Of a stretch of 64,000 bases of DNA, positions 1 to 64,000 are shown piece by piece. How positions within the stretch are numbered: position 1 is the first letter of the stretch; every line of letters starts with the position of its first letter. This stretch comes from a virus. Made by a program: the position numbers and the translations under genes. The notes beneath the pieces are model-generated. The model was not told where the DNA came from, did no database searches, and saw only the letters and a list, made by a program, of their open reading frames with translations. The stretch is from the UHGV virus genome UHGV-1558314. One strand, written 5' to 3'.

Positions 1-365
1 CAACGAGGCAAATAACGTTCAATGCATTCAACTGCAGGATTGGCTGTCATGTACCACGCAAATTCTGCAGCAGCATTGAGCTTTTTCCATGGTCGTACGT
101 CAATCTTGATTTGCCGCTGTGAAGGGTCCTGAATAACTACAGACACATTCAGCAATTCTTTTGTTCGAGTCACTGTTTGTGCATTGTTGCCCTTTGATTC
201 TACAAACTCACCTCTACAATGAAGTTCATACAAAATTGAGCGAAATGCTTCTGTTGCAGTGTTTTCAATGATTGTCGTCTGTTGATAACATAAATTTGAC
301 GACAATGCTTCAGCATCATTGTACTTTATGCTGTCATTGTCATAAGGTGAATTTTTTGTGTGCAT
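1..365 (-). CDS. partial ORF running off window start (first ~121 aa); weak thymidylate-synthase-family-like region
   Basis: Own minus-strand translation: ATG at 365-363, open to position 1 (MHTKNSPYDNDSIKY...RPWKKLNAAAEFAWYMTANPAVECIERYLPR). Absent from ORF track because truncated. EFxWY resembles the ELLWF/ELEWY helix of ThyA/pyrimidine hydroxymethylases, recalled from memory only. Confidence 0.4.
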   Translation of the reverse strand, partial: MHTKNSPYDNDSIKYNDAEALSSNLCYQQTTIIENTATEAFRSILYELHCRGEFVESKGNNAQTVTRTKELLNVSVVIQDPSQRQIKIDVRPWKKLNAAAEFAWYMTANPAVECIERYLPR

Positions 366-389
366 ATTTTGGGATGTTTGTTTTTGTTA

Positions 390-1484
390 TCATACAACGA
401 CGGTATCTCGTTTGCAATCTGTTCTGTCGAATATCGAGCAACAATATGATGCAGATTGCTCTTTGATTGCAATAGCTTCGTCATTGTCAAGTGATGAAAT
501 ACCATCTATGTATGCTTTTGTATTGCCAGCGATGTCATCATTTGTTAGCAATGCTGCACGACGTTCAGTACCAAAGAAGCCAAAGCACAATTGACGCTGC
601 AATGCTTCACGAGAAATCTTGTCATCAAACTCGGATTTCATGTGTTGCATAAATTCGACAATATCATCAATGTCGCATTGAGTAAAGTCAATGTACAATT
701 TATGCATGTACTTGAATCGTTTGTAGTCTGTTGCAAGAATTTCTGGGTGCACAATGAACAACGTCTTTTTGCTGTCTATTGGATTTGCAATGACTGACGC
801 TTGAACATAATCAACAAGCACGCCAGATTCACGAAGTTGCTCAACTGTTTTGCCAAATATATGCCCAAACGTGTCATCAAACCACTTCAAGTATACTTCG
901 TTGTCTTCATCTTTTGATGCGCCAACAATGTAAATCTCATTGACTCCAAGCGCTTTAAGACGAGTGTCAGATAGCATCGTGTTCAATTGATGCTGCACAT
1001 ACAGCATTGGGCTGCTATGCAAAACTGTTTTGACAATCTCACAAGCAATGTCCATATATGCATAGTCAAGCTTTGCAGATTTTGACACATACACTGCACG
1101 TTGCTGCAATGGCTCAATTGCTGAGCATGTGGTCACAAAGTTGCCAACACATTCTGCTACTGCAATGTCATGCAAGTCATCTGCAATGTACACAATACTT
1201 GACAAGTCATCAAATGTTTGAACAAGTTGCTGAAGCTTTGTTTTGTAATTGCAGAGCATCAATGACTTGATGTTGCAATTGCCAAGCATTGTCTTGATGA
1301 GTCGTTGACCTGCTTCAGTGCTGTCACCAGAAATGACATGCACATCGCAGTCAAACCAGTTCAACATGTCGATTGCATGCCGAACGCCATATTGCATTTG
1401 TTTTGCGAACTTGCCAGATTCATTGAACAGCATTTCACCTGACATAATGCCGTCAAAGTCACATACGATTTGAAGTCTGTCCAT
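390..1484 (-). CDS. HAD-superfamily phosphatase, KdsC-like N-terminal domain plus uncharacterised C-terminal domain
   Basis: HAD motifs VCDFDGIM (DxDG), ISGDS, IADDLHD in the first ~165 aa; pattern resembles KdsC/YrbI sugar-phosphate phosphatases. Confidence 0.55.
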   Translation of the reverse strand: MDRLQIVCDFDGIMSGEMLFNESGKFAKQMQYGVRHAIDMLNWFDCDVHVISGDSTEAGQRLIKTMLGNCNIKSLMLCNYKTKLQQLVQTFDDLSSIVYIADDLHDIAVAECVGNFVTTCSAIEPLQQRAVYVSKSAKLDYAYMDIACEIVKTVLHSSPMLYVQHQLNTMLSDTRLKALGVNEIYIVGASKDEDNEVYLKWFDDTFGHIFGKTVEQLRESGVLVDYVQASVIANPIDSKKTLFIVHPEILATDYKRFKYMHKLYIDFTQCDIDDIVEFMQHMKSEFDDKISREALQRQLCFGFFGTERRAALLTNDDIAGNTKAYIDGISSLDNDEAIAIKEQSASYCCSIFDRTDCKRDTVVV

Positions 1485-1488
1485 GTTG

Positions 1489-1821
1489 CTACAATTTTGA
1501 AGTTAAGTCAATTCGAATTTTGTCTGCGTTGCTTTGGTCAACAAATCTGTCATCAAAGAAACATTCAACTACGACAAGCTTCTTTGAATTCACAAATTCG
1601 ATTAGCGATTTTTGCATTGCATCAAGTTGCTTCATGCATTTACAAAAGCTGCTGTATGACATGATTTGCTTTGGTAACATATCAAATGCGTCTGCAATTC
1701 GCTGATGAGCAATCTTTTTTGATGTTGCAATAATGACATCTGCTTTGTTGTCATTTGCATGATTGCCAAATATCGCAATATGGTAAACTTTCATTGTATG
1801 AGTGATTTTGCTGTTATACAT
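1489..1821 (-). CDS. hypothetical protein
   Basis: 110-aa ORF packed between neighbours; start may be internal (MKVYHIAIFG). Confidence 0.4.
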   Translation of the reverse strand: MYNSKITHTMKVYHIAIFGNHANDNKADVIIATSKKIAHQRIADAFDMLPKQIMSYSSFCKCMKQLDAMQKSLIEFVNSKKLVVVECFFDDRFVDQSNADKIRIDLTSKL

Positions 1822-1848
1822 TTATGTTATATATGCACATTGTGCCAG

Positions 1849-4800
1849 TTAACAAATTGATGACGTGCCATCAGTATTTGCTACAACTGTCAATGCACTA
1901 TCAAACTCATCTTGTTGCAATACATGGTCAACTATGAGTGTTTTGCGAATTGCAGAAAGCTTGGTAAGCAACTGCATCAACACTTGCTGATAATTGATAT
2001 TGTTGACATCATGCTCAGCGCCAACAATCTGCCCATTGCTAAGCTTGCCACTGATTTCGTCAATGAGCAAGATGTTGCCCACTTTGTTTAAGCGTTGAGT
2101 CAAAATGAGATGCACGATTGCAAGACCTGCGAAAGTTCCTTCCATGCCAGACATTTGACTTACACTTCGAATTGACTTCGAGCCCATCAAGTCAATCATC
2201 TTCAACACATTGTTGTCATTGATGTCAAAGAACACTCGGTAGTTCAATGAATCCAGCAAATCATTGAGCTGTGCATTCAGTGATGTTGCAATTGCTGCAA
2301 AGACATATGAAACTAAGCCTCGTTTGCTTGTGCACTGCTTATATGCATTGTACACCAAGTTTGCAATGTTCCACTTTTTCGAAGCTTGCAAATCTTTCTT
2401 GAGAGCTTCAATTCGCACATTGTTTGCTGATAAGTCTGCTTGCATTGTTGCAATTTCTGCATTGATGCTTAGCAGTTTTGAGTTCGCTTCAGTTTCATGC
2501 TGCTTAGCATCATCAATGTCGACTTGCAATGCAGCATTTGTTGTAATATGCTGCTGAGTTTGCTGTGCATGTTCAAGTGCAAATGCTGCAGCAGTCTTAT
2601 CAATCTCAAGTTGTTTAAGCGCAGACTCATATGTCGCTTTCTTATCATACTCTGCTTGAGCAATTTCAAGTTCAGCATTTATTGCAGCCAGTTCTGATTC
2701 TACTGTAGATTTTGATTGCAATACATCTTGCTTTGCTTGTTCAGCTTTACGTTTGATGTCTGCAAGTTGATTTGTGATATCTGCAATTTGCATTTTGACT
2801 GCTTCGACTTCAAGCAATGTTGCTGCAGTAGCCATTGGTTGTGCAATGAATGCATCTAAGTCTCTTTGCGCATTGACTACAGTTCTCTGCAAATCATTGA
2901 GCTTTTCTGCATGCATGTCATATGCTGCTTTGTGTGCTGGATTCAGTGCAGCAATTATTGCATTTGAATCTGTAACATCTATGATTGCTGCTTGCAGTTG
3001 CTCAATTTCATACTTCAAATTGCCAATTTTGACAACATTCTCATTGAATTGCTCTGTCTTTTGCGCACATTCTTGACGCAACTTAGCAAGCTCAGTTGAC
3101 AACCACAGCTTGTATGCTTGTCCTGTGCCAGATGTCAAGTCATTTGTACATACAGGGCATTTGTCGTTTTCAAGTTGCTTTTGCTTGTCTATAACATTGT
3201 CGATGTTTGTTTTTGCAGCAGATATTTCTGTTCTAAGTGCATTTTGAACAGTGTTGATGTCTTCAATTTGCTTTTGCAAAGCATCTATTTTTGCCCGAGT
3301 GTTTGCATTGTACGACTTGCCAAGATTTATCAGCACAGAATCAATGTGCTGCTTTGCTGCATCATATGCAAGCTTTGATTCATCAAGCTTTGTTCTGTAC
3401 AATGACTCTGCATGCGCAACTTCTTTCTGCACTTTTGCAGATAGCTCATTCTGTTTTGTAAGCAGCTCAGCATATGTATTGTGCAGCTGTGAGCCAGATG
3501 CTATGACATTTGTGTATGCTGTATTAGCTTCATTGTCAATATTAGTGAGTTGCTGCTCAATCTGTGCTTTTGCTGTTTGCAACTTAGACATATCTTGCAA
3601 TGCAAGTGCAGCAATGTCAAGCTCAACTTTGTGAATCTTTGCAATGATGCCATCGATATTTGCTGTTGCATCTTCTATAGTTAAGATGTCTGCAGGAATT
3701 TGATGTAGTTTCTTTGAGAGCTCTTCTACTTTTGCACGAGCTTTTGTAAGCTTCGCGGACCACTCTTTTTGATTATCTTGTCGTAACTGCAAAGAGTAAT
3801 TGAGTTCATTGCAAGTTGTATTGAGAGACTCAAGTTCTGCTTTTATTGCAACATCAGTCAATGCGGGCTTACTAAGGCCATCAAACAATGCAGCCTTTGC
3901 AGCATCATTAGAATTGCCAAGCTGTACAAATGTATTGATGCCAAGAGTATCAAGTAGCCAGTCATTCAATGAATTTGAGTCCATTGCAATGATTTGGTCA
4001 AGTAGTGTCTGATTGATACAAACATATCGCGACAATTCCCAGATAGAGCCAAAGATTGCATATAGCGTGTCTTTGATTTCATGCTGCGGCACTACGTAGT
4101 CATCTGACAATCTTACAAGCTGAACAGTCTCATTGACTGCTGACACGTTATCTCGCCATGAGCCATCTGCATTTATTCGAGAACCTCGTTTGAATTTGCG
4201 TTCAAGTGTTCGAATCAATTTGTAGTGAACATTTTGACCTGCTACTACATGCACAAAGACACAAGAAGCTTCAAGCTTATCATATGACTCATTGTCAATC
4301 AATTTGTCATTGAAGTATGTCAAAGCGTTCTGCTTTGTTGCTGCAGAAGACTGTTCAGCGTCAATAAAGCCAGTCAGCAGCCATTTGATAAGTCTGAAGA
4401 TTGTAGTCTTGCCATTGCCATTGTTGCCTCTAACTTGTGTAAGCTGTGCAAGATTGTCAAAGCTGACATCAACATCTTTCAATGCCATGAACTGATTTGC
4501 TTTAACATTTTGAATGACATATTTTGCAACTTCAGTGTCAAAAGACAATTTATCAATTTGTTCATCAATCAATGACTTGAACATGTCAACAAACTGCTGA
4601 GCATCTTCAGTAGCAACTATGGCATTGCGTTCAATGTATGCATTGACCCAGTCAAGTGCAGCGTCTTTAAGCCATTCAGCAGTTTGAACCTTTTGCAGCA
4701 AATTGTCGCCATTTGCGTCTACAGCATTGATTGAATCAATGACAGCAGAATCATACAGAATGTCAATTGCAGCAACAACATATGAACTTACAAGATTCTG

Positions 4801-5775
4801 TGCAATGCGCTCAACAATACCAGACAGTTCGGGCTTTGTGACCTTTGACTTGATTTTGATTTTATTGATGCGGCCAGGGTTGATGAGTGCAATCTTGTCT
4901 GTTTTGACATCATTATCAATTGTGATTGTATGATAATGCACAAGCTGCTCAAGTGGATGCCACTCTACCACAATTCGCTTGTTGTCAATATCGATGTCAA
5001 GCAAGTTGTAGCCATGTTCTGCAGTACCATGCTGTATTGCAGTGTCATTCAACAAATAGTCGCCTTCACCAAAATCTCTGACAATTGGCGAGCCGCAATA
5101 TGTTAATGTCTTATCACCAGCAACCCATATTGCATGCTTATGAATGTCACCCATTGCAACAAAGTTGCTATTAAATTGCATTGCATCTATACGACTGTCA
5201 TTGTCACCACGAACAATACAATCATCAAAGTTGACACAATTCTTTACAGGGTCATGGAACAGCTCAATGACACACATTGATGACAATGCTGCAATCTGCG
5301 ATTCATCAAGTGATGCCCAAGGCGAATATGTGCCACCAGACCACTTCTCATTTTGAGCCCATACTGCAGCAGCAAAACCAGGTGCAAGCAGTTCAACTCT
5401 TGAACTGTTGATATACTTGATTCGCTTGTCATCAATTGCAGTTACAAGCTTGTCAATGCTATCTGTCCACTGCATTTGTGAACCATCACCAGCATCAAAT
5501 GTGTTATCACGTTGCTTCAAATCATGATTGCCAGCAGTAATGACAATTTGAAGCTTGTCATTGACTTCAAGCATGCCTTTGAGCAGCTTAACAAACAGCG
5601 ACTCTTCAAGTGAATTGCTATTCCAATGCTCAAACACGTCGCCGACAATGAATACAAACTCAACTGACTTTGCTTTGTCAATTAGTTGTTTGTTGATGTG
5701 CTCATATTCTACGAAACGTCGTAAATGACCTTGTCGAACATTATATTGAATGTCTGCTATGTGAAGTGCTTTCAT
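1849..5775 (-). CDS. fused Mre11/SbcD-like nuclease and Rad50/SbcC-like ATPase
   Basis: N-terminal metallophosphoesterase motifs (LHIADIQ, GDVFEH, GNHD, GDIHKH); Walker A GNNGNGKTT; long coiled coil with CPVC zinc hook; C-terminal signature SGMEG, Walker B LLIDE, H-loop DHV. Confidence 0.8.
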   Translation of the reverse strand: MKALHIADIQYNVRQGHLRRFVEYEHINKQLIDKAKSVEFVFIVGDVFEHWNSNSLEESLFVKLLKGMLEVNDKLQIVITAGNHDLKQRDNTFDAGDGSQMQWTDSIDKLVTAIDDKRIKYINSSRVELLAPGFAAAVWAQNEKWSGGTYSPWASLDESQIAALSSMCVIELFHDPVKNCVNFDDCIVRGDNDSRIDAMQFNSNFVAMGDIHKHAIWVAGDKTLTYCGSPIVRDFGEGDYLLNDTAIQHGTAEHGYNLLDIDIDNKRIVVEWHPLEQLVHYHTITIDNDVKTDKIALINPGRINKIKIKSKVTKPELSGIVERIAQNLVSSYVVAAIDILYDSAVIDSINAVDANGDNLLQKVQTAEWLKDAALDWVNAYIERNAIVATEDAQQFVDMFKSLIDEQIDKLSFDTEVAKYVIQNVKANQFMALKDVDVSFDNLAQLTQVRGNNGNGKTTIFRLIKWLLTGFIDAEQSSAATKQNALTYFNDKLIDNESYDKLEASCVFVHVVAGQNVHYKLIRTLERKFKRGSRINADGSWRDNVSAVNETVQLVRLSDDYVVPQHEIKDTLYAIFGSIWELSRYVCINQTLLDQIIAMDSNSLNDWLLDTLGINTFVQLGNSNDAAKAALFDGLSKPALTDVAIKAELESLNTTCNELNYSLQLRQDNQKEWSAKLTKARAKVEELSKKLHQIPADILTIEDATANIDGIIAKIHKVELDIAALALQDMSKLQTAKAQIEQQLTNIDNEANTAYTNVIASGSQLHNTYAELLTKQNELSAKVQKEVAHAESLYRTKLDESKLAYDAAKQHIDSVLINLGKSYNANTRAKIDALQKQIEDINTVQNALRTEISAAKTNIDNVIDKQKQLENDKCPVCTNDLTSGTGQAYKLWLSTELAKLRQECAQKTEQFNENVVKIGNLKYEIEQLQAAIIDVTDSNAIIAALNPAHKAAYDMHAEKLNDLQRTVVNAQRDLDAFIAQPMATAATLLEVEAVKMQIADITNQLADIKRKAEQAKQDVLQSKSTVESELAAINAELEIAQAEYDKKATYESALKQLEIDKTAAAFALEHAQQTQQHITTNAALQVDIDDAKQHETEANSKLLSINAEIATMQADLSANNVRIEALKKDLQASKKWNIANLVYNAYKQCTSKRGLVSYVFAAIATSLNAQLNDLLDSLNYRVFFDINDNNVLKMIDLMGSKSIRSVSQMSGMEGTFAGLAIVHLILTQRLNKVGNILLIDEISGKLSNGQIVGAEHDVNNINYQQVLMQLLTKLSAIRKTLIVDHVLQQDEFDSALTVVANTDGTSSIC

Positions 5776-5795
5776 ATTCTAAATGAGATTTAGAT

Positions 5796-5846
5796 TATAT
5801 GTTGATATTGTACAACATGCAAAATGCACTTGCATTTTGATACAAC
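5796..5846 (-). promoter_or_regulatory. conserved intergenic motif copy 1 (putative promoter/operator) upstream of the Mre11-Rad50 gene
   Basis: tatatgttgatattgtacaacatgcaaaatgcacttgcattttgatacaac; contains palindrome TTGTACAA and inverted repeat CAAAATGCA-ct-TGCATTTTG; ends ~50 bp upstream of ATG 5775. Confidence 0.45.
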
Positions 5847-5854
5847 GTATGTCA

Positions 5855-6199
5855 TTATTTTGCAAGCATTTTGCTGATTGCATCTATCACAGTTTCACTG
5901 AGCAAGTAGTAGACAACGCTTATCAGCAATGATATCAGTACTGCAGCTGTGATAAATTGCAACGCATTCACAATTGCACGCACAAATGTTATCTGTGTGT
6001 TGTATGCAAGCACTATGCAGCATAGCACAATAATGACACACCAGACTACAATTGCATATGCAGGCATCAATGAATTTGTCCATATGCAGTACAATACAGT
6101 AGTTAGCATCAAAAATGCTATTGCTCTGATGACTGACACAATGATGTCTATGTAGAGCTTCATTACACGTAAATGAACTCTTGGCTTATGCGGTTTCAT
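5855..6199 (-). CDS. small multi-pass membrane protein (GtrA-like size and topology; speculative)
   Basis: Three to four hydrophobic helices. ORF-track start 6265 overlaps upstream gene; likely start at 6199 or 6163. Confidence 0.4.
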   Translation of the reverse strand: MKPHKPRVHLRVMKLYIDIIVSVIRAIAFLMLTTVLYCIWTNSLMPAYAIVVWCVIIVLCCIVLAYNTQITFVRAIVNALQFITAAVLISLLISVVYYLLSETVIDAISKMLAK

Positions 6200-7437
6200 C
6201 ATGACTTTATGTACAATTCTGCAAGTTGTCTGGTGTACAATCGTGGATTGTGATATGCTTTCCAATATGCAGTAGACTTTATTGCAGCAAGAATCTCATC
6301 ATAATGTTTGACTGCTTTTGCTACAACTTCATCAAGTACATGCAAATCTTCTACACTAACAAGCAGCCATTTTTCTACAATGTCAATGAATTCTTGATTG
6401 CAATTAAAGCCATATTTGTAGTTGCAAGTGTCAAGTACAAGTGGGATGCAGTCATTTGTCAGTGCTTCAAAAAATCTACGAAGACTGAAACAATTCTCAT
6501 CATATGATGGAATGCTTAATGTAAACTTGGCAGTCTTGATGAGTTGCAAATACTCTTCGTATGGAATCAGAGGACCATTGTGCTTCCACTGATTGTTATG
6601 TCGTCTTGTTGTGTACTTGAACAAAAACTTTGAACTGTCAAGCTCACAAAGATGGTCCATGCGTAAAATGTAGTTATAGCGGTCTCTTCTATCAGGCCAA
6701 CTGTCAGTCATTGCAAACACAAAGTCTCTTTGCTTGTCACATTTTGCTGACATACCTCTATGCTGACACATGCAGTACCAATATTGCTGCGATGGACTGA
6801 ACTCGAACTTTGAGTGATGCTCACTGCCATCTTTGCATTGTTGAACGTAAATATTGTCAGGCACAAAGTGAAAGTAGAAATGTCGAATTTGCAAGCCGTC
6901 AATGTAGTCAAGCTTATGCTGCAATGGGTCCTCACAGAAATTGTAACACTGAATGCGTTTTGCTGCAGCATACTCAGCAACTATGAATGTGCACACCCAT
7001 TGCAATGCGATGTCTTCACTCTTCAAAAAGTCAACAAGTGGCTCATTTGGATGCGCTTTGCATTCATTGAACATTTTGTACCACTTGCATTGCTCCATGT
7101 CATACTTGGAGACTGTATTGCCATTAAAAAATGACACAGTATCAATTTTGAATGCCTCAAGTTGTTTATGCACAATGTCGATTGCTTGTGCATATGTGAC
7201 AGTCTCATCAGACATTATTTGTGCAAACTTGATTGGATGCGCATGCAAATTTGCAATTGTGTCTGCTGACATTTTGCGCTGTGTATGATAATCGACATAC
7301 AAAAACTGACACTTGTCTGTAAGCAATTCAAGCATTGCTACAGATTTCCATCGAATTGCTTGAAAGAAATTGAAGTGCGCAGTTTGAAAAATGAGATGCG
7401 TAGGCTTGTCAGAATGAGTCAAAGTTTGCATGGACAA
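6199..7437 (-). CDS. glycosyltransferase-like protein (exostosin/GT47-like C-terminal motif), paralog of 10462..12018
   Basis: Shared motifs with 10462..12018: NFCEDPLQHKLDYID, PSQQYWY, FTLSIPSYDENCFSLRRFFEALTNDCIPLV (S-x-R-x-x-E...C-I/V-P-L-V). Confidence 0.5.
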   Translation of the reverse strand: MSMQTLTHSDKPTHLIFQTAHFNFFQAIRWKSVAMLELLTDKCQFLYVDYHTQRKMSADTIANLHAHPIKFAQIMSDETVTYAQAIDIVHKQLEAFKIDTVSFFNGNTVSKYDMEQCKWYKMFNECKAHPNEPLVDFLKSEDIALQWVCTFIVAEYAAAKRIQCYNFCEDPLQHKLDYIDGLQIRHFYFHFVPDNIYVQQCKDGSEHHSKFEFSPSQQYWYCMCQHRGMSAKCDKQRDFVFAMTDSWPDRRDRYNYILRMDHLCELDSSKFLFKYTTRRHNNQWKHNGPLIPYEEYLQLIKTAKFTLSIPSYDENCFSLRRFFEALTNDCIPLVLDTCNYKYGFNCNQEFIDIVEKWLLVSVEDLHVLDEVVAKAVKHYDEILAAIKSTAYWKAYHNPRLYTRQLAELYIKS

Positions 7438-8594
7438 ATGTCGCAGTTATGTTGATGTTTGTGTTTATTTATGAAGTCATATGTCACTGCAAAAAAGTGC
7501 TTTGCAATGTCATATCGAGTTTTCAAATATGCTGCTTGTCGTTCACAAAATGCTGCATAAATATCTGGGTGTTGTTTGAATGCTGCAATGCGTTGCTGTA
7601 CTTGTTCTGCAGAATGCACATATGACACTTTGCTCAAATATACATCATCTGCAAATAATCGTTTGTCTTTGTCAACTGCGCAATCAACAAAAGTTGCAAT
7701 TCGTGCAACAATTGCTTCACCGACACGATTTGGTATTAGCCCATATTGCTCATATTGCTGTTCGCCGATAGCAATGTGTGCTGCTGCATATGACATTGCA
7801 TATGGCACACTATAAAATGGCACACTAAAATCAAATGAACAATTTGACTGCAGCAATTGTGTTTGTGCATCAGACAATCTACTTGTCAAGTTGCCTGTAT
7901 ATTTGTGCTCACCAAGAAAACTTGAGCGACAGCCTGAATCTACATAGTATCGAATGACTTTGTTTATGCGACTGTCAGATAGCATATGCCAATCTCTTGT
8001 AGCATATATCAAGTCTACTGTTTTTGCGCCAATATGACGAGGCTCTATCGCAACATTGCTGTATGTTGGCAGCATAAACAATGGCAGCCATTTGACATTG
8101 TTGAACACTGAATGCTCATTTGACAAATTCATGCACTGGCTAAGTTCAAGTACTGGCTCATCATACACGCCATGTAGCTCAACTCTGCCTGCATGCACAA
8201 AGTTGACACGCTTAAATGGAAATCGCATATCAGTGCAAACTGTCATTCTTGCTGCAATAGACATTCGCCACATAGCATGCAGCTTAACAACTGCTTCTGC
8301 TTGAGGTCGAGGCAACATATTTAGCAAATCAATCCAGCCGCCCCACAAAATCCAAACATCATTTGAACAGATGTTGAATTGCAAACTCAATATGTCTTCT
8401 ACTGTTGTAGCAATAATGTCATGCCCATTGATGCTTGCAAGGTGTTTTCGTTGATTTGCAATAATAATGACTTGACTGAATGGAGACTCTGGAAATGACA
8501 CAAGCGCTTTTGCAAACAACACGGGTTCTTGCGACACCAAGTTGTTTGAGTATGGGTCGATTATGCAATCAAGCTTGTGTATGAAGAGTCTCAT
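7419..8594 (-). CDS. hypothetical protein, paralog of 12015..13181 (second gene of duplicated module)
   Basis: Shared segments with 12015..13181 (ILWGGW/IFWQGS, MRFPFKRV/LRFDFDKE, LIPNRVGEAIV/LLPNRWVEGVL); overlaps upstream gene by 19 nt. Confidence 0.5.
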   Translation of the reverse strand: MRLFIHKLDCIIDPYSNNLVSQEPVLFAKALVSFPESPFSQVIIIANQRKHLASINGHDIIATTVEDILSLQFNICSNDVWILWGGWIDLLNMLPRPQAEAVVKLHAMWRMSIAARMTVCTDMRFPFKRVNFVHAGRVELHGVYDEPVLELSQCMNLSNEHSVFNNVKWLPLFMLPTYSNVAIEPRHIGAKTVDLIYATRDWHMLSDSRINKVIRYYVDSGCRSSFLGEHKYTGNLTSRLSDAQTQLLQSNCSFDFSVPFYSVPYAMSYAAAHIAIGEQQYEQYGLIPNRVGEAIVARIATFVDCAVDKDKRLFADDVYLSKVSYVHSAEQVQQRIAAFKQHPDIYAAFCERQAAYLKTRYDIAKHFFAVTYDFINKHKHQHNCDICPCKL

Positions 8595-9325
8595 TTTGCA
8601 GATGATTCAAAAAATTTGTAGACATCGCAGTTAGCAATGTGGTCATTCCAAGCATCTTCAGAGTCTGCAACAAAGCCACAATGACAGCGTTTTGGCTGCC
8701 AAACTGGTTCAACTACTGCAGGCATTGCTTCTTCAATAGTGTTTGCAGGTTCATTATCTGCTGGCAATACTTCAACGTCTTCAACTTGTGCTGCATCTTG
8801 TTGTGCACGCTGCTCAATGACATTGCCCTCAAAGTCAAACTGAATGCCAGCTTGTTCTGCTTTTGTACGATTATTACGAGCTACGAACAAATACGCAAAG
8901 ATGAATTCGACAAGCGCTATGGCAAGTGACTTCAGTGCATTGACAAGAAGCATGATGCCTGTTGATAAATGGCCGTCAAAGCTCAAAAACACGAACACAC
9001 ATGTAAAGCATGACATAAACACTGCAATCAGTGGAATGTTCTTGTATTTTGGCAACAAATCAGAGTTGACTGATGTAAGCAACACAACGAATTGATAACC
9101 TATTGCAAGCCAATAGTCGCCAAACACTGCATAGATATGCGTAGTGATGCCAATAAGAAATGTGATAGTCACAATCATAATGAGCAACACACTTGTCAGA
9201 AAGTCTGCAATAGAATTGCTGAGCTTGTCATACCAGTGTTTGTTGACAATTGACGTGTTGGCTACGCGCACTTTACTAAGTGCATCTATGCCGCTTTTGA
9301 TATTTGATTGTGCTTTCATACACAT
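8591..9325 (-). CDS. membrane protein with C-terminal Cys/His cluster
   Basis: Several hydrophobic helices; C-terminal CHCGF...HIANCD. Confidence 0.5.
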   Translation of the reverse strand: MCMKAQSNIKSGIDALSKVRVANTSIVNKHWYDKLSNSIADFLTSVLLIMIVTITFLIGITTHIYAVFGDYWLAIGYQFVVLLTSVNSDLLPKYKNIPLIAVFMSCFTCVFVFLSFDGHLSTGIMLLVNALKSLAIALVEFIFAYLFVARNNRTKAEQAGIQFDFEGNVIEQRAQQDAAQVEDVEVLPADNEPANTIEEAMPAVVEPVWQPKRCHCGFVADSEDAWNDHIANCDVYKFFESSAK

Positions 9326-9331
9326 ATAACG

Positions 9332-9469
9332 TTATATCATATCTACACACAAAGCAAATGCTACTGCAAGTGCAGCCATAATTGCATATACGACTATCGA
9401 TGCAGTATAATCTGATTCAGGATTCCACTTATCAGGTGTGTTAAGCTTGTGATACTTGTCTCGTCTCAT
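9332..9469 (-). CDS. small ORF (45 aa) with C-terminal hydrophobic helix, below ORF-track cutoff
   Basis: Own translation: MRRDKYHKLNTPDKWNPESDYTASIVVYAIMAALAVAFALCVDMI. Confidence 0.25.
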   Translation of the reverse strand: MRRDKYHKLNTPDKWNPESDYTASIVVYAIMAALAVAFALCVDMI

Positions 9470-9572
9470 CTTGAGTCAAAAAATGATGGCTGCTGCTACA
9501 TTTTGTGAAATCATGTGCAGCAGCCATCTGGCAGGTTTCTTGCTTTGTAAAGCTTGGATAGAGGATGGATTT

Positions 9573-9623
9573 TATATGTTGATATTGTACAACATGCAAA
9601 ATGTATTTGCATTTTGATACAAC
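9573..9623 (-). promoter_or_regulatory. conserved intergenic motif copy 2
   Basis: tatatgttgatattgtacaacatgcaaaatgtatttgcattttgatacaac; near-identical to copy 1 (2-3 substitutions). Confidence 0.45.
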
Positions 9624-9631
9624 ATATATTG

Positions 9632-9847
9632 TCATTTTGCACAGTCTGATGCAATTAAATCTTTGTCAAAGCATTCATCTATAATGTCTTCAATAAGATA
9701 CGCTTCGACATTGTTAAGCTTCAAGATATCTACGAGTTTTGCTTTGATATCGCAAGCTAATGCAGATTCGACTGTATGCAATATGACTGATGATACGACA
9801 TGCTTGTCTGTCATCATTTGTAATTGCTGTGGTGTTACTCTACTCAT
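9632..9847 (-). CDS. hypothetical small protein
   Basis: 71-aa ORF abutting the kinase-like gene. Confidence 0.35.
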   Translation of the reverse strand: MSRVTPQQLQMMTDKHVVSSVILHTVESALACDIKAKLVDILKLNNVEAYLIEDIIDECFDKDLIASDCAK

Positions 9848-10416
9848 GCGCCAAGTTCAGCTAAGCATTTCAACACATTGTCTTGCAGACTTGCATTGTT
9901 GTCAATTTCGACAATATGCAATGGTGAGTTCTTTCGCCACTCATCATATGCAGCAATCATTTCATTGCGTTTGCTGACATCAATGTTGACATCACCGCAA
10001 AAATTATCGACAAAATCTGGCACAACATCACGCTTGCATAAGAACACTACGTGCGGCAATGTTGCAAGCTTCTTTTCATATGCTTCAAAGAATGCTTGAT
10101 GCTTATCAGTGTGCAGCTCTTTGTAAAGCGTTGTGTTGAAGATTTGATGCGTGATGAATGAACGGTCACACAAAAACGTTGCTTTGCCAAAGCCTTGAGA
10201 GTCATTTCCAATGAACTCTAAGAAGAAGCGCCAATCATAAAAGAACGCTTCATTGAGGTCCCAAGGTTCGGGCATTGGGTCATCACCTGACTCATGCTGC
10301 TGCCACCAAGAACGAGATGTTCGTTTGCAATTGATAAACCATGGGCGCCACTTCATCAATTCATTGATGAGTGTTGTTTTGCCTGAAGCTTCTACACCTT
10401 CAAATATCGCTATCAT
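9844..10416 (-). CDS. P-loop nucleotide kinase (dNMP kinase / thymidylate-kinase-like)
   Basis: N-terminal IAIFEGVEASGKTT Walker A and FLCDRS (DRY/DRS-like) motif; resembles phage dNMP kinases and thymidylate kinases. Confidence 0.55.
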   Translation of the reverse strand: MIAIFEGVEASGKTTLINELMKWRPWFINCKRTSRSWWQQHESGDDPMPEPWDLNEAFFYDWRFFLEFIGNDSQGFGKATFLCDRSFITHQIFNTTLYKELHTDKHQAFFEAYEKKLATLPHVVFLCKRDVVPDFVDNFCGDVNIDVSKRNEMIAAYDEWRKNSPLHIVEIDNNASLQDNVLKCLAELGA

Positions 10417-10461
10417 TGTGTATTATGTTTGATTTTTGATTACAGTACAACGTAGTTATGC

Positions 10462-12018
10462 TCATTGCACTTCTACGAATGGCTCTTTCAACACAAAGCT
10501 GTCACCATTGCAACATGCGGCTGAGCCATCGTCTGCATCAAGTGCGCATGACATATCAGACTTGCAGAACTTGCAATATGAACATGACCATGCATGACTC
10601 ATAAAGTTGTTTGCTTCACAAATTACACAGCGCTCATGTGAAAGTGTATTGTCGCAATTGTCACAAGACTTCTTGATTGGCACATCTTTATTGATATATG
10701 CAAGATGCAATGCAATATCATACACAAAGTCACCCGTATATTGCTGAATGAAATCAGTGTGCCACAACTCTTTTAACAATTGTGTATGTCTATATGGCTG
10801 AACAATGTCTTCAAGATGCTGCAAGTCATCATCGCTAACCATGAGCTTCTTAATGACAAACTGTTTGAACTGCGGCCATCTGTCAAACATATAGAGTTTG
10901 CATGAGTTGTGCACAAGTGGAACACAGCCAAGCACAATGCTTTCACAGAATCTACGCAAACTAAAACAGTTTGCATCATATGACGGCACAATCAATGTGA
11001 ATCTGCTATGCTTGATGAGTTCAAGGTATGTGTCATATGGCAGTAGCTTGTCTGACAATGGCTGCTGTTGCTTGTCCCTGCTGAAAAATCTGAACACAAT
11101 GCCTTTATCAATTGCATCTTGATTGTGCAGATGCATGAGTTTGTTGATGAGTTCTGTGCGTTCAGTTTTGTCTCGCCAAGTATTCGTCAATGCAAATGCA
11201 AAATTCAGTCGCTTGTCATCAAACGTCGCTTCAATGTCATCCCAAGTTTTGTCATGCAAATACCAGTATTGCTGTGATGGGCACCATCCATAATATGCAA
11301 TAGCGTCTTGTTCTGCTGTAACGTCATACACATATGCAGAATTGTATTCAAGGCCAAGCCCTTTGACATTGTTGCAGTCATGAAAGTACCAATGCTGCAC
11401 TTTGAATATCTTTGATGCACTGAATGCGCTTTCATATGGCCCTGAATAGCGATAGTCAATGTAATTGAGCTTGTGCTGCAATGGGTCTTCGACAAAGTTG
11501 TTTATGACTGTGCCTTGTTGTTTGCCATTAGTCTTGCGAGCATTCAATGCAATATTGTACTGCATAATGACTGACAGCATCTCATACACTACATACATGA
11601 GTGCTTTGTAGACTGAGCCTGCTGCGTCAATTAGCGGCAAATCACGTTTGACTGATGCAGTACCAAATGTCTTGCAATATGCAGAAAATGTATCAAGTTC
11701 TGCCTGTTGAAATGAATTGCATGCGCCATTGAATATGTTGAATGTTGCAATGTAGCTCATATTACAAGATGTCATTGACATATCAAGACGCTTCATAATG
11801 TCAGCAATGCGACATTGAGCAAAATCTGACACATCAACATATTTGACATGATGACCTGATGCAGTCAAGCCAACTGCGACTTCTTTCATTTGTGGCACAA
11901 AGCCTACTACAATGAACAAGTCATCTTTGTTTGCTCGTTCAAACATTGCTGCACTTTTCCAAGTCAATGAATTGAAAAAGTCTATGTAGCCAGTCTGTGT
12001 GATGATATGTGTTCTCAT
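10462..12018 (-). CDS. glycosyltransferase-like protein (exostosin/GT47-like motif) with C-terminal Cys-rich extension
   Basis: NFVEDPLQHKLNYID, PSQQYWY, FTLIVPSYDANCFSLRRFCESIVLGCVPLV; Cys-rich tail (CDNCDN...CVICE...CSYCKFC). Confidence 0.5.
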   Translation of the reverse strand: MRTHIITQTGYIDFFNSLTWKSAAMFERANKDDLFIVVGFVPQMKEVAVGLTASGHHVKYVDVSDFAQCRIADIMKRLDMSMTSCNMSYIATFNIFNGACNSFQQAELDTFSAYCKTFGTASVKRDLPLIDAAGSVYKALMYVVYEMLSVIMQYNIALNARKTNGKQQGTVINNFVEDPLQHKLNYIDYRYSGPYESAFSASKIFKVQHWYFHDCNNVKGLGLEYNSAYVYDVTAEQDAIAYYGWCPSQQYWYLHDKTWDDIEATFDDKRLNFAFALTNTWRDKTERTELINKLMHLHNQDAIDKGIVFRFFSRDKQQQPLSDKLLPYDTYLELIKHSRFTLIVPSYDANCFSLRRFCESIVLGCVPLVHNSCKLYMFDRWPQFKQFVIKKLMVSDDDLQHLEDIVQPYRHTQLLKELWHTDFIQQYTGDFVYDIALHLAYINKDVPIKKSCDNCDNTLSHERCVICEANNFMSHAWSCSYCKFCKSDMSCALDADDGSAACCNGDSFVLKEPFVEVQ

Positions 12019-13181
12019 GATTTGAATGTTTGTTCAAGAATTGTGTAACACTGCACAATCATTACTGCAAGAGCTTTTTGCTGTGCTTGTTTGCAATCAT
12101 CAAAATTTGTGGGCGCAGTGCGTACGCGTGTTTTGCTATTAAGTGTCGCAAATGTCGCGTAGTCATCGAAGCCTATAATGTCAGCAAATAGGGCAATTGG
12201 CTTATAATCTACAAGTATGTTGCAGCAATTTGCAAGTACGCCTTCAACCCATCGATTTGGCAGCAAGTCTGCTTGCACATACAATGAATCACCAACTACA
12301 AGATTGTATGCCGACTGTGACATTACACGCGGCATTGCATCGTATGTGACTTTGTATTTAAGTGTAAAGTTTGGTGCTGCTGATTTAATCGCAGACAAAA
12401 TTGTGTCATCAAGATATGATGTTATGAGACACGTGTCGCACATATGTATGACAAATTGTTCAATCACACTTCTACGATACTCGTCAAGATATGTGAAACC
12501 TGCACAACTTGCACAGCATGCATATTGCTGCTTTATGTCAGCAAAGCTACGCACATGAGCTTCAATTGCATTTTGCATCGTTACTTGTAGTTTAAGCAAT
12601 CTTGGCTCTTTAATGTATTGAAGCTTCAATGCATTGACTGCTGCAATGATTTGCAATGGGGCAAACACACATTGAGACTCATCAAGCCAAGCGTATTTGA
12701 GATTTTTGTGCTGGCATAGATGCGTAATGTTGTCTTTTTGTGATTCTAAGTACTCTTTGTAATTGTGCAATCGCTTTGTCAATGTGCATTCTTTATCAAA
12801 GTCGAATCGCAAATCAGTTGTTAGTGTAAATTTGCGAGCGTTTGACAAACACCATGTTTTGAATGCATTCCACAGAACATCTTGCTGAAATTCTGAGCAA
12901 TGTTCAAGAGCAGCCTTTGAACCTTGCCAGAATATTGCGCAATCATCTGATTTTGCGCACTTCAGCATATCTTGCCATGCATGTATGTTATTGATAATAT
13001 GCACATTATCATACACAAGCTCATCAAGTATTGCATGCTTGTTCTCAGGGTCGCCAAACACATATACAGCATCAAACATTGTCTGCACAAAACCTGCAAA
13101 TGCAATAGGTTCTGTATGCTTAAGATGCTGTACGTCTGAACGCACGCATGTGTCAAATTTCAAAATGAATAGTTTGCTCAT
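12015..13181 (-). CDS. hypothetical protein, paralog of 7419..8594
   Basis: See 7419..8594; overlaps upstream gene by 4 nt. Confidence 0.5.
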   Translation of the reverse strand: MSKLFILKFDTCVRSDVQHLKHTEPIAFAGFVQTMFDAVYVFGDPENKHAILDELVYDNVHIINNIHAWQDMLKCAKSDDCAIFWQGSKAALEHCSEFQQDVLWNAFKTWCLSNARKFTLTTDLRFDFDKECTLTKRLHNYKEYLESQKDNITHLCQHKNLKYAWLDESQCVFAPLQIIAAVNALKLQYIKEPRLLKLQVTMQNAIEAHVRSFADIKQQYACCASCAGFTYLDEYRRSVIEQFVIHMCDTCLITSYLDDTILSAIKSAAPNFTLKYKVTYDAMPRVMSQSAYNLVVGDSLYVQADLLPNRWVEGVLANCCNILVDYKPIALFADIIGFDDYATFATLNSKTRVRTAPTNFDDCKQAQQKALAVMIVQCYTILEQTFKS

Positions 13182-13878
13182 ATACTTTGCAATTATCTAT
13201 TACATGTTGATATTGTACTTCATCTATGATGTGATTTGCAATGACACCATATGAGGCGTCATACATTGGCATCTTCTCATATGACAATGCTGCGTCAAGA
13301 TTGCATATCACATAATTGCAATGCACAATGTCATCTACATTGTCACTAACTGCTACGATATTGACACACTTTGCAAGAAATGCATCATCAAAGTCTACTT
13401 GATTGCATGCAACCTCATAATCTGCTGCGCTTCTTGGGTACCAATATAACTCAATGCCAGCACTACTAAGTAGTCGCAAGCCATCTATGTGATGATACAA
13501 GTCAACAAAATGCACTTGCTTAACGCCTGCTTGCAAAATAAGCTTTGCGCAATCAATGCATGGACTGTATGTTACATACAGCACTGCGTCATTTGCGGTC
13601 GCATTGCCATATTTGCACAGCTTCATCAATGCGTTTGATTCTGCATGCAAAACTTCTTTGTTGGTTTTGATACCTGCCGATGTTGCATGCTCACAACAAT
13701 TTGACATGCCAGTTGGCATGCCATTGTAGCCATCTGAAATTATGCAACCATTTTTTACAAGCAATGCGCCAACTTTTGCTCGCTGAGCATATGAATTTAA
13801 TGACCAAAGCTCAGCCATTTTAAGATATATGAGATTTCGTTGAAACTGCTTTGTTTCAGACCAAGTTAGCCATTTCAT
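13153..13878 (-). CDS. dCMP deaminase (cytidine/deoxycytidylate deaminase family) with C-terminal extension
   Basis: Zinc-binding motifs VLHAESNAL (HxE) and SPCIDCAKLI (PCxxC). Confidence 0.85.
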   Translation of the reverse strand: MKWLTWSETKQFQRNLIYLKMAELWSLNSYAQRAKVGALLVKNGCIISDGYNGMPTGMSNCCEHATSAGIKTNKEVLHAESNALMKLCKYGNATANDAVLYVTYSPCIDCAKLILQAGVKQVHFVDLYHHIDGLRLLSSAGIELYWYPRSAADYEVACNQVDFDDAFLAKCVNIVAVSDNVDDIVHCNYVICNLDAALSYEKMPMYDASYGVIANHIIDEVQYQHVIDNCKVYEQTIHFEI

Positions 13879-13882
13879 ATGC

Positions 13883-15265
13883 TTACAGTGAGTTTATAAT
13901 TTTGATAAAGTCTGTTACAATGTTTGTATGCAACTCAATGAGATAGTTGTCTTGTAATGTCATAAGCTCATCAAGTTCATCTACACTTAATGACTTGAAG
14001 ACTTCTGCACAATGCTTGGCATTTTTGATGTGTGCGACTTTATGATACTTGATAAAGTCAGGACACACACAATTATTCACGTACATACAAGGCAAGCCTG
14101 CAAGCATTGATTCAGTTGCTCTGAATGTAATTGCGTTGCATTGTTTCATATTCTCTTCACACACAATGTATGCAAAGTCGAACTGCGACAAGTATGTTAA
14201 CATGTCAAAATACTTGATTGTGCCATTATAGACATGTGGCATATCAATGTCGATATTGCCGACAACATGAGTTTCGATGTCTGCGCAGCCAAGCAAATCA
14301 ATGACTTCTTGTTTGCGTTCAGCGCACATGTCATTCCAAGCAACCATCGGCATTGCAGTAGTCAACTTGCCTGATTGCAATTTTGCTAAACGTTTTTCGT
14401 TATGTGATGCATACAATGGAATGCCTTCAAGTCTTGCATGCTGAATTGTGTTGACATTGATTTCTGTCAGCATTGACAACGCATTATGCATGTTCTGTGC
14501 TTGTGTGACAACTGTCATCTTTTTGCAGCGCAATCTAAAGTTTGCAATGTGTGGCACGAGTCGTAAATCATACCACAGCCATACAATGTCACCCTTCCAT
14601 GACTCAATAAGCTGCTTGTGCTGTTTGTAGATGACTGACTGACTCATCAAGTCATTCATTGCTGAGCATACAATGTACAACACACCATATTTGTCAATTG
14701 AGTGCTGCACATAGTCAACTGAGCAGCATAGCACATCTTTGTCGAAAAGTTTTGGGTCATGCACTTCTGCATCATCTACAATAAGATGTGCCTTGTATTG
14801 ATGCTGCTTTGTTGCATCAATGATGCGAGCAATTGCAAAGCATTCTCTACTTTGAATGTCTGTCTTATCTTGTCGTGGTTGGTCTTGTGTTCGTACAGGA
14901 TATGCAGGCTTAAGTATTACAGGCACAAAATGTGTTTTTGCAGAATATGGTGCATCTACTGCAGCAAACTCCGCGTTGCATCGTTGTGAATGCAGATGTC
15001 GTGCATATGATTGCAACAATTCATGAATCATTGCAATGTACTCTTTCAATTCAAACAGCTCGTGTACAGTTGCGTTTGTTATGTCGACTACGACAGTTTG
15101 TCGCACAATTGGATACACACAAATAACGTAATCATTATATGATAGTGGAATGCCTATAAATGCTGAGCATCTGTTTCGAAGCCATGCAATGCAATCAGCG
15201 TCAAACACAATTTCATATTGCTGCTGCAAAGCATTTAATTGCGCTATAATCAAATCATTGTGCAT
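13883..15265 (-). CDS. GT-B fold glycosyltransferase (GT1/GT4-like)
   Basis: C-terminal FAYIVCEENMKQCNAITFRATESMLAGLPCMYVN resembles the E-x7-E / EAMA-G-P donor-binding motif. Confidence 0.45.
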   Translation of the reverse strand: MHNDLIIAQLNALQQQYEIVFDADCIAWLRNRCSAFIGIPLSYNDYVICVYPIVRQTVVVDITNATVHELFELKEYIAMIHELLQSYARHLHSQRCNAEFAAVDAPYSAKTHFVPVILKPAYPVRTQDQPRQDKTDIQSRECFAIARIIDATKQHQYKAHLIVDDAEVHDPKLFDKDVLCCSVDYVQHSIDKYGVLYIVCSAMNDLMSQSVIYKQHKQLIESWKGDIVWLWYDLRLVPHIANFRLRCKKMTVVTQAQNMHNALSMLTEINVNTIQHARLEGIPLYASHNEKRLAKLQSGKLTTAMPMVAWNDMCAERKQEVIDLLGCADIETHVVGNIDIDMPHVYNGTIKYFDMLTYLSQFDFAYIVCEENMKQCNAITFRATESMLAGLPCMYVNNCVCPDFIKYHKVAHIKNAKHCAEVFKSLSVDELDELMTLQDNYLIELHTNIVTDFIKIINSL

Positions 15266-15289
15266 ATTCGTATTGTTTTATCATATATG

Positions 15290-15405
15290 AATATATTGTA
15301 CAACATGTATTGAGCTTTTGCACAACATATGTTGTTAAAATATCATCATTGTACAACATAAAGCGCATATTTGCACGTTGTGTTGCTAAAAATATTGTTA
15401 TTGTA
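15290..15405 (-). promoter_or_regulatory. cluster of three TTGTACA(A/C) boxes upstream of gene 13883..15265
   Basis: attgtacaacatg, cattgtacaacat, ttattgtacacaa within ~110 bp. Confidence 0.4.
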
Positions 15406-15440
15406 CACAAAACAAGCAGACTGCAATTGCAGTCTGCTTG
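15405..15440 (-). terminator. rho-independent terminator after gene 15488..16033
   Basis: Perfect 28-bp palindrome caagcagactgcaattgcagtctgcttg followed on the minus strand by TTTTGTG. Confidence 0.6.
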
Positions 15441-15487
15441 CACTTGTTATTAACCCTTAAAATCAATGACACTATGTCAATGTCATT

Positions 15488-16033
15488 TTAGTTTGCGTCC
15501 GCTTCCTGCGATTCAGCTTCAGCAGACTTTTCAGCAAGTTCTGCTTGCTTGCGTTTGTCAATTTCCTGCAAGCAAGTATCAAGTGCAGTAGCATTTTCAC
15601 GATACTGCTCGTCGAACTTCTGTACTTCTGCTGCAGGTGCCTCAAGCAGATTGTTGAGCGAATCCAGTGCTGCAGCAACCTGAGCACCCTTGAACTTCGT
15701 TGTAGATACTGCACGAACAATGTACTTGAACTCGAAGATGCCCATGGTGCTTCGTCCTTTTGCAGCGTCAGTAGCCCATGCAGCAAATGCGACAACATCA
15801 CGCATAAGTCGCATATCAAACTCAAGCTGCGGCAAAACAAGTTCGCACACATTACGTGCAACAGACTTGAGCAATTCGCCATCAGTCGTGACAATCATCT
15901 GCATTGACTGCGATTTGTCTTCGAGTTCTTTTCGAGCTTCACTGAGCAACTTTTCAAGTGCTTTCAGCTGCTCCATTGTCATGTCTTTGAGTTCAGTTGC
16001 AGGCTTTGCTGCAACAGCATTTTTCTTTGCCAT
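15488..16033 (-). CDS. coiled-coil protein, function unknown
   Basis: 181 aa, Lys/Glu-rich heptad-like segments; followed by a hairpin terminator. Confidence 0.5.
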   Translation of the reverse strand: MAKKNAVAAKPATELKDMTMEQLKALEKLLSEARKELEDKSQSMQMIVTTDGELLKSVARNVCELVLPQLEFDMRLMRDVVAFAAWATDAAKGRSTMGIFEFKYIVRAVSTTKFKGAQVAAALDSLNNLLEAPAAEVQKFDEQYRENATALDTCLQEIDKRKQAELAEKSAEAESQEADAN

Positions 16034-16046
16034 ATGAATAAATGTG

Positions 16047-16607
16047 TTATGAGATGATTTTGATGATTGCTAATGCTAATGTTGCTAAGCACAATGCGCT
16101 TAACAGAATCTTCCATATTGTGGCAGAATATCTTAACAATCGTAAGGGCTGTTCTTCTGCATATGCAAGATATTCGAGTTCAGCAACATTTGACATCACT
16201 GTTCTAATGATGCCATTGCCAGTGTAGTTATGTCGAAGTGTTACGACATCAAGCAGATTGTTTTGCACAAGTTGATTGAAGACAGGTTCCATGCGTTCAT
16301 GCATGATGTGCTCAACAATTGCGACTGAGTCAAGTGCTTCAAATTCTGTGCCCTGTATTGTTGCAATGACTTCAGCAGGGAGCTGCGTATGCACAATGAG
16401 ACATCGTTGTTCATTGAACAATGCAAATCCACTGTTCTTCAAAAATGTCAAAAAGTACTCATGCTCAGGGTCATTAAGATAGTCAAGCAGATATTGATGC
16501 CACTTGTTAGCTTCTGCATCAAGCTTGTTTAGACGTCGAATGACACCAAATGGCCATAGAGCCAATTTGGTATTGTGGAGGACGGTTTTATATTTCATAT
16601 GCATCAA
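16047..16607 (-). CDS. hypothetical protein with C-terminal hydrophobic helix
   Basis: 186-aa ORF. Confidence 0.45.
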   Translation of the reverse strand: MMHMKYKTVLHNTKLALWPFGVIRRLNKLDAEANKWHQYLLDYLNDPEHEYFLTFLKNSGFALFNEQRCLIVHTQLPAEVIATIQGTEFEALDSVAIVEHIMHERMEPVFNQLVQNNLLDVVTLRHNYTGNGIIRTVMSNVAELEYLAYAEEQPLRLLRYSATIWKILLSALCLATLALAIIKIIS

Positions 16608-17602
16608 TGTTCAAGATGACATGCACCATTCTGACAGCCCGCATTGCCATCTGACATGCTTGCAAGATTTGCATTGCTGTCACCACCAGCAGCTTGACCA
16701 ATATTACCAGATGAGCCAACAATGCTTATGAGTCTGCTGTCAGACATTGCAGAGCCTGCATTAGCCGAACCTGATTTGCTTGGCAATGATATTCTGGCTT
16801 CATCATAGTTGCCACCAAAAGTGATGTTCAAGTCAAGTGTAGAATCATCACCATCAATATCAATGTTGTGCTCGTAGTCTGTGATGATGTCATCGCCAGC
16901 CCATATATTATCGCCAGAATTAATTGCAGGATATTGCAAGTGTAATGTCAATGGAAGCTTGATGACTGCATCAATGTCTTCTTTGCCATGCGCAATTGTA
17001 TGCTGAGCATCCATAGAAGACACATCGAATTCATATGACGCGCCATGCATAGTGCCCGCCCAGACAAAACCATACATGTTCAACTGATACAGCTTGCTAA
17101 GCAGATACTCGTAAGTCTCAAGCGCAGTTAGCCAATCTGTTGAAAACACTTGAACATTGATTGCAAAATCTACTGGTATTCGTCTCATTGTGCTATACAA
17201 TGCAGCAGGCACGCTGTCAATTGTAGCAATCAAACGAATCTGTGTATCTTGCATGCCAAGCGCTTGTTTGTTGATTCGAGGCGACTCTACTTCAACAACG
17301 CATCGCGGCACAGTTTGAACAAAGTTCTTCGCGTCAACAAATGCATTTTCAAGTGAATTTGTTGGTGTATTGCCAACTGGGCTTGAGCCTTTACCAACAA
17401 GTTCACCTGACCAATATCGTTGGTCGCCAGTGCTCAGCATGTATGTAGGCATATTCAGACGAGCATACAAATCAGACAGCAGGCCAATAAATGCATTACG
17501 AAAGAAGTGCTGAAATGTCACGTCTTTTGCATTGACTTGCTGTTTGATTGCAGCTTGAGCTGATTTCAGCTCAGCCGAGCCTCTGTTCAGTGAATCTTTC
17601 AT
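16604..17602 (-). CDS. hypothetical protein
   Basis: 332-aa ORF overlapping neighbours by 4 nt at each end. Confidence 0.45.
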   Translation of the reverse strand: MKDSLNRGSAELKSAQAAIKQQVNAKDVTFQHFFRNAFIGLLSDLYARLNMPTYMLSTGDQRYWSGELVGKGSSPVGNTPTNSLENAFVDAKNFVQTVPRCVVEVESPRINKQALGMQDTQIRLIATIDSVPAALYSTMRRIPVDFAINVQVFSTDWLTALETYEYLLSKLYQLNMYGFVWAGTMHGASYEFDVSSMDAQHTIAHGKEDIDAVIKLPLTLHLQYPAINSGDNIWAGDDIITDYEHNIDIDGDDSTLDLNITFGGNYDEARISLPSKSGSANAGSAMSDSRLISIVGSSGNIGQAAGGDSNANLASMSDGNAGCQNGACHLEH

Positions 17603-18033
17603 TGGTCAAGCATATCATTAGCAGCTTTTTGCTGCATAACGAGTTTTAGCAAAGCGTCATTGCCCTGTGATTCAAGCATGTTTTTAGCTATGATGAGCTT
17701 GTTTGTGTATGACAACTGGTCCCAACAAAGCTTTGTGTCAAGCTCATAGTATGTGTTGATTGCATCAAACACATCGATAAGCTGCAAAGCGTTTTTTGTT
17801 AACGCAGCGCATTTTGCAATGCACTCATTGTACTTTGTAGGTTCAATGAACTTATATTTGCGAAGTCTTATTCTAATGTACCTGTGATACGAAGACTTTT
17901 GCAAAAACTGTTCTATTGTAGATGTTGCTAATGCTACTACAGTGTCGTCATTGATTGAAAGCTTGTCGTATTTGATTTCAAACCGCTCAAGTTCCGTAGA
18001 TAGCCATTCATTGTCAAATATCGACTTACCCAT
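17599..18033 (-). CDS. hypothetical protein
   Basis: 144-aa ORF. Confidence 0.45.
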   Translation of the reverse strand: MGKSIFDNEWLSTELERFEIKYDKLSINDDTVVALATSTIEQFLQKSSYHRYIRIRLRKYKFIEPTKYNECIAKCAALTKNALQLIDVFDAINTYYELDTKLCWDQLSYTNKLIIAKNMLESQGNDALLKLVMQQKAANDMLDQ

Positions 18034-18057
18034 AGTGTATGAACTGCTTGTAGCGTG

Positions 18058-18375
18058 TTATTGCATATTGTCGACAATCAGTTGTTCAAGTGCAATAGCT
18101 GACAATGCACCAGTTGCACGACCAGCTTCAATGCAATCACGAAAGACAATTGTCGTTGGTACTGAACGAACATTATGAGTGCTATCAAGCTCATCGCACT
18201 CTTCAACATTCACTTCAGCAAATGTCACCTTGCCATTGAATTTCTTTTCAGTTGACTCGAAAATTGGTGCATAGCCTTGACAAGGCACGCACCATGGCGC
18301 ACTGAACTTCACTACAACGAGTTGATTGTTTGCAAGTGCTCGAGCCATTTCGGCTTTATGTTTGAGTTGCAACAT
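18058..18375 (-). CDS. thioredoxin
   Basis: Active site WCVPCQ (WCxPC) in a ~105-aa protein. Confidence 0.85.
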   Translation of the reverse strand: MLQLKHKAEMARALANNQLVVVKFSAPWCVPCQGYAPIFESTEKKFNGKVTFAEVNVEECDELDSTHNVRSVPTTIVFRDCIEAGRATGALSAIALEQLIVDNMQ

Positions 18376-18417
18376 ATCTTTTTATGTTTGTTTGTTGACA
18401 ATATATGTATATTTGCA

Positions 18418-18873
18418 TTACTCATCATCTTCTACAGCAAGAACAGCTTCAAGCAATCTTGCGGTGCCTTTGCTAATGTTCTTGTCTTTGACGTTGGTGA
18501 GCTTTTTAAGGTCATACTGCATGATGCGCTCAAGCTTCTTTGCAGACTTGACTATGTCAACATCTTCAGCACGCATTGCTTTTGCAATTTGTGCAGCAAA
18601 GATGCACTTGTAGATATCAAGTTCTACGAAATCTGCTGCTTTGATGTCCTGTTCTTTGTACAGCTCAGTCAATGCTAAGCCAAACTGATTTGACGCTCTG
18701 TCAAAATCAACTTTTGTTGCGGGCTGTTGTGTTGCATTTGCTACAGCTTGAATTCGCTTTGTGACAAGCAAATAAGTGTCAAACACACCTTTGAGGTCTC
18801 GCTGCTCAACTATAGGCCGCAGCATTTCTTTGATTTCAGTAGAATTGAACGGTTGCATATTGTTTATTAGCAT
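18418..18873 (-). CDS. hypothetical protein
   Basis: 151-aa ORF. Confidence 0.45.
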   Translation of the reverse strand: MLINNMQPFNSTEIKEMLRPIVEQRDLKGVFDTYLLVTKRIQAVANATQQPATKVDFDRASNQFGLALTELYKEQDIKAADFVELDIYKCIFAAQIAKAMRAEDVDIVKSAKKLERIMQYDLKKLTNVKDKNISKGTARLLEAVLAVEDDE

Positions 18874-18891
18874 TTATATTGATAATGTACA

Positions 18892-20487
18892 TCAAAGTTT
18901 GAATTTTTGCACTTTTGCATCTACTGGCATCTTTTCAGCGTCATAGATTCGTTTTCGAGCAGCAAAGTGTTGCATGTCATAATTGCAGTAGCAGTAGCCT
19001 TTGCGAAGCTTGACAAGCATATCACTGTGAATTGTAAGCTTATGTGCAATATCAATAATGATTGCTTTCTGCTTAAGTGGATGCTTACGCAACAGTCGCC
19101 CAATTGACTGCAATGTTACGTTGTCAGATTTGCCAATCATCAAGAATGCAGCATAAAACCAAGCATGCACAGATACGCCTGTAGATAATGTGCCAGTTGT
19201 TGCAATCATGATGTGTCTATCAGGCTCTGCTTCCATCATTGCAAGCATGTCTTTGCGTTCATGCAAGGGTACATCACCTCTAATGATGTGAACAACCTTG
19301 TCAACACCAGACTGCTGTATGAATGTTTGACATGCATCATAGATGTTCTGCACATGGTCTCGTCGTTTGCAAAGCACAAGAGCATTTTTGTCAAGCGAAC
19401 AAATGATTTTTGCAATGAGCTTGTTAGCATCGACGTAGTTCATGCAATGATGTTGTTCTGCTGGAAGCAGTCTTGCAGTGTTATCAAACACTTCAGGATG
19501 CTCTTCAAGATACTGCACAAATGACGCATCATATTCTGCTGAATGCTCAATGACTACTCGTTTAATTTCAAAGTCAGACACGATGTTCTTTTCGAGTGCT
19601 TGAGCTACACCAAATGTACCCAATATTGGCCCAATGTAAGATTCAATTGTCAAACGAGCTGCAGTGTGCTCAAGTGGCAATGAACCAGAAACTCCAAGAC
19701 GATAATGAGCTTTTGTGCAATGACTGAAGATTTCACGAATTGATGCTGCAGGTGCACCATGAGCTTCATCAGTTACAATGAAGTCGAACTGTTCGAAAAA
19801 ATCTGCTGGCATATTAACAAGACTTTGATATGTGCCGACAACCATATCTGCATCTTGCATCTTGTACTCATTGCGAACGCCTGAATGGATTTTGTAGAGC
19901 TTGTAGTTCTTGTTTGCTAAATCTGACTCATTTTGTTGATAGCTGACAACAATATCGTCAAATGCTTGTGACACGAGATGCACCGAGGGCACAATCATAA
20001 GTGTTTTGCCATTGATTCTCTTGCTATCTTTTAAGAAGCGACTAATTACATAAACAAGAGCTGTTTTGCCATAAGAAGTCGCAAGGCGTAAACAGCATTT
20101 CTTGAATTTGCAAGCAGTCAAAATAAACTTGAGCTGGTCGTCACGCATGTCAAATGGCATGTCAAGACATTCTGCCCATTGCTCAAGTTCTTCAAGCGAC
20201 ACAATGCGGTCAAAGTTGTCAATGAGGCCCTCAATCTTGACTTCGTATGGAATTGGCTTACGCAATTGTAAGTCCCAAATACGCTTCCATAAGCCAAATG
20301 GTAGGTATATGCCATTAAACACATAGCAAATTTGCCCATTCCAATCTGTTTTGCGCCCTTTGCGCTTATTGACTGCTGCTGCAACAAAGTTTGGCACTTC
20401 TGCAGTAGCTTCAGCGTATAATTGCTTGGCTTCCAAATCATTTGCTTCGACAATCTGAAGCAAATCACCTATGACTTTGAGTCTCAT
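18892..20487 (-). CDS. superfamily-2 DEAH-box DNA helicase
   Basis: Motif I TSYGKTAL, motif II IVTDEAHGAPA, motif VI-like QSIGRLLR. Confidence 0.8.
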   Translation of the reverse strand: MRLKVIGDLLQIVEANDLEAKQLYAEATAEVPNFVAAAVNKRKGRKTDWNGQICYVFNGIYLPFGLWKRIWDLQLRKPIPYEVKIEGLIDNFDRIVSLEELEQWAECLDMPFDMRDDQLKFILTACKFKKCCLRLATSYGKTALVYVISRFLKDSKRINGKTLMIVPSVHLVSQAFDDIVVSYQQNESDLANKNYKLYKIHSGVRNEYKMQDADMVVGTYQSLVNMPADFFEQFDFIVTDEAHGAPAASIREIFSHCTKAHYRLGVSGSLPLEHTAARLTIESYIGPILGTFGVAQALEKNIVSDFEIKRVVIEHSAEYDASFVQYLEEHPEVFDNTARLLPAEQHHCMNYVDANKLIAKIICSLDKNALVLCKRRDHVQNIYDACQTFIQQSGVDKVVHIIRGDVPLHERKDMLAMMEAEPDRHIMIATTGTLSTGVSVHAWFYAAFLMIGKSDNVTLQSIGRLLRKHPLKQKAIIIDIAHKLTIHSDMLVKLRKGYCYCNYDMQHFAARKRIYDAEKMPVDAKVQKFKL

Positions 20488-20567
20488 GACATGACTTGTT
20501 AAATGAAAAGAGGCTCAGACAAACAATGTCTGTCTGAGCCTCGAGCATCTTTGATGCGCTTGTACTG

Positions 20568-21701
20568 CTACTTGAGCCCATTGATGAATGCTTCAGTTTC
20601 AGCATCCATCGTTGCTGCTGCAGGTGCTGCTGCTGGAGCTGCTGCAGGTGCAGGCTCTGCTGCAGGTGCTGAAGCTGCTGCAAACGGGTCAATAGCTGTC
20701 TGAGCTGCTGGTGCAGTAGCAGGCGCAGCTGCCGGAGCTGCTGCAGGTGCAGGCTGAGTAGTCTGTGCCTGCTGAGCTGCTGACGAATTGATGACAATGT
20801 CAGGCCAGATATCCGACACATCCTTGTAGTTAGCAAGGCGCATCTTAACCTGACGCTTGATGTCATCAGAAGCTTCGTGGTAGCCCCACTCCTTTTCGAC
20901 ATTCGGGTACTCCTTGAGCATGTCGACAATCTGCTGCATGATTTGCTGCTTGTATGCAGGGTCAGTGTCATACTTCGCCTGGTCAACAAGGCTGCCATCT
21001 GCAAGCAGCATCGACGATACGTTGGGCGAAATCGTCGAAGTCTCGTAGTCACGCATTTCAACGCCATTGACGTCTTTAAGCGTAATCTTCAAGAGAATGT
21101 CGTGGCCCTTAACAGGATGGAACATGTCCATAGGCTGAGCGCCCATTTGGATGTCTTCGTCGGTCGGCTTCATTGAGCTCAGCATTCTTTTATACAATGC
21201 AGCAGGGAGTCGATATGGGAGTACTTTCCCAACGTTCTCAGGGTGCACTGAATCAGCTTTGATTTGCACGAGGCAAGTGTACTGACTCTGCATACTGAAC
21301 TCTCGCTTTGCAAGCGCTTCCTGCTGAGCATCCTTGGTATTGATGAGTTCCCAGTAGAACGCCGAAATGGGGCACCAACCGTAGGGTTTCATCAAATTTT
21401 CCGGATTTTCAGGATGCGGATTAGGCGAGCTCGGCGAATTGTAGCGGAAGCCCTGATTATGGCCAGTTGCAAACCAGTAATAACGAACGATTGAAATCGG
21501 TACTGCTGGGTCTGCTAAATTCGGCAATACGCGAATAACTGCACGATAAACTTTGTCCTTTGGCGAATCCTGCGGCTTAGGATTGAAGAACTCAGGTCCT
21601 GCAGAACGTTCCGGCTTAGCAAAGCTTGCTACATTGTCCGGCTGGACATCAAAGATTGACAGCGGCTGATTACCGGTCTGTCCATTTTCAATTTGTGACA
21701 T
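20568..21701 (-). CDS. hypothetical protein with C-terminal Ala/Pro-rich low-complexity tail
   Basis: Canonical ATG at 21701; C-terminus APAAAPAAAPATAPAA...APAAEPAPAAAPAAAPAAA encoded by GCTGCTGCAGGTGC-type nucleotide repeats. Confidence 0.5.
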   Translation of the reverse strand: MSQIENGQTGNQPLSIFDVQPDNVASFAKPERSAGPEFFNPKPQDSPKDKVYRAVIRVLPNLADPAVPISIVRYYWFATGHNQGFRYNSPSSPNPHPENPENLMKPYGWCPISAFYWELINTKDAQQEALAKREFSMQSQYTCLVQIKADSVHPENVGKVLPYRLPAALYKRMLSSMKPTDEDIQMGAQPMDMFHPVKGHDILLKITLKDVNGVEMRDYETSTISPNVSSMLLADGSLVDQAKYDTDPAYKQQIMQQIVDMLKEYPNVEKEWGYHEASDDIKRQVKMRLANYKDVSDIWPDIVINSSAAQQAQTTQPAPAAAPAAAPATAPAAQTAIDPFAAASAPAAEPAPAAAPAAAPAAATMDAETEAFINGLK

Positions 21702-21787
21702 CGCAATAAATTTTTAGAAAGTTTAACAAAAAGTTTGAAATGAACTCTTCAGAAAATCTTCAGAAGTTTATTTGTTATTTGTATATG

Positions 21788-21838
21788 TATTGTGCAACAT
21801 GCATATTCATATTGTATATGAATATGATACAACATGCG
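21788..21838 (-). promoter_or_regulatory. motif variant with 10-bp inverted repeat, upstream of gene 20568..21701
   Basis: tattgtgcaacatgc...atattcatat-tgt-atatgaatat...gatacaacatgcg. Confidence 0.4.
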
Positions 21839-21852
21839 AATATCATTTGCAC

Positions 21853-22989
21853 TTATCTTGCATGACCGCAATCGTACACTGCAACATAACCAGCATCAAT
21901 CATAGTCTGTTCATCTTGACCACAGTCTTCAATGTGCTCTTTTGTCTTCAAATGACACCAGTGCTTACGAATTGTTGACTTGTCATCTGACAGTTGCGGA
22001 TTGAGCACAAAATCAGTTGAGTCTACTTGTTCACCTGCAAGATGCTTTCTAATGGCGTCAATGACTTCGTTGTCATCCATCCATTCGAATATTGTAATGC
22101 AAGTGTAGCCATGTTTGAGAGCAAGTTGAGCTTTGTCGAAGTGGTAGAATTTGCCAACTGGCTTATTGTGTTTTGTGCGCCCAGTTAAATATGCAAAGCC
22201 ATATGTTGCATTGTGTGACCAAAGAGGATTAACTTCAATCAAAAGTTTGCAGTGTTCATTACAATAATCAAGGTCATATGACCATCGTCCAAGATTGACA
22301 TTATCAAGCCCGCAATCAATACCAAGTTCTTGCAGCAATTTGTCATGCCACCAATGGTTTGTTTGCGATTTTATATGACCTTGAGCATTACGGCATTTAG
22401 TAGTCATACAAAACCATGGCACACCATGTCGTTCCATATTGACTTCTTGAACGCGTTCAAGATTGCCGCTCTTATTGCCATAACGTTGCTGTTTTGTTTG
22501 CAATGCAGCATCAATATTGCCCCATGCATTGCCATATCGTTTTACAACAGTTTGTCTACGTTTTTCAACATCACAGCACTTATTGCCATATTTACGCAAT
22601 TTAGTGTCAAATGCTTTTTGTGTATTGCCTACGCCACGTTTGACCCATTTGCGCTCTTTGCCTTGTTGACATCGTTCTTGGTTACCCCATGTGCTGCCAT
22701 ATCGTTCTAAATTTGTTTGTCTACGTTTTTCAACATTGCCTGCTTTGCATCCATATCGTGCTAAATTTGTTTGTTGTTGTTTAGCTACGCAATCTTTGTT
22801 ACGTGCAGGAAATTCAACGCCTAATGAACGTAGACAGCCAATTCTACGATTATAATTACGTTTAATATTGCCGTGTGATGTTTTACAAGGCCCATATCTT
22901 ACAAACTCAGTTGTTCTCAACAACTCATCTCGCTCTTGCTCAAGCTCTGCAATGCGCTTCTCAAGAGCTTCACCAGTTAGTGGCGTCAT
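21853..22989 (-). CDS. homing-endonuclease-like protein: tandem ~20-aa RYG-x4-GN repeats plus Vsr/DUF559-like (PD-(D/E)xK) nuclease domain; paralog of 63182..63886
   Basis: About 7 repeats (NLARYGCKAGN, LERYGSTWGN, LRKYGNKCCD, VKRYGNAWGN, QQRYGNKSGN, MERHGVPW); C-terminal DLDY...KLLIEVNPLWSHN...LALKHGYTCITIFEW. Confidence 0.5.
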   Translation of the reverse strand: MTPLTGEALEKRIAELEQERDELLRTTEFVRYGPCKTSHGNIKRNYNRRIGCLRSLGVEFPARNKDCVAKQQQTNLARYGCKAGNVEKRRQTNLERYGSTWGNQERCQQGKERKWVKRGVGNTQKAFDTKLRKYGNKCCDVEKRRQTVVKRYGNAWGNIDAALQTKQQRYGNKSGNLERVQEVNMERHGVPWFCMTTKCRNAQGHIKSQTNHWWHDKLLQELGIDCGLDNVNLGRWSYDLDYCNEHCKLLIEVNPLWSHNATYGFAYLTGRTKHNKPVGKFYHFDKAQLALKHGYTCITIFEWMDDNEVIDAIRKHLAGEQVDSTDFVLNPQLSDDKSTIRKHWCHLKTKEHIEDCGQDEQTMIDAGYVAVYDCGHAR

Positions 22990-23741
22990 TTCACTTCAGG
23001 TTTTGCTTGCTTGGCCAACTCAGCTTCAGCATTGAACTCTTTGCCCTCAGCTTTCATTGTTTCAGCATAAGTCTTTTCATCAGTGTAACGTTCTACGTCA
23101 TCACCAAGCAGTTTTGCAACTTCATCATCTGCTTCAAACAATGGCTGTGGATTGTCATCATTGTCATCTTTGAGTTGCTCAAATGTGCTGTTATGCTTTT
23201 CTGCAATTTTGATGAGGTCAACGATTGAACGAGTTACGAGTTCACCATTGATGCCTGACTGTTGTTCAGATTGACCAGAGCCTTGTTGCAATTCTGCTTG
23301 AGTTGCTCGAACATTATTATTGAGTGATGCAAGTACATTGGGAAGAGTTCGACAATATGATATATACTGCTGAACCAACGACATTGCATCATTCTGCAGT
23401 TTGATGAGAAATGCAAACTCACCCATGCCTCCGCCTTGTGCATCAATGCGCTCGAATACTGAATCAAGTGCATGCATTGCATAGAACACTTGTTTGCAAA
23501 GTAAATTGATGTTTGTCTTCTCCATCTCGATTGATGCATCGATAAACGGTGACTTAACATCTGCTGCTATGCACAATTTGCGAACTTCGTCAACATATTT
23601 TGAACACTTGTCAAGTGTCTTGTCAAGTTTGCTTCGGTCAAACTGCTTGTAAACTTCTAATGCATCGCTTACTTCTGCAGCATCCAATATTGCATTTGCT
23701 GCAGCCAATTCTGATTCTCTGCTCATCTCAAAATGGTCCAA
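22986..23741 (-). CDS. hypothetical acidic protein
   Basis: 251-aa ORF. Confidence 0.45.
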   Translation of the reverse strand: MDHFEMSRESELAAANAILDAAEVSDALEVYKQFDRSKLDKTLDKCSKYVDEVRKLCIAADVKSPFIDASIEMEKTNINLLCKQVFYAMHALDSVFERIDAQGGGMGEFAFLIKLQNDAMSLVQQYISYCRTLPNVLASLNNNVRATQAELQQGSGQSEQQSGINGELVTRSIVDLIKIAEKHNSTFEQLKDDNDDNPQPLFEADDEVAKLLGDDVERYTDEKTYAETMKAEGKEFNAEAELAKQAKPEVK

Positions 23742-24337
23742 GCTTCAATGATTGCTGAAAAATCTTCAAAGGGCATTGTAGTGTAGCCGGAATCACCCCA
23801 AGATATACCCCAGCTATTCTTGATGATGAATGAGTCTTTTGTATAGCCGACAATTGACACTGCATGACCACCAAAATTGCCATCGCCTTTCCAAAAATGC
23901 TCAGCATCAATGTCTTTTACGAGCATACCAACAAAGACAGGCCCATTTGCTACAACAGCAGATTTGATTTCATCAATTGTGTAGCAACGTCTGTATGCAG
24001 TTATTGGCAATTGCTCTGAGCCCTTTGACATTTTGATTGGCTGTGCTTTGAGTAGCTTAAAGACGTCACGTGGAATCATGCCCTCTTGAGGCTTATTTGA
24101 ACGACGCTCATACAATGCTTTGATGTCAAGCTTGCCTTGCATAGACAGCACAGAAGACCACCAGTCAATCATTGTTGCTGCTGTGTAAGCTGCACACATT
24201 GATGTACTGCCTTGGTCTTCTACTTGAAGCTGAGCAAGCTTATATGCAAGTGGCAAGTCGGTTTTTGCGTCAAAGCGCAAGTCTCTGTCATCTTGTGGTG
24301 ACTGGATGTAGCCCAGTCCATATGTCATCTGTTTCAT
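23723..24337 (-). CDS. papain-family (C1A) cysteine peptidase
   Basis: Catalytic motifs QGSTSMCAAY (Q...C), GGHAVSIVGY (His), IKNSWGISWGDSGY (Asn-Ser-Trp), matching the papain QGSCGSCWAF / HAVAAVGY / NSWGTGWGENGY pattern. Confidence 0.8.
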   Translation of the reverse strand: MKQMTYGLGYIQSPQDDRDLRFDAKTDLPLAYKLAQLQVEDQGSTSMCAAYTAATMIDWWSSVLSMQGKLDIKALYERRSNKPQEGMIPRDVFKLLKAQPIKMSKGSEQLPITAYRRCYTIDEIKSAVVANGPVFVGMLVKDIDAEHFWKGDGNFGGHAVSIVGYTKDSFIIKNSWGISWGDSGYTTMPFEDFSAIIEAWTILR

Positions 24338-24352
24338 ATCAGATAGTGTATA

Positions 24353-24649
24353 TCATTGTTCATGCCAGTGTCCTGTCAAGTCAAACATTGCTTCACGTTG
24401 TGCCTTTGTGCATTTTGCAATGTCGTCAATAATCCAACGCGGAGTGCTTCCCCAGTTGCAATATCGAATATAGCCTAATTGCTCAAGTTCTGCAACTGGG
24501 TCATACGCAAGACTAATTGGCATATTGTATGCATCAAACAGTTCTGGTTTGAGCTTTTGCAACAATATGTCAGCAGTTTTGTTATGTTCAGCAAAGCCAC
24601 AGTAGGTGACTTGACCTGATGAGCTTAACCAGCAAGATTGCATTGTCAT
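24353..24649 (-). CDS. hypothetical protein
   Basis: 98-aa ORF. Confidence 0.4.
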   Translation of the reverse strand: MTMQSCWLSSSGQVTYCGFAEHNKTADILLQKLKPELFDAYNMPISLAYDPVAELEQLGYIRYCNWGSTPRWIIDDIAKCTKAQREAMFDLTGHWHEQ

Positions 24650-25008
24650 TCATTTGGTTGAGGCTCAATTCGCATCACTACACGCACAGAATCTCTATAA
24701 GGATAAACTGACGCAACAATCAAATACCAACGTTTGTCGTCGACTTCGCCATTTGACTTGATGTATGGCGCAGAAGTAGTAATGTATCGAGCATGTTTGA
24801 ATGTCGTATCTACTCTTGCAGCAAGACAGGTAGAATCAGTCGTTTGAGCATGCCACACATCAATTTCTGGTAAATACGTGTTATGAGCATTGCATACACT
24901 ATCAACAAATTCTCGTGGTTGCAAAGTGACAGTTGACACATATATTGGCTTAACTGCAGCGCATGCAATGCATGCAATTGCAATGAACAACAATGTAAAT
25001 CGTTTCAT
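24646..25008 (-). CDS. putative secreted protein or lipoprotein
   Basis: N-terminal signal-like MKRFTLLFIAIACIACAAV. Confidence 0.4.
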   Translation of the reverse strand: MKRFTLLFIAIACIACAAVKPIYVSTVTLQPREFVDSVCNAHNTYLPEIDVWHAQTTDSTCLAARVDTTFKHARYITTSAPYIKSNGEVDDKRWYLIVASVYPYRDSVRVVMRIEPQPNE

Positions 25009-25012
25009 ATTC

Positions 25013-25282
25013 TTAGACGTTTTGTAGTTCTACAATATCATATCGCTTATGCAATTCAGACCAGTCACGAACGTAGCCTGTCATAAAGACATGCAACATG
25101 TATGGCTTGCTGTCAACATACTTGACTGCACCTGCAGCATCTTTGATTTGCTTGGCAGTTAGCCAAACTTCTGCGTTGTTACTTGTGTATACGCAATGAT
25201 ACACAGGCTCTGACAATTCAGTCACTGTGATTTTCTTGCCATTGCGCAATATGCATCGTACTTGTTTGCCCATTGCTTGCAA
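25013..25282 (-). CDS. hypothetical small protein, paralog of 25616..25912
   Basis: Shared pattern ITELxxPVxxC...YLT...H...GYVRxWxEL. Confidence 0.45.
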   Translation of the reverse strand: MQAMGKQVRCILRNGKKITVTELSEPVYHCVYTSNNAEVWLTAKQIKDAAGAVKYVDSKPYMLHVFMTGYVRDWSELHKRYDIVELQNV

Positions 25283-25322
25283 TTTATGATATTGTTAAGA
25301 TATCTACAAAAAGCAATGCACT

Positions 25323-25619
25323 CTACAAAAAGCAATGCACCATAAAACCCAAGAACATAATTATTGCAGGCTGCATGATGCAATACATAAAGAACTGTGC
25401 AGCAATCGGCAATTCATTGAACTTGTTGACTGTGTCATGATTCTTGAACAATGCCAGTACAAATGATATCCCAATTGCATGCTTAAGCGATAACGCAGTC
25501 AATGCGGGCCACACAGGCATCACAAACCACTCCCAGAAGTTCATAATAATGCAGCCATTCAGAATATAGCCTAACAGCATGAACATAATGCATGCAACAG
25601 TTGTCAGAAAGTTTTTCAT
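25323..25619 (-). CDS. small membrane protein (holin-like topology; speculative)
   Basis: 98 aa, about three hydrophobic helices. Confidence 0.4.
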   Translation of the reverse strand: MKNFLTTVACIMFMLLGYILNGCIIMNFWEWFVMPVWPALTALSLKHAIGISFVLALFKNHDTVNKFNELPIAAQFFMYCIMQPAIIMFLGFMVHCFL

Positions 25620-25912
25620 ATACGCTCAAGTTTTATGATGTCAGTTCTTAATGATTTGTATACAGCAAATAATTCAGTCCAGCCTCGTACATAACCAACG
25701 CCAATTACATGCAATGCATGTGCATCTGGTTTTGTATGGCAATGTCTTGCATGAGGCTGCTGTTCAAGTTCTGCTTGTGTAAGATAGACCTTTGATGTGT
25801 CATCATACACAAAACATGGAAATACTGGCTGTGCAAGTTCTGTTATGTCAATGTCTTGACCATTAGATAGCTTTGCAAGATATAATGTATTGGATTGCAT
25901 ATTAGCTTGCAT
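25616..25912 (-). CDS. hypothetical small protein, paralog of 25013..25282
   Basis: See 25013..25282. Confidence 0.45.
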   Translation of the reverse strand: MQANMQSNTLYLAKLSNGQDIDITELAQPVFPCFVYDDTSKVYLTQAELEQQPHARHCHTKPDAHALHVIGVGYVRGWTELFAVYKSLRTDIIKLERI

Positions 25913-25913
25913 A

Positions 25914-26837
25914 TTACATTGAGATGTTAAGAATTCGCTTGACTACAGAATCGATATCATTGTTTGCAGCATTGCACAGTTCCATGCGAACATTAGAATC
26001 AATGAACAAGTTATGAAACGTTGACGCAGCTTGAACAAGATGACACCAGATTGCTCGTCTACACATTGCAAGTTCTCTGTCAGCTTTGCTGCATTGCATG
26101 AGATACGAGTTTGCTCTATCACTGTAATATGACTGAGCATACTTGCATTGACGTTCAGCGTCATTTACAATGTACATGTATGGAGTCTTGACGTCAAAGT
26201 AAATTTTGCAATACAATGACTTGTCATCAATTGCAAAGTCATCAATATTGACAGTCAAATCTGTCATTGCATACGTCAAACCTCTGTCATGCAAATATGC
26301 AAACATTGCAGTATAGCATTGATGCAATGTAGCAATCAATTCACATTTGTCAGTTGACTGAACAACTTTGTATGCTGCTTTGATTGCCTTTGCATATATG
26401 AGCTGCAAACACAGCTCTTTGCGACGCAATGCTTTGCGTTCAAATTGTCGCTCATATTTGATGTGCTTACGTATGCGTTTGCGTTCTGTAAGCAATTTCG
26501 ACAAGTCAATACGAATGTATTTTGATACATTTGTAACAGCGGTGTCAATACTGTGCCACTGTTCAATGTCGTCAATGTCAAGTTCATGCGCAAGTGAATG
26601 TGACACTCTGCCGTACATGTATAAGACTTTGCAGTTGTCATCGCATAATGCATACATACACCATGATGACAGTTCAATGTCATGCTCAAATGTGGCAAAA
26701 TCAACTTCTACTGCAATATTTGCGTTTGTGCATATGCATTTTTGAATGTCAATGTCACTTAAGTACCACTTGAAAAATGAATCGACTTCTGCAGAATGTT
26801 GACTTATGATGCGCTTGAACAGCTTGTTCGATTTCAT
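25914..26837 (-). CDS. hypothetical protein
   Basis: 307-aa ORF. Confidence 0.45.
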   Translation of the reverse strand: MKSNKLFKRIISQHSAEVDSFFKWYLSDIDIQKCICTNANIAVEVDFATFEHDIELSSWCMYALCDDNCKVLYMYGRVSHSLAHELDIDDIEQWHSIDTAVTNVSKYIRIDLSKLLTERKRIRKHIKYERQFERKALRRKELCLQLIYAKAIKAAYKVVQSTDKCELIATLHQCYTAMFAYLHDRGLTYAMTDLTVNIDDFAIDDKSLYCKIYFDVKTPYMYIVNDAERQCKYAQSYYSDRANSYLMQCSKADRELAMCRRAIWCHLVQAASTFHNLFIDSNVRMELCNAANNDIDSVVKRILNISM

Positions 26838-27124
26838 GCTCGTATAAGTTTGATGACACAGTGCCTACAAGTAGCAAAAGTACTCAATATTGTTTCTACT
26901 TTGACACTGTACTGCACATCAATGACACGATATGTGCCACACAATGCAGACATTTCTTGACGACGTTCTGCAGGTACATTGACACTGTCTGTCAAATTGA
27001 TGATTGCACCAATCTGCATAGATGACATGACTGCAAATTGTTCTGGACCTACTTCTGCTTTGCGATATGCGACTTGTTTGTTGTTTTCGCAAATACTGAA
27101 TGCTACTGTATAATCTGGTGTCAT
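26834..27124 (-). CDS. hypothetical protein
   Basis: 96-aa ORF. Confidence 0.4.
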   Translation of the reverse strand: MTPDYTVAFSICENNKQVAYRKAEVGPEQFAVMSSMQIGAIINLTDSVNVPAERRQEMSALCGTYRVIDVQYSVKVETILSTFATCRHCVIKLIRA

Positions 27125-27136
27125 GATAGTCGCGTT

Positions 27137-27616
27137 TTATTCATTATCGTCATCATATCCCATGCAATCTTCAAGACTTGCAAAGTCATCATCAAAGTCA
27201 TCGAATTCAGGCTCTTTATTGCACCATTTGTAAGGTGGATTGTTGAGCAATTCAAGCTCTATTGCATTTGACTGTGCAGAAATCGGAACATATTCGAATG
27301 CTTCGACTGACATATCAAATTTGATGCAATGCAGCCACGGAAACATATCAGTGTCCTCATGCACAATGGGCTGACGAACGTAGTCTTTCATTGCAATGAA
27401 CTTGCTGCTGTTGTCCCAGTCTTCAATAGGAATTTCAAACTGTGATATGGTCGTATGACAATCGTCAAAGAAATTGCAGGATACGCCTACAATAACGTGC
27501 GTGTCTGTACGTTGACGTTCTATTGCAAGAAAGTCGTGTTTCTTGGAAAGATGAACTTCTCCATGCTTCTCTAAAAAGATTTTAAGAAGCTCTTTGTTAA
27601 TGTCATTGATATTCAT
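27137..27616 (-). CDS. hypothetical acidic protein
   Basis: 159-aa ORF with Asp/Glu-rich C-terminus. Confidence 0.4.
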   Translation of the reverse strand: MNINDINKELLKIFLEKHGEVHLSKKHDFLAIERQRTDTHVIVGVSCNFFDDCHTTISQFEIPIEDWDNSSKFIAMKDYVRQPIVHEDTDMFPWLHCIKFDMSVEAFEYVPISAQSNAIELELLNNPPYKWCNKEPEFDDFDDDFASLEDCMGYDDDNE

Positions 27617-27638
27617 TGCTGTAGAGATTTTATGATGT

Positions 27639-27950
27639 TTAATACTGAGTTTTTGCAGATATAGCTACTTTAATTGCTGCTTTAATTTGTTCGATTGCAT
27701 CTTGTGAGAACAATTCTGGCACTGCTAAATAGTGATACCATGATGTTGGCGCTGCCTGCATATCAGTTCGTTTAATTGCGAACCGAAGTTCTTTTGGTGA
27801 ACCAAGGCAACCCATATATTGGCAGCTTATTAGCTTAACTTGCACATTGTTAATGCTGCTATGAATAGCAAGATGAGACAGATTTATTCTGTCATAGAAT
27901 TTTAGATGCTTGAGTTGTTTTTCAATTGCTTTGAATGCGTTTGTATTCAT
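27639..27950 (-). CDS. hypothetical protein
   Basis: 103-aa ORF; last minus-strand gene before the plus-strand cassette. Confidence 0.4.
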   Translation of the reverse strand: MNTNAFKAIEKQLKHLKFYDRINLSHLAIHSSINNVQVKLISCQYMGCLGSPKELRFAIKRTDMQAAPTSWYHYLAVPELFSQDAIEQIKAAIKVAISAKTQY

Positions 27951-28015
27951 TGTTGTAGAGGTTTGTATACTATATTGATATATGATAATTGTACTACAAA
28001 TTTATCAAATTTGCA

Positions 28016-28133
28016 CTGATTTAATATATAATATGTCAATAAATTTCACATATAAAGTCTTTTCGCTTATGAAAACTACTCAACTCTGGTTTGAACGCCA
28101 GCAGTCAATCGCGGGGGGGCTCTTCGTGACACA
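28016..28133 (+). repeat. promoter/leader module, copy A (inverted partner at 31048..31160)
   Basis: About 113-118 bp near-identical to the reverse complement of 31048..31160, with 2-3 mismatches/indels by eye in the upstream part; contains ATG 28069 and G7 tract. Confidence 0.8.
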
Positions 28134-28185
28134 GGCATGCGCATATACGTGCGTGACAATGCTGATAACATTGTTAATGGGCTAA
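28069..28185 (+). CDS. leader ORF (MKTTQLWFERQQSIAGG...) containing a G7 tract; overlaps 28137..28769 in the -1 frame
   Basis: ATG 28069; G7 at 28113-28119; stop at 28185. The frame of 28137..28769 is open from 28095 (TPAVNRGGALRDTGMRIY...). Confidence 0.4.
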   Translation: MKTTQLWFERQQSIAGGLFVTQACAYTCVTMLITLLMG

Positions 28186-28769
28186 CTTGCTATTTGCACT
28201 GTATTGAAACAGGTCGAACACTTCAAAGAGACTTGCACACAAGCAATAATGGTGATGGCGTCACATTTTACATAACTGGTGATGACTATAAGCAATTAGT
28301 CGGCTCAACAAAAGACGCACAATTTTATCTTATTGACACGCCTGATGCTGCAGATATGTCTTGGTCATCTGCAGCATTTACACTTAGATATGGCGCAGAT
28401 ATAGTTAACAACACACTAAATGTCAATATTGAAGCGTTCAAATCATGCGAAGTAACAATAACTAACAGTGGCAATACATGCAGTTGCACCGCAATGCTTG
28501 AATCTGCATTGCCAGTGGCAATTAAACTGTCAACAATTTGCAATACATCAGTAGCATCTAATGTCGATGTGTCAGTTAACATAGCTGCAAATAGCTTGAC
28601 TGCTAATTTTAGAGTTGGCAATAGCTTATCTGCAAAATTGACGCATGTCGGCATATGGTCTATTGCTAATGCTTCTTATGTTTCACCAATATATGAGGGT
28701 GCTATAATTGTGAAAACACTGAACGACATATTTCACGTGTTCATAACAGATAAGACAACACTTGGCTAA
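28137..28769 (+). CDS. cassette protein 1 (210 aa), Ser/Thr/Asn/Val-rich; function unknown
   Basis: ORF on the rare plus strand, directly after conserved leader copy 1. Confidence 0.55.
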   Translation: MRIYVRDNADNIVNGLTCYLHCIETGRTLQRDLHTSNNGDGVTFYITGDDYKQLVGSTKDAQFYLIDTPDAADMSWSSAAFTLRYGADIVNNTLNVNIEAFKSCEVTITNSGNTCSCTAMLESALPVAIKLSTICNTSVASNVDVSVNIAANSLTANFRVGNSLSAKLTHVGIWSIANASYVSPIYEGAIIVKTLNDIFHVFITDKTTLG

Positions 28770-28804
28770 GTGTACATATCTTACAACATTCAAACATATA
28801 GCAT

Positions 28805-28858
28805 ATGAAAACTCCACAATTTTGGTTTGAGCGTCAACAAGGGCTAGCGGGGGGGCTC
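28805..28858 (+). repeat. diverged third copy of the leader module
   Basis: atgaaaactccacaattttggtttgagcgtcaacaagggctagcgggggggctc versus copy A; upstream part not conserved. Confidence 0.6.
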
Positions 28859-28861
28859 TAA
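28805..28861 (+). CDS. leader ORF copy 2 (MKTPQFWFERQQGLAGGL*) with G7 tract
   Basis: ATG 28805; G7 at 28849-28855; stop TAA at 28859-28861; about 75 percent nt identity to leader copy 1. Confidence 0.3.
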   Translation: MKTPQFWFERQQGLAGGL

Positions 28862-28898
28862 ATTAGTCTACCTGCAACTTGTTATTGGCGACGCTTCG

Positions 28899-29327
28899 TT
28901 GTACAACTTTGGCACTACTGAAACAATGGCGATACAAGGTACAATATCGCTTGACAATGTCACAGTTAACATACCAACGTCAGGCTTTCCTATCAAAATG
29001 ATGGAATGCCGCGGTGGTGAAACTCATGCAATTGGTGCGTTAATGATGCCAAAAGCTTATGACTACTCAAACTTTGCTGCAAAAATTGGTTTTGGCTGCT
29101 ATGCAGCAGATGGTCGTGGCACTGGCAACGTTTACAACATCAATGTGTATGCCAACATTAACAACACAAGCCCTGGTGGTAATCCCATACTGTTAACTTC
29201 TATGGCATGGCAATATCCATTAGGCGTTGGTGATAAGCTTACATTGCCAATGTCAAATCCATCTGTCAAAGTTAACAATGGAGATATCGTGTCAATCATA
29301 CTTAAGAATGCAAGGAAAGTCAGCTAA
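28899..29327 (+). CDS. cassette protein 2 (142 aa; ATG start probably at 28926)
   Basis: ORF-track start is TTG at 28899; in-frame ATG at 28926 (MAIQGTISLD...). Frame is +1 relative to leader copy 2. Confidence 0.5.
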   Translation: MYNFGTTETMAIQGTISLDNVTVNIPTSGFPIKMMECRGGETHAIGALMMPKAYDYSNFAAKIGFGCYAADGRGTGNVYNINVYANINNTSPGGNPILLTSMAWQYPLGVGDKLTLPMSNPSVKVNNGDIVSIILKNARKVS

Positions 29328-29351
29328 CTGACAGATGCATCACATATAAGC

Positions 29352-29390
29352 AATGCTCCACTGAGAAATCTCAGTGGAGCATTTTTTGTG
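29352..29390 (+). terminator. rho-independent terminator between convergent genes 28899..29327 (+) and 29412..29822 (-)
   Basis: 14-bp stem aatgctccactgag / ctcagtggagcatt, loop aaat, then TTTTGTG on the plus strand. Confidence 0.65.
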
Positions 29391-29411
29391 CTGTTTGGCA
29401 ATTTTAGACAT

Positions 29412-29822
29412 CTATATGCTATAGTATGCCCTATTGACAAGCAACACATAGTCACCACACAGTAATGCAGCGTACGACATCATGCAATCATCTTGCGGCG
29501 CACTGACATCTGCATATCCTTTTGCGTACATAACCATGTTGTTGTGCACAAAGTCAACTTTAGCATTTGCATAAATTGCATCAGTGCCACGGTCAACTAT
29601 AAATGATTCACCGCGTTCAAGCGCATTTGCATTAATTGTCACGGTAGATGTACCAGCATTAATGCTGTACAATGTATTTGGCACAGCATTAATGCTGGTA
29701 CTTGATACCGTCATAAACTTAGCAGCAAATATGCTATCAACCAAATCACCAAATTGTGCTGAGGTGGGTTTATCTCCGGTTTCAAAATACGTTTTGAGTA
29801 CCGAACGTGTTTGAACTGCCAT
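29412..29822 (-). CDS. cassette protein 3 (136 aa)
   Basis: Convergent with the plus-strand genes; upstream short ORF (29957 down to 29841) carries another G7 tract. Confidence 0.5.
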   Translation of the reverse strand: MAVQTRSVLKTYFETGDKPTSAQFGDLVDSIFAAKFMTVSSTSINAVPNTLYSINAGTSTVTINANALERGESFIVDRGTDAIYANAKVDFVHNNMVMYAKGYADVSAPQDDCMMSYAALLCGDYVLLVNRAYYSI

Positions 29823-30017
29823 ATGTTTCGATGTTTTAAGTTATGCAATGTGACATGAAAGCAACACTGCAAACTTTTCATCGAATGCAATGTCACCTAC
29901 GTTATAACAAGAGATTGAGCCAGATATGTGACCCCCCCAATTCAATTTGAATGTCATAAAGCTTATGAGTTTGTAAATGTTTGTTTTGTTTATATATTTT
30001 GACTGCCCATATGTACA

Positions 30018-30094
30018 TATCAAAACAACATCTTAGTTGTTTTGCATCTTGCATCAAAACAACATCTTAGTTGTTTTGCATCTTGCATCAAAAC
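30018..30094. repeat. tandem direct repeat, 34-bp unit x2.3, each unit with a 9-bp-stem hairpin
   Basis: tatcaaaacaacatcttagttgttttgcatcttg / catcaaaacaacatcttagttgttttgcatcttg / catcaaaac; internal inverted repeat caaaacaac-atctta-gttgttttg. Confidence 0.8.
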
Positions 30095-30269
30095 TCATAG
30101 GCATTGCATTCAAAGATGAAGATTTTACAGCAGACATTGCACTTGATAACGCGTCATTTTATGATGGCCAAACTGCATGGCTAACTGGAAAGCTTCTGGC
30201 AGCATTGTGTTAAGTATAAAACAGTTACATTGAAAGCTAACACAACAGTAAACATCGCCATTTAATGCA

Positions 30270-30315
30270 CATCAAAAACTCCACTGAACAATTAAGTTCA
30301 GTGGAGTTTTTGATG
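30270..30315. terminator. bidirectional hairpin terminator downstream of gene 30332..30985
   Basis: catcaaaaactccactgaac-aattaa-gttcagtggagtttttgatg; stem flanked by A5/T5 so either strand reads hairpin plus U-tract. Shares core CTCCACTGA with the 29352 hairpin. Confidence 0.6.
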
Positions 30316-30331
30316 TGTAGTGTGCAAAATA

Positions 30332-30985
30332 CTACAACATATTCCAGTTTGTTATGTCATACATGTTGAAGCTGAACGCTGATGTGATGTATCCAAGAGT
30401 AGTCAAGATGTCCACACCAACTACAGGGTCATTTGCAATAAGCAAAATACAGTTAGTGACAGACGTATCGACCATATTGTCTGCTTGAAAATCATTGTGC
30501 ATCAACCAGTCAGCAAAGCAGATGTCATAGTACACAGGATTGCCTGCAAATACTTTATCATTTCCAAATGCTTCTGATGGGTGCGACAATGTAGATGCAA
30601 GCAGTTGAATGTCTTCATCTGTGCAAGACGATTTAATGTCATCAAGCACAATTGCTACACGCTGCTCATTTGTCTCTGAATCACCTCTATGAATTTCATG
30701 AATCCAAGGCAAGCATGCAAGTGCATCACCACATGTCAAATTGACATTATCAAGTGTCTCGCCTTGACCTGCGTAGCAATATAAAGTGGAGCCAGTGCCA
30801 TAACGTAGACAGTCATTTATGCTGACATTATCAAGATACACTGAACAAATTGACAATGCACCTGCACCAAGCCTGTTTGCAGGAATTGTCAACTTATATG
30901 TTGGCACGCCATTTGACTGCACTGTAATAGGCGAGCCCGCTAATAATTCACCAGTGTCAGCATCATAGCATTCGACTTCTTGCAT
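30332..30985 (-). CDS. cassette protein 4 (217 aa)
   Basis: Preceded by leader copy 3 (ATG 31110, G7 at 31066-31060 on minus); gene frame is -1 relative to leader and open through the tract (TPAVNRGGALRDTIISGT...). Confidence 0.55.
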   Translation of the reverse strand: MQEVECYDADTGELLAGSPITVQSNGVPTYKLTIPANRLGAGALSICSVYLDNVSINDCLRYGTGSTLYCYAGQGETLDNVNLTCGDALACLPWIHEIHRGDSETNEQRVAIVLDDIKSSCTDEDIQLLASTLSHPSEAFGNDKVFAGNPVYYDICFADWLMHNDFQADNMVDTSVTNCILLIANDPVVGVDILTTLGYITSAFSFNMYDITNWNML

Positions 30986-31047
30986 AGTCGCATATGCAGC
31001 TTCAAGTAGTGAACCATCTGCTTTGTTGATAGTGCCGCTGATAATAG

Positions 31048-31160
31048 TGTCACGAAGAGCCCCCCCGCGATTGACTGCTGGCGTTCAAACCAGAGTTGAG
31101 TAGTTTTCATAAGCGAAAAGACTTTTTGTATGTGAAATTTATTGACATATTATATATCAG
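31048..31160 (-). repeat. promoter/leader module, copy B (inverted partner of 28016..28133)
   Basis: Reverse complement reads ctgatatataatatgtcaataaatttcacatacaaaaagtcttttcgcttATGaaaactactcaactctggtttgaacgccagcagtcaatcgcgggggggctcttcgtgaca. Confidence 0.8.
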
Positions 31161-31171
31161 GCAGCAATATG

Positions 31172-31210
31172 CACAAAAAAGAAGAGCATCGGTTAAAAAC
31201 CGATGCTCTT
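31172..31210 (-). terminator. rho-independent terminator after BACON-like gene 31259..31873
   Basis: Stem aagagcatcgg / ccgatgctctt, loop ttaaaaa; minus strand continues CTTTTTTGTG. Confidence 0.55.
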
Positions 31211-31258
31211 TCAAGTTCTGCTGTGAACTGTTCAATAGTGTAATCTTGTTGTACTCGA

Positions 31259-31873
31259 TTACGATACAGTCCACGGGCAGTTTGCGGTAACCGTAACCGT
31301 AACGGCAGGAGTACCGGCCTGAGGAATCGTGATTTCCTGCTTGTCGAGTACCAGCGTCGGGTCACCAGCAGCCTGAACGATTGCAATCTGAGCAGTCTGG
31401 GCACCGTTGGCAGTTACCAAAATCGATGTCGTGCGCTCGTTAATCGTCAAGTTGGCAGGAATGTCAAGCTCAATGCTGAAAGCAAACTCGGCGTTGGCAC
31501 CAGGGTCACCAGTGATTGCTACGCCATTGTTGGTTTCTACACCAGCAACTGCGTACTTTTTAGGCAGTTCGATAACAAACTCGCCGCCCTCAACGATGCT
31601 GAACGTCAGCTTCGATGAGTTAGATACACCGGTTACGGTAAGAGTACCGCCAGCTTTAGGAGCTGACATCTCTGAGCCGTTGTCAAATGACACGAACTCA
31701 GCCTTTGCAGTCTGCTGTACATTGTACGTTGAAGGCGCTGCAATACCAGCACCCTGAACGGTTACAACACCAGTACGTGCAATACGACCAGTGTGGGCGT
31801 CAGCAGAGTTGGAAATTGAACCATTACCCGAACCAGATGTCGGGCTAAGTTTCAACCATGCGGGTTTAGCCAT
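31259..31873 (-). CDS. BACON-like domain protein
   Basis: N-terminus MAKPAWLKLSPTSGSGNGSISNSADAHTGRIARTGVVTVQ fits the BACON pattern (W..s..sGsG.g......R.a.itv) as recalled from memory; paralog of the two downstream genes. Confidence 0.5.
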   Translation of the reverse strand: MAKPAWLKLSPTSGSGNGSISNSADAHTGRIARTGVVTVQGAGIAAPSTYNVQQTAKAEFVSFDNGSEMSAPKAGGTLTVTGVSNSSKLTFSIVEGGEFVIELPKKYAVAGVETNNGVAITGDPGANAEFAFSIELDIPANLTINERTTSILVTANGAQTAQIAIVQAAGDPTLVLDKQEITIPQAGTPAVTVTVTANCPWTVS

Positions 31874-31931
31874 TGTTCAAAATTGTTATTAAGTGAGTGT
31901 ATATGTTTAACACAAATTCGATGATTGCTCA

Positions 31932-32531
31932 TCAAAGAATTTTCCAAGAAGCGTTTGATGTCAAATTCATTGTGATTGTCGTGCCATCATCATCAACTGT
32001 CACAGATTCTGTACTCAGCACAAGAGTTGCTGCAGCAGCTGCTTGAGTAATGCTAACATTCAATGATTTGCCACCAGGAGTTGTCACTGTCAATACAAAT
32101 GATTTCTGTTCAATTGTCAAATTTTGCGGTATTGTAGCTTCAATTGACCATGCAAACTTTGCAATATATCCAGGGTCATTTGCAATTGCTGTGTCATTTG
32201 TTGCAGCGACGCCATTTGCTGTGTACGCAGTCGGAATGCTAAGATTCGGATTTGTAGTTGCAAACTTAAGTTTTGCTGCGTTAGACTCACCAGAAACAAC
32301 AATTTTTGTGGTTGCCGCAGAAACATTGTATGATGTTGTGCCAGATACAAATTCTGCAAGAGCAGCTTGGTTGATTGTTGCTTGCTTTGTAACTGTTGGT
32401 GTGGTCTTCGTTTGCACAGTCGCAATTGTGCTACGAATGCCTCTGCCGGTATGAGCTCCTGCAGTAAATGCCAGGATATCATTACCCTCACCAGACATTG
32501 GTGAACACTGTGCCCATATAGCTTTTGCCAT
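31932..32531 (-). CDS. BACON-like domain protein
   Basis: MAKAIWAQCSPMSGEGNDILAFTAGAHTGRGIRSTIATVQ; ends with ...NVSITQAAA. Confidence 0.5.
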   Translation of the reverse strand: MAKAIWAQCSPMSGEGNDILAFTAGAHTGRGIRSTIATVQTKTTPTVTKQATINQAALAEFVSGTTSYNVSAATTKIVVSGESNAAKLKFATTNPNLSIPTAYTANGVAATNDTAIANDPGYIAKFAWSIEATIPQNLTIEQKSFVLTVTTPGGKSLNVSITQAAAAATLVLSTESVTVDDDGTTITMNLTSNASWKIL

Positions 32532-32602
32532 TGTTACTGTGCAATTTTTAATTGTTTGACATGATATTTATATGCATTGCTTAAGCAATGTTGAATTGAC
32601 AT

Positions 32603-35600
32603 TTATCGAACAAGGAATGATGTACCAACAACCATATTCGGGATTGCCAAGCCATTGCCAGACTGGCTTACTGCAACTGTGCCACTTGTGTAGCCTGACA
32701 ATGCAGCAGTAATTGTTGCCGACCTGCTGTTATCTGAACCCCAGTTGTTTGCAGCTGACAATGTCGAACCGCTGATTGTGAATGCACCATTGTTCGATGA
32801 GTACGTTGGAGTAACCGCAGCATCTGATGTTGTAGACTGACCTGTCGTGTACTTTGTGACAGTTCGACCTGTCGTAGACAATGTTGCAGTGCCACCAGCA
32901 GCCCCAAAGCTTGTAACAGTTGAGCTGACAATCAGAGTCTTCGTAGTCGAAGTCACACTGTTGGCTTCCTGTGTAGCAGTGATTGCTTTTGAGCCAGTTT
33001 GACCATTCAACGCAACCGTCATATTGACTGTAGCGGTTCTTGCAGAACCAGCAGTTGTGCCACGATTTGCAGCAGTCAATGAACCGGTTGTACTACTGTT
33101 AAGCGTAAAGCCAGTAGTTGTAGCCATACTGTATGAAATTGTACCGCCAGATGTAATAGTAGTTTTTGAACCACTTGTGTACGTTGCTGTCTGCGAGTAT
33201 GCTGGCGTGCCTGTTGGAGTCTTTGTTGCACCTGCTGCAGCAAATGTTGCATATGATGTTGCTGTAGTAACTGTGACTGCGCTGTATGATACACTGTTAG
33301 CTGCTTGATAAACATCAAGAGCTTTTGTAGCAGTCTTAGACCCTTCACCAGTAGCAGTTGCAGTCAAAGTGCCAATCTTTGTACGAGCTTTGACTGTAGT
33401 GCCAAGCGATGATGCGCTGACTTTTGTGCTATACGCAATGCTAACTGAACCTGGCCTTGTGCTGCCAGACGTATATGTAATTGTCTGTGATGCACTGATG
33501 CCAGACATTGATGCAACTTCACCGCCACCAGCAGGAATATCTGACACAGTTCCACCAGAAATTGTAACCGCGCCATATGTCGTAATTGCATTTGCAGCTT
33601 GGTACACATCGACTGCTTTTGTTCCAGATTTGCCATTGACTGTTACTGTAACAGTAGATGTTGTAATCTTTGTGCGGGCTTTAGCAGTAGTGCCAAGTGA
33701 ACTACCAGACACTGCGCCAGTAGACGTTGTTACACCAGTGCCAGACCATGATTTGCTGCCACCAGACGTAACTGTCTGTGTTGAGCCACTTGACCACATA
33801 ACTGATTGACTGAATGACACTGAAGGCGTAACTGAGCCACCCTTTGCAGGAACATCGCTATAAGTCATCGAAACTGTGGGCGTACCATATGTAGCAGCAT
33901 TAGCATTTTGAGATGCAGTAGCAGTCTTTGTTCCACTGATGGCTTTTGTGCCTGCAGCATTGTATGACGCAGTAGGCGTCCATGTAGCTGTTACAGTCTT
34001 TGTGACTGTCAGCGATGTAGTTGCGCCACTTGCAGTAGTGCCTTTTGATGATGCGGTTATAGCACCAGTAGATGTATTGAGTGCAGTGAACAATCCTGAT
34101 GCGCCTGGCCAACTATATGATGTTGTAGTTGACAATGAACCATACGTAGATGCTGGCGCAGTAGTTGAAGTACTGCCACTACTAAAATGGTATGTTACTG
34201 TGTTTGCACCATTTGACGGTGTAGATGTTCCGCCACCTGCAGCAATTGCAGGATATGACATCGAACCAACTGCAATATTGAGTGCAGTCACATAGTTGCC
34301 TGCCTGATAAATCGTGGCAGACTTGCTGGCAGATTTGCCATTCATTGTGACTTTAACAGTCAGTGTGCCTGCAGTAGTCTGGTTAGATATTGCGGTGTCT
34401 TTTGATTGCGCAGTGACTGTTGACGTATACTCAATTGTTCCGCCGCTTGTCAGTGTTTCTGTCGTCTTTTCACCAGTAGCATATGTCGTAGTTTTGACCT
34501 GCGAGTAAGTTACTGTGCCAGATTTTACAGAACCTCCGCTTGCTGCAATGATAGTTGCAGACGGCGTCAAGTTAACTGTGATATCGCTATATGTAACTGT
34601 GCCAGCAGATTGAGCTGCTTGATAAACATCTGCAGCTTTTGATGCAGACTTGCCATTGAGTGCTACTGTGACAGTCAATGTGCCAATCTTTGTTCGTGGC
34701 TTAACTGTTGTGCCAAGTGATGATGCAGTGATACCTGCTGCTGGACTGTATGAAATTGTTGCACCAGTAGTGATGTTCTGTGTTGAAGTTGATGTGTATG
34801 TTGCAGTCTGCGAATATGACACATTGCCGCTCTTAATTGTACCACCAGTTACAGGAATATCTGCTACAGTGAAGCTTGAAATTGTAACTGCGCCATATGA
34901 CACAGTGTTTGCAACTTGCTTGACTGTGCAAGAACCAGTTTTTGTAACACCGCCCTCAGTATATGAGCCAGAAATTGTAATGCTGCGTTCTGCGCCTACG
35001 ACTGTTGTGCGATTTGCTGCAGTTACTGTAGCAGTCGACAATGTAAAGCCAGTTGCTGAACCGCTAAGTGTTGCAGATACTGCAGCAGATGACGTTGAGC
35101 CTGATGCATATGTGTATGACGCTGTTGAAGTGATTGTAGTTGAACCGCCACCAGCTGCCAATGTTGCAGCGCCAGGTGTCAATGTCAAGCCATTCAGCGT
35201 CTTTGAGTTTGCAGTTTGTGTTGCAGTAGCAGTTTTTGTAGCAGACTTGCCATTGATTGCTACCGTAACTGTGACAGCATTTGAAGCATCAGTAGAGCCT
35301 ACATATGATGTGCCCATTGACGTTACAGTCAATGCGCCACTTGTCGTATTCAATGTCCAGCGTGACTTAGCAGTCATTGCATAAGACAATGTAGCGCCAC
35401 TTGTCAATGTGCCACCTGAGCCAGCTACGCCATTCCAAGTCCAAACTTGTGAATATGAAACAGTTGGGTTTGATGTACCACCAGCAGGAGCAATGTTAGC
35501 ATATGAGAATGTTCCAATGACAGGCGTTGCATAGACTTTAGCACCTGCAGCTTGGTTGAACGTAATATCTTTTGATGCAGACTTACCATTTGCAGTGACT

Positions 35601-36931
35601 GTCAAGGTGACAACAAACCCATTACGTGCAACAGTAGAATTGTTGTTTGTCACTGTGACATTCAAGCCAGACAAGCTGTAGCCTGTTGCAGCAGTTTTGA
35701 CGGCAGCAGTCCATATGCCGCCTGACGTGTTACTATCAGTTGAGCCGCTGCTGTATGTCATTGACTGCGTAAATGTTGCAGATGCATTAGCTGCAACAGT
35801 TTGACCTGCTACTGCAAGAGCAACTGGTGTTGTCTTTGTAATGACTGGTGTGCCGTATGTAATGCTGTTGGCTGCTTGTGTAATTGATACAGTAGCAGTT
35901 GCATTGCCATATGACGCTGTGCCGCTAAATGACCGAGCATCACCGACAGTCTTACCACGATTTGCAGATGTTACAGAATTTGCAGATATTGTAAAGCCTG
36001 TTGCAGTGCCTGTAATTGTTGGCTTGACATTTGTTTCAGTAGATGTAACAACACCGTTCCATGTCACAGTGTACGTACCAGTGATGGTTGATGTTCCACC
36101 TGCTGCAGTATGACTTGTTGAATATGTGTTCAAAGCAAGTTTGTACACAACTGAACCTGCAGCTTGTGAGCATTTAACGGTCTTCGATAATTCATGACCA
36201 CTTACAGTCAGTGTTGGTGTAACTGCTGCAGTTGACGTGTTGTTCGGTGTATTGACAGTGATTGTTGCAGGACCTGTGCCAGATGCTTTTGAGACTGACC
36301 AACCTGCAGGTACGCCCGAAATTGTCCATGCAAAGTCAGGATTACAAGAAATTGCGAATGTCTTCGATTCACCCTTTGCAACAAATGACAAAGTTTCTGG
36401 TGATACTGCCAATGTTGCACTTGCACCAGCTTGATTTACTGTAAATGTTGCAGACTTGCCACCAGGCGTTGACAATGTGAAAGTGAATGCCTTTGCAGCG
36501 ATTGCAGTATGTGCAGCAATCTGCACTCGTACAATGACTTCAAATTCTGCATTGACACCAGGGTCATTGTCAAAATTTGTATTAAGCGCATAATCTTTGC
36601 TTGCAACAGTTACGCCAAGCACTGTGCCACTTGCAGTACCGCCAGTACTGCCAAGCACAAGTTTTTGTGCATTTGTGACACATTTCAATGTTGCAATAGT
36701 GCCACCATTTGACGCAATGTTTGTAGATGCAACTGTAGCTCGTATAGTTTCACCAGGAGACTCTTGCAATACTGCACAGTTTTCAGTTACTACTGGTGAA
36801 CCTGTAGTTGTTTGCGCAGTAAAGCTGCCAGACCTGTTATTTCGACCAGTATGCACAGATGCTTTGACAGACAACTGTGAGTTGCCTGTGCCAACATCAG
36901 GTGTAACTGTCAACCAAGTAGGCTTTGCCAT
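32603..36931 (-). CDS. giant Thr/Ser-rich repeat protein with N-terminal BACON-like domain and many tandem Ig-like repeats (probable fibre/adhesin)
   Basis: N-terminus MAKPTWLTVTPDVGTGNSQLSVKASVHTGRNNRSGSF; repeated ~90-aa units ending NGKSASK....YQAAN. Confidence 0.6.
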   Translation of the reverse strand: MAKPTWLTVTPDVGTGNSQLSVKASVHTGRNNRSGSFTAQTTTGSPVVTENCAVLQESPGETIRATVASTNIASNGGTIATLKCVTNAQKLVLGSTGGTASGTVLGVTVASKDYALNTNFDNDPGVNAEFEVIVRVQIAAHTAIAAKAFTFTLSTPGGKSATFTVNQAGASATLAVSPETLSFVAKGESKTFAISCNPDFAWTISGVPAGWSVSKASGTGPATITVNTPNNTSTAAVTPTLTVSGHELSKTVKCSQAAGSVVYKLALNTYSTSHTAAGGTSTITGTYTVTWNGVVTSTETNVKPTITGTATGFTISANSVTSANRGKTVGDARSFSGTASYGNATATVSITQAANSITYGTPVITKTTPVALAVAGQTVAANASATFTQSMTYSSGSTDSNTSGGIWTAAVKTAATGYSLSGLNVTVTNNNSTVARNGFVVTLTVTANGKSASKDITFNQAAGAKVYATPVIGTFSYANIAPAGGTSNPTVSYSQVWTWNGVAGSGGTLTSGATLSYAMTAKSRWTLNTTSGALTVTSMGTSYVGSTDASNAVTVTVAINGKSATKTATATQTANSKTLNGLTLTPGAATLAAGGGSTTITSTASYTYASGSTSSAAVSATLSGSATGFTLSTATVTAANRTTVVGAERSITISGSYTEGGVTKTGSCTVKQVANTVSYGAVTISSFTVADIPVTGGTIKSGNVSYSQTATYTSTSTQNITTGATISYSPAAGITASSLGTTVKPRTKIGTLTVTVALNGKSASKAADVYQAAQSAGTVTYSDITVNLTPSATIIAASGGSVKSGTVTYSQVKTTTYATGEKTTETLTSGGTIEYTSTVTAQSKDTAISNQTTAGTLTVKVTMNGKSASKSATIYQAGNYVTALNIAVGSMSYPAIAAGGGTSTPSNGANTVTYHFSSGSTSTTAPASTYGSLSTTTSYSWPGASGLFTALNTSTGAITASSKGTTASGATTSLTVTKTVTATWTPTASYNAAGTKAISGTKTATASQNANAATYGTPTVSMTYSDVPAKGGSVTPSVSFSQSVMWSSGSTQTVTSGGSKSWSGTGVTTSTGAVSGSSLGTTAKARTKITTSTVTVTVNGKSGTKAVDVYQAANAITTYGAVTISGGTVSDIPAGGGEVASMSGISASQTITYTSGSTRPGSVSIAYSTKVSASSLGTTVKARTKIGTLTATATGEGSKTATKALDVYQAANSVSYSAVTVTTATSYATFAAAGATKTPTGTPAYSQTATYTSGSKTTITSGGTISYSMATTTGFTLNSSTTGSLTAANRGTTAGSARTATVNMTVALNGQTGSKAITATQEANSVTSTTKTLIVSSTVTSFGAAGGTATLSTTGRTVTKYTTGQSTTSDAAVTPTYSSNNGAFTISGSTLSAANNWGSDNSRSATITAALSGYTSGTVAVSQSGNGLAIPNMVVGTSFLVR

Positions 36932-36986
36932 TTTATGTCGTTTTGTTATTTTCTGTGATATTTACACACACAATGTAACTTGCATT

Positions 36987-38915
36987 TTATCGAACATGCC
37001 AAAGAGTGTTCGACTTCACATTGACAGAGCTCTTAAAGTTATTATGACTACATAGCCAAACATGCGACTTATCAAGTTCTGCATAGGCATCTGACTTTAA
37101 GAATGCTTCAGAAGATTTGCTTGTCTGTTGCTTTGTCATTGATGCATCGCCTACAAGCATTGCAGTAGAGCCTTTGTACACTTGTTGCGCGTCATCTGCA
37201 ATCAATGTAGCTTCAAACGGCTGTTGCTGCATAAGCAATGCAAGCGTAGACCTACATGCATCTTTGTCTACTCGTATATGTGTGATTTTGCCAGCAAAGC
37301 CATACAGCTGAACAATGTCTGAGTCATTTGACCAGTCATGCAAAATTGATGTAGACTTAACAACTTCTGTCAAGATTTGCATGTCATTGACTATGGTCGA
37401 TGTTGACAAACTCAGTACAAGTTCAACGTCACCATTGTTAAGATTGCGTTGTCTAATGACTACGCCGTTCCAGCTCTTGCAAATCTTATCATCTACGCTT
37501 GCTAAGCTTTCGCCAGTTTTGACATCAAGCACATGTAACAAGCCAGATGACACTGCAAGCATCAATCTGCCAAGTCGCATCAGTTGCCATGATGCTGCTT
37601 GAGCTTTTGCATTGTCTTCAAGCATAAACAAGCAACATGCAGACCAATCTGACGTATCAAGTGATTTGACATACTCAACTGCAATGTCATTGCCAACTGC
37701 ATTCATATCATAATATGCAGCAGACACTGGCACATATTTGAACGACAGCGGTGATTCATTTACACTGACTGCTTTATGAATGAATCTACGATTAGTTTCG
37801 TACATGCTCAAGTCGACATGCATGTCATTAACAAACATATTGAGAGCAATGTCTTCGACTTGTTCAGTTGCAACTTTGTCTGCATCAAAAGTATCGAATG
37901 TTTTTGTGAGCTCGTCCAAATTAAGTATCTCTTTCACATCATCAGCAACTTGCATCTTAGACTCGTCACGATATTCAGGTCGATGCTCATATGACTTCAA
38001 TGTTAGCTCATAATATGGCGTTGATAACATAATGCCATTTGGATGCTGCACAGATGCGACTTCAAGCATTCGATTTGCTATTGGCACGTAGCAATAGTCA
38101 AATTGCTGCGGCTGCTTGCCAATGCCAAATACTCGTTCATATTCTGCTTTTGGCACATGAGCTGTTATGCATTGTTCAAAATCAATGTCAAATGCGTCAT
38201 ATGTGACTTTGTTCGTGCTAAATTCATTGTCAACGACCATCAACTTCAGCCACTTAACTGCGCCAGTATGAATCAAATCATATGCACGCAATGATGCAAC
38301 ACGATGTTCATCTGACACTTCATGACTAAACCAGATAACAACATGACCAAGCTGACGATTCACAGCATTTACAATGTTGTCTTGCAATGCTATAGCATCT
38401 TGCATGTGCGTGTATGGATTGTACAGATGATTGTCTGATTCAATGACAATTGATGCTTGTTTTGCTGGTGCAAAAATCTCGTCAGCATATGTGACATTGT
38501 CAACAGACTCTTCATTGACTTTGATGTCTTCAAGCACGTATGAGTCATGACGAACATTTGCTGCATCTGTCCATTGCTTGCGCCATGCAATATCAACAAT
38601 CATAATGAACTTGACATACACTGGTTCGTCCGCAGTTGCATATGCAAGTACAAACTCATTCAAATGCGTTGCAGCATCATACACAGACCCAGGCTCAGAC
38701 CACGTCTTGCCTACATCTACAGACCATTTGAACTGCACATTGAGCATTGCATGACATTGCTCAGCATTGTCGACAAGCTCAATGTTATTCAATGAGCCTT
38801 TGATATCTGCAGCAAATTCAAGATACAGCGTAGAATCTTGTCTTACGATGATGCAATCGTCATCAGCCCTTTGTGACACTGACTGCTTTGTTGATTCGTT
38901 TGATGACTTTGCCAT
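36987..38915 (-). CDS. hypothetical protein, probable virion/morphogenesis protein
   Basis: 642-aa ORF in the late-gene block. Confidence 0.45.
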   Translation of the reverse strand: MAKSSNESTKQSVSQRADDDCIIVRQDSTLYLEFAADIKGSLNNIELVDNAEQCHAMLNVQFKWSVDVGKTWSEPGSVYDAATHLNEFVLAYATADEPVYVKFIMIVDIAWRKQWTDAANVRHDSYVLEDIKVNEESVDNVTYADEIFAPAKQASIVIESDNHLYNPYTHMQDAIALQDNIVNAVNRQLGHVVIWFSHEVSDEHRVASLRAYDLIHTGAVKWLKLMVVDNEFSTNKVTYDAFDIDFEQCITAHVPKAEYERVFGIGKQPQQFDYCYVPIANRMLEVASVQHPNGIMLSTPYYELTLKSYEHRPEYRDESKMQVADDVKEILNLDELTKTFDTFDADKVATEQVEDIALNMFVNDMHVDLSMYETNRRFIHKAVSVNESPLSFKYVPVSAAYYDMNAVGNDIAVEYVKSLDTSDWSACCLFMLEDNAKAQAASWQLMRLGRLMLAVSSGLLHVLDVKTGESLASVDDKICKSWNGVVIRQRNLNNGDVELVLSLSTSTIVNDMQILTEVVKSTSILHDWSNDSDIVQLYGFAGKITHIRVDKDACRSTLALLMQQQPFEATLIADDAQQVYKGSTAMLVGDASMTKQQTSKSSEAFLKSDAYAELDKSHVWLCSHNNFKSSVNVKSNTLWHVR

Positions 38916-40413
38916 TTCGAGGATTTATGATTGCAAGTTCAATATCATAGTCGCCGATATGACGAAAATGATGTCTAAAAAGATATTTGTCAGATGTAGC
39001 TTCAATGACTCCACCAGATATTGCATTGCGATATGTGCATGTCCATTTGATGTCATGTGGAGCATAAGCATATGACAGCTCATCTGGGAAGCAGCACACT
39101 TGACTACCAACTGTCACAGTTGCGCCATTGTCAATCTTGCAAAACCTTGTATCATTTGGTCTACGTTGCACTGCATAGTGATGTTGACATTCAAACATAT
39201 CTGATTTGATTGACAAAGTTTGCCAAGGTGATTCAATGAGATATCGAGGCTTTTGAGACTCTTCACTTACAAGTTTACAATGTAACCCAAGATTTTCAAG
39301 CTCTTCAACAAGTTGAGTGTTTGCAATGTGTAGGGTGTAGTGTTTGTCATTTGTGTGTATTTCCACATCATGCTCAGTAGCATCAACGACATCTGCAATG
39401 ATTGTCGCAGGCCAATTGCCAGTCAGCTCAAAGTCATCAAATGAGAAATGCAAATCTGTTTTGACATGCAATTGTGCTCTGCTCATAGGCTCTTTGCTGT
39501 ACGCATACAATGCCCATTGCATTGAATTGTCAAGCATCTGAATTTCTTGCACAGACCATGTAAACTTCACAAATTGTGAATCTGCTTGCAATTCACAGTA
39601 GTCATTGATTTGCTTGAGCAAGTCTTTAACATCTGTGTATGCAATGTTGACTTCATCTGCGTCAACTTGAACGCCATCGACATCGACAAACTCAGACATC
39701 GACATTGCAAACGTGCCAGCACCTTCAATATCAATTTGCATGTTCAGATATGTTGAGCCGTACTGCAACAATCGCATGCAATCAGAATCAATAAGTTTGA
39801 TGTCATTCAAATGGTCAAGCCATAGAACATTTGATTGCGCCTTGTCAAGATTGTAGAGCCATTTTATGATTGAGCCGTCTTTTTTGACATTTTCTGGGTC
39901 AAATACGTTAGGGTCTGGGTAGCTCATGAAATCTGGCACACCCAATGCTTTGCGTGTGCTATAGAACAATGTAGCATTGTTCATGCCTGCAATGTCAATA
40001 GACTCATCAGGCTCTTGAAGCTTTGCAGCAATTTGAGACAATGAATTGCCAGCATATGACTGCTCAAGTGAATGTAGTTTGCAGTCTGCAATAGCAATGA
40101 CGAAGTTTGCTTGCAATTCTACGATGTTCAGTGTGCGTTTGAACACTTGCACTTGACCATAGCAATCTTTGAGAGTCAACACAAGTTCATATGCACCTGC
40201 AGTTGTTATGCCAAGCTTAAGATGCTGTTGAACATCAAGATACGTTCTGTCAAACACAAGCTTGCCAGATTCATCATAGATTTCATATGTAGCTTCTCTA
40301 CAATTTTGTATGAGCGCAGATAAGTCTGCGTCTTTTGATGACCATGCTGCAATTGAAATGTCTATAATTGCTACATTGTCTCTGTAAAAAAGCCCTATAG
40401 GTTGCGGATTCAT
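38863..40413 (-). CDS. hypothetical protein, probable virion protein
   Basis: 516-aa ORF. Confidence 0.45.
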   Translation of the reverse strand: MNPQPIGLFYRDNVAIIDISIAAWSSKDADLSALIQNCREATYEIYDESGKLVFDRTYLDVQQHLKLGITTAGAYELVLTLKDCYGQVQVFKRTLNIVELQANFVIAIADCKLHSLEQSYAGNSLSQIAAKLQEPDESIDIAGMNNATLFYSTRKALGVPDFMSYPDPNVFDPENVKKDGSIIKWLYNLDKAQSNVLWLDHLNDIKLIDSDCMRLLQYGSTYLNMQIDIEGAGTFAMSMSEFVDVDGVQVDADEVNIAYTDVKDLLKQINDYCELQADSQFVKFTWSVQEIQMLDNSMQWALYAYSKEPMSRAQLHVKTDLHFSFDDFELTGNWPATIIADVVDATEHDVEIHTNDKHYTLHIANTQLVEELENLGLHCKLVSEESQKPRYLIESPWQTLSIKSDMFECQHHYAVQRRPNDTRFCKIDNGATVTVGSQVCCFPDELSYAYAPHDIKWTCTYRNAISGGVIEATSDKYLFRHHFRHIGDYDIELAIINPRNGKVIKRINKAVSVTKG

Positions 40414-40424
40414 TATATTGCAGT

Positions 40425-40874
40425 CTATTGATGATTGTTGTTATCGCACTTATTGAGCAACTGGTCATAATACGTTTGCTCTGTCTTACGCTGCTGTTCT
40501 ATCAAAATGATGATTTGTTCCATCTGAATTTCAAACGCGGCGTTTTTGCGAACAAGTGCCTTATGTTGCTCAGCAGTCAATGATGCGTCAAGAATATCCA
40601 ACATATCTGCATAATATGCAGCAATAATTTTGTTGTATTGCTGCATTGCAGTTTGCAATGACTCAAATGACTGGTCAGATAATGTTGACAAAATCTGAAC
40701 ATGCATTTTGTCTGTCAAGCCAATTTTTGCTTGCAGCAAATCACGTTCTGCTGAATGCTTTCTGTCAATGTTGATGATAAACATCATCAAAATCATCAAT
40801 ACAAAAGCTATAACAGTCTTGTAGTTCTTGTCATCAATGAATCGCAGCAAAAATATGTCTAAAAACTTTTCCAT
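40425..40874 (-). CDS. membrane-anchored coiled-coil protein
   Basis: N-terminal hydrophobic helix then coiled-coil-like segment. Confidence 0.4.
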   Translation of the reverse strand: MEKFLDIFLLRFIDDKNYKTVIAFVLMILMMFIINIDRKHSAERDLLQAKIGLTDKMHVQILSTLSDQSFESLQTAMQQYNKIIAAYYADMLDILDASLTAEQHKALVRKNAAFEIQMEQIIILIEQQRKTEQTYYDQLLNKCDNNNHQ

Positions 40875-40876
40875 TG

Positions 40877-42226
40877 TTACTCTGCGATTTCCCAGATTCG
40901 TGTTCGTTTATTTGCTATGCTTCGTACAACAGCATCATCACCTATGTGAACATCCAATGCTCGATTTGACGTCAATGTGATGTTCTTTGTGCCACCAGGC
41001 TGCTCAAATGACAAGTTAGCTTTGTCAAGTTCAAGCAATGGGGCCAAGTCCATGCTTTGGTCAATAAGCCAATCAAAGTACTCAGCGTCAATTTGTGTCG
41101 TGTCAATGTCTGCTTCAGTTACTACAAAAATGTCATTAAGCTTGTTTGGTCTAACAGTGTCACCAATTGGCTCAAATGCAGTGCTTGACAGAAGCATTGT
41201 ATGTGGACGAATGTAAATGATGTCTTCATCTACAAATGCATTCATATCTTTGACGACAATTTGTGCTGCAGGAGTGTATGGCTTTGACGTCACAATTTCT
41301 GCATTGTCTGAGCCATACAAATACCGAGCCATGTAGGATGCAAAAACATCAATGCTGACATCTGCAAAATGAATGTGCTCTGGCAAAAAGACATCTTCAA
41401 GAATCATGACAAGATACTGCAGCTTCAGCAACAAATCTTGATTGTCTGCCATGTTCTTGACAAATTCAGGCATGCCACAATTCAGATATTTGCCAGACGC
41501 TTCATTGTATTCATAGGTCAATTGCAGCAAATTTGTGCGTTTGTACATGCCTGCGTATGGCGAAATGTCATCTTGCAATGACAATAATGTTCTGTTGTTG
41601 CCATCAAGTGATTTGAGCACTTCATAGATGCGAACAGCTTCACTGTAGCCAAGCCAGTCTAATGCAGCATGCAACCCATTGTATGTACCAAGCTTACTGT
41701 CAATGTCATCTCGTCGTATGAGCCACTCTCTTGCTTTGCTATTCTGCAATATGAAGTCAACGACATCTTGTCGAATGTCATTCAGCATCAATGCTTTGTT
41801 GTAGTACTCAAGATAGTCATGACCCATATTAGACATCATGACAAGCAAGCGTTCATCTGCGTCAACGACTGTAGCAGTCACATTGACATGCAATGCAATG
41901 CCATCAACGACAACTTCAATTGCACAAACATTATTGCCAACATCAACAGCGTTGAATATGATGTTTGCAATCATATCATTGTTGACAAGATGTCGAGTAG
42001 TCTTATCTACAAGCAGCAATTCATTGTTCTCGTCAACTGCAAAGAAACTCAATGCAGATGATAGCAATCTGACTGTGCATTCAACATTGTCTGAAAACAA
42101 TGATGCAATGTTATATGTGCCCTTTGACACATTGCCAAGCTCTATGTTAGCGCCGTCATAGATGCGCTTGCCGAATCTGTCAAAAATGTTTATTGCAGCC
42201 ATGTTACAGTTTCTTATCGATGTCAA
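40877..42226 (-). CDS. hypothetical protein, probable virion protein
   Basis: 449-aa ORF. Confidence 0.45.
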   Translation of the reverse strand: MTSIRNCNMAAINIFDRFGKRIYDGANIELGNVSKGTYNIASLFSDNVECTVRLLSSALSFFAVDENNELLLVDKTTRHLVNNDMIANIIFNAVDVGNNVCAIEVVVDGIALHVNVTATVVDADERLLVMMSNMGHDYLEYYNKALMLNDIRQDVVDFILQNSKAREWLIRRDDIDSKLGTYNGLHAALDWLGYSEAVRIYEVLKSLDGNNRTLLSLQDDISPYAGMYKRTNLLQLTYEYNEASGKYLNCGMPEFVKNMADNQDLLLKLQYLVMILEDVFLPEHIHFADVSIDVFASYMARYLYGSDNAEIVTSKPYTPAAQIVVKDMNAFVDEDIIYIRPHTMLLSSTAFEPIGDTVRPNKLNDIFVVTEADIDTTQIDAEYFDWLIDQSMDLAPLLELDKANLSFEQPGGTKNITLTSNRALDVHIGDDAVVRSIANKRTRIWEIAE

Positions 42227-42434
42227 AGTATGACGTAAAGCGATTCACAAATTCAACAAACAAAATCGACAATGCATCACACATGCCAATGAGAGTTGAC
42301 ACGCCAAAATACGCTGCAACTCTTGTGCTCTTATTGAACACTACTCTACTATATACGCCACTCTGCCATGATGGCTTTGCGGTGACAAGCATTGATTGCT
42401 TGATTTTGTCTCTTGTTGTGAAATTCGATTGCAT
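42204..42434 (-). CDS. hypothetical small protein
   Basis: 76-aa ORF filling an otherwise empty 220-bp gap; overlaps downstream gene start by 23 nt. Confidence 0.3.
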   Translation of the reverse strand: MQSNFTTRDKIKQSMLVTAKPSWQSGVYSRVVFNKSTRVAAYFGVSTLIGMCDALSILFVEFVNRFTSYFDIDKKL

Positions 42435-42446
42435 ATTTGTGAATCA

Positions 42447-44057
42447 TCAACATTCTACATACGAGCCATCAGTGTTTTCAACAAGCACTTTGATGCTCAA
42501 GCCCACATCTGTGCCTTGCTGACTTCTTATCAATGGCACAATGTTTTTTGATTGTGGTGCAATGTTGCCCATATTGTCAATGTGCTCGTCATTGCCAATA
42601 AACTGTACATCCACTGATTTGATGACATCAAGCTCTTCAAGTTTTGCAATTGCAGCAGAACGACTAACGAATGTCGATGCATTTGACCATGAGTCTTCTA
42701 CAAATGTTTTTGCAGCATCAAGCAATTGCTGCTTGACGTCTTCTATATTTTGCAGTACTGCGGTCTTTTTGACAAGAATGAGCATCTGATAAAATTCAAG
42801 TTGCACAGTGTCAAATTGTACATCAGTTAGCAGCACATAGTCACCAGTGTTTTCAATAGCATTGTTCAGATATTGTCTATCTATAGAGTCAATCGTAAAT
42901 TCTGCTATTGGCAATGACCAGTAGTCATACACTATTGAGCCTGCTTTGACATACTTGTCTGCAATGTTGGGCACCAGTACAACATGAATTGTCTGAGTCT
43001 CTGTATTTGACCAGACATCAAGTATCTTATACTGGCCAAAACGTGACATGAATGCTCTGATTGAATCTGCTGAGTGCAACACAAGTGCCCTGTTAATTGA
43101 GCCTGCATGTGAACGTATCGATTCGATGTCTTCACCATTGTAACCACCTACAATGTCTGTCAACTGTTCAATGACTAATACACCCTTTGGGCTTACAGCA
43201 GTAGTGTTTGCATCATACATGCCATTGACCCATTCAAATGTTGCATCATTGTCAATCAAAATGTTTCCTGCATAGCCCTCACATGCAGTGTATTCTACAT
43301 TGACGACTGCATTTTGTGCAGGAATTTGACCAGCAGTACCATTGCCAAACACAATCTGTAGTTTGCCATCATATGACCAGCGTTCAATGTACCCCTTGCT
43401 GTATCGGTCCATTTCATCAAACCCTGCATAGCAAGTCCACAGCTCATTGCCAACTGTGACAGTCAATGAATCCTCAGACACAATCAAGTTGCGCTCTTCG
43501 ATAGTGAATGTTGTCATTGACTCACCATCAGAAATATATTGCTGAGACTTGCGTTCACCTTGTCTAACTGCGAATTCATATCGTACACCCGTCAACTCAT
43601 TGTTGATGTTGAGTTGCGCAAAGTCTTGATGCATGTCGATGTAGTACATCAGCGAGTTCTCTTTGCATTTAATTGCAGCATATCGCTTAATGAACACAGT
43701 CGGGCCAAGCTCTTTAACTGCGTCATATGAAAAACTTAATGCAATTTTGCCTGATGCTGCAATGCCACCAACACATTTGTAGCATGCAAGCTGCGCAAGA
43801 CCTCGTACAGATGCAGTTTGTTCTGCAGTAAGCAAGTTGTTTTCTTTTGTGCCTACTACAATTTGCGTAAAGATGAGTGACGCAAGTTCTCTGAAACTCT
43901 GAACAAGAATTCCAAAAATTGTATATTTGCCATACTGCTTCTTTGTAGAGTTCAGCAAATTCTGCAGCCAAGTATCTATAGACTGTGACACGCCTGAATA
44001 TGACATTTGCATTTTCTGCATCCATGTCATATTGTCACGAGTGTTATTTGTGCGCAT
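42447..44057 (-). CDS. hypothetical protein, probable virion protein (start trimmed to ATG at 44057)
   Basis: ORF-track N-terminus (to 44159) reads through a 30-bp tandem DNA repeat (CAHSKRxIL x2); first plausible ATG downstream is M35 at 44057. Confidence 0.45.
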   Translation of the reverse strand: MRTNNTRDNMTWMQKMQMSYSGVSQSIDTWLQNLLNSTKKQYGKYTIFGILVQSFRELASLIFTQIVVGTKENNLLTAEQTASVRGLAQLACYKCVGGIAASGKIALSFSYDAVKELGPTVFIKRYAAIKCKENSLMYYIDMHQDFAQLNINNELTGVRYEFAVRQGERKSQQYISDGESMTTFTIEERNLIVSEDSLTVTVGNELWTCYAGFDEMDRYSKGYIERWSYDGKLQIVFGNGTAGQIPAQNAVVNVEYTACEGYAGNILIDNDATFEWVNGMYDANTTAVSPKGVLVIEQLTDIVGGYNGEDIESIRSHAGSINRALVLHSADSIRAFMSRFGQYKILDVWSNTETQTIHVVLVPNIADKYVKAGSIVYDYWSLPIAEFTIDSIDRQYLNNAIENTGDYVLLTDVQFDTVQLEFYQMLILVKKTAVLQNIEDVKQQLLDAAKTFVEDSWSNASTFVSRSAAIAKLEELDVIKSVDVQFIGNDEHIDNMGNIAPQSKNIVPLIRSQQGTDVGLSIKVLVENTDGSYVEC

Positions 44058-44083
44058 ATCAGTTAATTTGTTTGTATATGTAT

Positions 44084-44160
44084 TCGAATGTGCACACATG
44101 AGAATAGGTCTCTTCGAATGTGCACATATGAGAATAAGTCTCTTCGAATATGCGCACAAA
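44084..44160. repeat. tandem direct repeat, 30-bp unit x2.5
   Basis: tcgaatgtgcacacatgagaataggtctct / tcgaatgtgcacatatgagaataagtctct / tcgaatatgcgcacaaa. Confidence 0.8.
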
Positions 44161-44188
44161 AAGAAGAGCTTGCATATGCAAGCTCTTC
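44153..44188 (-). terminator. rho-independent terminator after gene 44231..44614
   Basis: Palindrome gaagagcttgcatatgcaagctcttc followed on the minus strand by TTTTTGTGC. Confidence 0.55.
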
Positions 44189-44230
44189 CATCGCCAAAAC
44201 CTATCTAATTATGGAAACACCTCTGAAAGG

Positions 44231-44614
44231 TCAAATTATGAATCGTTTTGTGATTGGCCTGAAGTCTTCTGGCAAATCATAACGTTTTGTGATTGTTACA
44301 TCGCAAACAAGCAAATCGTTCATTTGTGTAGCAGATTTTGTAATGAAACAGTTGACAGACCATTCAAACAAATGCTGCGTAACGCTATAGTTTTTGAGTG
44401 CAGTAATGATATGTGATTGAATTGTTGCTGTCGAAATGCTTCTGTGATAAAGCGCAGCATCAATCTTCTCGACATCAAACATAATGTCAATTTCATTCAA
44501 AAAGACACGCAATGAATCTGTTGTTTGCAATTCATCATCTTCTTGAGTTTCTACAAAGTCAATACCTTGTAGCTCTTGTGACATTTGTGATGTATCGAAA
44601 CGATTATCTGACAT
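44231..44614 (-). CDS. hypothetical protein
   Basis: 127-aa ORF followed by a hairpin terminator. Confidence 0.45.
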   Translation of the reverse strand: MSDNRFDTSQMSQELQGIDFVETQEDDELQTTDSLRVFLNEIDIMFDVEKIDAALYHRSISTATIQSHIITALKNYSVTQHLFEWSVNCFITKSATQMNDLLVCDVTITKRYDLPEDFRPITKRFII

Positions 44615-44620
44615 GATATG

Positions 44621-45931
44621 CTATGCTGTTTGTTGAACATTGACAGTCACAAGCACCTGTTTACCAGGCTCCTGCGATTTCATTTGACGTGACACTTCAA
44701 TGAATGCATCAAGCAATTGCGCAGGTGAAACAGTCATGCCTTGCTCCATAAGCTGCTTACGCAATGCTGCGATTTGCTGACTTGCATTTTGGTCATTGCC
44801 AATTGACAACATTAGTGAATCAAGTCGACGTCCAAGTTCTGCAACTTTAAGTTGAATTGACTGCAATTGCGATGCTGAATCTGCAAGTTGACTGATAGCT
44901 TGCATGTACAAATCAAGCGACACGCCATCAATGTTCGACACTTCAATTGGTGCAAGGCCGACATTGCATGAGCTTACTCGAGTGCAAATGCGAAATGCGA
45001 TTGCATTTGCAGAGCCATCATCAGACATTGCTTTCTTAACAAAGCGTTGCATGCTATAGCCTCTGCCACCTGATTCTTCATATCGATTGACAAAGAACAA
45101 TGAGTGCAAGCATCGTGTTTTGATAGATGGATTTGACTGCAGCCAAACATCACAATACAATGCAATGCAATTGAATTCAATGTCTTCATTGAATGTTTCA
45201 TAATCTGAGAACTGCAGCTTCAATCTGTCAACTGCACGGCTCAAACTGTATCGACTTGCAGGTTCTACGACATCTGCATTGTCATAGATTGCTTTTGTGA
45301 ATGTCGTGTCGCCATCTTCAAGACCTTGCGCGTTTTCTTGAAATGTTTCTGGCACATAGCCAACTTCAATGTCTGGATATGTTGCAGCAGTCCACTTTGC
45401 ATTGCATCGCTTTGCATTTGCAGGTATGTACAGATACTGTTCTGTGTATGACATGCCGTTAAGCTCAACTACACCAAAATCTATCGCATTGCCAATGTAT
45501 GTAACAAGCGGCTGCCAATCTGAACGTTGCACGAATGCTGCGCCATCTGCAGTAGACTCAAGTTCAAGAGCAGAAGCCTTTTGAAACATCTTCCACAACG
45601 CAGATTCTGTGAATGTTTCATTGGCAGACTCCAGCAATGACGTTGCAAGCAATGAGCAGTTGTCGAGGTAGTTTTGACACAATGCTGGCACAAGAGCATT
45701 GGCGTCTTCGACCATCGTAGTGTCATTGAACTCTGATGGATGCACAAAGAACTTTTGCCCATTGTGCTCAGCGTCATTGTACCAATCTGGAATGTTCAAA
45801 CAAGCAAACACAGATGGTGACACGACAATGTCGTGATTTAATGTCGCATTTGTCAGTAGCGTATTTGTGTCAGTGAACACAAGTACAGTGCCTTGTGTTA
45901 ACTTTAACGGGTCGAAAACGGAAACTCTCAT
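44621..45931 (-). CDS. hypothetical protein, probable structural protein
   Basis: 436-aa ORF. Confidence 0.45.
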   Translation of the reverse strand: MRVSVFDPLKLTQGTVLVFTDTNTLLTNATLNHDIVVSPSVFACLNIPDWYNDAEHNGQKFFVHPSEFNDTTMVEDANALVPALCQNYLDNCSLLATSLLESANETFTESALWKMFQKASALELESTADGAAFVQRSDWQPLVTYIGNAIDFGVVELNGMSYTEQYLYIPANAKRCNAKWTAATYPDIEVGYVPETFQENAQGLEDGDTTFTKAIYDNADVVEPASRYSLSRAVDRLKLQFSDYETFNEDIEFNCIALYCDVWLQSNPSIKTRCLHSLFFVNRYEESGGRGYSMQRFVKKAMSDDGSANAIAFRICTRVSSCNVGLAPIEVSNIDGVSLDLYMQAISQLADSASQLQSIQLKVAELGRRLDSLMLSIGNDQNASQQIAALRKQLMEQGMTVSPAQLLDAFIEVSRQMKSQEPGKQVLVTVNVQQTA

Positions 45932-45933
45932 TG

Positions 45934-46368
45934 TTATAAAATTGTCAATCGATGCTCTGCATCAGTTTGCTCACTGTTAAATGTCACTGTCACTGAGTGC
46001 TCAGTGTCATTGAAACTTGCAATGCATTCATGCTCAATGCCTGCAATTCGCAAATGCACATCAGCAAAAGTCTTGTCAATTGTTGATTTGATGACATACA
46101 CATATTGCGGTGCTTGTGATTCAAGTCGAGTAACAGTCACATACTGATTGTCTACTTGCTCTTCACTATTTACAAGCTCAGTCAATGTTGGCTTTACTAC
46201 ACTGACATGTGCAAACTGCAATGCTTTAAGTACTGCTTTGCTTCTTGAATCTACTTGTTGCTGATTTGACACCAGCAGTTTGATTGCAGAGTATGGTGTC
46301 TCTACATTAGCATCAATAGTATTGAGTGCAATAGGCTTTACAGTAGCCAAAAATTCTGCAAGTGTCAT
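45934..46368 (-). CDS. hypothetical protein
   Basis: 144-aa ORF. Confidence 0.45.
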   Translation of the reverse strand: MTLAEFLATVKPIALNTIDANVETPYSAIKLLVSNQQQVDSRSKAVLKALQFAHVSVVKPTLTELVNSEEQVDNQYVTVTRLESQAPQYVYVIKSTIDKTFADVHLRIAGIEHECIASFNDTEHSVTVTFNSEQTDAEHRLTIL

Positions 46369-46369
46369 A

Positions 46370-46900
46370 TTATGAAAGCTGAGCCGTAGTGTACCAAGTT
46401 AAGTCAGATTCATTGTACGTCAATGCAATTGTAAGAGCTTGACCAAGTTGCTGTGACAATTGCTTACATGAATCAATGAATGCTTGCATATCTGCATATG
46501 ACTTTGTGTAGAACATGCCCCATTCTGTTGTATTGACTGCGACATTATGAACATCTGCAAGATGACAGACTTCTACAGATGATACATTAAAGTCTGAGCC
46601 ATCTTCATCAACATGATGCACATTGTTTGCGCACCAATACTGATACAAACGAGCTTTGTCTGATGCAGTCATGTCAAACTGCATGCGTTGAGCAATTGAT
46701 TCATCGACATTATCAATGAATTGCTTTGCTGACTTTGATTCAAGCATCGCATGATGCAGTGTATGATTTGCATGCCAGTCTGGAGTGCCGATTGCTACGC
46801 TAAGCTGATTTTCAAACACAAATTGTTGTGCTTGAGCTTCTTCGTAGCATTGTGTCCATGTCTTTGTCATGTTGTTTATCTTAAGTTTGTATATGTACAA
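46370..46900 (-). CDS. hypothetical protein
   Basis: 176-aa ORF. Confidence 0.45.
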   Translation of the reverse strand: MYIYKLKINNMTKTWTQCYEEAQAQQFVFENQLSVAIGTPDWHANHTLHHAMLESKSAKQFIDNVDESIAQRMQFDMTASDKARLYQYWCANNVHHVDEDGSDFNVSSVEVCHLADVHNVAVNTTEWGMFYTKSYADMQAFIDSCKQLSQQLGQALTIALTYNESDLTWYTTAQLS

Positions 46901-46987
46901 ATAATGTTGATGTTGTATTGAAGCATCGCAAAATAAGGCCAGACTACTCGGTTGAGCTTGCCTGGCCTTTCAAATGCATTTTGCTTA

Positions 46988-47884
46988 TTACAGTGTTCCG
47001 CAAAGCAATTCACGTAAATCCATGCCGGCTTGTGTACTGTACTGAGCAATAAGATTACGTTCTGAATCAGACATACTCCAATAAATCTTATGCAGAGCTC
47101 TACGAATAATAGTATGAATGCCAGATGTGCTACAATTGAACTTCTTTGCAAGTTCTGCATGAGTTAACAAATCAGCATCGCCAAGGCCATACACATGTGT
47201 GAGTACAAGCTTTTCATTTTGAGTGAGTTGTTCAAATGCTCTTTGCAGAATCTTTGTGATACGTTTGTGAGCATCTTCGATTTCAAGAACTTCTTGGCCT
47301 GTTTTGAAGTCTGACCTCAAATCATTCTGAACTGGTGACCATGCGTCACCATCTTTGTCAAGTGTAGTGTCATCCTTGCTGATGAATTGCTTGCCTTCAA
47401 GAGCTCTTTCATATGCTCCACGAATACCAGTAGATAATTGTTGACTTGTCAGATTGAGTTCGTCAAGCACATATTTCTTAATCCAAGGATATGCATATGT
47501 GCTAAACTTTGCTTCACGAACTCCTGCAGGCAATACGCCTTCTACGTAATTCTTGGCTGCTATTGACAATCCAAGATTGCCTGCTTGAATGACGTCATCA
47601 AATGGAACCGAGCGTTTGCCAGATGCGAACCATAAGCTTCGTGCAACTGATATGACCAATCTTAAACAAGATTTGATAAGAGCTTCACGATTTTCTTGAG
47701 TCTTCTTGAATCGAGTAACATCACAATATCGCTTTGCAGTAGCCAGCGATTTGACTTCTTCAGGAGTAAGCTCATTCTCCATCCTCATTTGCTTGAGCTC
47801 TTCCTTTGTGTATAGACGTTCTCTTGTGATTCTACCTACGTCCTTTACGTAGCCTTGATTGATTTGTGAATTTGAACCTGCCAT
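46988..47884 (-). CDS. sigma-70-family RNA polymerase sigma factor
   Basis: Region-2-like LRLVISVARSL...FDDVIQAGNLGLSIAAKNY; region-4 helix-turn-helix LTQNEKLVLTHVYGL...LTHAELAKKFNCSTSGIHTIIRRALHKI. Confidence 0.75.
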   Translation of the reverse strand: MAGSNSQINQGYVKDVGRITRERLYTKEELKQMRMENELTPEEVKSLATAKRYCDVTRFKKTQENREALIKSCLRLVISVARSLWFASGKRSVPFDDVIQAGNLGLSIAAKNYVEGVLPAGVREAKFSTYAYPWIKKYVLDELNLTSQQLSTGIRGAYERALEGKQFISKDDTTLDKDGDAWSPVQNDLRSDFKTGQEVLEIEDAHKRITKILQRAFEQLTQNEKLVLTHVYGLGDADLLTHAELAKKFNCSTSGIHTIIRRALHKIYWSMSDSERNLIAQYSTQAGMDLRELLCGTL

Positions 47885-48017
47885 GGTTGTGTAACTTATT
47901 TAGTTTTAATTTGTTATATAAATTTAATCATTTTTTGTCACATATGAAAATGTTTTGCACATTATTGTCACATAAAGTGTAAAAAAGTTATGAACATTTT
48001 GTTAACACATGTAGACA

Positions 48018-49640
48018 TCAAACCATTTCATTCAACTTGTCGACGTTCTTTTTAGCGTCTGCACTTTGTACAAATGCATAGACATTATCATAGACTTTGC
48101 TAATTGCTGCATCTGTGTAATCATAGAAGCTGTGTCGAGTTCTTGAAGTTCTGCCACCTTTGATGCCAAGTGATGCTTTGTCAGAATCTGATGGTTTCCA
48201 ATATGTTCGTCCAAACCCCGTAGATAGAATCATACTTTCCACGCCAGACCTATCTCGTGGCATAGCATGTTTCAAATGGCAAGTTACAATGAAGTCAGTT
48301 GGAAAGTCATCATAGCCAAGCTCACTTGATGCAGGTTGAATGTCAGTCTTCGTTAAGATAAGATTGCCAATGCTTGCTATGGGTCGAAGTGGGTTTCCTA
48401 ATAGCAAGTGCCATTCGCCGATGGCGTCGCCCTTCAACAAACTATTCATAACAGGAATTGCTGGTCGACCAATAGTGTTCAAGAATTTCGCAACAGCAAA
48501 ACGTTGAAATGCAAGTTTAGCAATCTGCTGCAATTTTTGTTTTGCTGCTTCTTTTCCACCTCCGCTTGCATTCATAATGTTTTGAGCAATGCCTTTGAAG
48601 AAGTCTGTGATTGAGTTGAATGAACCATCAAGCGCATCTTGAATGATTGTAGATTCAAGTTCAAGTGCTTTGTTCCAGAATACTGATGGTTGACCGCCAA
48701 CCCAGTAGCGACCACCTCCCCAAAAACGCGCGTCATTGTATGTGCATTGCATCACATTGCTCAACAAGTCAAGCATTGCTGTTTTGGGATTGATTCCATC
48801 AATCGACTTCAATGAATAAAAGAATTTGACAGTCAATTCATGCTCAAAGTTCAAGCCGACATCACGAATATGCGTTTGTGTAATTGAATCAATTGGGCCA
48901 TAGACTTTATTGTGGTCATGTGTCGGGTCTATTGACAGTCGTGCTTTGCCACGCATTTGGTCTTTTGCATACACTGGGTCCATCAATTTTGCTACTCGGC
49001 CCATCCAGCCACTGATGCCATAATTGCCTCCACTGTCACCACGCATTTCGCCTTGCTCCAATGCAGCAGACAATTCTTTCCAACGCATGCCAAAACTGAA
49101 GCTCAACAAATCTTCAAGTTTGTTGTTTTCACCATCAAACCACGTAATCATATGAGCGATTTCAGGTGTTTGCTGAACTGTTGTGTTGAAGATGTCATCT
49201 TGACATGGCTCAGCAAATCTGCGCAATGTTATGAGTCTGTTGTTTGGGATTTGACCAAGAAATCTGCAATATGCAAAGTCTTGCCAATCGTATGTTGATG
49301 CGCCAATGGGGTTGTTAATGATATTTGCTGCAGTAGGCGTCAAGTATTGCAGGCCTTGCAAGTCTTGGTCAAAGTACACAGTTTTGCCATCAGGCAATTG
49401 CGGTGCTGCAAATAGATTCCATGCATTGAACAAAGACTGCACACCTTGTTTTGATGCATCTTCTGCACCACGAGGCATATCAGCATTGAGTTTCTTTTCA
49501 TAAAACCCGTGCTCATAATCTGTCTCTTGTGCAAATGCGCCTGTCAATGTGCTATTATCTGCATTGAGCTTATTGTCTTTTGGCGGAGCTATTGTAGCCA
49601 TATCTTCAAATGTATTTAGGATATGTACCAAACATAACAA
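48018..49640 (-). CDS. hypothetical protein, probable virion protein
   Basis: 540-aa ORF; start may be the internal MATIAPPK. Confidence 0.45.
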   Translation of the reverse strand: MLCLVHILNTFEDMATIAPPKDNKLNADNSTLTGAFAQETDYEHGFYEKKLNADMPRGAEDASKQGVQSLFNAWNLFAAPQLPDGKTVYFDQDLQGLQYLTPTAANIINNPIGASTYDWQDFAYCRFLGQIPNNRLITLRRFAEPCQDDIFNTTVQQTPEIAHMITWFDGENNKLEDLLSFSFGMRWKELSAALEQGEMRGDSGGNYGISGWMGRVAKLMDPVYAKDQMRGKARLSIDPTHDHNKVYGPIDSITQTHIRDVGLNFEHELTVKFFYSLKSIDGINPKTAMLDLLSNVMQCTYNDARFWGGGRYWVGGQPSVFWNKALELESTIIQDALDGSFNSITDFFKGIAQNIMNASGGGKEAAKQKLQQIAKLAFQRFAVAKFLNTIGRPAIPVMNSLLKGDAIGEWHLLLGNPLRPIASIGNLILTKTDIQPASSELGYDDFPTDFIVTCHLKHAMPRDRSGVESMILSTGFGRTYWKPSDSDKASLGIKGGRTSRTRHSFYDYTDAAISKVYDNVYAFVQSADAKKNVDKLNEMV

Positions 49641-49649
49641 AAGCTTGAC

Positions 49650-50141
49650 TTATTCAGTCAAGCTTTGTTCAGAAAGTTCAATAATTTGTGTTTCGTATAG
49701 TCGTCTTAGTTCATCAAATCTTACACAGTTTTTGTCATACAGTGTAGCAAGACCTTGCAATGCTTGTTGTTTGCTTGTCCATACAATGTCAGCAGTCAAA
49801 TCCCATAACCACTTTTGTGCATAATAGAACTTCCAGTCATGCCAAAATGCATGTGCAGTAATTTGCTGTTCTTTATCATCAATGTAGATAAAGTGATGTG
49901 TTGGATTGCCACTTTCAAGATCTACAAATCTGAATGTCTTGTTTGCTACATGCTCAGCAATCCATTCATCAGATGCAATGACTTCTTGCAATGCGCATTG
50001 ATAATAGTAACGCTTTGCAATGTCAAAGTGACGAACAACTACGCCACGAAACAGTGTCCACAGCCAAGGCTCTTCTTCTGAACTTCTAATCCAGTAGACT
50101 TCTTGATTGACTGGCAGAAAATCGTAGTGAACGAGGTCCAT
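49650..50141 (-). CDS. hypothetical protein
   Basis: 163-aa ORF. Confidence 0.45.
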   Translation of the reverse strand: MDLVHYDFLPVNQEVYWIRSSEEEPWLWTLFRGVVVRHFDIAKRYYYQCALQEVIASDEWIAEHVANKTFRFVDLESGNPTHHFIYIDDKEQQITAHAFWHDWKFYYAQKWLWDLTADIVWTSKQQALQGLATLYDKNCVRFDELRRLYETQIIELSEQSLTE

Positions 50142-50144
50142 TGC

Positions 50145-50723
50145 TTACAGATGCACATTGACACTTGTCACAAGGTCGCAATCAATCAATGCTTTGAGCG
50201 TGTCAATTTCATTGTAGCCAAATGCGCGTGTAGCAGCAAGCACATGATTGACATCTACTGCAGCAGTAATGTCGACTACAACAGTCTTGTCATCTTCAAG
50301 TGGCTGCAAACGCTTGATGAGTTGATGCAGCATATCGTCTGCAGGTGCGCTTAGCTGCTGTGCTGGATATGCCGGTATATGCTGCACTGGTTCAATTGGT
50401 GATGTTATTGGCGATGTAGTTGCTGGTGACACTGGTGCAATTGGTACTACATGCTGTACTGGTGCGATGACTTCAGATACAACACTGCCATCTGCAGCAG
50501 TTGTAGTTACGCTTGGAATCACAATTGGCTGAGAAAATACGTCATCTTGAGGGCGATTCCATGTTTCAATTTCAGACAATGCATAAAGACGATTTTGACT
50601 GTCCCATGCCTTATCAGCTTCTTCGTCAATTGCAACAATTGTTCGAATTTCTGCCGTTGCTGGCCTATCGCCGTTTTCGAGCTGTTCAATGACTCTGATA
50701 GGCGCTATTGATGTTCGTGCCAT
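50145..50723 (-). CDS. hypothetical protein (start trimmed to ATG at 50723)
   Basis: ORF-track start at 50780 is a TTG inside the intergenic motif; first ATG is 50723 (MARTSIAPIRV...). Confidence 0.45.
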   Translation of the reverse strand: MARTSIAPIRVIEQLENGDRPATAEIRTIVAIDEEADKAWDSQNRLYALSEIETWNRPQDDVFSQPIVIPSVTTTAADGSVVSEVIAPVQHVVPIAPVSPATTSPITSPIEPVQHIPAYPAQQLSAPADDMLHQLIKRLQPLEDDKTVVVDITAAVDVNHVLAATRAFGYNEIDTLKALIDCDLVTSVNVHL

Positions 50724-50738
50724 GTTTGGATGGTTTTT

Positions 50739-50810
50739 TATATTGTACAATATGCAAAGTGCTTTTGCACTTTGATGCAAAGTACTGCGTACACAACATG
50801 CAATGTATAA
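50739..50810 (-). promoter_or_regulatory. motif variant with inverted repeat CAAAGTGC-tttt-GCACTTTG, upstream of gene 50145..50723
   Basis: tatattgtacaatatgcaaagtgcttttgcactttgatgcaaagtactgcgtacacaacatgcaatg. Confidence 0.4.
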
Positions 50811-50895
50811 ATTTGCATTTGTGTCGCTATTTTATGCTAAGCACCCTGCGTAAAATAGTGAAATGCTTATTTTACGCAGGGTACGTCAGGTTAAA

Positions 50896-53800
50896 TTATC
50901 GTACGATGAATGGCTTGTTGGTATCTTCAATAATCATTGAGCCAATGCCATGCAACTCTTGAGTAACCTCGACAGATACGTCTTGTGCAGTGTTGTACGA
51001 GCACTTGAATGCTGCAACTCGACTAAATGCGTCAATGTCTGAGTAACTGAGTTCATCGACTTGCATTGAGATTTCACCAATTGCTGGCGTAGTCTTTGAT
51101 GGCGTAATTGTGATGTCATGCAGCCAACCCGGATTGCCAACTATGACTGCTGTCAATGATTCGCCATCAATAGGATTGACGATTTCATAGTTGAAGTTTA
51201 GTGTCTTTGCAGCATCATCAGTTGTTGCTGATGCAGGTGTAATGTTGATTGTTGTTACGCCTTTAGCAGCTTGAACAACTTGTGCAGTGACATCTTGAGC
51301 ATTGATGTGAGAGAACTTAACTGAGCAGCTACGTTGTTCTATCGTTAAGTTGCGGTCACATTCAATAGTCAAGTAGCCCTTGCCAGTATTGTCATCGTAT
51401 TCGAAGTTTGTGTCAGTAAATGTGCCGTCATTATCAAGAACTTCATATGACAATTGCTGCCCTGCAATTGGATTACTAACAGTGATTTCGAATTGTGCTT
51501 GAGTGTCAGTTGACTTCAATTGAGCATTCATTGGCTCAACAATTATCATTGATACACCTTGAGCTGCTTGTGTGATGCTGACCGTTACATTGTCAGCAGT
51601 CATGTATGACAGTCTCAAGTATAAGTTACGAGTAGCTGTTGCAGTGTTGATGTCAAGCGCAAATTGTATTGTGCCAGCTGACATGTTTACTGCAGGTTCG
51701 CCAACAAAGCCAGAGCCCTCTGCTGTAACTGTTAATGTTTCGCCTTCAATAGGATTAGTGATGCTAAAGTTAACTGTGAACGAACCGCCATTAGCTGCTG
51801 CGTTGATTGTCAATGGTTCAGCATTGATGACTGTAGCTTCTTTAGCTGCTTGAGTAAGCAATACTGCTACATTGTCAGCAGTTGGATATTGCAGTACAAT
51901 ATTTGCTGTACGAGCAGTTGTTTGCAATGTCTTGTCATAATCAAATGTAATCTTGTCATCAGCAACTTGAACGTTGTGAATCCAACTTTCTGTAGCATAT
52001 GCAGTGACTGCTGCACCAGCAAAGCCATTACGAATTTGATATGCAATTTCAGCTGAACCACCAGCTGCATTAAGTGACATAGAGCTTGTGACAATGATTT
52101 CGGGTCTTGTTGAAACACCTGTGCTGTATTGAACAACAGAAGCTATTACACGAGGCTCAAATATAACAGCATTTGCAGAACCGCCAAATGTAGGTGTTGC
52201 AATCACATAGATTGGCCAAACTCCACTTGATGCGACATTACGTAAGATTGCTTGATAATGCAGTTCATTGCATGCATCTTGCAATTCACTCCACGTTTTT
52301 GTAGTGTCAATTGATGTCAAGCATGCTGGCAATACTGCGCATGTTGATGGCTTATCAGCATCAATTTGTGTTGCAGCACCACCTGATACTGGTCTGTAAC
52401 TCAAGTCGACTTTAACAGATGCATAGCCATTGCCATACACAATAAATGGCACTGTGATATCGAGCAAAATATCTACAGTTGCAGGCATGTTCAGATATGC
52501 TGGCAGTGGTACAAGCGTTTGCATTGCTGTCGTGCCTGGCACATGGTCATCGAATGATTCAACATACACAGGTGGTGTCAAGTCATCTTTATGCGCATAT
52601 TCTGCATGAGTGTGGTCTGAATGTGATACTGTGCTTGCATAACCAGACCCAGCAAAGTCTTTATTGAATGCAGACTTCTTTGCTTCTTCAGTCAATCTGC
52701 CGGAGCCATCATATGTCAGCACAGTATTTGATGAGCCAATACCTGCCGCAAGATGATTTGAGCCATCAATGAAGACATGCTTGTATTGACGTTCAAACAA
52801 ATGAGCATCAAAATTGTCAAATATCGAATTGAACAACTTTTTGACTGCAGATGCTGTAGGCAGATGCTTGTTTGCATTTGCGCCATCGATAATGATGCTT
52901 GACCAATTGTCTGAGCTCTTGAAGATGCTAAGAAGCATATCAACAACTTTGCCAGTAGCATCTGTGCCAAGAACACTTGCACCGGGCAGTTTCATCAATT
53001 GCAAGTCGACTGTTGCAGCAAGTTTAAGCAACTGCTTTGTCAATGTCAGAATGTCTGTGACAACTCCAGCATCTGACAATGCTGCAATGCGATATGACTG
53101 ATTGATGAGTTGCGCAAACTTATATGCACGAATGAATGACTCTCGCTTTGCTTCTGCATCCAAGCCTTTTGCCAAGAACAACTCATCATATTTCAGATTT
53201 GCATATGACAATATGTCAAGCTCATTGACTGCAGATGTAAAATGATTGCGAAGTCTAATGCCCTCATATGACTGCCACAATGCAGCCAAATCAGCAAATG
53301 ACTTGACATGTGAATCATCTGATGCAAAGCCAAATACAAGACCACTGTTAAAGTCATTTTGCAGCAGCATATGCGGAAAAGCATCAATGCCTGGCAACTG
53401 ATTCTTTTTGTCTGCATCAAGACGATTCAGTGTTCGTTGTGTGAGGTCGTAATAGTAATATGGATTGCCCAATATCTGCATAACTGGCTTTGCTACTTTG
53501 TTGTTTGCATTGCCAAGTCCATCGATTTGTGTATCACTCGGTGCAAGCAGAATAACTGAGCTGTCAACGTTATTGTATCGAGGCACGCTTTCAAGCCCTA
53601 TTGACAACGCACCTGTATGCTTGTTTGAGTAGTTGTTGTCGATTTCTGCGCCAGGCTGCCCGTCTGCAGCAATGTTGAACATTGCTGCATATGACTTGAT
53701 TGTGCCGCCATACTTTGTTTTGATGAGCTCTTCAATGATTTGCGTAATGATGACATTCAAGTTATCATTGTCACTTGTCAGCAATTGCAAGCCCGTAAAT

Positions 53801-54303
53801 TGCCACCATTGAGCATCATTTGATGATGCATCATACCAGTACACCTTGCCATCTGGTGCAATGACCCAGTCTGCGTATGACAAAGCGTCTGTATGCAAAA
53901 TGTTGCAAAACGCAGGTTTGTTTGCATCTGAACAGAACTCATTGAATGCTGCAGCATCGACAACTTTTGCAGTACCTGCGTCATTTTGCGTAGCTGACCA
54001 ATCACTGCCAAACACTGTATTTATATCAGCAAGTGATGCGTACATAATGCGGTTGCCTCGATAGCCATCGAAGCCAGGCAAGCCACGGTCGCCAGTTTCA
54101 CCAATGCGACCCTTAAATAGGGGTGAATTCACAATTCTACTGAAATTGTAATTCAAAATTTCACACAACTCTGCATAAGATGTGACTTGAAGTTTTTTCA
54201 GTACAATTGGCTGTGCTTTATGTTCTGCAGACATGTTGTTCAGATATTTTGCTTTGTATATGTATTCGAGACTTTGTTGAGAATCGTCTGTCACTATGTG
54301 CAT
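50896..54303 (-). CDS. tail-fibre-like protein with short collagen-like Gly-X-Y run and C-terminal tandem Ig/BACON-like repeats
   Basis: GRIGETGDRGLPGFDGYRG (6 Gly-X-Y triplets); repeated units ...ADNVTVSITQAAQG / ...AQDVTAQVVQAAKG. Confidence 0.55.
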   Translation of the reverse strand: MHIVTDDSQQSLEYIYKAKYLNNMSAEHKAQPIVLKKLQVTSYAELCEILNYNFSRIVNSPLFKGRIGETGDRGLPGFDGYRGNRIMYASLADINTVFGSDWSATQNDAGTAKVVDAAAFNEFCSDANKPAFCNILHTDALSYADWVIAPDGKVYWYDASSNDAQWWQFTGLQLLTSDNDNLNVIITQIIEELIKTKYGGTIKSYAAMFNIAADGQPGAEIDNNYSNKHTGALSIGLESVPRYNNVDSSVILLAPSDTQIDGLGNANNKVAKPVMQILGNPYYYYDLTQRTLNRLDADKKNQLPGIDAFPHMLLQNDFNSGLVFGFASDDSHVKSFADLAALWQSYEGIRLRNHFTSAVNELDILSYANLKYDELFLAKGLDAEAKRESFIRAYKFAQLINQSYRIAALSDAGVVTDILTLTKQLLKLAATVDLQLMKLPGASVLGTDATGKVVDMLLSIFKSSDNWSSIIIDGANANKHLPTASAVKKLFNSIFDNFDAHLFERQYKHVFIDGSNHLAAGIGSSNTVLTYDGSGRLTEEAKKSAFNKDFAGSGYASTVSHSDHTHAEYAHKDDLTPPVYVESFDDHVPGTTAMQTLVPLPAYLNMPATVDILLDITVPFIVYGNGYASVKVDLSYRPVSGGAATQIDADKPSTCAVLPACLTSIDTTKTWSELQDACNELHYQAILRNVASSGVWPIYVIATPTFGGSANAVIFEPRVIASVVQYSTGVSTRPEIIVTSSMSLNAAGGSAEIAYQIRNGFAGAAVTAYATESWIHNVQVADDKITFDYDKTLQTTARTANIVLQYPTADNVAVLLTQAAKEATVINAEPLTINAAANGGSFTVNFSITNPIEGETLTVTAEGSGFVGEPAVNMSAGTIQFALDINTATATRNLYLRLSYMTADNVTVSITQAAQGVSMIIVEPMNAQLKSTDTQAQFEITVSNPIAGQQLSYEVLDNDGTFTDTNFEYDDNTGKGYLTIECDRNLTIEQRSCSVKFSHINAQDVTAQVVQAAKGVTTINITPASATTDDAAKTLNFNYEIVNPIDGESLTAVIVGNPGWLHDITITPSKTTPAIGEISMQVDELSYSDIDAFSRVAAFKCSYNTAQDVSVEVTQELHGIGSMIIEDTNKPFIVR

Positions 54304-54321
54304 TTTGCATTCAGTCTATCA

Positions 54322-57300
54322 TCATTGCCACTCTACAATGCACCTTGCTGCACCTTGTTGAGCTTCAAATTGCACTGTGATATATGAATTTGAACTGTCT
54401 CTGTTCAATGCAATTGGCATGATGAGCTGACCTGTAAAGACATCATAGAATGTCAATGTTGGTTGCAGCAGTTTTGCAATCAAGTAATTTGCATATTGCA
54501 TTGATTTTGCATTGTCACCAAGCAACTTTGCAAGTGCAGCTACAAGCGATAAACGCTGTTCTGCACCAGCAACATCAGGTAATTGCAGTTCTGCTGTTTT
54601 TGTTGCAGCAACAGACATAATTGCTGCGAACATGCAAAGTTCAAACACTGTAGGGCCTTCGATATGCTCAAATGCGCCATCAAGCCAAACTCTCGACAAT
54701 TGCGTTGACAATGGGCTAATAACTTGTTCTACTGTAAGAACTTCATTGTCAATCAATGCCCACAAATGAACTGAACTTGACTGAGCAAACGCTACTTTGT
54801 GCTGCAAAGACTCATCATTTGCAAGCGCAGACCATTGCGTAACTTGAGTCAATTCAGGCAGACAATATGTGCCATATCGAGTCAAATTGACAAGCAGCTT
54901 ATTTGTTGGACTTGCATTTGCAGGGTCTGCATCAATGATTTGCTGCTGCATAAACTTTTGCATTACTGCAATTCCGTCAAGCGCATTGATTGCATCACGT
55001 TGATTGTAGAATGCTATTGGCGCGAATCTGTGAATCATTGTTTGCATTGTTGGCATGACTTGCATTACAATGCTTGTCATCATTGACTCAAGAATTCGTG
55101 GTCTAACAGAGCCCTCAATAAATGCATCGACGTCATTGTCAAATGTCACAGCAAGCTCTGTTTGTATCATATGTTGAGGCCAACTGTATGTTTCACCAGA
55201 CTCGTATTCAATTGATGGAATGATGTCTTTGACCCAGATGATTGCTTCTGTGTCATTCAGCAAGTTCACTTCAATTACATCGAATAATTGTACAAATGCA
55301 GTCTTATATGCTACTGCACTTGTCCAGTTTGTTATGTCAAGTTTGACATTTGTGCCTACAATGAAGATGTCCTTAATTGAGAACAAGTTTTGCAATGCAA
55401 TAACTTTGATTGCAATGTCAATTGAGCCGTCATCATTTATGACGATTGGCTTGTCTACTGTAGTGCCTTTGTATGGAAAGCTTGCGACAGTTTTGCTAAG
55501 CGGATAACAGTTGAATGCTACATCTACTTGTGCAATTTTGTTGTCATCAAGAGCAACAATGCTTGAATTGTCATAGTAGATGCTTTTGTCAATTGCAGTT
55601 GTTTGCAAAATGCCATCAAGATTGACAAGAGACTGGTCAATGACTTTGAATGGCAGTACAACTGTCAATGTTTTGAACTTGTTGTTGATGACAAGCTGCG
55701 GTTTGCATTCAAATACGCTGTCACTGTCTACTCTGACTACTGCAAAGCGCCAGCCAACATATGATGATGACACACTGTACTCAACGCCCTTGAACAATGC
55801 GAATGCAGTGATATGGTCTGGCTTGGCGTAGCAGTATGTGTAGCATGGCACTTCAAGAACAGCCTTGTCAGTTACAGCAAATTTATGTGTCAGTTTTGTG
55901 TCAAATACATCGATAGTAGTGTCAGCAAACTCTTTTATGTCAATTGCTTCTGTAGCATATGACTTGCAAAGCAGTTTTGCATGCTGATGCTGCAGCACAT
56001 ATTCAGGGCAGCCAGACCCTTCAACAAACCAGCTATAATTAAATGAATCCAGTGCAATGCCTGTTAAGCGTTCATATGGCGCAAACCCTGTGCAGTTGAA
56101 TGCTATTGAATTGTTTGCTCTGTATTGCTTGTTCAACGCATCAGTAGCTTCAACTGCAGCAAAATGGCATTGATGAATATTGGGCTTGTTGTCATCATTA
56201 ACTGCAAGGTCGTCAAATCTGTCATAGACAGAATCAGAAAATATCAATGCAGAGTCTTTTGACTCAAGAGTCTTGATTGCGTTTGGTTGTGAGTTGCCTT
56301 GCAATTGCTTAACATGCTGAGCTATTGCATCAATATATTGCATACGTTTTGACTTTTCTGCTGCAGCAGTCATGTTAGTAGCCCATGCATCAATATCGAA
56401 TTCTGTGTTTGTTGTCAGTCTCAATTCAGACTCATAGAAGCCTGACCAGTCATACACATCATGCAATCTGCAAAGTCTGGCTTGTGCAGCTTGAATTTGC
56501 AGCATGTCAAATGCAATTTTGACTGCAATGTCTGGTAGCACATCATCTACAAGCACTACAAGCGAATCAGTAGTTGTCAATGACTCATCAATTTCTGAAA
56601 GAGTCAACAATTGACGAATTCGTACTTTAATTGTATCAGTGTCATTAAGATGTAGCAACAATGCATTTGCAGTTTGCAAGTACTGTCGCATTGTAGCACT
56701 AATGACAAGTGAGTTGTTGACAGTAACTGCTGCATCAAATTGCACAGTTTGGCTGCTGTACGTGCTTTTCTTGTACATAGACCATGGCAGCAAAACTTCA
56801 ATGTCAACATCATTTGAGTTACAATTTGTCTCAATTCGTAGTCTTGGATTGCTTTCTGCACTGTACTTTGACGATGGCAACACTGTTACAGTGTAGTCAT
56901 ATGTAGACTTTGCTGATGCATTTTTGAATGCTTCAATGAATCTGTCAATGCTTTCTTGCCAGTTTAGACCAAACAAGAATTGATTGTCATCGACTGTTTG
57001 GCCATCTTCCCATGCATACAGACGTTCGCCATCGATGCCAGCATCTTTCATCTGACAAACAACTTGCACATCGACATTGCCATCTACAATGATTTCGAAT
57101 TTTTCACCAGGCGTCATTTTGCCCGTCAATTCCAAATCAAGTGTTCGCTTTCGTGTAAATGTGTTTGGCTTAAGCCCATCATTTGCAGAAAATGATGCTA
57201 CAACAGTTTCTGCATACAGCTTAGATGAATCAAGCAATGTAGGCAATTTGACAGTGTAGCCATCAATGTATGTCAGCAAGCCAAGCGCATCACCAGATAC

Positions 57301-58119
57301 ATATGCATCAATGAATGGCAAATGTGACAATGACATCGTTGGCGTCCACTCTGTCATTTGAGCATCTGACACATACAAGCCGACATATCGATGCTCACCT
57401 GGAGTGACATCTTCAAATTCAAATGACAAGTTGACAATTTGCGAGCATATCAGACCATTGTCTCGCCAAGCTTCTGATAATGCAGCATCAAAGTCATATG
57501 GCGACAATTCTGCGTCATCAATGTTTGGCGCACCAAGTGTGACATCTTTGTATTGCGCAGTGACTGCATCAAAGCCCCATACACGACTTTGCTGATTGCT
57601 GCTATGTGACACAAAACATGCAGCTTCAGACATTGATGCTTGATGCTTTGTCAACTCAACAATGTCTTTCAATCGCCATTGATGAACAAGTACAGCGTCT
57701 TTTATGATGCTTTGCCAATCTGTTGCAGTTAAGTTATCTGAACGCAATACAACAAAGTATTGTGGCATATCTGTCTTTGACAGCAACAATGGTGCAAAAT
57801 ATCTGAACACATTGAGTCGCTTCGTATATCTGCAGCCACACACATATGTCATATCGAACTGTTTTGCAAGTTCGTCATTTTGCTGCATGCCAATGAGTGT
57901 GCTTTGTTGCACATTGCAAATCTTCGATATGCCCCACTTAAGACGAGACCACATTGCAGCAGCATTGTCTGCATATGAGCCTGCATTCGAGTCAAACTCA
58001 AGTGAACTTGAATTTGTAAGTGGCGCAAACTTGACTTTGCTATACATGTCTACAATGCATTGTACATCGCCAGACAGCAATGTATTTGTGCGAAACAGTG
58101 CTTTTGATTCGTGTATCAT
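54322..58119 (-). CDS. large virion/tail protein, function unknown
   Basis: 1265-aa ORF between the fibre-like and TM-rich giant proteins. Confidence 0.5.
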   Translation of the reverse strand: MIHESKALFRTNTLLSGDVQCIVDMYSKVKFAPLTNSSSLEFDSNAGSYADNAAAMWSRLKWGISKICNVQQSTLIGMQQNDELAKQFDMTYVCGCRYTKRLNVFRYFAPLLLSKTDMPQYFVVLRSDNLTATDWQSIIKDAVLVHQWRLKDIVELTKHQASMSEAACFVSHSSNQQSRVWGFDAVTAQYKDVTLGAPNIDDAELSPYDFDAALSEAWRDNGLICSQIVNLSFEFEDVTPGEHRYVGLYVSDAQMTEWTPTMSLSHLPFIDAYVSGDALGLLTYIDGYTVKLPTLLDSSKLYAETVVASFSANDGLKPNTFTRKRTLDLELTGKMTPGEKFEIIVDGNVDVQVVCQMKDAGIDGERLYAWEDGQTVDDNQFLFGLNWQESIDRFIEAFKNASAKSTYDYTVTVLPSSKYSAESNPRLRIETNCNSNDVDIEVLLPWSMYKKSTYSSQTVQFDAAVTVNNSLVISATMRQYLQTANALLLHLNDTDTIKVRIRQLLTLSEIDESLTTTDSLVVLVDDVLPDIAVKIAFDMLQIQAAQARLCRLHDVYDWSGFYESELRLTTNTEFDIDAWATNMTAAAEKSKRMQYIDAIAQHVKQLQGNSQPNAIKTLESKDSALIFSDSVYDRFDDLAVNDDNKPNIHQCHFAAVEATDALNKQYRANNSIAFNCTGFAPYERLTGIALDSFNYSWFVEGSGCPEYVLQHQHAKLLCKSYATEAIDIKEFADTTIDVFDTKLTHKFAVTDKAVLEVPCYTYCYAKPDHITAFALFKGVEYSVSSSYVGWRFAVVRVDSDSVFECKPQLVINNKFKTLTVVLPFKVIDQSLVNLDGILQTTAIDKSIYYDNSSIVALDDNKIAQVDVAFNCYPLSKTVASFPYKGTTVDKPIVINDDGSIDIAIKVIALQNLFSIKDIFIVGTNVKLDITNWTSAVAYKTAFVQLFDVIEVNLLNDTEAIIWVKDIIPSIEYESGETYSWPQHMIQTELAVTFDNDVDAFIEGSVRPRILESMMTSIVMQVMPTMQTMIHRFAPIAFYNQRDAINALDGIAVMQKFMQQQIIDADPANASPTNKLLVNLTRYGTYCLPELTQVTQWSALANDESLQHKVAFAQSSSVHLWALIDNEVLTVEQVISPLSTQLSRVWLDGAFEHIEGPTVFELCMFAAIMSVAATKTAELQLPDVAGAEQRLSLVAALAKLLGDNAKSMQYANYLIAKLLQPTLTFYDVFTGQLIMPIALNRDSSNSYITVQFEAQQGAARCIVEWQ

Positions 58120-58124
58120 GTCTC

Positions 58125-61100
58125 TTATTTGTGTACTTTTATGCCTGCGCCTTCAAGCAATTCGAAGATGTCAATCAATATCGACATTACAGGATTTGAC
58201 GGGTCATCAGCAAACTCTGCATACTTGTCTGCGCCTTCTACAGGATTGCTTTCAGTGCCAAGCTTGAGCATAGGCTGCATTACACCAGCAGTTGCAGGCA
58301 ATGCATTCATTGAGCTGAAGTTGTCTTTGTCAGTGTCCTTGTTCAAGAATGACTCAAGAGTGTCGAACAGCTTCTTGAGTGATTGAACAAGCGGCCCTTC
58401 TATCGTTGCTGCAACTTGTTTGAGTCCTGCAATCATTTCTTGTGATTGCAATGATTTATATTGAATGTCGAGCTTTGTCAACTTTTCAAAGTTGAGTGAA
58501 TTGATTGCAGTTTGAATGTTCTCAATGTTTGTTGCAGTAGATTGCAGTTCTTTATTACGTGTATCCAGGTTGCCATCAGCAAGAACATCAAAGAATGCGT
58601 CAAGAGATTTACCAACTGTTTGCACTCTATATGTGTTAATGCCTTGCATGCCATCAAACATTGATACGATAGCGCCTACTGCAGCTTTTGCTGTTGGCGC
58701 AAATGTCTTTTCAATGTAATTGACATCAATCTTTGATTGTGAGAAGCCTGTTATGAGATTGACAAGTGGGTCAAGAATTGTACCAATGCCGTCAAAGCCC
58801 TTCTTTGCTTGTTGCATGCGTTTCTTGAAATCTTCACGTTCAGCAGCATTTATGCAAGCATTTACAAGAGAATCAATGACTGATTCAAGACCTGCGCCAA
58901 CTTTTGGTAATGCTTCAGACAAATCAATCGTGCCTACGACTACAAGTTCACCATTTCGAGCTTCATATTTTGGGAACACAAGAGTCGCCATGCCCTTGAT
59001 GCCCTCAGACAATTGATATACGAGATTGCCAAGACCTGACAGCGCGTTGATTGCTTTCTTAGCACCCTTTGCTTTGTCTTCAACGCCATCAAGAGCATCA
59101 ACCATGACCTCAATGAACGTTGCAAGATTGTTGCCAATGCTTGCAAGTTCAGCATCAGTCAAGTTGACTTCTGACATTGTTTTGATTGTCTTTGCAAAGC
59201 TAAGCATTGACAAGCCTACAGCACCAAGTGCTGTGGCGCCAGCAAGCGTAAATGGCAATGTGAATGGGTTGCCTGTCACAGTAGCAACGCCTACTAAAGC
59301 TGCAACAGTGCCAGCAATTGATGCAACATCAAGGTCTTTGACTGTCTGCATCTTTTCAAGTGCAGTAGCAAAAACATATGTTGCAGCACCAGTAGCTGCC
59401 ATAGCAGCTGCACCAAGCAATGCAAGTGGACCAACCAAGCCAAGCGCAGTTGCTGCAGCAGTTACAGTAACTACAAATGCACCAAGTGCAAGCATTGTAG
59501 TGCCATCAACAGATTGAGCTTTGACAAGAGCATTTGCATACATTGTAGTGCCGACTGCAGATAATACAAGTGCAGCGCCACCAAGCAACGCAGTCGCACC
59601 CATATTGCCCAGAATTGCAATTGCGCCAACATTTGCTGCAATAAACAAGCCCATCATGACAGCAGTCTCACCATCAACAGCATTTGCAATCAACAATGCG
59701 CCAGCAAGCAATGCAACGCCAACTGAGGTAATTATAAGCGCACCAGCAGCCATAAGCGGCGAGCCCTTGCTTGATAGAGCCATCAATGCTGCAAGTGCAC
59801 CAGTTACAACTGCAAGTGCTGCACCAGCTTTACCCATGTCTTCCCAATCAAGCAATTTATATGGCAACATTGCAATGCCAAGAATGCCAACTGCTGCAGC
59901 CATCACAATAACACCAGTAGCAATTGACAGCACTTGTTTGCTATCTTTTGCTACTCTTGTCATGACTGTAAATATCGTAGCAAGCACACCAATGCCTATG
60001 CCAGCTTTAATCATGTCTTCTTGCTCAACAATTCGCCAAGCAAATACGCCAAGTGCAAGTACACCAACCGCTGCAGCCATAGCAAGCACGCCTACACCAA
60101 GCTTTTGCATATCACCATCTTTGCCAGCAAGACGATTTGCGCCAGCCATTGCCAATGCAAGCGTAGTAATTGTTATTGCAGGCGCAAATGCATATGTGTA
60201 ATCAGGGATGAGTTCGTGCCAAGCCCAAATTGACAATGCAAGCACTGCTATTGAACCTGCAATCATCATCATTTGAGCGCCAATGCCACCCTTAAGATTT
60301 GAGCCCTCTGTCTGCATTTTGCTAAATGCTTCAGCATTACCTTTGCCAGCAAGCGTCATACCAAGACCTGCGCCGGCAGATGATATGCCATTTGCAAAGC
60401 CAATTGCAAGACCCAATGCAACAATGACACCGAAGATTAAGCCAACGGATTCCCAGCTTGCTTCCATCAATTCGCCTGCAGCAACCACTGCAAGCACAAA
60501 CAGAGCAATTGAGCCTGATAGCATCAGCATTTCTTTGCCCACTGCATTCTGCTGGCCTTTCTTGCCGCTGCCTGAACCAAACAACGATTCACCAGACAAT
60601 GCTTTGCCAAGTACCCAGATTGCTCCACTGACAGCAAGTAAAGCAACTGAGCCCATAGCAACACCGTCCCACGACACATTACTAAACAGCATCATTGACA
60701 ATGCGACCATGCTAAGTGCGCCTGCAATCATCATGACGTTCTTTGCACCAGCTGATGCATCTTTGTCAGTGATTTTGCCAATTGCCCAGTATGCTGCAAT
60801 GAATGTCATTGTGCCAAGCGTGAACATTCCAAGAGCTTCAAATGTCACAAGTTGGCCAAACGCCCATATTGTAAGACCCACAAGAGCAATTGCTGCAGCA
60901 GCTTTCATGACAACCTCTGTTGTTCTATCAAGAGATGCCACAAGTGATTCAACTTGGCTGACCATGTCAGCCACTGCAGTCATTGACTCTTTATGAGATT
61001 TCAGAGTTTCAGCAGCTTTCAAATACGAATCGACAAGCTTATTCAAGGCTGTCTCAAATCTTGGAGCAGCCTTTTCAAGCCTGTCGACAATCAAATCGAT

Positions 61101-61847
61101 AGCCTCAAGACCGCTTTCAAGCTGCAACCGTTTGACAGGCGACATATTTGTCAAAGAGTCAATGATTGTCGCAAAAGCAGTAGCTATCGTGCCCATTTTT
61201 GGGTCAATGTTGGGCGCATTGCTTGCATTGGCCTTGCTGTTTGCGATTGAGTCTTTTTCTTGACGTTCTGCAATGACGTCTGCAAATGTTGTCAAGTCAT
61301 CGAGTTTTGATGACATCAATGCAAAGATGTTGCGTTGATTTTCCTCGATAACTTCAAGATAGACTCTTACAAGGTCACAATGTTGTGTAAATTCAGTATG
61401 CTGTGATTCAACATGCTCTGCAATCACATCAAGCAACACAGAAGCATCTGATATGTTTGTTGCAGCAGCTTTGTTTTCAATATGCTCTGCAATGATTTCG
61501 AGCAATGCGTTTGTGTCAGACAATAATGCAGATACTGATGTTGCTGAAGATGATTCGTCTGTTTGCAGTTCAGATATGATTTGAGCAAGACCAGCAAACA
61601 TATTTGTTTCTGCACTCGAATCTTTTTCTTTCCATGATTGATACAAAACTGCACCAACAGTTGAGCACAATGACGCAACAATAGTGTCATTGCCAACAAT
61701 TGACATGAAAGTGTTTTCAAGCTTTGTCAGCTCATCATCACTGACATCAGTCGAAGATGCTGACGACGTGTCAGCATCTTCGAACTCTTGCCAGTTTGTT
61801 GGCTTGTCGCCTGTAGAATCGTAGACGTTTGTTTTGTCTTCAGCCAT
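58125..61847 (-). CDS. giant protein with N-terminal coiled coil and about 20 Ala/Gly-rich hydrophobic helices (tape-measure-like or membrane-spanning ejection protein)
   Basis: Residues ~330-900 are almost continuous hydrophobic A/G/L/V/I/M segments (e.g. AAAIALVGLTIWAFGQLV, IAGALSMVALSMMLF). Confidence 0.5.
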   Translation of the reverse strand: MAEDKTNVYDSTGDKPTNWQEFEDADTSSASSTDVSDDELTKLENTFMSIVGNDTIVASLCSTVGAVLYQSWKEKDSSAETNMFAGLAQIISELQTDESSSATSVSALLSDTNALLEIIAEHIENKAAATNISDASVLLDVIAEHVESQHTEFTQHCDLVRVYLEVIEENQRNIFALMSSKLDDLTTFADVIAERQEKDSIANSKANASNAPNIDPKMGTIATAFATIIDSLTNMSPVKRLQLESGLEAIDLIVDRLEKAAPRFETALNKLVDSYLKAAETLKSHKESMTAVADMVSQVESLVASLDRTTEVVMKAAAAIALVGLTIWAFGQLVTFEALGMFTLGTMTFIAAYWAIGKITDKDASAGAKNVMMIAGALSMVALSMMLFSNVSWDGVAMGSVALLAVSGAIWVLGKALSGESLFGSGSGKKGQQNAVGKEMLMLSGSIALFVLAVVAAGELMEASWESVGLIFGVIVALGLAIGFANGISSAGAGLGMTLAGKGNAEAFSKMQTEGSNLKGGIGAQMMMIAGSIAVLALSIWAWHELIPDYTYAFAPAITITTLALAMAGANRLAGKDGDMQKLGVGVLAMAAAVGVLALGVFAWRIVEQEDMIKAGIGIGVLATIFTVMTRVAKDSKQVLSIATGVIVMAAAVGILGIAMLPYKLLDWEDMGKAGAALAVVTGALAALMALSSKGSPLMAAGALIITSVGVALLAGALLIANAVDGETAVMMGLFIAANVGAIAILGNMGATALLGGAALVLSAVGTTMYANALVKAQSVDGTTMLALGAFVVTVTAAATALGLVGPLALLGAAAMAATGAATYVFATALEKMQTVKDLDVASIAGTVAALVGVATVTGNPFTLPFTLAGATALGAVGLSMLSFAKTIKTMSEVNLTDAELASIGNNLATFIEVMVDALDGVEDKAKGAKKAINALSGLGNLVYQLSEGIKGMATLVFPKYEARNGELVVVGTIDLSEALPKVGAGLESVIDSLVNACINAAEREDFKKRMQQAKKGFDGIGTILDPLVNLITGFSQSKIDVNYIEKTFAPTAKAAVGAIVSMFDGMQGINTYRVQTVGKSLDAFFDVLADGNLDTRNKELQSTATNIENIQTAINSLNFEKLTKLDIQYKSLQSQEMIAGLKQVAATIEGPLVQSLKKLFDTLESFLNKDTDKDNFSSMNALPATAGVMQPMLKLGTESNPVEGADKYAEFADDPSNPVMSILIDIFELLEGAGIKVHK

Positions 61848-61856
61848 AGTGTATCA

Positions 61857-62111
61857 TCAGAACTTTGGCAGTTCAAAATTGTTGTTGAACTTTGGCATTG
61901 GCAGACTTGTCGGCATCATTGACTTTGCTTTGCGCATGTACGCATCTTGTTGAGCCTTGATGCTTTTATGAGTGCTGCTTTGTGAATCACCATCGCCCTT
62001 TCGAGCCTCTTCTTCAGTCTTGATAAGCTCAAGAACATCATCAAGTAGCCATTGATATTCATAATATGGCAATGCGTCCAATTCAGAAAACTGAAGAGGG
62101 CATTTTTGCAT
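61857..62111 (-). CDS. hypothetical small protein (start trimmed to ATG at 62111)
   Basis: ORF-track start 62255 overlaps upstream gene by 128 nt; internal ATG at 62111 (MQKCPLQF...) lies 17 nt after the upstream stop. Confidence 0.4.
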   Translation of the reverse strand: MQKCPLQFSELDALPYYEYQWLLDDVLELIKTEEEARKGDGDSQSSTHKSIKAQQDAYMRKAKSMMPTSLPMPKFNNNFELPKF

Positions 62112-62127
62112 GATGTATATGCGATTC

Positions 62128-63150
62128 TTACAAAAGTTCCGATTCGAGATTTTGAACTGGTTGAAAAATCTGCTTGATTCCCTCTGGAAATCGAAACGGG
62201 GCTTCACCCTCCATGTGACACTTCGGGCAAGTGAACTTGATATTGTTAGATGCAAGAATCATGCACTTAGACAGAATCTTCAGTTTAAGCGGCAATTCTT
62301 TGAATGCATCCATTGCTTGGAACGATTGACAAATTTGCTCAGCTTTCTTGACATTAAGACCTCGCCAATCAGGTGTAAGCCATTGAGCTGCAAGAATATA
62401 TGTCTTTGCATTCATCAATGTATCTTTGTCAAGTGTTCGCATGTACTCTGCAAAAACTTTGCCAACACCAATTGTCGACGGCTTGAGTACGAGTTCGCCA
62501 TACGAACGAGTTTGAACTCGATAGCAGCCGGTTTCAGAATCAATGTATTTGTCCATTGATTCATCGGGCTCATCCCAAGTCATGTTATCAGCAGTCAAGT
62601 CAAGCTTGAAATTATGCTTGCAAGTGCCTGATGAAATTTCCAGCGTAATTGGGTTTGTCAGCTCAGAGTTCTCAGGGAATGTGAGGTCGTGAATCAACAT
62701 TATTAAGCGCCACTTGTCGTGTTCGTATACATCATCAACTGACCAATGATTCATGCCGGACTTGCTGACACATCGAACACACACCTTAACAATGTCGTTC
62801 AAATATGTTGCTGCTTCAGCTGGATTTGCATTGTCATCAAGATTAGACCAATGACGAATTTCACCTGCTCGGCAAGCTCGATAGATAATTTGCAAATCAC
62901 TTGGGTACAGTCGACCTTGCTTAGCAAGCTTCGTCATGTCAACATTGAACCAGCCAGTGTCTGTAACTTCTGATTGACGTGCTCTTTCTGCAATACGCTC
63001 TTGAGCTACTTCAGTTGCAGCGTCAATTGCGCTGTCATTGATTTTTGTAGCTGCTTCAGCTTCTTCTACTGCAGATGCAAGTGGATTGTTTCGACCTGCA
63101 TTCTCACCACCATCTGCTGGAATGCTAAGACGTTTTCTTTCTTGTGGCAT
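62128..63150 (-). CDS. hypothetical protein (start trimmed to ATG at 63150)
   Basis: Internal ATG (MPQERKRLSIP...) avoids a 74-nt overlap with 63182..63886. Confidence 0.45.
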   Translation of the reverse strand: MPQERKRLSIPADGGENAGRNNPLASAVEEAEAATKINDSAIDAATEVAQERIAERARQSEVTDTGWFNVDMTKLAKQGRLYPSDLQIIYRACRAGEIRHWSNLDDNANPAEAATYLNDIVKVCVRCVSKSGMNHWSVDDVYEHDKWRLIMLIHDLTFPENSELTNPITLEISSGTCKHNFKLDLTADNMTWDEPDESMDKYIDSETGCYRVQTRSYGELVLKPSTIGVGKVFAEYMRTLDKDTLMNAKTYILAAQWLTPDWRGLNVKKAEQICQSFQAMDAFKELPLKLKILSKCMILASNNIKFTCPKCHMEGEAPFRFPEGIKQIFQPVQNLESELL

Positions 63151-63181
63151 ATTGTAATGTGTTTGAATGGTTTTGTTTGTT

Positions 63182-63886
63182 TTATATATTTGACAACTGT
63201 TTGCGTTGTAAAATTGCATGACCGCAGTCATATACTGCAACATAGCCAGCATCAATCATCTCTTGCTCATTTTGTCCGCAGTCTTCAACATGTTCTTTTG
63301 TCTTCAAATGACACCAGTGTTTGCAAATAGTTGACTTGTCATCTGACAATTGTGGATTGAACGCGAAGTCAGTTGAGTCTACTGGTTCGCCTGCAAGATG
63401 CTTTCGAATGACATCGATGACTTCATTGTCATCCATCCATTCAAATATTGTTATGCAAGTGTAGCCATGCTTAAGAGCAAGCTGAGTTTTGTCGAAGTGA
63501 TAGAATTTGCTAACATGCTTATTGTGTGTAGTACGGCCAATTAAATATGCAAAACCATATGTTGAATTGTGTGACCAAGTTGGATTGATTTCAATCAATA
63601 ATTTGCAATGTTCATTACTGTAATTGAGGTCATATGACCATCGCTCAAGATTGACATCATCAAGCCCACAATCAATCCCAAGTTCTTGCAGCAATTTGTC
63701 ATGCCACCAATGGTTTGCTCGTGATTTTACATGACCTTGAGCATCACGACATTTAGCAGTCATACAAAAATATGGGACACCATAGCGTTGCATGTTAGTT
63801 GACGCAATTTTTTGCAAATCGCCTGCAGCAGACCCATATTTTTGTCGTTTTGTTGCAACTGCTACTGCAATATTGCCAAATGACAT
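63182..63886 (-). CDS. homing-endonuclease-like protein (short RYG repeats plus Vsr/DUF559-like nuclease domain); paralog of 21853..22989
   Basis: C-terminal ~170 aa are about 90 percent identical to 21853..22989 (WWHDKLLQELGIDCGLD...KLLIEINPTWSHN...); two QKYG/QRYG repeats at N-terminus. Confidence 0.5.
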   Translation of the reverse strand: MSFGNIAVAVATKRQKYGSAAGDLQKIASTNMQRYGVPYFCMTAKCRDAQGHVKSRANHWWHDKLLQELGIDCGLDDVNLERWSYDLNYSNEHCKLLIEINPTWSHNSTYGFAYLIGRTTHNKHVSKFYHFDKTQLALKHGYTCITIFEWMDDNEVIDVIRKHLAGEPVDSTDFAFNPQLSDDKSTICKHWCHLKTKEHVEDCGQNEQEMIDAGYVAVYDCGHAILQRKQLSNI

Positions 63887-64000
63887 CTATATACTTTAAT
63901 GTACCAAACTGGAAATAGGCTATCCTAATGCAAATATAGGATTTTTCTTTGAAAATCCATATTCAAGGTAAAATACAAGTCATTAAAAGTCAACCATAAC

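Follow-up and report, generated by a model that had tools for sequence, protein, structure and literature searches.

In the 64,000-nucleotide stretch of DNA analyzed here (the window), the cassette at 28.0-31.2 kb is probably a cluster of phase-variable poly-G contingency genes, a reading to which a probability of roughly 70% was assigned. The inverted repeats that bracket the cassette are two copies of a self-contained start-of-gene module and not mainly an inversion device, and a tract of seven G residues (G7) is the functional core of this module. Related genomes that show no substitutions and differ almost only in the lengths of such tracts, together with natural in-frame forms of the genes, point to a hypermutable contingency cluster. 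The source of the DNA is an uncultured human-gut phage of ~175 kb. Because this phage encodes BACON-domain proteins, its host is probably a member of the Bacteroidales.

The start-of-gene module and its G tracts

A preliminary description of this DNA had reported near-identical inverted modules of ~115 bp at 28016-28133 and 31048-31160, with two or three differences seen by eye in the upstream part. These modules are real, and their coordinates were off by a few bases. The left arm was located at 28024-28132 (+, 109 nt) and the right arm at 31047-31157 (-, 111 nt), with a spacing of 2,914 nt between the two; they constitute the type-1 switch modules of genes A and C, respectively. When the arms were compared base by base, 108 of 111 positions (~97%) were identical, and the differences, one substitution and one 2-nt indel, both lay in the upstream part, as had been noticed by eye. 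The similarity is not limited to the short leader: ~110 nt are shared, upstream region included. Both arms were found to contain all of the elements that had been listed for them, namely upstream sequence (~45 nt), the start codon (ATG at 28069 and at 31110, respectively), the 17-codon leader MKTTQLWFERQQSIAGG and the G7 tract (28113-28119, +, in gene A; 31060-31066, -, in gene C, which is C7 on the plus strand), followed by 13 nt, CTCTTCGTGACAC. A third, diverged copy of the leader with its own G7 tract (76% identical) is located at 28805-28859 (+). A 26-nt leader pattern occurs three times in the window compared with 0.01 occurrences expected by chance.

The module was present and conserved in all of the relatives compared. 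Unlike the near-identical arms, the gene bodies flanking them diverge by 5-8% between lineages. The high identity of the arms had been taken to suggest recent duplication or gene conversion; the contrast with the bodies does fit gene conversion, and it also fits strong constraint.

Four G or C runs of at least 7 nt were found in the window, whereas 0.015 were expected under a first-order Markov model. These four G7 tracts were also the only G or C runs of at least 5 nt in the 64 kb. A or T runs of at least 7 nt were absent from the window, compared with ~21 expected. Each G7 tract begins 19 or 44 nt after an ATG. In the preliminary description, the tract had received only a passing mention, and the mismatch between the frames of leader and body did not appear there.

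In all three genes that carry the leader, the leader was out of frame with the long ORF. Gene A (28069-28769, +) consists of the leader at 28069-28119 and a body at 28120-28769, whose frame is -1 with respect to that of the leader. In gene B (28805-29327, +), the diverged type-1 leader MKTPQFWFERQQGLAGG precedes a body in the +1 frame, and the G7 tract occupies 28849-28855 (+). Gene C (30332-31110, -) has its leader at 31110-31060 and its body at 31059-30332, again in the -1 frame. According to frame analysis, the gain or loss of one G restores ORFs of 173-259 aa. In silico, the leader and body of gene A would be in frame only at G8 or G5 (233 aa), those of gene C at G8 or G5 (259 aa at G8) and those of gene B at G6 or G9 (173-174 aa), and at the G7 present here all three genes would be OFF. 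The body frames are free of stop codons back to the tract, which in gene C means 25 codons ahead of the first internal ATG. The WFERQQ core of the leader showed four synonymous and no non-synonymous changes between A and B, which indicates that the leader is translated. The fourth tract (29932-29938) belongs to a short ORF (29841-29957, -) that precedes gene D and begins with a type-2 leader, MTFKLNW. At G7 or G10, this ORF is 38-39 codons long and ends 18 nt ahead of the gene D ATG; at other tract lengths, its stop codon lies ~60 nt earlier. Gene callers mis-annotate the leader genes, reporting truncated ORFs that are 217, 251 or 210 aa long.

The G tracts gain or lose a G during DNA replication, and this change would, as read from the sequence, move the long ORF into or out of frame with the start codon. 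A clonal phage burst would then be a mixture of expression states, and the most likely payoff would be that the surface of the virion or its adsorption properties vary stochastically. Two of the features by which homopolymer contingency genes are recognized are present: a tract of at least ~7 units in the 5' coding or control region of the gene and a long ORF whose frame is altered by a change of one unit.

Arrangement of the cassette and orientation of the segment

Genes A and B are followed by a hairpin terminator (29352-29383), which is common to the convergent genes B (+) and D (-). Gene D (29412-29822, -, 136 aa) and its upstream ORF are separated from the position of gene E by two exact 34-bp tandem repeats (30019-30086), each with an internal palindrome; the repeats are located in a divergent control region, and their copy number differs among relatives. 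In relatives, gene E has the leader MQIPRNW and a tract of G9-G11; in this genome, the leader and the tract are deleted, and a remnant ORF of 58 aa (30037-30213, +) occupies the position. A perfect hairpin with a 22-bp stem (30268-30317) is the bidirectional terminator for the E position (+) and gene C (-). The upstream BACON-domain gene (31259-31873) is separated from the C module by its own terminator (31182-31210, -). Thus, the arms face each other and terminators lie between them, as had been described, but two convergent gene sets are too simple a picture, because D and the E remnant are divergent in between. The cassette had also been called the only plus-strand coding island in the window, which holds for ORFs that are not nested inside larger minus-strand ORFs.

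The cassette adjoins baseplate/tail and BACON genes, and its products are small unannotated proteins. No homologues of known function were detectable for A, B and C; gene A gave no Pfam, PHROG or NCBIfam matches, and the structure model of gene C was unusable (pLDDT 40). In the family to which gene D belongs (43 homologues), the N-terminal 34 aa are invariant and the body is hypervariable. The gene D model (pLDDT 86) was matched by Foldseek to the N-terminal region of CBA120 TSP4 (E = 3.5e-4, TM 0.46), to T4 gp9/gp10 and, in BFVD, to many tail fibre and spike entries, with TM values of only ~0.45-0.5; no matches were obtained at the sequence level. At this moderate level of similarity, the predicted fold of D may resemble tailspike and baseplate attachment domains. 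The switched genes are accessory and probably tail-associated, and their position together with the moderate fold match of D suggests that they may have a role in adsorption.

The facing repeats had been regarded as substrates for inversion, by analogy with the G segment of Mu and the C segment of P1. An inverted junction, in which the left flank is followed by the repeat, the C body and the sequence downstream of C, was indeed found in L025 and L026. These two assemblies, which represent one relative, share an identical 3,466-nt sequence and presumably derive from the same reads; the coverage of L025, taken from the contig name, is 5x. Recombination between the arms, flipping the segment, probably occurs. 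It is nevertheless very unlikely that the arms are the crossover sites of a programmed invertible host-range segment. Such a segment would agree with ~110-bp arms of 97% identity flanking the cassette, with the L025/L026 junction and with the breaks of many metagenome contigs within the leader repeat. As in Mu G (Gin) and P1 C (Cin), inverted repeats here flank a cassette near the tail genes, whose alternative small proteins are encoded in opposing directions. However, no serine or tyrosine recombinase, resolvase/invertase or integrase was detected when ~45 ORFs of the window were scanned with Pfam and PHROGs, and a search for the reciprocal junction did not find one. In every other readable lineage, the standard orientation was observed (W, REL, L004, L015, L019, L020 and L030), and in one clonal lineage it was seen in all 24 contigs on the C side and all 24 on the A side. 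Moreover, the L025/L026 junction, identical in both and at 5x, might be a chimeric join across the repeat.

In segments of the Mu G and P1 C type, the promoter and the constant N-terminal coding part are located outside the segment and become fused to alternative variable parts on inversion. Here, both arms hold the same upstream region, ATG and leader, so that the fusions are identical in either orientation. Because an upstream region and a start codon are part of each arm itself, a flip leaves the control module as it was, and the identical 5' ends mean that inversion would leave the expression of every gene unchanged. In Mu G and P1 C, the repeats lie inside the constant N-terminal coding part, whereas the ~110-bp repeats studied here include the promoter-proximal region and the start codon, and inversion changes no ORF fusion. 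That the arms are inverted is a consequence of how the genes are arranged.

Tract lengths and leaders among relatives

The relatives are gut-metagenome assemblies, and heterogeneity within samples was deduced from differences between consensus assemblies. Assemblies break at this locus, many metagenome contigs ending inside the leader repeat. No substitutions were found over 3.4-10.6 kb when L005 was compared with L006, L007, L008, L010 and L012-L016; the sole differences were one to three single-base changes in G-tract length (L010 was identical), which gave at least six tract haplotypes. Similarly, L019 and L020, which come from different ENA assemblies, differed by a single tract indel and by no substitution along 10,717 nt. 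On this clonal background, the tracts in the consensus assemblies mutated faster than their surroundings, as is characteristic of contingency loci. Across loci, the tracts of genes C and F were G6, G7 or G8, calls that should be reliable, and those of D and E ranged over G7-G10 and G9-G11, where the G10-G11 lengths from Illumina assemblies may contain errors. An interrupted tract, GGGGGGTGG, was invariant in five loci from four assemblies.

Natural in-frame alleles were also found. The ON form of gene C (P0016, 259 aa, G8), which begins MKTTQLWFERQQSIAGGALRDT, was present in L004, where gene A was also ON at G8 with an in-frame product of 233 aa. Gene F was in frame at G8 in L017, and in REL in-frame forms were observed for B behind a type-2 leader, for E at G9 and for a lipoprotein gene at G8. 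Homopolymers are error-prone in sequencing, and A, B and C are all disrupted in this assembly, as would be the case if the frameshifts were sequencing errors or the genes were pseudogenes. This explanation is extremely improbable in view of the in-frame alleles, the conservation of tract positions across lineages that are 5-8% diverged, the confinement of the tracts to gene 5' ends and the lack of other stop codons in the bodies in any of ~30 loci. Furthermore, the tracts were the only variable sites in clonal sets obtained from different assembly pipelines.

The consensus states were mostly OFF: gene C was ON in one of 26 loci, and gene B behind a type-1 leader was at G7 (OFF) in all 15. This is unexpected if expression often matters and counts against the contingency reading. 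It would be accommodated if G7 were a designed ground state from which the full-length protein is made by RNA-polymerase slippage (+1 G) or, with G GGG GGG as the site, by -1 ribosomal frameshifting, with changes in DNA length being secondary noise. Transcript slippage on homopolymers is established in general, and the type-1 modules of A, C, F and the leader-bearing gene of L001 all have a modal G7 and all need +1 G, which equals a -1 frame shift. In addition, when A and C are read in the leader frame, a slippery heptamer of the formal type X XXY YYZ is present in GCG GGG GGG. Ebola GP 7A/8A editing and the phage tail chaperone G/GT are known examples of programmed transcriptional slippage or -1 frameshifting, and there, as here, the homopolymer in its ground state is one nucleotide short of the full-length frame. 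Unlike in those examples, the direction of the shift differs between genes: B requires the opposite change (-1 G or +2), which does not suit -1 frameshifting, and the E tracts are at G10 or G11 where G9 or G12 is needed. No conserved stimulatory structure, such as a -1 frameshift site would have 5-9 nt further on, was found downstream; A and C share only 13 nt past the tract, and downstream folds did not surpass those of shuffled sequences (z-scores of -0.5, +1.0 and -0.2), the L001 gene being the one exception at -2.4. Finally, DNA-level length variation was seen directly and was nearly the sole variation in clonal genomes, and natural G8 alleles exist. Recoding at the RNA level is therefore considered unlikely.

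As regards the contingency reading, the origin of the clonal assemblies is relevant. Aliquots of a few stools were reportedly sequenced in one of the contributing studies, to which the COST17-2-labelled assemblies are assumed to belong. This is the Costea 2017 study (PRJEB14847), and several of the clonal assemblies bear run labels of this project. If the clonal assemblies are aliquots of few stools, the consensus flips point to heterogeneity within one population.

The leader was found to be shared by bodies that are not similar to one another. The bodies of A, B, C, E and the L001 gene have no mutual sequence similarity, and further copies of the module head other genes in relatives. The type-2 leader (M-x4-N-W followed by poly-G) occurs in the D upstream ORF, in gene E of relatives and in gene B of REL. 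Thus, one B body has two leaders, type 1 here and type 2 (MNITMNWGG) in REL, where G7 is in frame and gives a product of 165 aa. In the REL lipoprotein gene, a separate G8 tract is located just after the lipobox cysteine. On sequence comparison, unrelated gene bodies carry one portable leader, or switch, module.

More speculatively, a control region, a conserved docking peptide and the poly-G tract may together make the module a mobile, self-contained switch of stochastic type that recombination in this phage lineage has pasted onto unrelated accessory or tail genes. One clonal burst would then present a combinatorial library of phenotypes of the virion or of infection, in which five to seven independent switches give 32-128 states. 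The ground state of one G too few could add a second tier, in which RNA-polymerase slippage permits low-level expression from OFF alleles, and recombination between module copies, inversion of the cassette included, would reshuffle the bodies present. If true, this would be a dedicated bet-hedging device of phages in the human gut, distinct from diversity-generating retroelements and invertases.

Comparison with known systems

To our knowledge, stochastic switching in phages has been documented in few systems, namely Mu/P1 inversion, diversity-generating retroelements, the poly-G tracts of Campylobacter phages and, recently, T2/T4. Poly-G switching has precedents in bacteria and a few phages; what is newly seen here is its modular form. 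The present data place the poly-G strategy in an abundant uncultured lineage of human-gut phages, with natural clonal populations that differ almost only at the tracts as the evidence. With a modular leader common to unrelated genes, searches for the sequence pattern would readily pick up such loci. In the event that the products are components of the virion, the locus could account for heterogeneous adsorption and for the persistence of gut phages over long periods alongside hosts that are phase-variable themselves.

Bacterial contingency loci in which the repeat is located in a conserved 5' leader include the Neisseria opa genes with their CTCTT repeats and the poly-G genes of Haemophilus and Campylobacter. 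In these loci, several genes, paralogous or unrelated, share a conserved 5' coding leader that holds the slippery repeat, and they switch independently so that their states combine, as would also be the case here. Here, however, the genome is that of a phage, the repeat is a homopolymer instead of a pentamer, and no signal-peptide function is evident in the leader.

In Fletchervirus, a group of Campylobacter phages, the receptor-binding protein genes contain hypermutable poly-G tracts of 7-11 (Sorensen et al. 2021, Cell Rep 35:109214). The cassette resembles this system in that several G tracts of 7-11 lie in the tail or host-recognition region of a lytic phage genome and changes in their length would switch ORFs into or out of frame, giving rise to subpopulations. 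It differs in that unrelated bodies are preceded by a common, portable leader that includes the tract (upstream sequence, ATG, 17 or 6 codons and the G tract), and one tract is located in a short upstream ORF and not in the gene itself. The host lineage, probably Bacteroidales, is also different, and the proteins are unrelated.

Contingency loci that depend on homopolymer slippage have also been described in T2/T4 (Gomez, Barrick and Waters, bioRxiv 10.1101/2025.10.21.683753). There, slippage in homopolymers leads to reversible frameshifts and population heterogeneity, as would also be the case here. However, the T-even loci are A/T-rich runs of at least 6 nt, scattered over genes of many classes and underrepresented in those for tail fibres, whereas the genome studied here has been purged of homopolymers throughout and has its G tracts gathered in a single cassette, where they follow a dedicated leader.

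Cassette layout and reading frames

The two arms of the inverted repeat, 28024-28132 (+, 109 nt) and 31047-31157 (-, 111 nt), were aligned; a single substitution and a 2-nt indel, confined to the upstream part, were the only differences. The near-identity pointed out in the preliminary description was therefore borne out in substance. In each arm, about 45 nt precede an ATG (28069 or 31110) and its leader of 17 codons (MKTTQLWFERQQSIAGG); a G7 tract comes next, then 13 bases (CTCTTCGTGACAC). This unit is called the type-1 module. A third copy of the leader (MKTPQFWFERQQGLAGG; 76% identical, with its own G7 tract) was found at 28805-28859. For the 26-nt leader pattern, 0.01 occurrences were expected in the window and three were found.

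Gene A (28069-28769, +) and, after it, gene B (28805-29327, +) run toward a hairpin terminator at 29352-29383, which B shares with the convergent gene D (29822-29412, -). A perfect 22-bp hairpin at 30268-30317 is reached from the right by gene C (31110-30332, -) and from the left by a remnant plus-strand ORF. A terminator at 31182-31210, which ends a BACON-domain gene, stands just ahead of the C module. Two convergent gene sets, as proposed, are too simple a description of this arrangement. Between the short ORF upstream of D and the position of gene E lies a divergent control region with two exact 34-bp tandem repeats (30019-30086; ATCAAAACAACATCTTAGTTGTTTTGCATCTTGC), each with an internal palindrome. 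Up to about five copies, including diverged ones, were seen in relatives, namely REL (a 174,628-bp IMG/VR contig found by pattern scan, ~94% identical to the window) and the loci L004, L005, L018 and L019. These repeats may be operator or promoter elements.

A sigma-70 promoter scan returned sites no more numerous than chance, and Rfam gave only spurious miRNA-like matches on the terminator hairpin. A Bacteroides-type promoter (TTTG at 28010-28013, TAAATTTC at 28040-28047) was a guess by eye with non-canonical spacing and was not relied on. Just left of the cassette, ~770 bp at 26038-26807, most of a 307-aa ORF (25914-26837), are a presence/absence polymorphism, missing in REL and the loci L022 and L023 and present in L030.

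The 64 kb contained four G/C runs of 5 or more, each exactly 7 long and all inside the cassette: 28113-28119 and 28849-28855 on the plus strand, 29932-29938 and 31060-31066 on the minus strand. A first-order Markov model of this 59% A+T sequence predicted 0.015 G/C runs of at least 7, whereas it predicted about 21 A/T runs of that length and none was observed. A/T runs of 6 were also about 3-fold rarer than expected. Homopolymers are in general purged genome-wide and are concentrated in the cassette. The shortage of A/T runs suggests genome-wide selection against slippery homopolymers, possibly caused by slippage-prone replication.

None of the three leader genes had its leader ORF in frame with the long ORF that follows. 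With G7 as found, gene A encoded 38 aa and gene C 56 aa; both come into frame at G8 or G5, giving full-length products of 233 and 259 aa, respectively. Gene B encoded 18 aa at G7 and comes into frame at G6 or G9 (173-174 aa). The body frames were open back to the tract, in C over 25 codons ahead of the first ATG inside the body. The fourth tract lies 19 nt past the ATG of the short ORF upstream of D (MTFKLNW-Gn-HISGS...). At G7 or G10, this ORF stops 18 nt before the D ATG, and at other lengths about 60 nt earlier. RNA folding of this region (z = -2.1) was not decisive for translational coupling.

Tract length in related phages

A DNA similarity search of the window against 50,697 GenBank phages gave no match. 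The window encodes a helicase, a gp32-like protein, a dCMP deaminase, a sigma-70-like factor, a baseplate wedge protein and several BACON-domain proteins. Given this gene set and the lack of a GenBank match, the source is a novel tailed phage, whose host is probably one of the Bacteroidales. The sigma-70-like factor (46988-47884, -) has regions 2 and 4, and a 1,308-aa protein (1849-5775, -) has both a metallophosphoesterase and an AAA_23 domain, as in SbcCD. Three plus-strand ORFs of 163-237 aa at 59026-60996, where G+C is raised (47%) and GC skew strongly negative, are nested in a 1,240-aa minus-strand ORF (58125-61847) and are probably spurious since none has a Pfam match.

A protein search with the repaired C sequence returned a 31-member cluster with gene calls of 217, 251 or 259 aa. 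The 259-aa protein P0016 from locus L004 (MKTTQLWFERQQSIAGGALRDT...) matched the predicted G8 product exactly. The 251-aa members are G6 alleles for which the gene caller took a TTG start in a different frame. An exact look-up of the 210-aa A ORF of the window found no record. About 30 loci from gut metagenomes were collected via contigs encoding C-cluster proteins.

Tract length varied among these loci, the counts including some duplicates, as a few loci come from the same contig. The C tract was G7 in 17 loci, G6 in eight and G8 in one, and that of its paralogue F was G7 in nine, G6 in two and G8 in one; both are in frame at G8. In gene A, also in frame at G8, G7 (six loci), G8 (one, L004) and interrupted forms were found. 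The D upstream ORF, long at G7 or G10, had G10 (12), G9 (4), G8 (1) or G7 (1). The E tract, in frame at G9 or G12, was G10 (9), G11 (7) or G9 (1). Behind a type-1 leader, B had G7 in all 15 loci and would be in frame at G6 or G9.

Clonal loci supplied the decisive test. Locus L005 showed no substitutions over 3.4-10.6 kb against L006, L007, L008, L010 and L012-L016; L010 was identical, and the sole differences in this set were one to three single-base changes in G-tract length, giving at least six tract haplotypes. Several assemblies of the set are labelled with runs of PRJEB14847, the accession of the Costea 2017 study. Of the other clonal loci, L009 had two substitutions and a 2-nt gap, and L011 had two larger gaps. 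Aliquots of a few stools were reportedly each sequenced many times in the Costea study, of which the assemblies labelled COST17-2 are presumably a part. If the assemblies do come from same-stool aliquots, the differing consensus tract calls are read most simply as a mixed phage population. Loci L019 and L020, from different ENA assemblies, were identical over 10,717 nt save one tract indel. An interrupted tract in gene A (GGGGGGTGG) was unchanged in five loci from four assemblies, which fits the slippage prediction. In the homologue of 27137-27616, the clonal loci L031 and L033 differed by a single T5/T4 indel, which splits a 159-aa gene and leaves an 84-aa call. Apart from the G tracts, this indel and the changes in L009 and L011 made up all the variation seen among the clonal loci.

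The same proteins could arise from G7 by transcript slippage or -1 frameshifting, since every type-1 module lacks one G for the in-frame length and G GGG GGG qualifies formally as a -1 slippery site. However, B and E require other shifts, no downstream structure is conserved, and variation at the DNA level was seen directly. Recoding at the RNA level is therefore unlikely as the main mechanism, although it may also contribute.

Leader module and gene products

No similarity was detectable among the bodies of A, B, C, E and the gene at locus L001; the only paralogues among the bodies compared were C and F. The L001 gene is preceded by an extra type-1 module in REL, ~69 kb away (contig position 68.9-70.0 kb), with G7 and in frame at G8. 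The B body follows a type-1 leader in most genomes, out of frame at G7, and in REL a type-2 leader (MNITMNWGG) whose G7 is in frame, giving 165 aa. The type-2 leader, an ATG, four codons, AAC TGG and a G tract, is found on the D upstream ORF, gene E and gene B of REL.

The module was nearly invariant across lineages whose gene bodies differed by 5-8%. The four changes in the WFERQQ core between the leaders of A and B are all synonymous; the leader peptide therefore appears, from this codon comparison, to be translated and constrained. A lipoprotein gene of REL, absent from the window, has an in-frame G8 tract directly behind its lipobox cysteine and encodes 333 aa. The predicted lipoprotein has a signal peptide (MIKKMICIAVCAWMCASC) and beta-propeller-like repeats, with the tract at ~11,442-11,449 (-) of locus L002. 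At L029 (ERZ27240671 k141_28264), gene A has G11 followed by AG, and E-like bodies carry two more type-2 leaders (MNNTMNW and G10), oppositely oriented. Which module sits on which body thus varies widely between lineages.

Pfam, PHROGs and NCBIfam searches yielded no family match for A, B, C or E and nothing useful for D or the REL lipoprotein. With C as query, an exhaustive HMMER search recovered no more than three representative clusters out of 1.84 billion; the family is therefore restricted to this lineage. The C body was also modelled with AlphaFold, without an alignment, but the model was unusable (pLDDT 40). The D family (29412-29822, - in the window) comprised 43 homologues with an N-terminus of 34 invariant residues (MAVQTRSVLKTYFETGDKPTxAQFGDLIDSALMA). 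The body between these residues and the conserved C-terminus (LINRAFYK) is hypervariable. Relatives carry up to four D paralogues in both orientations (e.g., L005 7676-9535), and in REL two plus-strand fragments of the D N-terminal coding motif lie past the terminator.

The D-family profile had no match among PDB sequences. The D model was confident (pLDDT 86) and resembled the N-terminal attachment region of CBA120 TSP4, T4 gp9/gp10 and many tail fibre or spike entries, at a TM of only ~0.45-0.5. The cassette directly adjoins BACON and baseplate genes. Given this position and the fold match of D, a virion-surface or adsorption role is the best guess for the gene products. Proteins of 204, 199 and 1,442 aa are encoded consecutively at 31259-31873, 31932-32531 and 32603-36931 (all -) and have a similar N-terminus (MAKPxWLxxxPxxGxGN...HTGR); this N-terminus matched BACON, passing the Pfam cut-off in the 204-aa protein but not in the 1,442-aa one, which is long, rich in Thr, Ser and Ala, and repetitive.

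Inversion and known systems

An inverted junction, joining left-flank genes, the repeat, the C body and the downstream sequence of C, was found in one relative, at L025 (SPAdes, 5x coverage) and L026 (MEGAHIT, k = 127). These loci are identical over 3,466 nt and are assumed to come from the same reads. Judged by this junction, recombination between the arms has probably happened. It is also possible that the junction is a chimeric path through the repeat in the assembly graph, coverage being low. The reciprocal junction (BACON gene, repeat, A body) was searched for in the relatives and not found, L029 and L035 beginning inside the leader. Contigs of relatives broke at repeats: the leader repeat, the long E tract or the conserved N-terminus of D. 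All other lineages with readable junctions (the window itself, REL, L004, L015, L019, L020 and L030) had the standard orientation; in the clonal lineage, 24 contigs read at the C-side junction and 24 at the A-side one showed it too.

The cassette had been likened to the Mu G and P1 C invertible segments, and this comparison was not supported. Both arms have their own control region and start codon with identical 5' ends, so inversion could not change which gene is expressed, and no recombinase was found among the ~45 window ORFs scanned. On this evidence, a switch of the Mu G / P1 C type is very unlikely.

The closest precedent is the poly-G tracts of 7-11 G in receptor-binding protein genes of Campylobacter Fletchervirus phages (Sorensen et al. 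2021, Cell Rep 35:109214). Contingency loci of T2/T4 were described in a 2025 preprint (bioRxiv 10.1101/2025.10.21.683753). The novelty lies in the lineage (an uncultured gut phage of ~175 kb), in a dedicated leader module common to unrelated genes and, at gene D, in a tract that occupies a short upstream ORF and not the gene itself. In sharing one leader among genes, the module resembles the opa-type leaders of bacteria.

What the first reader, a model, noticed from the sequence alone, without database searches (positions are those of the whole stretch)
28805..28928. Third, diverged leader copy whose ORF stops immediately after its G7 tract
The module at 28805 keeps the peptide (MKTPQFWFERQQGLAGG) and the G7 tract at about 75 percent nt identity but has lost the conserved upstream region. 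It ends GGL-stop two codons after the tract, and the downstream gene (TTG 28899 / ATG 28926) is +1 relative to it. A tract-length change that turns copies 1 and 3 on would not turn this one on, which would allow combinatorial expression states.
Basis: seen in the sequence. Interest (0 to 1): 0.55.

Follow-up and report, generated by a model that had tools for sequence, protein, structure and literature searches.

The report
Poly-G on/off switch in phage gene
A run of seven G's just after the start of a small gene in a large, uncultured phage most likely works as a mutational on/off switch, here set to "off". It is one of at least four independent switches in a short island of probable host-recognition genes, a strategy already known from Campylobacter phages.

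Summary
At 28805-28861 an 18-codon ORF (MKTPQFWFERQQGLAGGL*) is 75% identical to the two leaders at 28069 (+) and 31110 (-). It carries a G7 tract and lacks their upstream block. The 142-aa body lies in the +1 frame.

Comparative data support a slipped-strand poly-G switch.
- The stretch from the tract to ATG 28926 is open only in the body frame. It is closed by a TAG just upstream of the tract, and it varies almost only at third codon positions. It can therefore only be translated through the tract.
- G6 or G9 fuses leader and body; G8 fuses copies 1 and 3.
- Other assemblies carry this tract as G7, G8 or GGGAG7. One carries a different leader that is in frame, giving a 165-aa product.
- Two genomes identical over 8,506 nt differ only by two 1-nt indels, both inside poly-G tracts.
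- The predicted fusions exist elsewhere for copy 3 (259 aa) and copy 1 (interrupted GGGGGTGG tract).

The window holds four such tracts and two leader families. Leaders are swapped or recombined at the tract.

This is a new variant of a known kind. Reads and protein data are missing, and the in-frame state of this exact leader-body pair was not seen.

The parts
28801..28859 (+). Copy-2 leader module: the segment homologous to the copy-1 and copy-3 leaders, running from 4 nt before the ATG through the G7 tract and CTCT.
   Evidence: The repeat finder gives D1/I2 at 76% identity. Identity from the ATG is 42/56.
28805..28861 (+). Leader ORF MKTPQFWFERQQGLAGGL*, as it reads in the G7 state.
   Evidence: Half of the codon changes relative to copy 1 are synonymous.
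28849..28855 (+). G7 tract, the proposed slipped-strand switch. G6/G9 is in frame; G7 and G8 are out of frame.
   Evidence: Orthologues carry G7, G8 and GGGAG7.
28857..28925 (+). N-terminal extension of the body, SKLVYLQLVIGDASLYNFGTTET, in the +1 frame. No start codon precedes TTG 28899, and the frame is closed by a TAG immediately 5' of the tract.
   Evidence: Across four haplotypes there are 5 variable sites, 4 of them at codon position 3 and all four upstream of TTG 28899, and no stop codons. This stretch is translated in frame in P0008.
28926..29327 (+). Annotated 133-aa part of the body (142 aa if counted from TTG 28899). It is all-beta and weakly resembles PKD-like/Ig repeats of a Bacteroidota protein with a CHU_C (type IX secretion) domain.
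   Evidence: The single-sequence AlphaFold2 model is poor but all-beta.
29352..29383 (.). Bidirectional terminator hairpin between the convergent copy-2 gene and the 136-aa gene. No terminator lies between copy 1 and copy 2, so the two are probably co-transcribed.
28024..28132 (+). Copy-1 upstream block, leader MKTTQLWFERQQSIAGG and G7 tract (28113-28119). The body runs to 28769, and G8 gives a 233-aa fusion.
   Evidence: An in-frame allele with an interrupted tract, GGGGGTGG, is present in L138.
31047..31157 (-). Copy-3 upstream block, leader and G7 tract (31060-31066). The body runs down to 30332, and G8 gives a 259-aa fusion. This segment forms a 97%-identical inverted repeat with copy 1.
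   Evidence: Exactly this fusion is on record as P0035, and G6 alleles occur in L131/L136, L132 and L137.
29841..29957 (-). Fourth switch, with a type-B leader (MTFKLNWGG) and a G7 tract at 29932-29938. In the G7 state a 38-codon ORF ends at a TAA 18 nt before, and in frame with, ATG 29822 of the 136-aa gene.
   Evidence: Orthologues carry G7, G8, G9 and G10.
29412..29822 (-). 136-aa gene downstream of the fourth tract. Its family has an invariant 34-aa N-terminus and a variable C-terminal domain, and the fold resembles the N-terminal parts of tailspike and baseplate proteins.
30019..30094 (.). 34-nt tandem repeat (2.2 copies), each unit containing a hairpin. Its copy number varies between otherwise identical genomes.

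Best explanation
Proposed mechanism: the copy-2 module is the 5' end of a phase-variable gene. Its real product starts at ATG 28805, runs through the poly-G tract, and continues in the +1 frame as a protein of about 173 aa (MKTPQFWFERQQGLAGG-SKLVYLQ...).

Slippage of the replicating polymerase on the G tract changes its length by one base at high frequency. In this genome the tract is G7, so translation stops after 18 codons and the switch is OFF. G6 or G9 would restore the fusion and turn it ON.

Copy 2 is one of at least four independently switching cassettes in a 3-kb island (up to eight in relatives). The island lies next to BACON-domain and baseplate genes of a roughly 175-kb myovirus-like phage, probably of Bacteroidota. 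The cassette bodies are small beta-rich proteins, at least one of them tail-fibre or baseplate-like. Switching therefore probably produces virions with different surface or receptor-binding equipment within one lysate.

Shown here:
- the anatomy and the frame logic;
- coding-type conservation of the extension between tract and ATG 28926;
- tract-length polymorphism confined to the tracts;
- natural in-frame alleles;
- exchange of leaders between bodies.

Inferred, not shown:
- the switching rate within a population;
- that the fusion protein is actually made;
- virion location and function;
- the host.
For: 1. Frame logic. G6/G9 fuses copy 2, and G8/G5 fuses copies 1 and 3.

2. The extension can only be translated through the tract. 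The body frame is shut by a TAG directly 5' of the tract and has no start codon before TTG 28899. Across four haplotypes the 23 codons up to ATG 28926 contain no stop, and 4 of their 5 variable sites are at codon position 3, all four upstream of TTG 28899 (P = 0.045).

3. The leader peptide is conserved through synonymous changes.

4. Orthologous copy-2 tracts vary: G7 (window, L010, L133, L139), G8 (L004, L138) and GGGAG7 (L005-L009). L002 has a type-B leader in frame, giving the 165-aa P0008.

5. L136 and L135 come from different samples and are identical over 8,506 nt except for two 1-nt indels, both inside poly-G tracts. P0024 (217 aa) and P0025 (251 aa) have identical bodies and differ only in the gene start that the tract state allows.

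6. In-frame alleles exist. P0035 is exactly the predicted 259-aa copy-3 fusion. In L138, copy 1 carries GGGGGTGG, an in-frame and stabilised tract, and its internal ATG has become GTG.

7. The tracts are exceptional in this genome. There are four G/C runs of 7 against 0.07 expected, no G/C runs of 5 or 6, and no A/T run of 7 or more against 20.5 expected.

8. The context suggests host recognition: BACON domains, a baseplate wedge protein, and a fold for the neighbouring 136-aa protein resembling the CBA120 TSP4 N-terminus and T4 gp9/gp10.

9. There is precedent. Fletchervirus phages express two of their four receptor-binding proteins phase-variably through 7-11 G tracts (Sorensen 2021, as summarised in PMC8713573, and in bioRxiv 10.1101/2025.10.21.683753).
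Against: - No sequencing reads were available, so heterogeneity within one population, reversibility and the switching rate are not shown.
- The in-frame state of this exact leader-body pair (G6 or G9) was not seen in 5 haplotypes; all were OFF.
- Three assemblies of the window's own strain (window, L010, L133) all carry G7 at all four tracts, so switching is not fast enough to change every consensus.
- Most observed tracts sit one G short of the ATG frame. That excess would also fit -1 ribosomal or transcriptional slippage.
- Homopolymer lengths in short-read assemblies carry some error.
- The body keeps a conserved internal ATG (28926), so a shorter product independent of the tract cannot be excluded.
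Confidence: 0.7

Rival explanations
1. Recoding rather than mutation. The G tract is a fixed slippery site on which ribosomes (-1 frameshift at G_GGG_GGG) or RNA polymerase (adding one G) shift at a set rate. The fusion proteins would then be made constitutively at a low level from the G7 DNA. Under this reading copy 2 of the window, which needs the opposite shift, is the odd one out and truly silent.
For: - In copies 1 and 3 the G7 lies exactly in the X_XXY_YYZ phase of the leader frame, and the body is in the -1 frame.
- The state that is one G short of the ATG frame is the most common among the alleles seen: copy 1 in three haplotypes, copy 3 in three (including a contig-start allele in L138 whose frame was not computed), copy 2 in L004, L138 and L005, and also L001 and a further cassette in L138.
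- The 217-aa form of the copy-3 body is the most frequent among the cluster members listed.
Against: - Tract length is not conserved. It ranges from G6 to G10 at orthologous sites, including G6 alleles of copy 3 and the window's own copy 2, which need the opposite shift.
- There is no RNA structure beyond shuffled controls downstream of any tract (z = -0.03, 0.15 and 0.48).
- In copy 2 of the window the -1 frame hits a TAG after 3 codons.
- In-frame DNA alleles and an interrupted in-frame allele exist.
- Type-B leaders carry G7 to G10 with no fixed phase.
Confidence: 0.13
2. The leader is a separate short upstream ORF or a recombination relic. The 133/142-aa protein is always made from ATG 28926 or TTG 28899, and tract length only changes translation of the upstream ORF, perhaps tuning downstream initiation.
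For: - Gene callers start the protein at the ATG in nearly all assemblies (133 aa).
- The Met at 28926 is conserved in all haplotypes.
- The fourth tract shows such an arrangement: its leader ORF ends 18 nt before the start of the downstream gene.
Against: - The 14 codons upstream of TTG 28899 evolve as coding sequence in the body frame, with four of the five changes at third positions, all four upstream of TTG 28899, and no stops. They are part of the in-frame product P0008.
- In copy 1 the corresponding internal ATG is lost (GTG) in two haplotypes, while the fusion frame stays intact.
- The leader peptide is itself conserved at the amino-acid level.
Confidence: 0.1
3. Decay or artefact. The genes are frameshifted pseudogenes, or the tract lengths are homopolymer errors of short-read assembly, and there is no switching function.
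For: All three type-A cassettes of the window are out of frame. Homopolymer calls are the least reliable part of short-read assemblies.
Against: - Three independent assemblies give the same G7 at all four tracts.
- The bodies remain intact ORFs, with variation biased to the third codon position, in at least 6 genomes.
- The genome otherwise avoids long homopolymers, yet keeps G runs of 7 or more only at 5' ends of cassette genes.
- In-frame alleles are on record.
Confidence: 0.05

Closest known systems
Hypermutable poly-G tracts in receptor-binding-protein genes of Campylobacter Fletchervirus phages (Sorensen et al., Cell Rep 2021; summarised in PMC8713573 and bioRxiv 10.1101/2025.10.21.683753)
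   Same: - Both are phage-encoded G tracts of 7-11 nt inside coding sequence.
- A length change of one base shifts the frame.
- Several alternative host-recognition proteins are encoded, only some of which are switchable.
- The result is a phenotypically mixed phage population.
   Different: - There is no sequence relationship: no DNA match in INPHARED and no PHROG or Pfam hit for the bodies.
- The host is probably Bacteroidota, not Campylobacter.
- Here the tract sits at codons 7-17 inside short leaders of two families. These leaders are shared by unrelated bodies and are exchanged or recombined at the tract.
- Four to eight switches are packed into one island.
- Nothing has been tested experimentally.
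Contingency loci (simple-sequence repeats) in T2/T4 and other phages (Gomez, Barrick and Waters, bioRxiv 2025)
   Same: Homopolymer slippage gives reversible frameshifts and acts as bet-hedging.
   Different: - Those are mostly A/T runs scattered through ordinary genes, detected at about 1e-3 in reads.
- Here the genome is depleted of A/T runs of 7 or more (0 against 20.5 expected).
- Here the G tracts are concentrated in dedicated leaders of one gene island.
Neisseria opa gene family (own knowledge): CTCTT repeats in the leader-peptide coding region of about 11 paralogous loci
   Same: Both are multi-copy families in which a conserved 5' leader carries the slippery repeat. Each copy switches independently at the level of translation, giving combinatorial expression, and the copies recombine with each other.
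   Different: Opa is bacterial, not phage. Its repeat is a pentanucleotide, not a homopolymer. Its leader is a signal peptide, whereas this leader is not hydrophobic. There is no homology.
Invertible tail-fibre segments (Mu G segment / P1 C segment)
   Same: Both offer alternative host-range proteins in one locus, flanked by an inverted repeat (copy 1 and copy 3, about 110 nt, 97% identical).
   Different: - All genomes compared have the same orientation.
- No recombinase was found among the neighbouring genes tested.
- Both repeats carry their own upstream block, so an inversion would change nothing.

Membership tests
Slipped-strand (homopolymer) contingency locus / phase-variable gene | A homopolymeric tract of about 7 nt or more inside the ORF or promoter | tested here: met
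   A G7 tract at 28849-28855 sits at codons 15-17 of the leader ORF.
Slipped-strand (homopolymer) contingency locus / phase-variable gene | A change of one repeat unit switches between a full-length and a truncated product | tested here: met
   G6/G9 gives 173/174 aa. G7 gives 18 aa and G8 gives 20 aa.
Slipped-strand (homopolymer) contingency locus / phase-variable gene | Tract length varies among close relatives far more than the surrounding sequence | tested here: met
   The copy-2 tract occurs as G7, G8 and GGGAG7. L136 and L135 have 0 substitutions in 8,506 nt and 2 indels, both inside tracts.
Slipped-strand (homopolymer) contingency locus / phase-variable gene | Both ON and OFF alleles occur in nature | tested here: inconclusive
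   This is met for copy 3 (P0035), for copy 1 (L138) and for this body behind a type-B leader (P0008). For copy 2 with its own type-A leader, all 5 haplotypes seen are OFF.
Slipped-strand (homopolymer) contingency locus / phase-variable gene | High-frequency, reversible length heterogeneity within one population | not testable with these tools
   This needs read-level data. Only consensus assemblies were available.
Slipped-strand (homopolymer) contingency locus / phase-variable gene | Protein expression follows tract length | not testable with these tools
   This needs proteomics or reporter assays.
-1 programmed ribosomal frameshift site | An X_XXY_YYZ heptamer in the zero frame with the downstream ORF in the -1 frame | tested here: not met
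   The heptamer G_GGG_GGG is in phase, but for copy 2 the -1 frame stops after 3 codons (ALN*) and the body is in the +1 frame. The feature is met only for copies 1 and 3.
-1 programmed ribosomal frameshift site | A stimulatory RNA structure a few nucleotides downstream | tested here: not met
   The 80 nt downstream of each tract fold no better than shuffled sequences (z = -0.03, 0.15 and 0.48).
-1 programmed ribosomal frameshift site | The slippery site is conserved in length among relatives | tested here: not met
   Orthologous sites carry G6 to G10.
Fletchervirus phase-variable receptor-binding proteins | Sequence homology to the Fletchervirus receptor-binding-protein genes | tested here: not met
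   A blastn search of 27000-33000 against 50,697 phage records gave no match. The cassette bodies have no PHROG family.
Site-specific invertible segment (Gin/Cin type) | Both orientations occur among relatives, and a recombinase gene lies nearby | tested here: not met
   All loci have the same orientation. The Pfam scans of island and neighbouring genes found no recombinase domain. Not every ORF of the window was scanned.

The most novel reading that the evidence does not exclude
The leader-plus-tract units may be portable switch cassettes. Each would consist of a start codon, a conserved short peptide and a G tract, and two unrelated leader families exist. Recombination at the identical GCG7CTCT core would move these units between unrelated bodies, and would also delete or fuse cassettes.

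Under this reading the island combines slipped-strand phase variation with cassette shuffling. The shared 17-22-aa leader peptide would act as a common docking tag, so that only cassettes that are ON are mounted on the baseplate.

The exchange itself is observed. The same body occurs behind three different leaders: a type-A2 leader in the window, the copy-1 leader plus its upstream block in L139 after deletion of the copy-1 body, and a type-B leader in L002. The docking-tag role and the role of the tract as the crossover site are conjecture.
Probability: 0.3. Interest if true: 0.7.

Novelty: new variant of a known kind. Interest (0 to 1): 0.5.

Why it matters
If the tracts switch as inferred, one lysate of this roughly 175-kb uncultured phage contains particles with up to 2^4 to 2^8 different sets of small surface or tail-associated proteins. 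That would be a cheap bet-hedging answer to hosts that vary their own surface. The phage is probably a human-gut Bacteroidota phage. One sample name (ZEEV15) suggests a stool cohort, but that link is my inference.

- It would extend poly-G phase variation of phage host-recognition genes beyond Campylobacter phages, to a lineage whose probable hosts are themselves well known for phase variation of surface structures (own knowledge).
- It shows a modular design, a shared leader carrying the switch, which gene callers systematically miss. They start the genes at internal ATGs and annotate the leaders as nothing.
- It is directly testable from existing public reads.

Tried and rejected
- **INPHARED.** A distant blastn search of 27000-33000 found no match.
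- **Protein families.** PHROGs and Pfam gave nothing for the four cassette bodies. A PDB sequence search with the copy-2 body also gave nothing.
- **Structure of the copy-2 body.** Single-sequence AlphaFold2 gave pLDDT 42, which is unusable beyond showing an all-beta protein.
- **Rfam.** The island has only sub-threshold hairpin matches and no known leader or riboswitch.
- **Classical -1 frameshift.** No downstream RNA structure was found.
- **Invertible segment.** No orientation variants and no recombinase were found.
- **Contig breaks.** Logan contig ends next to the tracts were considered as evidence of heterogeneity and rejected. They fall exactly 30 nt before the first unique base of the copy-1/copy-3 repeat, so they are k-mer repeat breaks.
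- **Stop-codon reassignment.** This was considered and rejected. The stops involved are TAA, and long standard-code ORFs fill the window.
Full report
**1. The observation**

The sequence at 28805-28861 reads ATG AAA ACT CCA CAA TTT TGG TTT GAG CGT CAA CAA GGG CTA GCG GGG GGG CTC TAA, which translates to MKTPQFWFERQQGLAGGL*. The G7 tract occupies 28849-28855.

The window contains exactly four G/C runs of 7: 28113-28119 (+), 28849-28855 (+), 29932-29938 (-) and 31060-31066 (-). Dinucleotide shuffles predict 0.02 and a first-order Markov model predicts 0.07. There are no G/C runs of 5 or 6 at all. There is also no A/T run of 7 or more, against 20.5 ± 4.6 expected. The genome therefore avoids long homopolymers except at these four places.

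Copy 2 is 42/56 nt (75%) identical to copy 1 (28069-28124), and copy 1 is identical to copy 3 (31110-31055, minus strand) over the same span. The repeat finder independently gives 28801-28859 against 28065-28123 at 76%. Of the eight codons that differ, four are synonymous (GAA/GAG, CGC/CGT, and CAG/CAA twice) and the rest are conservative (T/P, L/F, S/G, I/L). The peptide, not just the DNA, is conserved.

Copies 1 and 3 also share an upstream block of about 45 nt (TATATAATATGTCAATAAATTTCAC...). It occurs only at those two places in the window, and copy 2 lacks it. Copy 2 starts 35 nt after the stop of the copy-1 body with no terminator in between, and a strong bidirectional terminator follows it at 29352-29383. 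TTG 28899 and ATG 28926 are both +1 relative to ATG 28805.

**2. Frame logic**

I replaced the tract with G5 to G9 in silico.

| Cassette | In-frame lengths | Fusion product | Out-of-frame result |
|---|---|---|---|
| Copy 1 | G8 / G5 | 233 aa, MKTTQLWFERQQSIAGG-ALRDTG-MRIYV... | |
| Copy 3 | G8 / G5 | 259 aa, ...AGG-ALRDTIISGTINKADGSLLEAAYAT-MQEVE... | |
| Copy 2 | G6 / G9 | 173/174 aa, MKTPQFWFERQQGLAGG-SKLVYLQLVIGDASLYNFGTTET-MAIQ... | G7 gives L*; G8 gives ALN* |

In copy 2 the body frame is closed by a TAG immediately 5' of the tract (...C TAG CGG GGG GGC TCT AAA...). It has no ATG, GTG or TTG before TTG 28899. The 14 codons SKLVYLQLVIGDAS can therefore only be translated by a ribosome that started at ATG 28805 and changed frame at the tract.

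**3. Is the extension coding?**

I collected the orthologous region from other public assemblies by exact-protein look-ups and one IMG/VR hit. Four distinct haplotypes of the copy-2 body can be compared.

- In the 69 nt between the tract and ATG 28926 there are five variable sites. Four are at codon position 3 of the fusion frame and all four lie upstream of TTG 28899; the fifth, at codon position 2, lies downstream of it. There is no stop codon (binomial P = 0.045).
- This stretch is more conserved at the amino-acid level than the rest of the protein, which has 50 variable sites in 399 nt, 21 of them at positions 1 or 2.
- In the IMG/VR relative (L002) the same stretch is read in frame from a different leader: ATG AAC ATT ACA ATG AAC TGG GGG GGC TCT AAA... 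This gives MNITMNWGG-SKLVYLQ..., a 165-aa protein that is on record as P0008 on two contigs (longest 176,073 nt).

**4. Are the tracts hypermutable?**

States of the copy-2 tract:

| Assembly | Leader | Tract | Status |
|---|---|---|---|
| Window, L010 (ERR1136818), L133 (ERZ27260853) | type A2 | G7 | OFF, needs one G fewer |
| L004 (ERR10744954), L138 (ERZ27261429) | type A2 | G8 | OFF, needs one G more |
| L005-L009 (five SRR226005xx runs) | type A2 | GGGAG7 | OFF, needs one G more |
| L139 (SRR16279997) | copy-1 leader | G7 | OFF, needs one G fewer |
| L002 (IMG/VR) | type B | G7 | in frame, ON |

Sources.

The other tracts vary as well:
- Copy 3 carries G7 in the window, L133 and L135, and G6 in L131/L136, L132 and L137.
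- The fourth tract carries G7 (window, L133), G8 (L138), G9 (L139) and G10 (L135-L137).
- A fifth cassette, present only in relatives (MQIPRNWGG...), carries G9 (in frame, L136) or G10 (L135, L137, L138, L139).

The strongest single result is the comparison of L136 (JGI 3300045988) with L135 (ENA ERZ28666419). They align over 8,506 nt with zero substitutions and exactly two differences, both 1-nt indels inside poly-G tracts: copy 3 (G6 vs G7) and the fifth cassette (G9 vs G10). L136 and L137 differ by one tract indel and by two units of the 34-nt tandem repeat.

At the protein level, P0024 (217 aa, seen on 52 contigs) and P0025 (251 aa, on 6 contigs) have identical bodies. They differ only in the start that the tract state allows.

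**5. In-frame alleles**

- P0035 (ENA, on a 25,462-nt contig) is a 259-aa protein that begins MKTTQLWFERQQSIAGGALRDTIISGTINK... This is exactly the fusion predicted from the window for copy 3.
- In L138, copy 1 carries GCGGGGGTGGCTC. That is an 8-nt, in-frame tract interrupted by a T, and it gives a 233-aa protein, MKTTQLWFERQQSIAGVALRDTGVHIYV... An interrupted tract should slip far less, so this looks like a stabilised ON allele.
- In the same allele, and in L002, the internal ATG that gene callers use for copy 1 has become GTG. The leader ATG is therefore the start that is maintained.

**6. Two leader families, exchanged at the tract**

Type-A leaders (MKT[TP]Q[LF]WFERQQ[SGV][IL]AGG) precede at least five unrelated bodies. 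These are copies 1, 2 and 3, the L001 body, and a 194-aa cassette in L138. Type-B leaders (M-x3-[LMR]-N-W-G-G) precede at least four: the fourth tract, the fifth cassette in two versions, and the copy-2 body in L002.

The copy-2 body occurs behind three different leaders. In L139 the copy-1 upstream block and leader are joined, at GCG7CTCT, directly to the copy-2 body, and the copy-1 body is deleted. That is the product expected from recombination between the two leader modules. In L002 only the segment between the preceding stop codon and the tract is replaced.

This also explains why copy 2 needs a different length. The homologous module ends at ...G7CTCT (28859) and was joined to a body in another phase. 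Copy 1 continues G GCT CTT CGT, whereas copy 2 continues GGC TCT AAA.

**7. Context and likely function**

The window is part of a phage of about 175 kb; related contigs are 174.6-181 kb. Identified genes:
- SbcC-like nuclease, helicase, baseplate wedge protein and a sigma factor;
- gp32-like single-stranded-DNA-binding protein;
- BACON-domain proteins directly next to the island, at 31259-31873 and 32603-36931.

BACON domains, together with the similarity described next, suggest a Bacteroidota host. That is an inference.

The copy-2 body has no Pfam, PHROG or PDB match. Exhaustive HMMER finds weak similarity to a repeated domain of large proteins. One of these proteins (P0004) gave sub-threshold Pfam matches to PKD-like repeats and carries a CHU_C type IX secretion domain (E = 7e-8, about 33% identity over 70 residues, eight repeats). 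The poor AlphaFold2 model is all-beta.

The neighbouring 136-aa gene belongs to a family of 43 clusters. The family has an invariant 34-residue N-terminus (MAVQTRSVLKTYFETGDKPTSAQFGDLIDSALMA) and a highly variable C-terminal domain of about 100 residues. Its model (pLDDT 88) resembles:
- the N-terminal part of the CBA120 tailspike TSP4 (E = 9e-4);
- T4 gp9 and gp10;
- a Pseudomonas phage capsid spike;
- many predicted tail and tail-fibre proteins (E about 4e-6; TM-scores 0.45-0.57).

The island is therefore best read as a set of small, exchangeable surface or host-recognition proteins. That function is inferred, not shown.

**8. Mechanism and rivals**

The simplest account of all the data is slipped-strand mispairing on the G tracts, producing heritable and reversible frame changes.

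- **Recoding at a fixed G7** (-1 frameshift or transcriptional slippage). In its favour, the G_GGG_GGG heptamer of copies 1 and 3 is in perfect phase, and alleles one G short are in excess. Against it: tract lengths vary (G6 to G10). No structure lies downstream. Copy 3 in three genomes and copy 2 in the window need the opposite shift. In-frame DNA alleles exist. Low-level slippage during expression may nevertheless add to the DNA switch.
- **Independent upstream ORF**, with the body always made from ATG 28926. The coding behaviour of the extension argues against this. A shorter product independent of the tract cannot be excluded, though, because the Met is conserved.
- **Pseudogenes or assembly error.** These do not fit the intact bodies, the reproducible lengths in three assemblies of the same strain, or the general avoidance of homopolymers elsewhere in the genome.

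**9. Comparison with what is known**

Fletchervirus phages of Campylobacter encode up to four receptor-binding proteins, two of which are expressed phase-variably through poly-G tracts of 7-11 nt. This comes from Sorensen et al. 2021, which is not held in the library. I rely on its summaries in PMC8713573, in bioRxiv 10.1101/2025.10.21.683753 and its citation in PMC12823448. The 2025 preprint shows homopolymer contingency loci in T2 and T4.

The present case works like these but is not homologous to them. It differs in architecture:
- the tract lies in short leaders of two families, shared by unrelated bodies;
- the switches are clustered;
- the leader modules act as recombination points.

The closest architectural analogue I know is the Neisseria opa family, where the repeat sits in the leader-coding region of many paralogues. 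That comparison rests on my own knowledge and was not tested.

**10. Verdict**

This is a new variant of a known kind. Confidence in the mutational-switch mechanism is 0.7 and interest is 0.5. Missing are read-level heterogeneity, protein evidence, and an in-frame allele of this exact leader-body pair.

Noticed in passing
window 29841-29957 (-), tract 29932-29938: This is a fourth G7 tract with an unrelated leader (MTFKLNWGG). In the G7 and G10 states, a 38- or 39-codon ORF ends at a TAA 18 nt before ATG 29822 of the 136-aa gene and in the same frame. G8 and G9 alleles end earlier. The arrangement could be termination-reinitiation coupling or a relic of a former fusion. Orthologues carry G7, G8, G9 and G10.
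   Followed up: partly
window 30019-30094: This is a perfect 34-nt tandem repeat (2.2 copies), each unit holding a 9-bp hairpin (CAAAACAAC...GTTGTTTTG), upstream of the fourth leader. Copy number is one of the few things that differ between otherwise identical genomes. The window has 2 copies and L133 has 3 at 100% identity elsewhere, and L136 and L137 differ by two units. It may be a second, promoter-level variable element.
   Followed up: partly
whole window: The window is depleted of homopolymers. There is no A/T run of 7 or more against 20.5 expected, 20 runs of 6 or more against 66 expected, and no G/C run of 5 or 6. This suggests selection against slippage-prone runs everywhere except at the four tracts.
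   Followed up: yes
window 28024-28132 (+) and 31047-31157 (-): The upstream block plus leader of copies 1 and 3 form a 97-100% identical inverted repeat of about 110 nt, 2.9 kb apart. The two phages as a whole differ by 6-7%. This points to concerted evolution or strong constraint. No inversion was seen among the genomes compared.
   Followed up: partly
L139 (SRR16279997), minus strand around locus position 9480: The copy-1 upstream block and leader are joined at GCG7CTCT directly to the copy-2 body, and the copy-1 body is missing. This looks like a deletion by recombination between the two leader modules.
   Followed up: yes
L138 (ERZ27261429) 4428-5129 (-): This copy-1 allele has the interrupted tract GGGGGTGG. 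It is in frame (233 aa), and its internal ATG has changed to GTG. It is a probable stabilised ON allele. The island in this genome holds seven to eight cassettes rather than four.
   Followed up: yes
L002 (IMG/VR relative) minus strand, tract 11442-11449: This gene is absent from the window. It has a lipoprotein-type signal, followed directly by a G8 tract (MIKKMICIAVCAWMCASCEKND-GGG-FDEP...), and is in frame for 333 aa. It may be a phase-variable phage lipoprotein.
   Followed up: no
window 29412-29822 (-), alignment A1: This family of 135-152-aa proteins has an invariant 34-residue N-terminus and a hypervariable C-terminal domain. There are several paralogues per genome. The confident model resembles the N-terminal parts of tailspike proteins and of gp9/gp10.
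   Followed up: yes
window 31060-31110 (-) in the G6 state (L132, L136, L137): With G6, a TTG inside the leader but in another frame opens a 251-aa ORF (MNASSQSRG-ALRDT...), and gene callers report it (P0006, P0023, P0025). That frame contains a stop in copy 2 and is not conserved, so it is probably not a real start. It does inflate the apparent number of protein forms.
   Followed up: partly
window 46988-47884 (-) and 23723-24337 (-): The phage encodes its own sigma-factor-like protein (phrog_351) and a papain-family cysteine protease. The conserved block upstream of copies 1 and 3 could be a promoter read by the phage sigma factor. This was not tested.
   Followed up: no

Follow-up and report, generated by a model that had tools for sequence, protein, structure and literature searches.

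A hypervariable cassette locus occupies about 28.0-31.2 kb of the window, by which we mean the whole 64,000-nucleotide stretch of virus genome UHGV-1558314 that was analysed. The phage, described as abundant but uncultured in the human gut, is T4-like with a genome of ~175 kb, its host is probably a member of the Bacteroidota of the human gut, and BACON-domain proteins adjoin the locus. The features that we located are collected in Table 1. For comparison we used 21 related loci, which come mostly from human-gut metagenome assemblies; a megablast search with the locus found no match in 50,697 GenBank phage records.

Table 1. Genes, leader modules and hairpins of the cassette locus, in coordinates of the window
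Feature	Position	Strand	Description
Leader module L1, copy a	28021..28132	+	AT-rich promoter-like stretch, ATG at 28069, peptide MKTTQLWFERQQSIAGG, G7 at 28113-28119
Cassette gene A	28069..28769	+	Open frame from the G run to 28769; with G7, one base off the leader ATG (predicted OFF)
Leader module L1, copy c	28801..28859	+	ATG at 28805, peptide MKTPQFWFERQQGLAGG, G7 at 28849-28855, 76% identical to copy a
Cassette gene B	28805..29327	+	Open from the G run; G7 out of the leader frame (predicted OFF), G6 or G9 would restore it
Hairpin h1	29352..29383		AATGCTCCACTGAG-AAAT-CTCAGTGGAGCATT, 14-15 perfect pairs
Gene C	29412..29822	-	136 aa, own ATG
Leader module L2	29841..29957	-	Short ORF MTFKLNWGGHIS..., G7 at 29932-29938
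34-nt tandem repeat	30019..30086		Two copies, a 9-bp hairpin in each
Hairpin h2	30268..30317		22-bp perfect palindrome, CACATCAAAAACTCCACTGAAC-AATTAA-GTTCAGTGGAGTTTTTGATGTG
Cassette gene D	30332..31110	-	Open from the G run; predicted OFF at G7
Leader module L1, copy b	31047..31160	-	G7 at 31060-31066, 97% identical to copy a
Unrelated terminator hairpin	31182..31210	-	AAGAGCATCGGTT-TTT-AACCGATGCTCTT followed by a T-run

The convergent genes B (stop 29327) and C (stop 29412) enclose hairpin h1, at distances of 24 and 28 nt, respectively, from their stops. Hairpin h2 lies 14 nt beyond the stop of gene D on the minus strand and 3' of the remnant of a plus-strand gene. A sequence-only reading of this DNA had singled out the two hairpins as sharing a stem core and flanking the ORF at 29412..29822. 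Both are indeed present, both are perfect and they share CTCCACTGA/TCAGTGGAG; the limits given for the second hairpin, 30270-30315, fell slightly short of its perfect stem. The ORF does lie between them, on the minus strand, but the ~445 nt from its start to h2 hold more, namely a short leader ORF that contains a G7 run, the 34-nt tandem repeat, which in relatives sits in the region parting divergent L2 leaders, and the gene remnant.

Profile scans of genes A, B, C and D against Pfam and PHROG gave no match, and the same scans of the cassette genes of relatives returned only a lipoprotein with a weak BNR-like match below threshold. Gene C belongs to a family of paralogues in which the N-terminal 34 aa are almost invariant while the body varies, and its predicted fold resembles the anchor domains of phage spikes or fibres. 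An AlphaFold model of the gene A product, built on a shallow alignment, had a pLDDT of 32.8. Searching 27.8-31.4 kb against Rfam yielded nothing beyond generic hairpins of miRNA type that fell far short of the gathering scores.

Structure and variation of the hairpins

On the plus strand h1 is followed by TTTTGTG and a T-run (TTTTTGTG). It has an A-run (CACAAAAAATG) on one side only, and its tail on the minus strand is T-poor (ATTGCTTATATG), so that termination of gene C by h1 is perhaps only weak; we propose h1 as a terminator for gene B and a weaker one for gene C. Hairpin h2 is laid out as CACATCAAAAA-CTCCACTGAAC-aattaa-GTTCAGTGGAG-TTTTTGATGTG, with runs of A5 and T5 within the stem, and the T-run TTTTTGATGTG follows the core stem on both strands. 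Judged from its letters, with A5 and T5 inside the stem, h2 has the shape of a bidirectional terminator. The predicted RNA folds of the two strands have energies of -29.2/-26.6 kcal/mol for h1 and -40.4/-37.4 kcal/mol for h2, with z-scores for both hairpins on both strands ranging from -6.4 to -10.2. Together they show a G+C-rich stem followed by a T-run, a matching A-run and a position 14-28 nt past stop codons. This placement past stops, usually between convergent gene ends, is likewise found in relatives.

The core is more frequent than expected by chance: CTCCACTGA is found five times in the window against 0.25 expected, and none of 100 shuffled sequences reached five. Four of the five copies are the arms of h1 and h2; the fifth, at 60623, lies within a large ORF and forms no hairpin. 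A search of the window for core hairpins of the pattern CTCCACTGA-N2-12-TCAGTGGAG gave just these two, against 0.00 expected. Among the related loci 16 of 21 carry the core, in three hairpin variants (h1, h2 and h3) that are all intergenic and all within the same hypervariable locus. Orthologues of h1 were identified in L045, L074, L075, L076, L077-79, L084, L089, L090 and L010. Hairpin h2 behaves as a self-contained block of ~55 nt that stands in differing gene contexts in L045, L071, L075, L076 and L077-81/84. The paired A- and T-runs of h2 are A5...T5 in the window and A6...T6 in L071 and L077, and those of h3 in L074 are A9...T9. The L077 lineage carries all three variants, and its h2 stem, of 27 bp, begins with AATGC like that of h1. 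Set against CTCCACTGA, one variant of the core reads CACCACTGA.

Beyond this locus the hairpin is rare. A scan of IMG/VR for the exact core hairpin returned only eight unrelated contigs, each with a single match and mostly without T-runs, and the hairpin is therefore not a widespread site. The exact hairpin was absent from the rest of a related 174.6-kb genome, and dispersed copies were found neither there nor in the window.

Some positions of the locus are filled by hairpins of other sequence. In many relatives an unrelated hairpin, GACTCAGCAA-TA-TTGCTGAGTC, occupies the place of h2 3' of gene D. Downstream of a gene that we term 'extra' there is an unrelated hairpin in L011, L071 and L073, but h2 in L075. 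The hairpin at 31182-31210 ends the upstream BACON-domain gene immediately before leader copy b, a terminator-then-promoter layout, and in relatives its stem is kept and its loop is variable.

Changes within the family preserve base pairing. In the orthologous h1 of L010 (IMGVR_UViG_3300045988_152288) a change of CTCC to CACC in the core is matched by a change of GGAG to GGTG in the other arm, and across the family four stem positions have compensatory double changes, including one from U-A to A-U in the core. In a 10-sequence alignment the 15-bp helix was 96.7% paired, compared with 27-54% for slid controls, and none of 500 shuffles attained its level of covariation, although these controls correct only in part for relatedness, most members being close relatives. 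The core itself has single changes in L045, L075, L076 and L077. Two single changes in h2 (L045, L075) retain a G.U pair in RNA of the same sense as the neighbouring intact gene. Because of the compensatory changes, the unrelated hairpin at the h2 position and the rarity of the exact core in IMG/VR, the comparison shows the pairing of the hairpin, and not the 9-mer, as the apparent object of selection.

Probable terminators at cassette boundaries and alternative readings

From these sequence features we consider it probable that h1 and h2 are paralogous bidirectional rho-independent terminators, serving as cassette boundaries in a hypervariable locus of an uncultured T4-like human-gut myovirus. 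As RNA, the core stem CTCCACTGA/TCAGTGGAG, with a U-run after it and an A-run before it, would halt transcription arriving from either side, and the hairpins would thereby shield neighbouring, mostly convergent, cassettes from each other. Known bidirectional rho-independent terminators are similar in their G+C-rich perfect stem, short loop, T-run and A-run, position after stop codons and compensatory change; they differ from the present family in that its stems reach 22-27 bp and that copies with one core lie within 3-6 kb. Most intrinsic terminators manage with fewer than the 22-27 perfect pairs of these stems, so that a further role as DNA is conceivable.

Each cassette has a repeated leader module at its start and such a hairpin at its end. 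Comparative maps show the ends of homology blocks coinciding with hairpins: homology with relatives stops at 29386/29403, just past h1, h2 forms an isolated block (30263-30318), homology resumes at 30333, the stop of gene D, and the leader modules end at 28132 and 31047. Since homology between genomes begins and stops at these short conserved pieces, they may also serve as joints for the duplication, exchange and loss of cassettes, by a recombination mechanism that we infer from the maps. The shared core would then be a trace of the history of cassette duplication. Its common descent, as opposed to two separate inventions, is supported by the three variants in 16 of 21 loci, and the proposal of the sequence-only reading that the core marks a duplicated element is to that extent upheld. 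Its other proposal, a recognition site rather than terminators, is not supported, as set out below.

Two terminators of independent origin might have come to share a 9-mer by chance or through convergent composition. Short G+C-rich stems often match in part, and 6-mers are common to other hairpins of the window. Yet when hairpins were simulated with stems matching the eight strongest of the window in length and composition, a common 9-mer arose with a probability of 0.0006 in this particular pair and of ~0.007 in any of the pairs. The likeness of h1 and h2 also reaches beyond the 9-mer, to GCACA and the A-run 5' of the core and to AATGC at the start of both outer stems, the third variant h3 has the same core, and other modules of the locus are duplicated as well, the leader being present in three copies; we regard separate origins as very improbable. 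Extremely improbable, in our view, is that the hairpins bound a small mobile element (IS200/IS605-like, MITE, REP or integron attC) with gene C as cargo, even though related hairpins flank one small ORF in the window and core hairpins bracket an array of C-family genes in several relatives. Gene C is about the size of TnpA, but with no match to the Y1 transposase or any other Pfam profile it is neither transposase nor integrase, and its predicted fold is again of the fibre or spike-anchor kind; IS200/IS605 or MITE ends were rejected on this ground and for lack of dispersed copies. Integron attC sites were rejected because the stems are perfect, with no extrahelical bases or RYYYAAC/GTTRRRY cores, and a search of the neighbouring ORFs found no integrase domain. 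Moreover, the spacing and content between the hairpins differ in every genome, and the confinement of the hairpin unit to one locus argues against a mobile element.

If a protein of the phage or its host (for example a recombinase, antiterminator or processing nuclease) recognised CTCCACTGA specifically on DNA or RNA, the 9-mer would be the functional element and the hairpin incidental. The 9-mer is unchanged in most members of the family despite the differing flanks, stem tops and loops of h1, h2 and h3. The compensatory change in the L010 core, the single core changes in four other relatives, the filling of equivalent positions by unrelated hairpins and the absence of the exact hairpin elsewhere, apart from chance occurrences in IMG/VR, all speak against such a site, as does the search of neighbouring ORFs, which found no recombinase or nuclease domain; we judge this reading improbable. 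The palindromes may instead be chiefly hotspots of recombination at the DNA level, where an extruded hairpin or cruciform is cut, for instance by the phage's own SbcCD-like nuclease, or where template switching occurs, leading to cassette exchange, with termination secondary or absent. Several observations agree with this: the limits of homology blocks fall exactly on hairpins, h2 travels on its own as a block of 55 nt, the stems have up to 22-27 perfect pairs, the phage has a gene for a fused SbcD/SbcC-like protein of 1308 aa, and orthologues of h1 whose flanks are identical have the loop in opposite orientations (AAAT versus ATTT), a flip of the kind typical of template switching within palindromes. 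However, the A-run and T-run flanks and the placement after stops are terminator traits that a hotspot does not need, the changes that keep G.U pairs on the transcribed strand point to pairing as RNA, and equivalent junctions are occupied by unrelated terminator hairpins. We think it unlikely that recombination is the main role of the hairpins; such a role is compatible with termination. Taken on their own, then, the hairpins read as ordinary terminators, and this part of the result is a clarification.

Leader modules and poly-G runs

The core is of wider interest since it led to a compact locus in which several unrelated genes share a leader and are apparently switched by the hypermutable G runs that follow it. 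The 64 kb contain four G7 runs, where 0.02 would be expected, and each is on the coding strand at the 5' end of a cassette gene. Three stand behind a promoter-like leader module (MKTTQLWFERQQSIAGG) and the fourth is in the short upstream ORF before gene C, whose TAA stop lies six codons upstream of the gene C ATG in the same frame. Recoding of a stop codon to join leader and gene was considered and rejected. Copies a and c of the leader differ by 6 synonymous and 6 non-synonymous changes in the leader frame, compared with 2:11 and 1:12 in the other frames, and thus appear to lean synonymous in the leader frame only. The differences between leader copies are not adenine-specific, and a diversity-generating retroelement was rejected. 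Promoter scans for sigma-70 type, T4 late (TATAAATA) and Bacteroidota (TAnnTTTG) sequences gave no usable signal, so the promoter of the leader module stays a putative one. A degenerate leader scan of metagenomes gave 58 matches, of which four were relatives and most were due to chance.

Genes A, B and D would start at the conserved leader ATG and then read through the hypermutable poly-G tract, the length of which would set whether the gene is ON or OFF. All three genes are predicted OFF in the window, and G8 would turn A and D ON. With an 8-nt tract a 233-aa protein is restored for gene A, and such proteins are encoded in L074, where GGGGGTGG would lock the gene ON, and in L076, which has G8 for both A and D. 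At G8 gene D encodes a 259-aa leader-fused protein, which is found in a public assembly (P0059, 259 aa, MKTTQLWFERQQSIAGGALRDT..., G8); at G6 it is in frame with a TTG within the leader. Gene B of L010 has a different leader (MNITMNWGG) with G7 in frame (ON). The proposed reading frames are supported by a synonymous bias in the sequence ahead of the annotated starts: 7 synonymous to 2 non-synonymous changes in the B frame between the tract and the annotated ATG, and 8 to 4 in the D frame of the segment before the ATG. Gene callers overlook the real start of these genes and instead begin them at internal ATGs or at a TTG (217 or 251 aa).

Among the 21 loci the tracts vary between G6 and G11, and differences occur even between some near-identical genomes. 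The alleles are G6, G7 and G8 for gene D, G7, G8, GGGGGTGG, GGGGGGTGG and G11 for gene A, G9, G10 and G11 for the 'extra' gene and the g289 gene, and G7, G8, G9 and G10 for the L2 tract in relatives. These genes have what is expected of phase-variable genes, a 5' homopolymer above chance frequency and both in-frame and out-of-frame alleles among relatives, as seen in assembled consensus sequences; the relatives' sequences show alleles that read as ON, OFF and locked ON. Slipped-strand mispairing may well be the cause of the tract changes, and switching their function. The gene D tract is G7 (OFF) on 52 contigs and OFF lengths are found in most assemblies, so that expression may be rare or need transcriptional or ribosomal slippage as well.

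Copies a (left arm) and b (right arm) form a 110-nt inverted repeat around a 2.9-kb cassette segment. Two independent assemblies, L085 and L086, carry an inverted junction that joins the left flank, the repeat and gene D; the reciprocal junction was not found. General homologous recombination would be a likelier mechanism of inversion than an invertase. The invertible host-range segments of the Mu G and P1 C systems also have inverted repeats around ~3 kb, with opposed alternative genes near tail-fibre genes, and the present locus resembles them in these respects. Unlike those systems, no invertase gene was found nearby, nor any recombinase domain in the ORFs from 25.9 to 32.5 kb, and the 110-nt repeats each have their own promoter-like region and start codon, which makes inversion unnecessary for expression.

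The Fletchervirus phages of Campylobacter reportedly carry hypermutable polyG tracts in their genes, near those for host recognition, and changes in tract length are said to shift the frame and give subpopulations with different proteins. The homopolymeric G runs in phage genes and the frame-shifting changes in length are alike in the two cases. In the present locus, by contrast, the tract lies at the 3' edge of a duplicated leader joined to unrelated ORFs, the cassettes form an array with hairpins at their boundaries and inverted repeats around the whole, a host among the gut Bacteroidota is probable and switching is seen between assemblies only.

The PeSLs of T4-type phages are composite elements in which a stem-loop is joined to an early promoter of sigma-70-like type; they are short repeated regulatory motifs of T4-like hyperplastic regions that border insertions, deletions and replacements, and a modular shuffling has been proposed for them (Arbiol et al. 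2010, PMC2839356; Comeau et al. 2014, PMC4122927). In the present, distantly T4-like phage the hairpins and leader modules are likewise confined to a variable locus and stand at the ends of homology blocks. The differences are that h1 and h2 lie between gene 3' ends with no conserved promoter, that the promoter-like leader module is a separate element encoding a leader peptide and a poly-G run, that there is no sequence similarity to PeSLs and that the swaps are inferred from comparative maps. Only the hairpin at 31182-31210 together with leader copy b (31047-31210) resembles the composite layout, its promoter being a presumed one. The internal-protein (IP) loci of T4 hold diverse small ORFs with a short N-terminal leader, the CTS, in common (Rao & Black 2010, PMC3012670, citing Repoila et al. 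1994). They are similar in being polymorphic, the ORFs of the present locus sharing only the leader MKT.Q.WFERQQ..AGG. They differ in having no poly-G switch, and there is no sign here that the leader is a signal for capsid targeting or cleavage.

A dedicated cassette system, in which the hairpins and the 110-nt leader repeats are joints that shuffle, duplicate and invert unrelated ORFs and the poly-G tracts switch each cassette independently, is one that we put forward as a tentative possibility. If it were true, shuffling of the PeSL type, inversion of the Mu type and phase variation of the Campylobacter-phage type would occur in one locus, and one genome would give rise to a combinatorial, heritable but reversible repertoire of virion or host-interaction proteins. 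To our knowledge, phase variation encoded by phages has been demonstrated mainly in Campylobacter phages. The gut Bacteroidota are well known for their phase-variable surfaces, and a phage counterpart would therefore bear directly on the coexistence of phage and host in the gut.

The core hairpins and their pairing

Both hairpins described in an earlier sequence-only reading, h1 and h2, are present, h2 being slightly longer than it had stated, and their RNA folds are very stable on either strand. Their common core, CTCCACTGA, occurs 5 times in 64 kb (0.25 expected); four copies form the arms of h1 and h2, and the fifth, at 60623, lies within a large ORF and in no hairpin. The core-hairpin pattern itself was found twice in the window against 0.00 expected. 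In simulations that matched the eight strongest hairpins of the window in stem length and composition, a 9-mer common to any two stems had a probability of 0.007, and one common to this pair 0.0006, so the shared core is not random. In relatives (L numbers denote related loci or contigs) the core marks a small hairpin family with three variants. All three are carried by L077, the commonest lineage, whose h2 has a 27-bp stem starting AATGC, like h1. GCACA and an A-run 5' of the core are also common to h2 and to h1 read on the - strand. Judged from these sequences, the likeness of h1 and h2 reflects common ancestry rather than chance, and the earlier idea of a duplicated element was right.

The same reading had favored a recognition site rather than terminators, and here it was wrong, since the feature under conservation appears to be pairing and not sequence. 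In the orthologous h1 of a 174.6-kb relative, CTCC>CACC in one arm is accompanied by GGAG>GGTG in the other. Across an alignment of ten members a 15-bp helix is 96.7% paired, with both sides changed in four helix pairs; covariation this strong arose in none of 500 shuffles, and slid controls were 27-54% paired. Two single substitutions in h2 still allow G.U pairing in RNA from the strand of the intact neighboring gene. In many relatives a hairpin of unrelated sequence (AAAAAGACTCAGCAA-TA-TTGCTGAGTCTTTTT) takes the place that h2 has here, 3' of gene D, and the gene 'extra' has this other hairpin after it in some genomes and h2 in L075. We read the two hairpins, whose structure, position, covariation, membership of a family and match to homology breaks were observed, as paralogous bidirectional intrinsic terminators, at which transcription would be expected to end.

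Loops vary freely, that of h1 flipping between AAAT and ATTT among orthologues. Likewise, the terminator hairpin after the BACON gene has a stem identical in all relatives and a 2-3-nt loop that differs (TTT/AAA, ATC/GAT, AA). Such changes suggest that palindromes undergo small inversions or internal template switching. Elsewhere in the 174.6-kb related genome we detected no exact core hairpin, with only 8 unrelated singletons in IMG/VR (2.9 million contigs) and no family match in Rfam.

Features of the locus and its surroundings, with family variants and tract forms in related loci
Feature	Position	Strand	Description
307-aa ORF	25914-26837		just left of cassette locus
110-nt module	28021-28132	+	left member of inverted repeat
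Gene A	to 28769	+	downstream of leader module
Diverged module copy	28801-28859	+	
Gene B	to 29327	+	downstream of leader module
h1	29352-29383		AATGCTCCACTGAG-AAAT-CTCAGTGGAGCATT, then TTTTGTG
Repeat within gene C	29650-29701		19-nt perfect inverted repeat, 14-nt spacer
Fourth G7 run	29932-29938	-	in short leader ORF (MTFKLNWGG...) upstream of gene C
34-nt tandem repeat	30019-30086		ATCAAAACAACATCTTAGTTGTTTTGCATCTTGC, 2 copies
h2	30268-30317		22-bp perfect palindrome, CACATCAAAAACTCCACTGAAC-AATTAA-GTTCAGTGGAGTTTTTGATGTG
Gene D	to 30332	-	downstream of leader module
110-nt module	31047-31160	-	97% identical to left copy
Terminator hairpin after BACON gene	31182-31210		
Two paralogous ~200-aa proteins; N-terminus of 1442-aa protein	31259-31873, 31932-32531; 32603-36931		BACON-domain matches
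h1 variant			AATGCTCCACTGAGA..TCTCAGTGGAGCATT
h2 variant			A5-6-CTCCACTGAAC-aattaa-GTTCAGTGGAG-T5-6
h3 variant			A5-9-CTCCACTGA-gaat-TCAGTGGAG-T5-9
Gene D tract			G6, G7, G8
Gene A tract			G7, G8, GGGGGTGG, GGGGGGTGG, G11
'extra' and g289 tract (one common leader)			G9, G10, G11
C leader tract			G7, G8, G9, G10

Leader modules and G runs

Nearly all genes of the window lie on the - strand, and 28.0-31.2 kb, made of repeated modules, is the sole part with + strand genes. A 110-nt module is present three times in this cassette locus. Its outer copies are inverted repeats 2.9 kb apart that bracket the cassette segment, and they are 99% identical to copies in other genomes, compared with ~93% for flanking DNA. 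Each module comprises, in order, an AT-rich promoter-like stretch, an ATG with a leader peptide (MKT[TP]Q[LF]WFERQQ[SG][IL]AGG) and exactly seven consecutive G. Between copies, changes lean toward synonymous in the leader frame alone (6 synonymous to 6 non-synonymous; the other two frames give 2:11 and 1:12). Beyond the four G7 runs (0.02 expected), the window has no run of six or more G or C.

In genes A, B and D no stop codon interrupts the frame back through the G run, yet each gene is out of frame with its own leader ATG, and all three are OFF in the window. From the run to the annotated internal ATG, the sequence evolves mostly synonymously in the gene frame (synonymous to non-synonymous 8:4 for D and 7:2 for B, versus 1-2 : 7-10 in other frames), which places the true start of the coding sequences at the leader. 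Tract lengths were compared in 21 related loci gathered from IMG/VR, JGI, ENA and Logan assemblies, and can differ even in near-identical genomes (G9 versus G10 in L072 and L073; G10 versus G11 in L077 and L078). The predicted ON product of D is represented in a public assembly by P0059, a 259-aa protein starting MKTTQLWFERQQSIAGGALRDTIISG..., on a contig with G8 (L076) in which gene A also has G8. Gene callers otherwise give D as 217 aa from an internal ATG (G7; the commonest form, on 52 contigs) or 251 aa from a TTG within the leader (G6), besides the 259-aa G8 form. The interrupted 8-nt tract GGGGGTGG of gene A in L074 yields a 233-aa leader-fused protein and looks like a locked-ON allele. 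From tract lengths in relatives, we infer that the G runs are hypermutable switches.

The cassette ORFs are mutually unrelated, the C family excepted, and had no Pfam or PHROG matches. In a metagenome contig (L045 421-432) gene B carries TGG>TGA mid-gene (MAWQYPL > MA*QYPL), either a pseudogene or a sequencing error. L089 has inverted duplicates of whole type-2 leader cassettes, with G10 runs. The 34-nt tandem repeat sits between divergent type-2 leader modules, reaches 3-5 copies, variant units included, in relatives (L011 700-880; L050 1680-1779), contains a 9-bp hairpin in every unit and may serve as an array of operators or promoters. A 22-bp perfect palindrome after gene A in L016 (53-102) and L076 (11296-11345), AAAACTCCTCAAATCATGAACA-atataa-TGTTCATGATTTGAGGAGTTTT, is made of type-2 leader sequence (the 5' part, with the ATG). 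An extra cassette in L010 (10514-11506, - strand) appears to encode a phage surface lipoprotein, with a signal peptide and lipobox Cys followed by a beta-propeller-like repeat region (weak BNR_2 match); with an in-frame G8 run just past the lipobox, it may also be phase-variable.

Module boundaries and rearrangement

Homology between the window and its relatives breaks at 29386/29403, just past h1; h2 forms an isolated homology block (30263-30318), and further joints lie at 30333, the stop of gene D, and at 28132 and 31047, the ends of leader modules. Between joints, gene order, number and orientation vary in almost every genome, and the hairpins may themselves be joints used by recombination. 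In two independent assemblies from different studies (L085, and L086, labelled human gut) the left flank is followed by the leader repeat and then directly by gene D, the arrangement expected if the repeat-bracketed segment had been inverted. No recombinase gene lies near the locus, so inversion by general recombination between the 110-nt repeats would be the simplest mechanism; the reciprocal junction was not recovered among related assemblies.

Directly after h1, L045 (600-830) and L010 (10220-10350) carry ~78-nt tandem units in which the conserved N-terminal coding sequence of gene C (…PTSAQFGDLID…) recurs without a start codon and in the orientation opposite to the window's gene C; these units resemble partial or silent copies, or recombination scars in that sequence. 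The 307-aa ORF, without a family match, is cleanly missing (window 26038-26807/26815) in L010, L016, L020/L085 and L086, a separate insertion/deletion difference.

Probable host-recognition setting and known analogues

Gene C, the ORF between h1 and h2, belongs to a family with 43 matches, none informatively named, in which an almost invariant stretch of 34 N-terminal residues precedes a variable body and a conserved C-terminus. Its AlphaFold model is confident (pLDDT 88.6). The best structural matches, which are modest (E about 1e-3, TM about 0.45-0.5), include a phage capsid spike, the N-terminal anchor region of tailspike TSP4 of phage CBA120, T4 gp9 and gp10, and baseplate proteins; against predicted viral structures the named matches were tail, fibre and tropism proteins, most matches being uncharacterised. 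The inverted repeat within its coding sequence is produced by two copies of the palindrome AGCATTAATGCT, which encode S-I-N-A twice, and is kept at ~80% identity in L074 and L075. Adjoining the locus on its right are the BACON-match genes; the two ~200-aa paralogues are 38% identical to each other, only the 204-aa protein exceeds the Pfam threshold, and the products are probably fibre or carbohydrate-binding components. Together with the 1442-aa protein, these genes and the modelled structure of gene C suggest that the locus lies in the host-recognition part of the genome.

The proteins of the window include, besides those with BACON domains, a baseplate wedge protein, a phage sigma factor, a fused SbcD/SbcC-like nuclease and a UvsW-type helicase whose identity to T4-like and jumbo phages, among them Chryseobacterium and Tenacibaculum phages, is <=31%. 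No near match to the window was found among GenBank phages, and near-identical contigs of 174.6-176.9 kb are known from gut metagenomes, some labelled human gut. The source is an uncultured, distant T4-like myovirus of human-gut samples, and its host is probably a member of the Bacteroidota, given the BACON domains and a Bacteroides-style lipoprotein in a relative.

For locus architecture the nearest described analogue is the PeSL system of T4-type phages, repeated promoter/terminator motifs that mediate modular shuffling in hyperplastic regions (PMC2839356; PMC4122927). We considered h1 and h2 as PeSLs and rejected this, because they are without the promoter half that defines one. As regards regulation, Campylobacter phages carry hypermutable polyG tracts, and these are the nearest analogue. 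In having one N-terminal leader on unrelated ORFs, the locus also resembles the T4 internal proteins with their capsid targeting sequence (PMC3012670), a likeness we offer as a lead only. In this human-gut phage the locus brings together an array of several cassettes, a proposed poly-G switch and bracketing inverted repeats beside probable host-recognition genes, and it is this delimited locus, rather than the hairpins themselves, that holds the interest.
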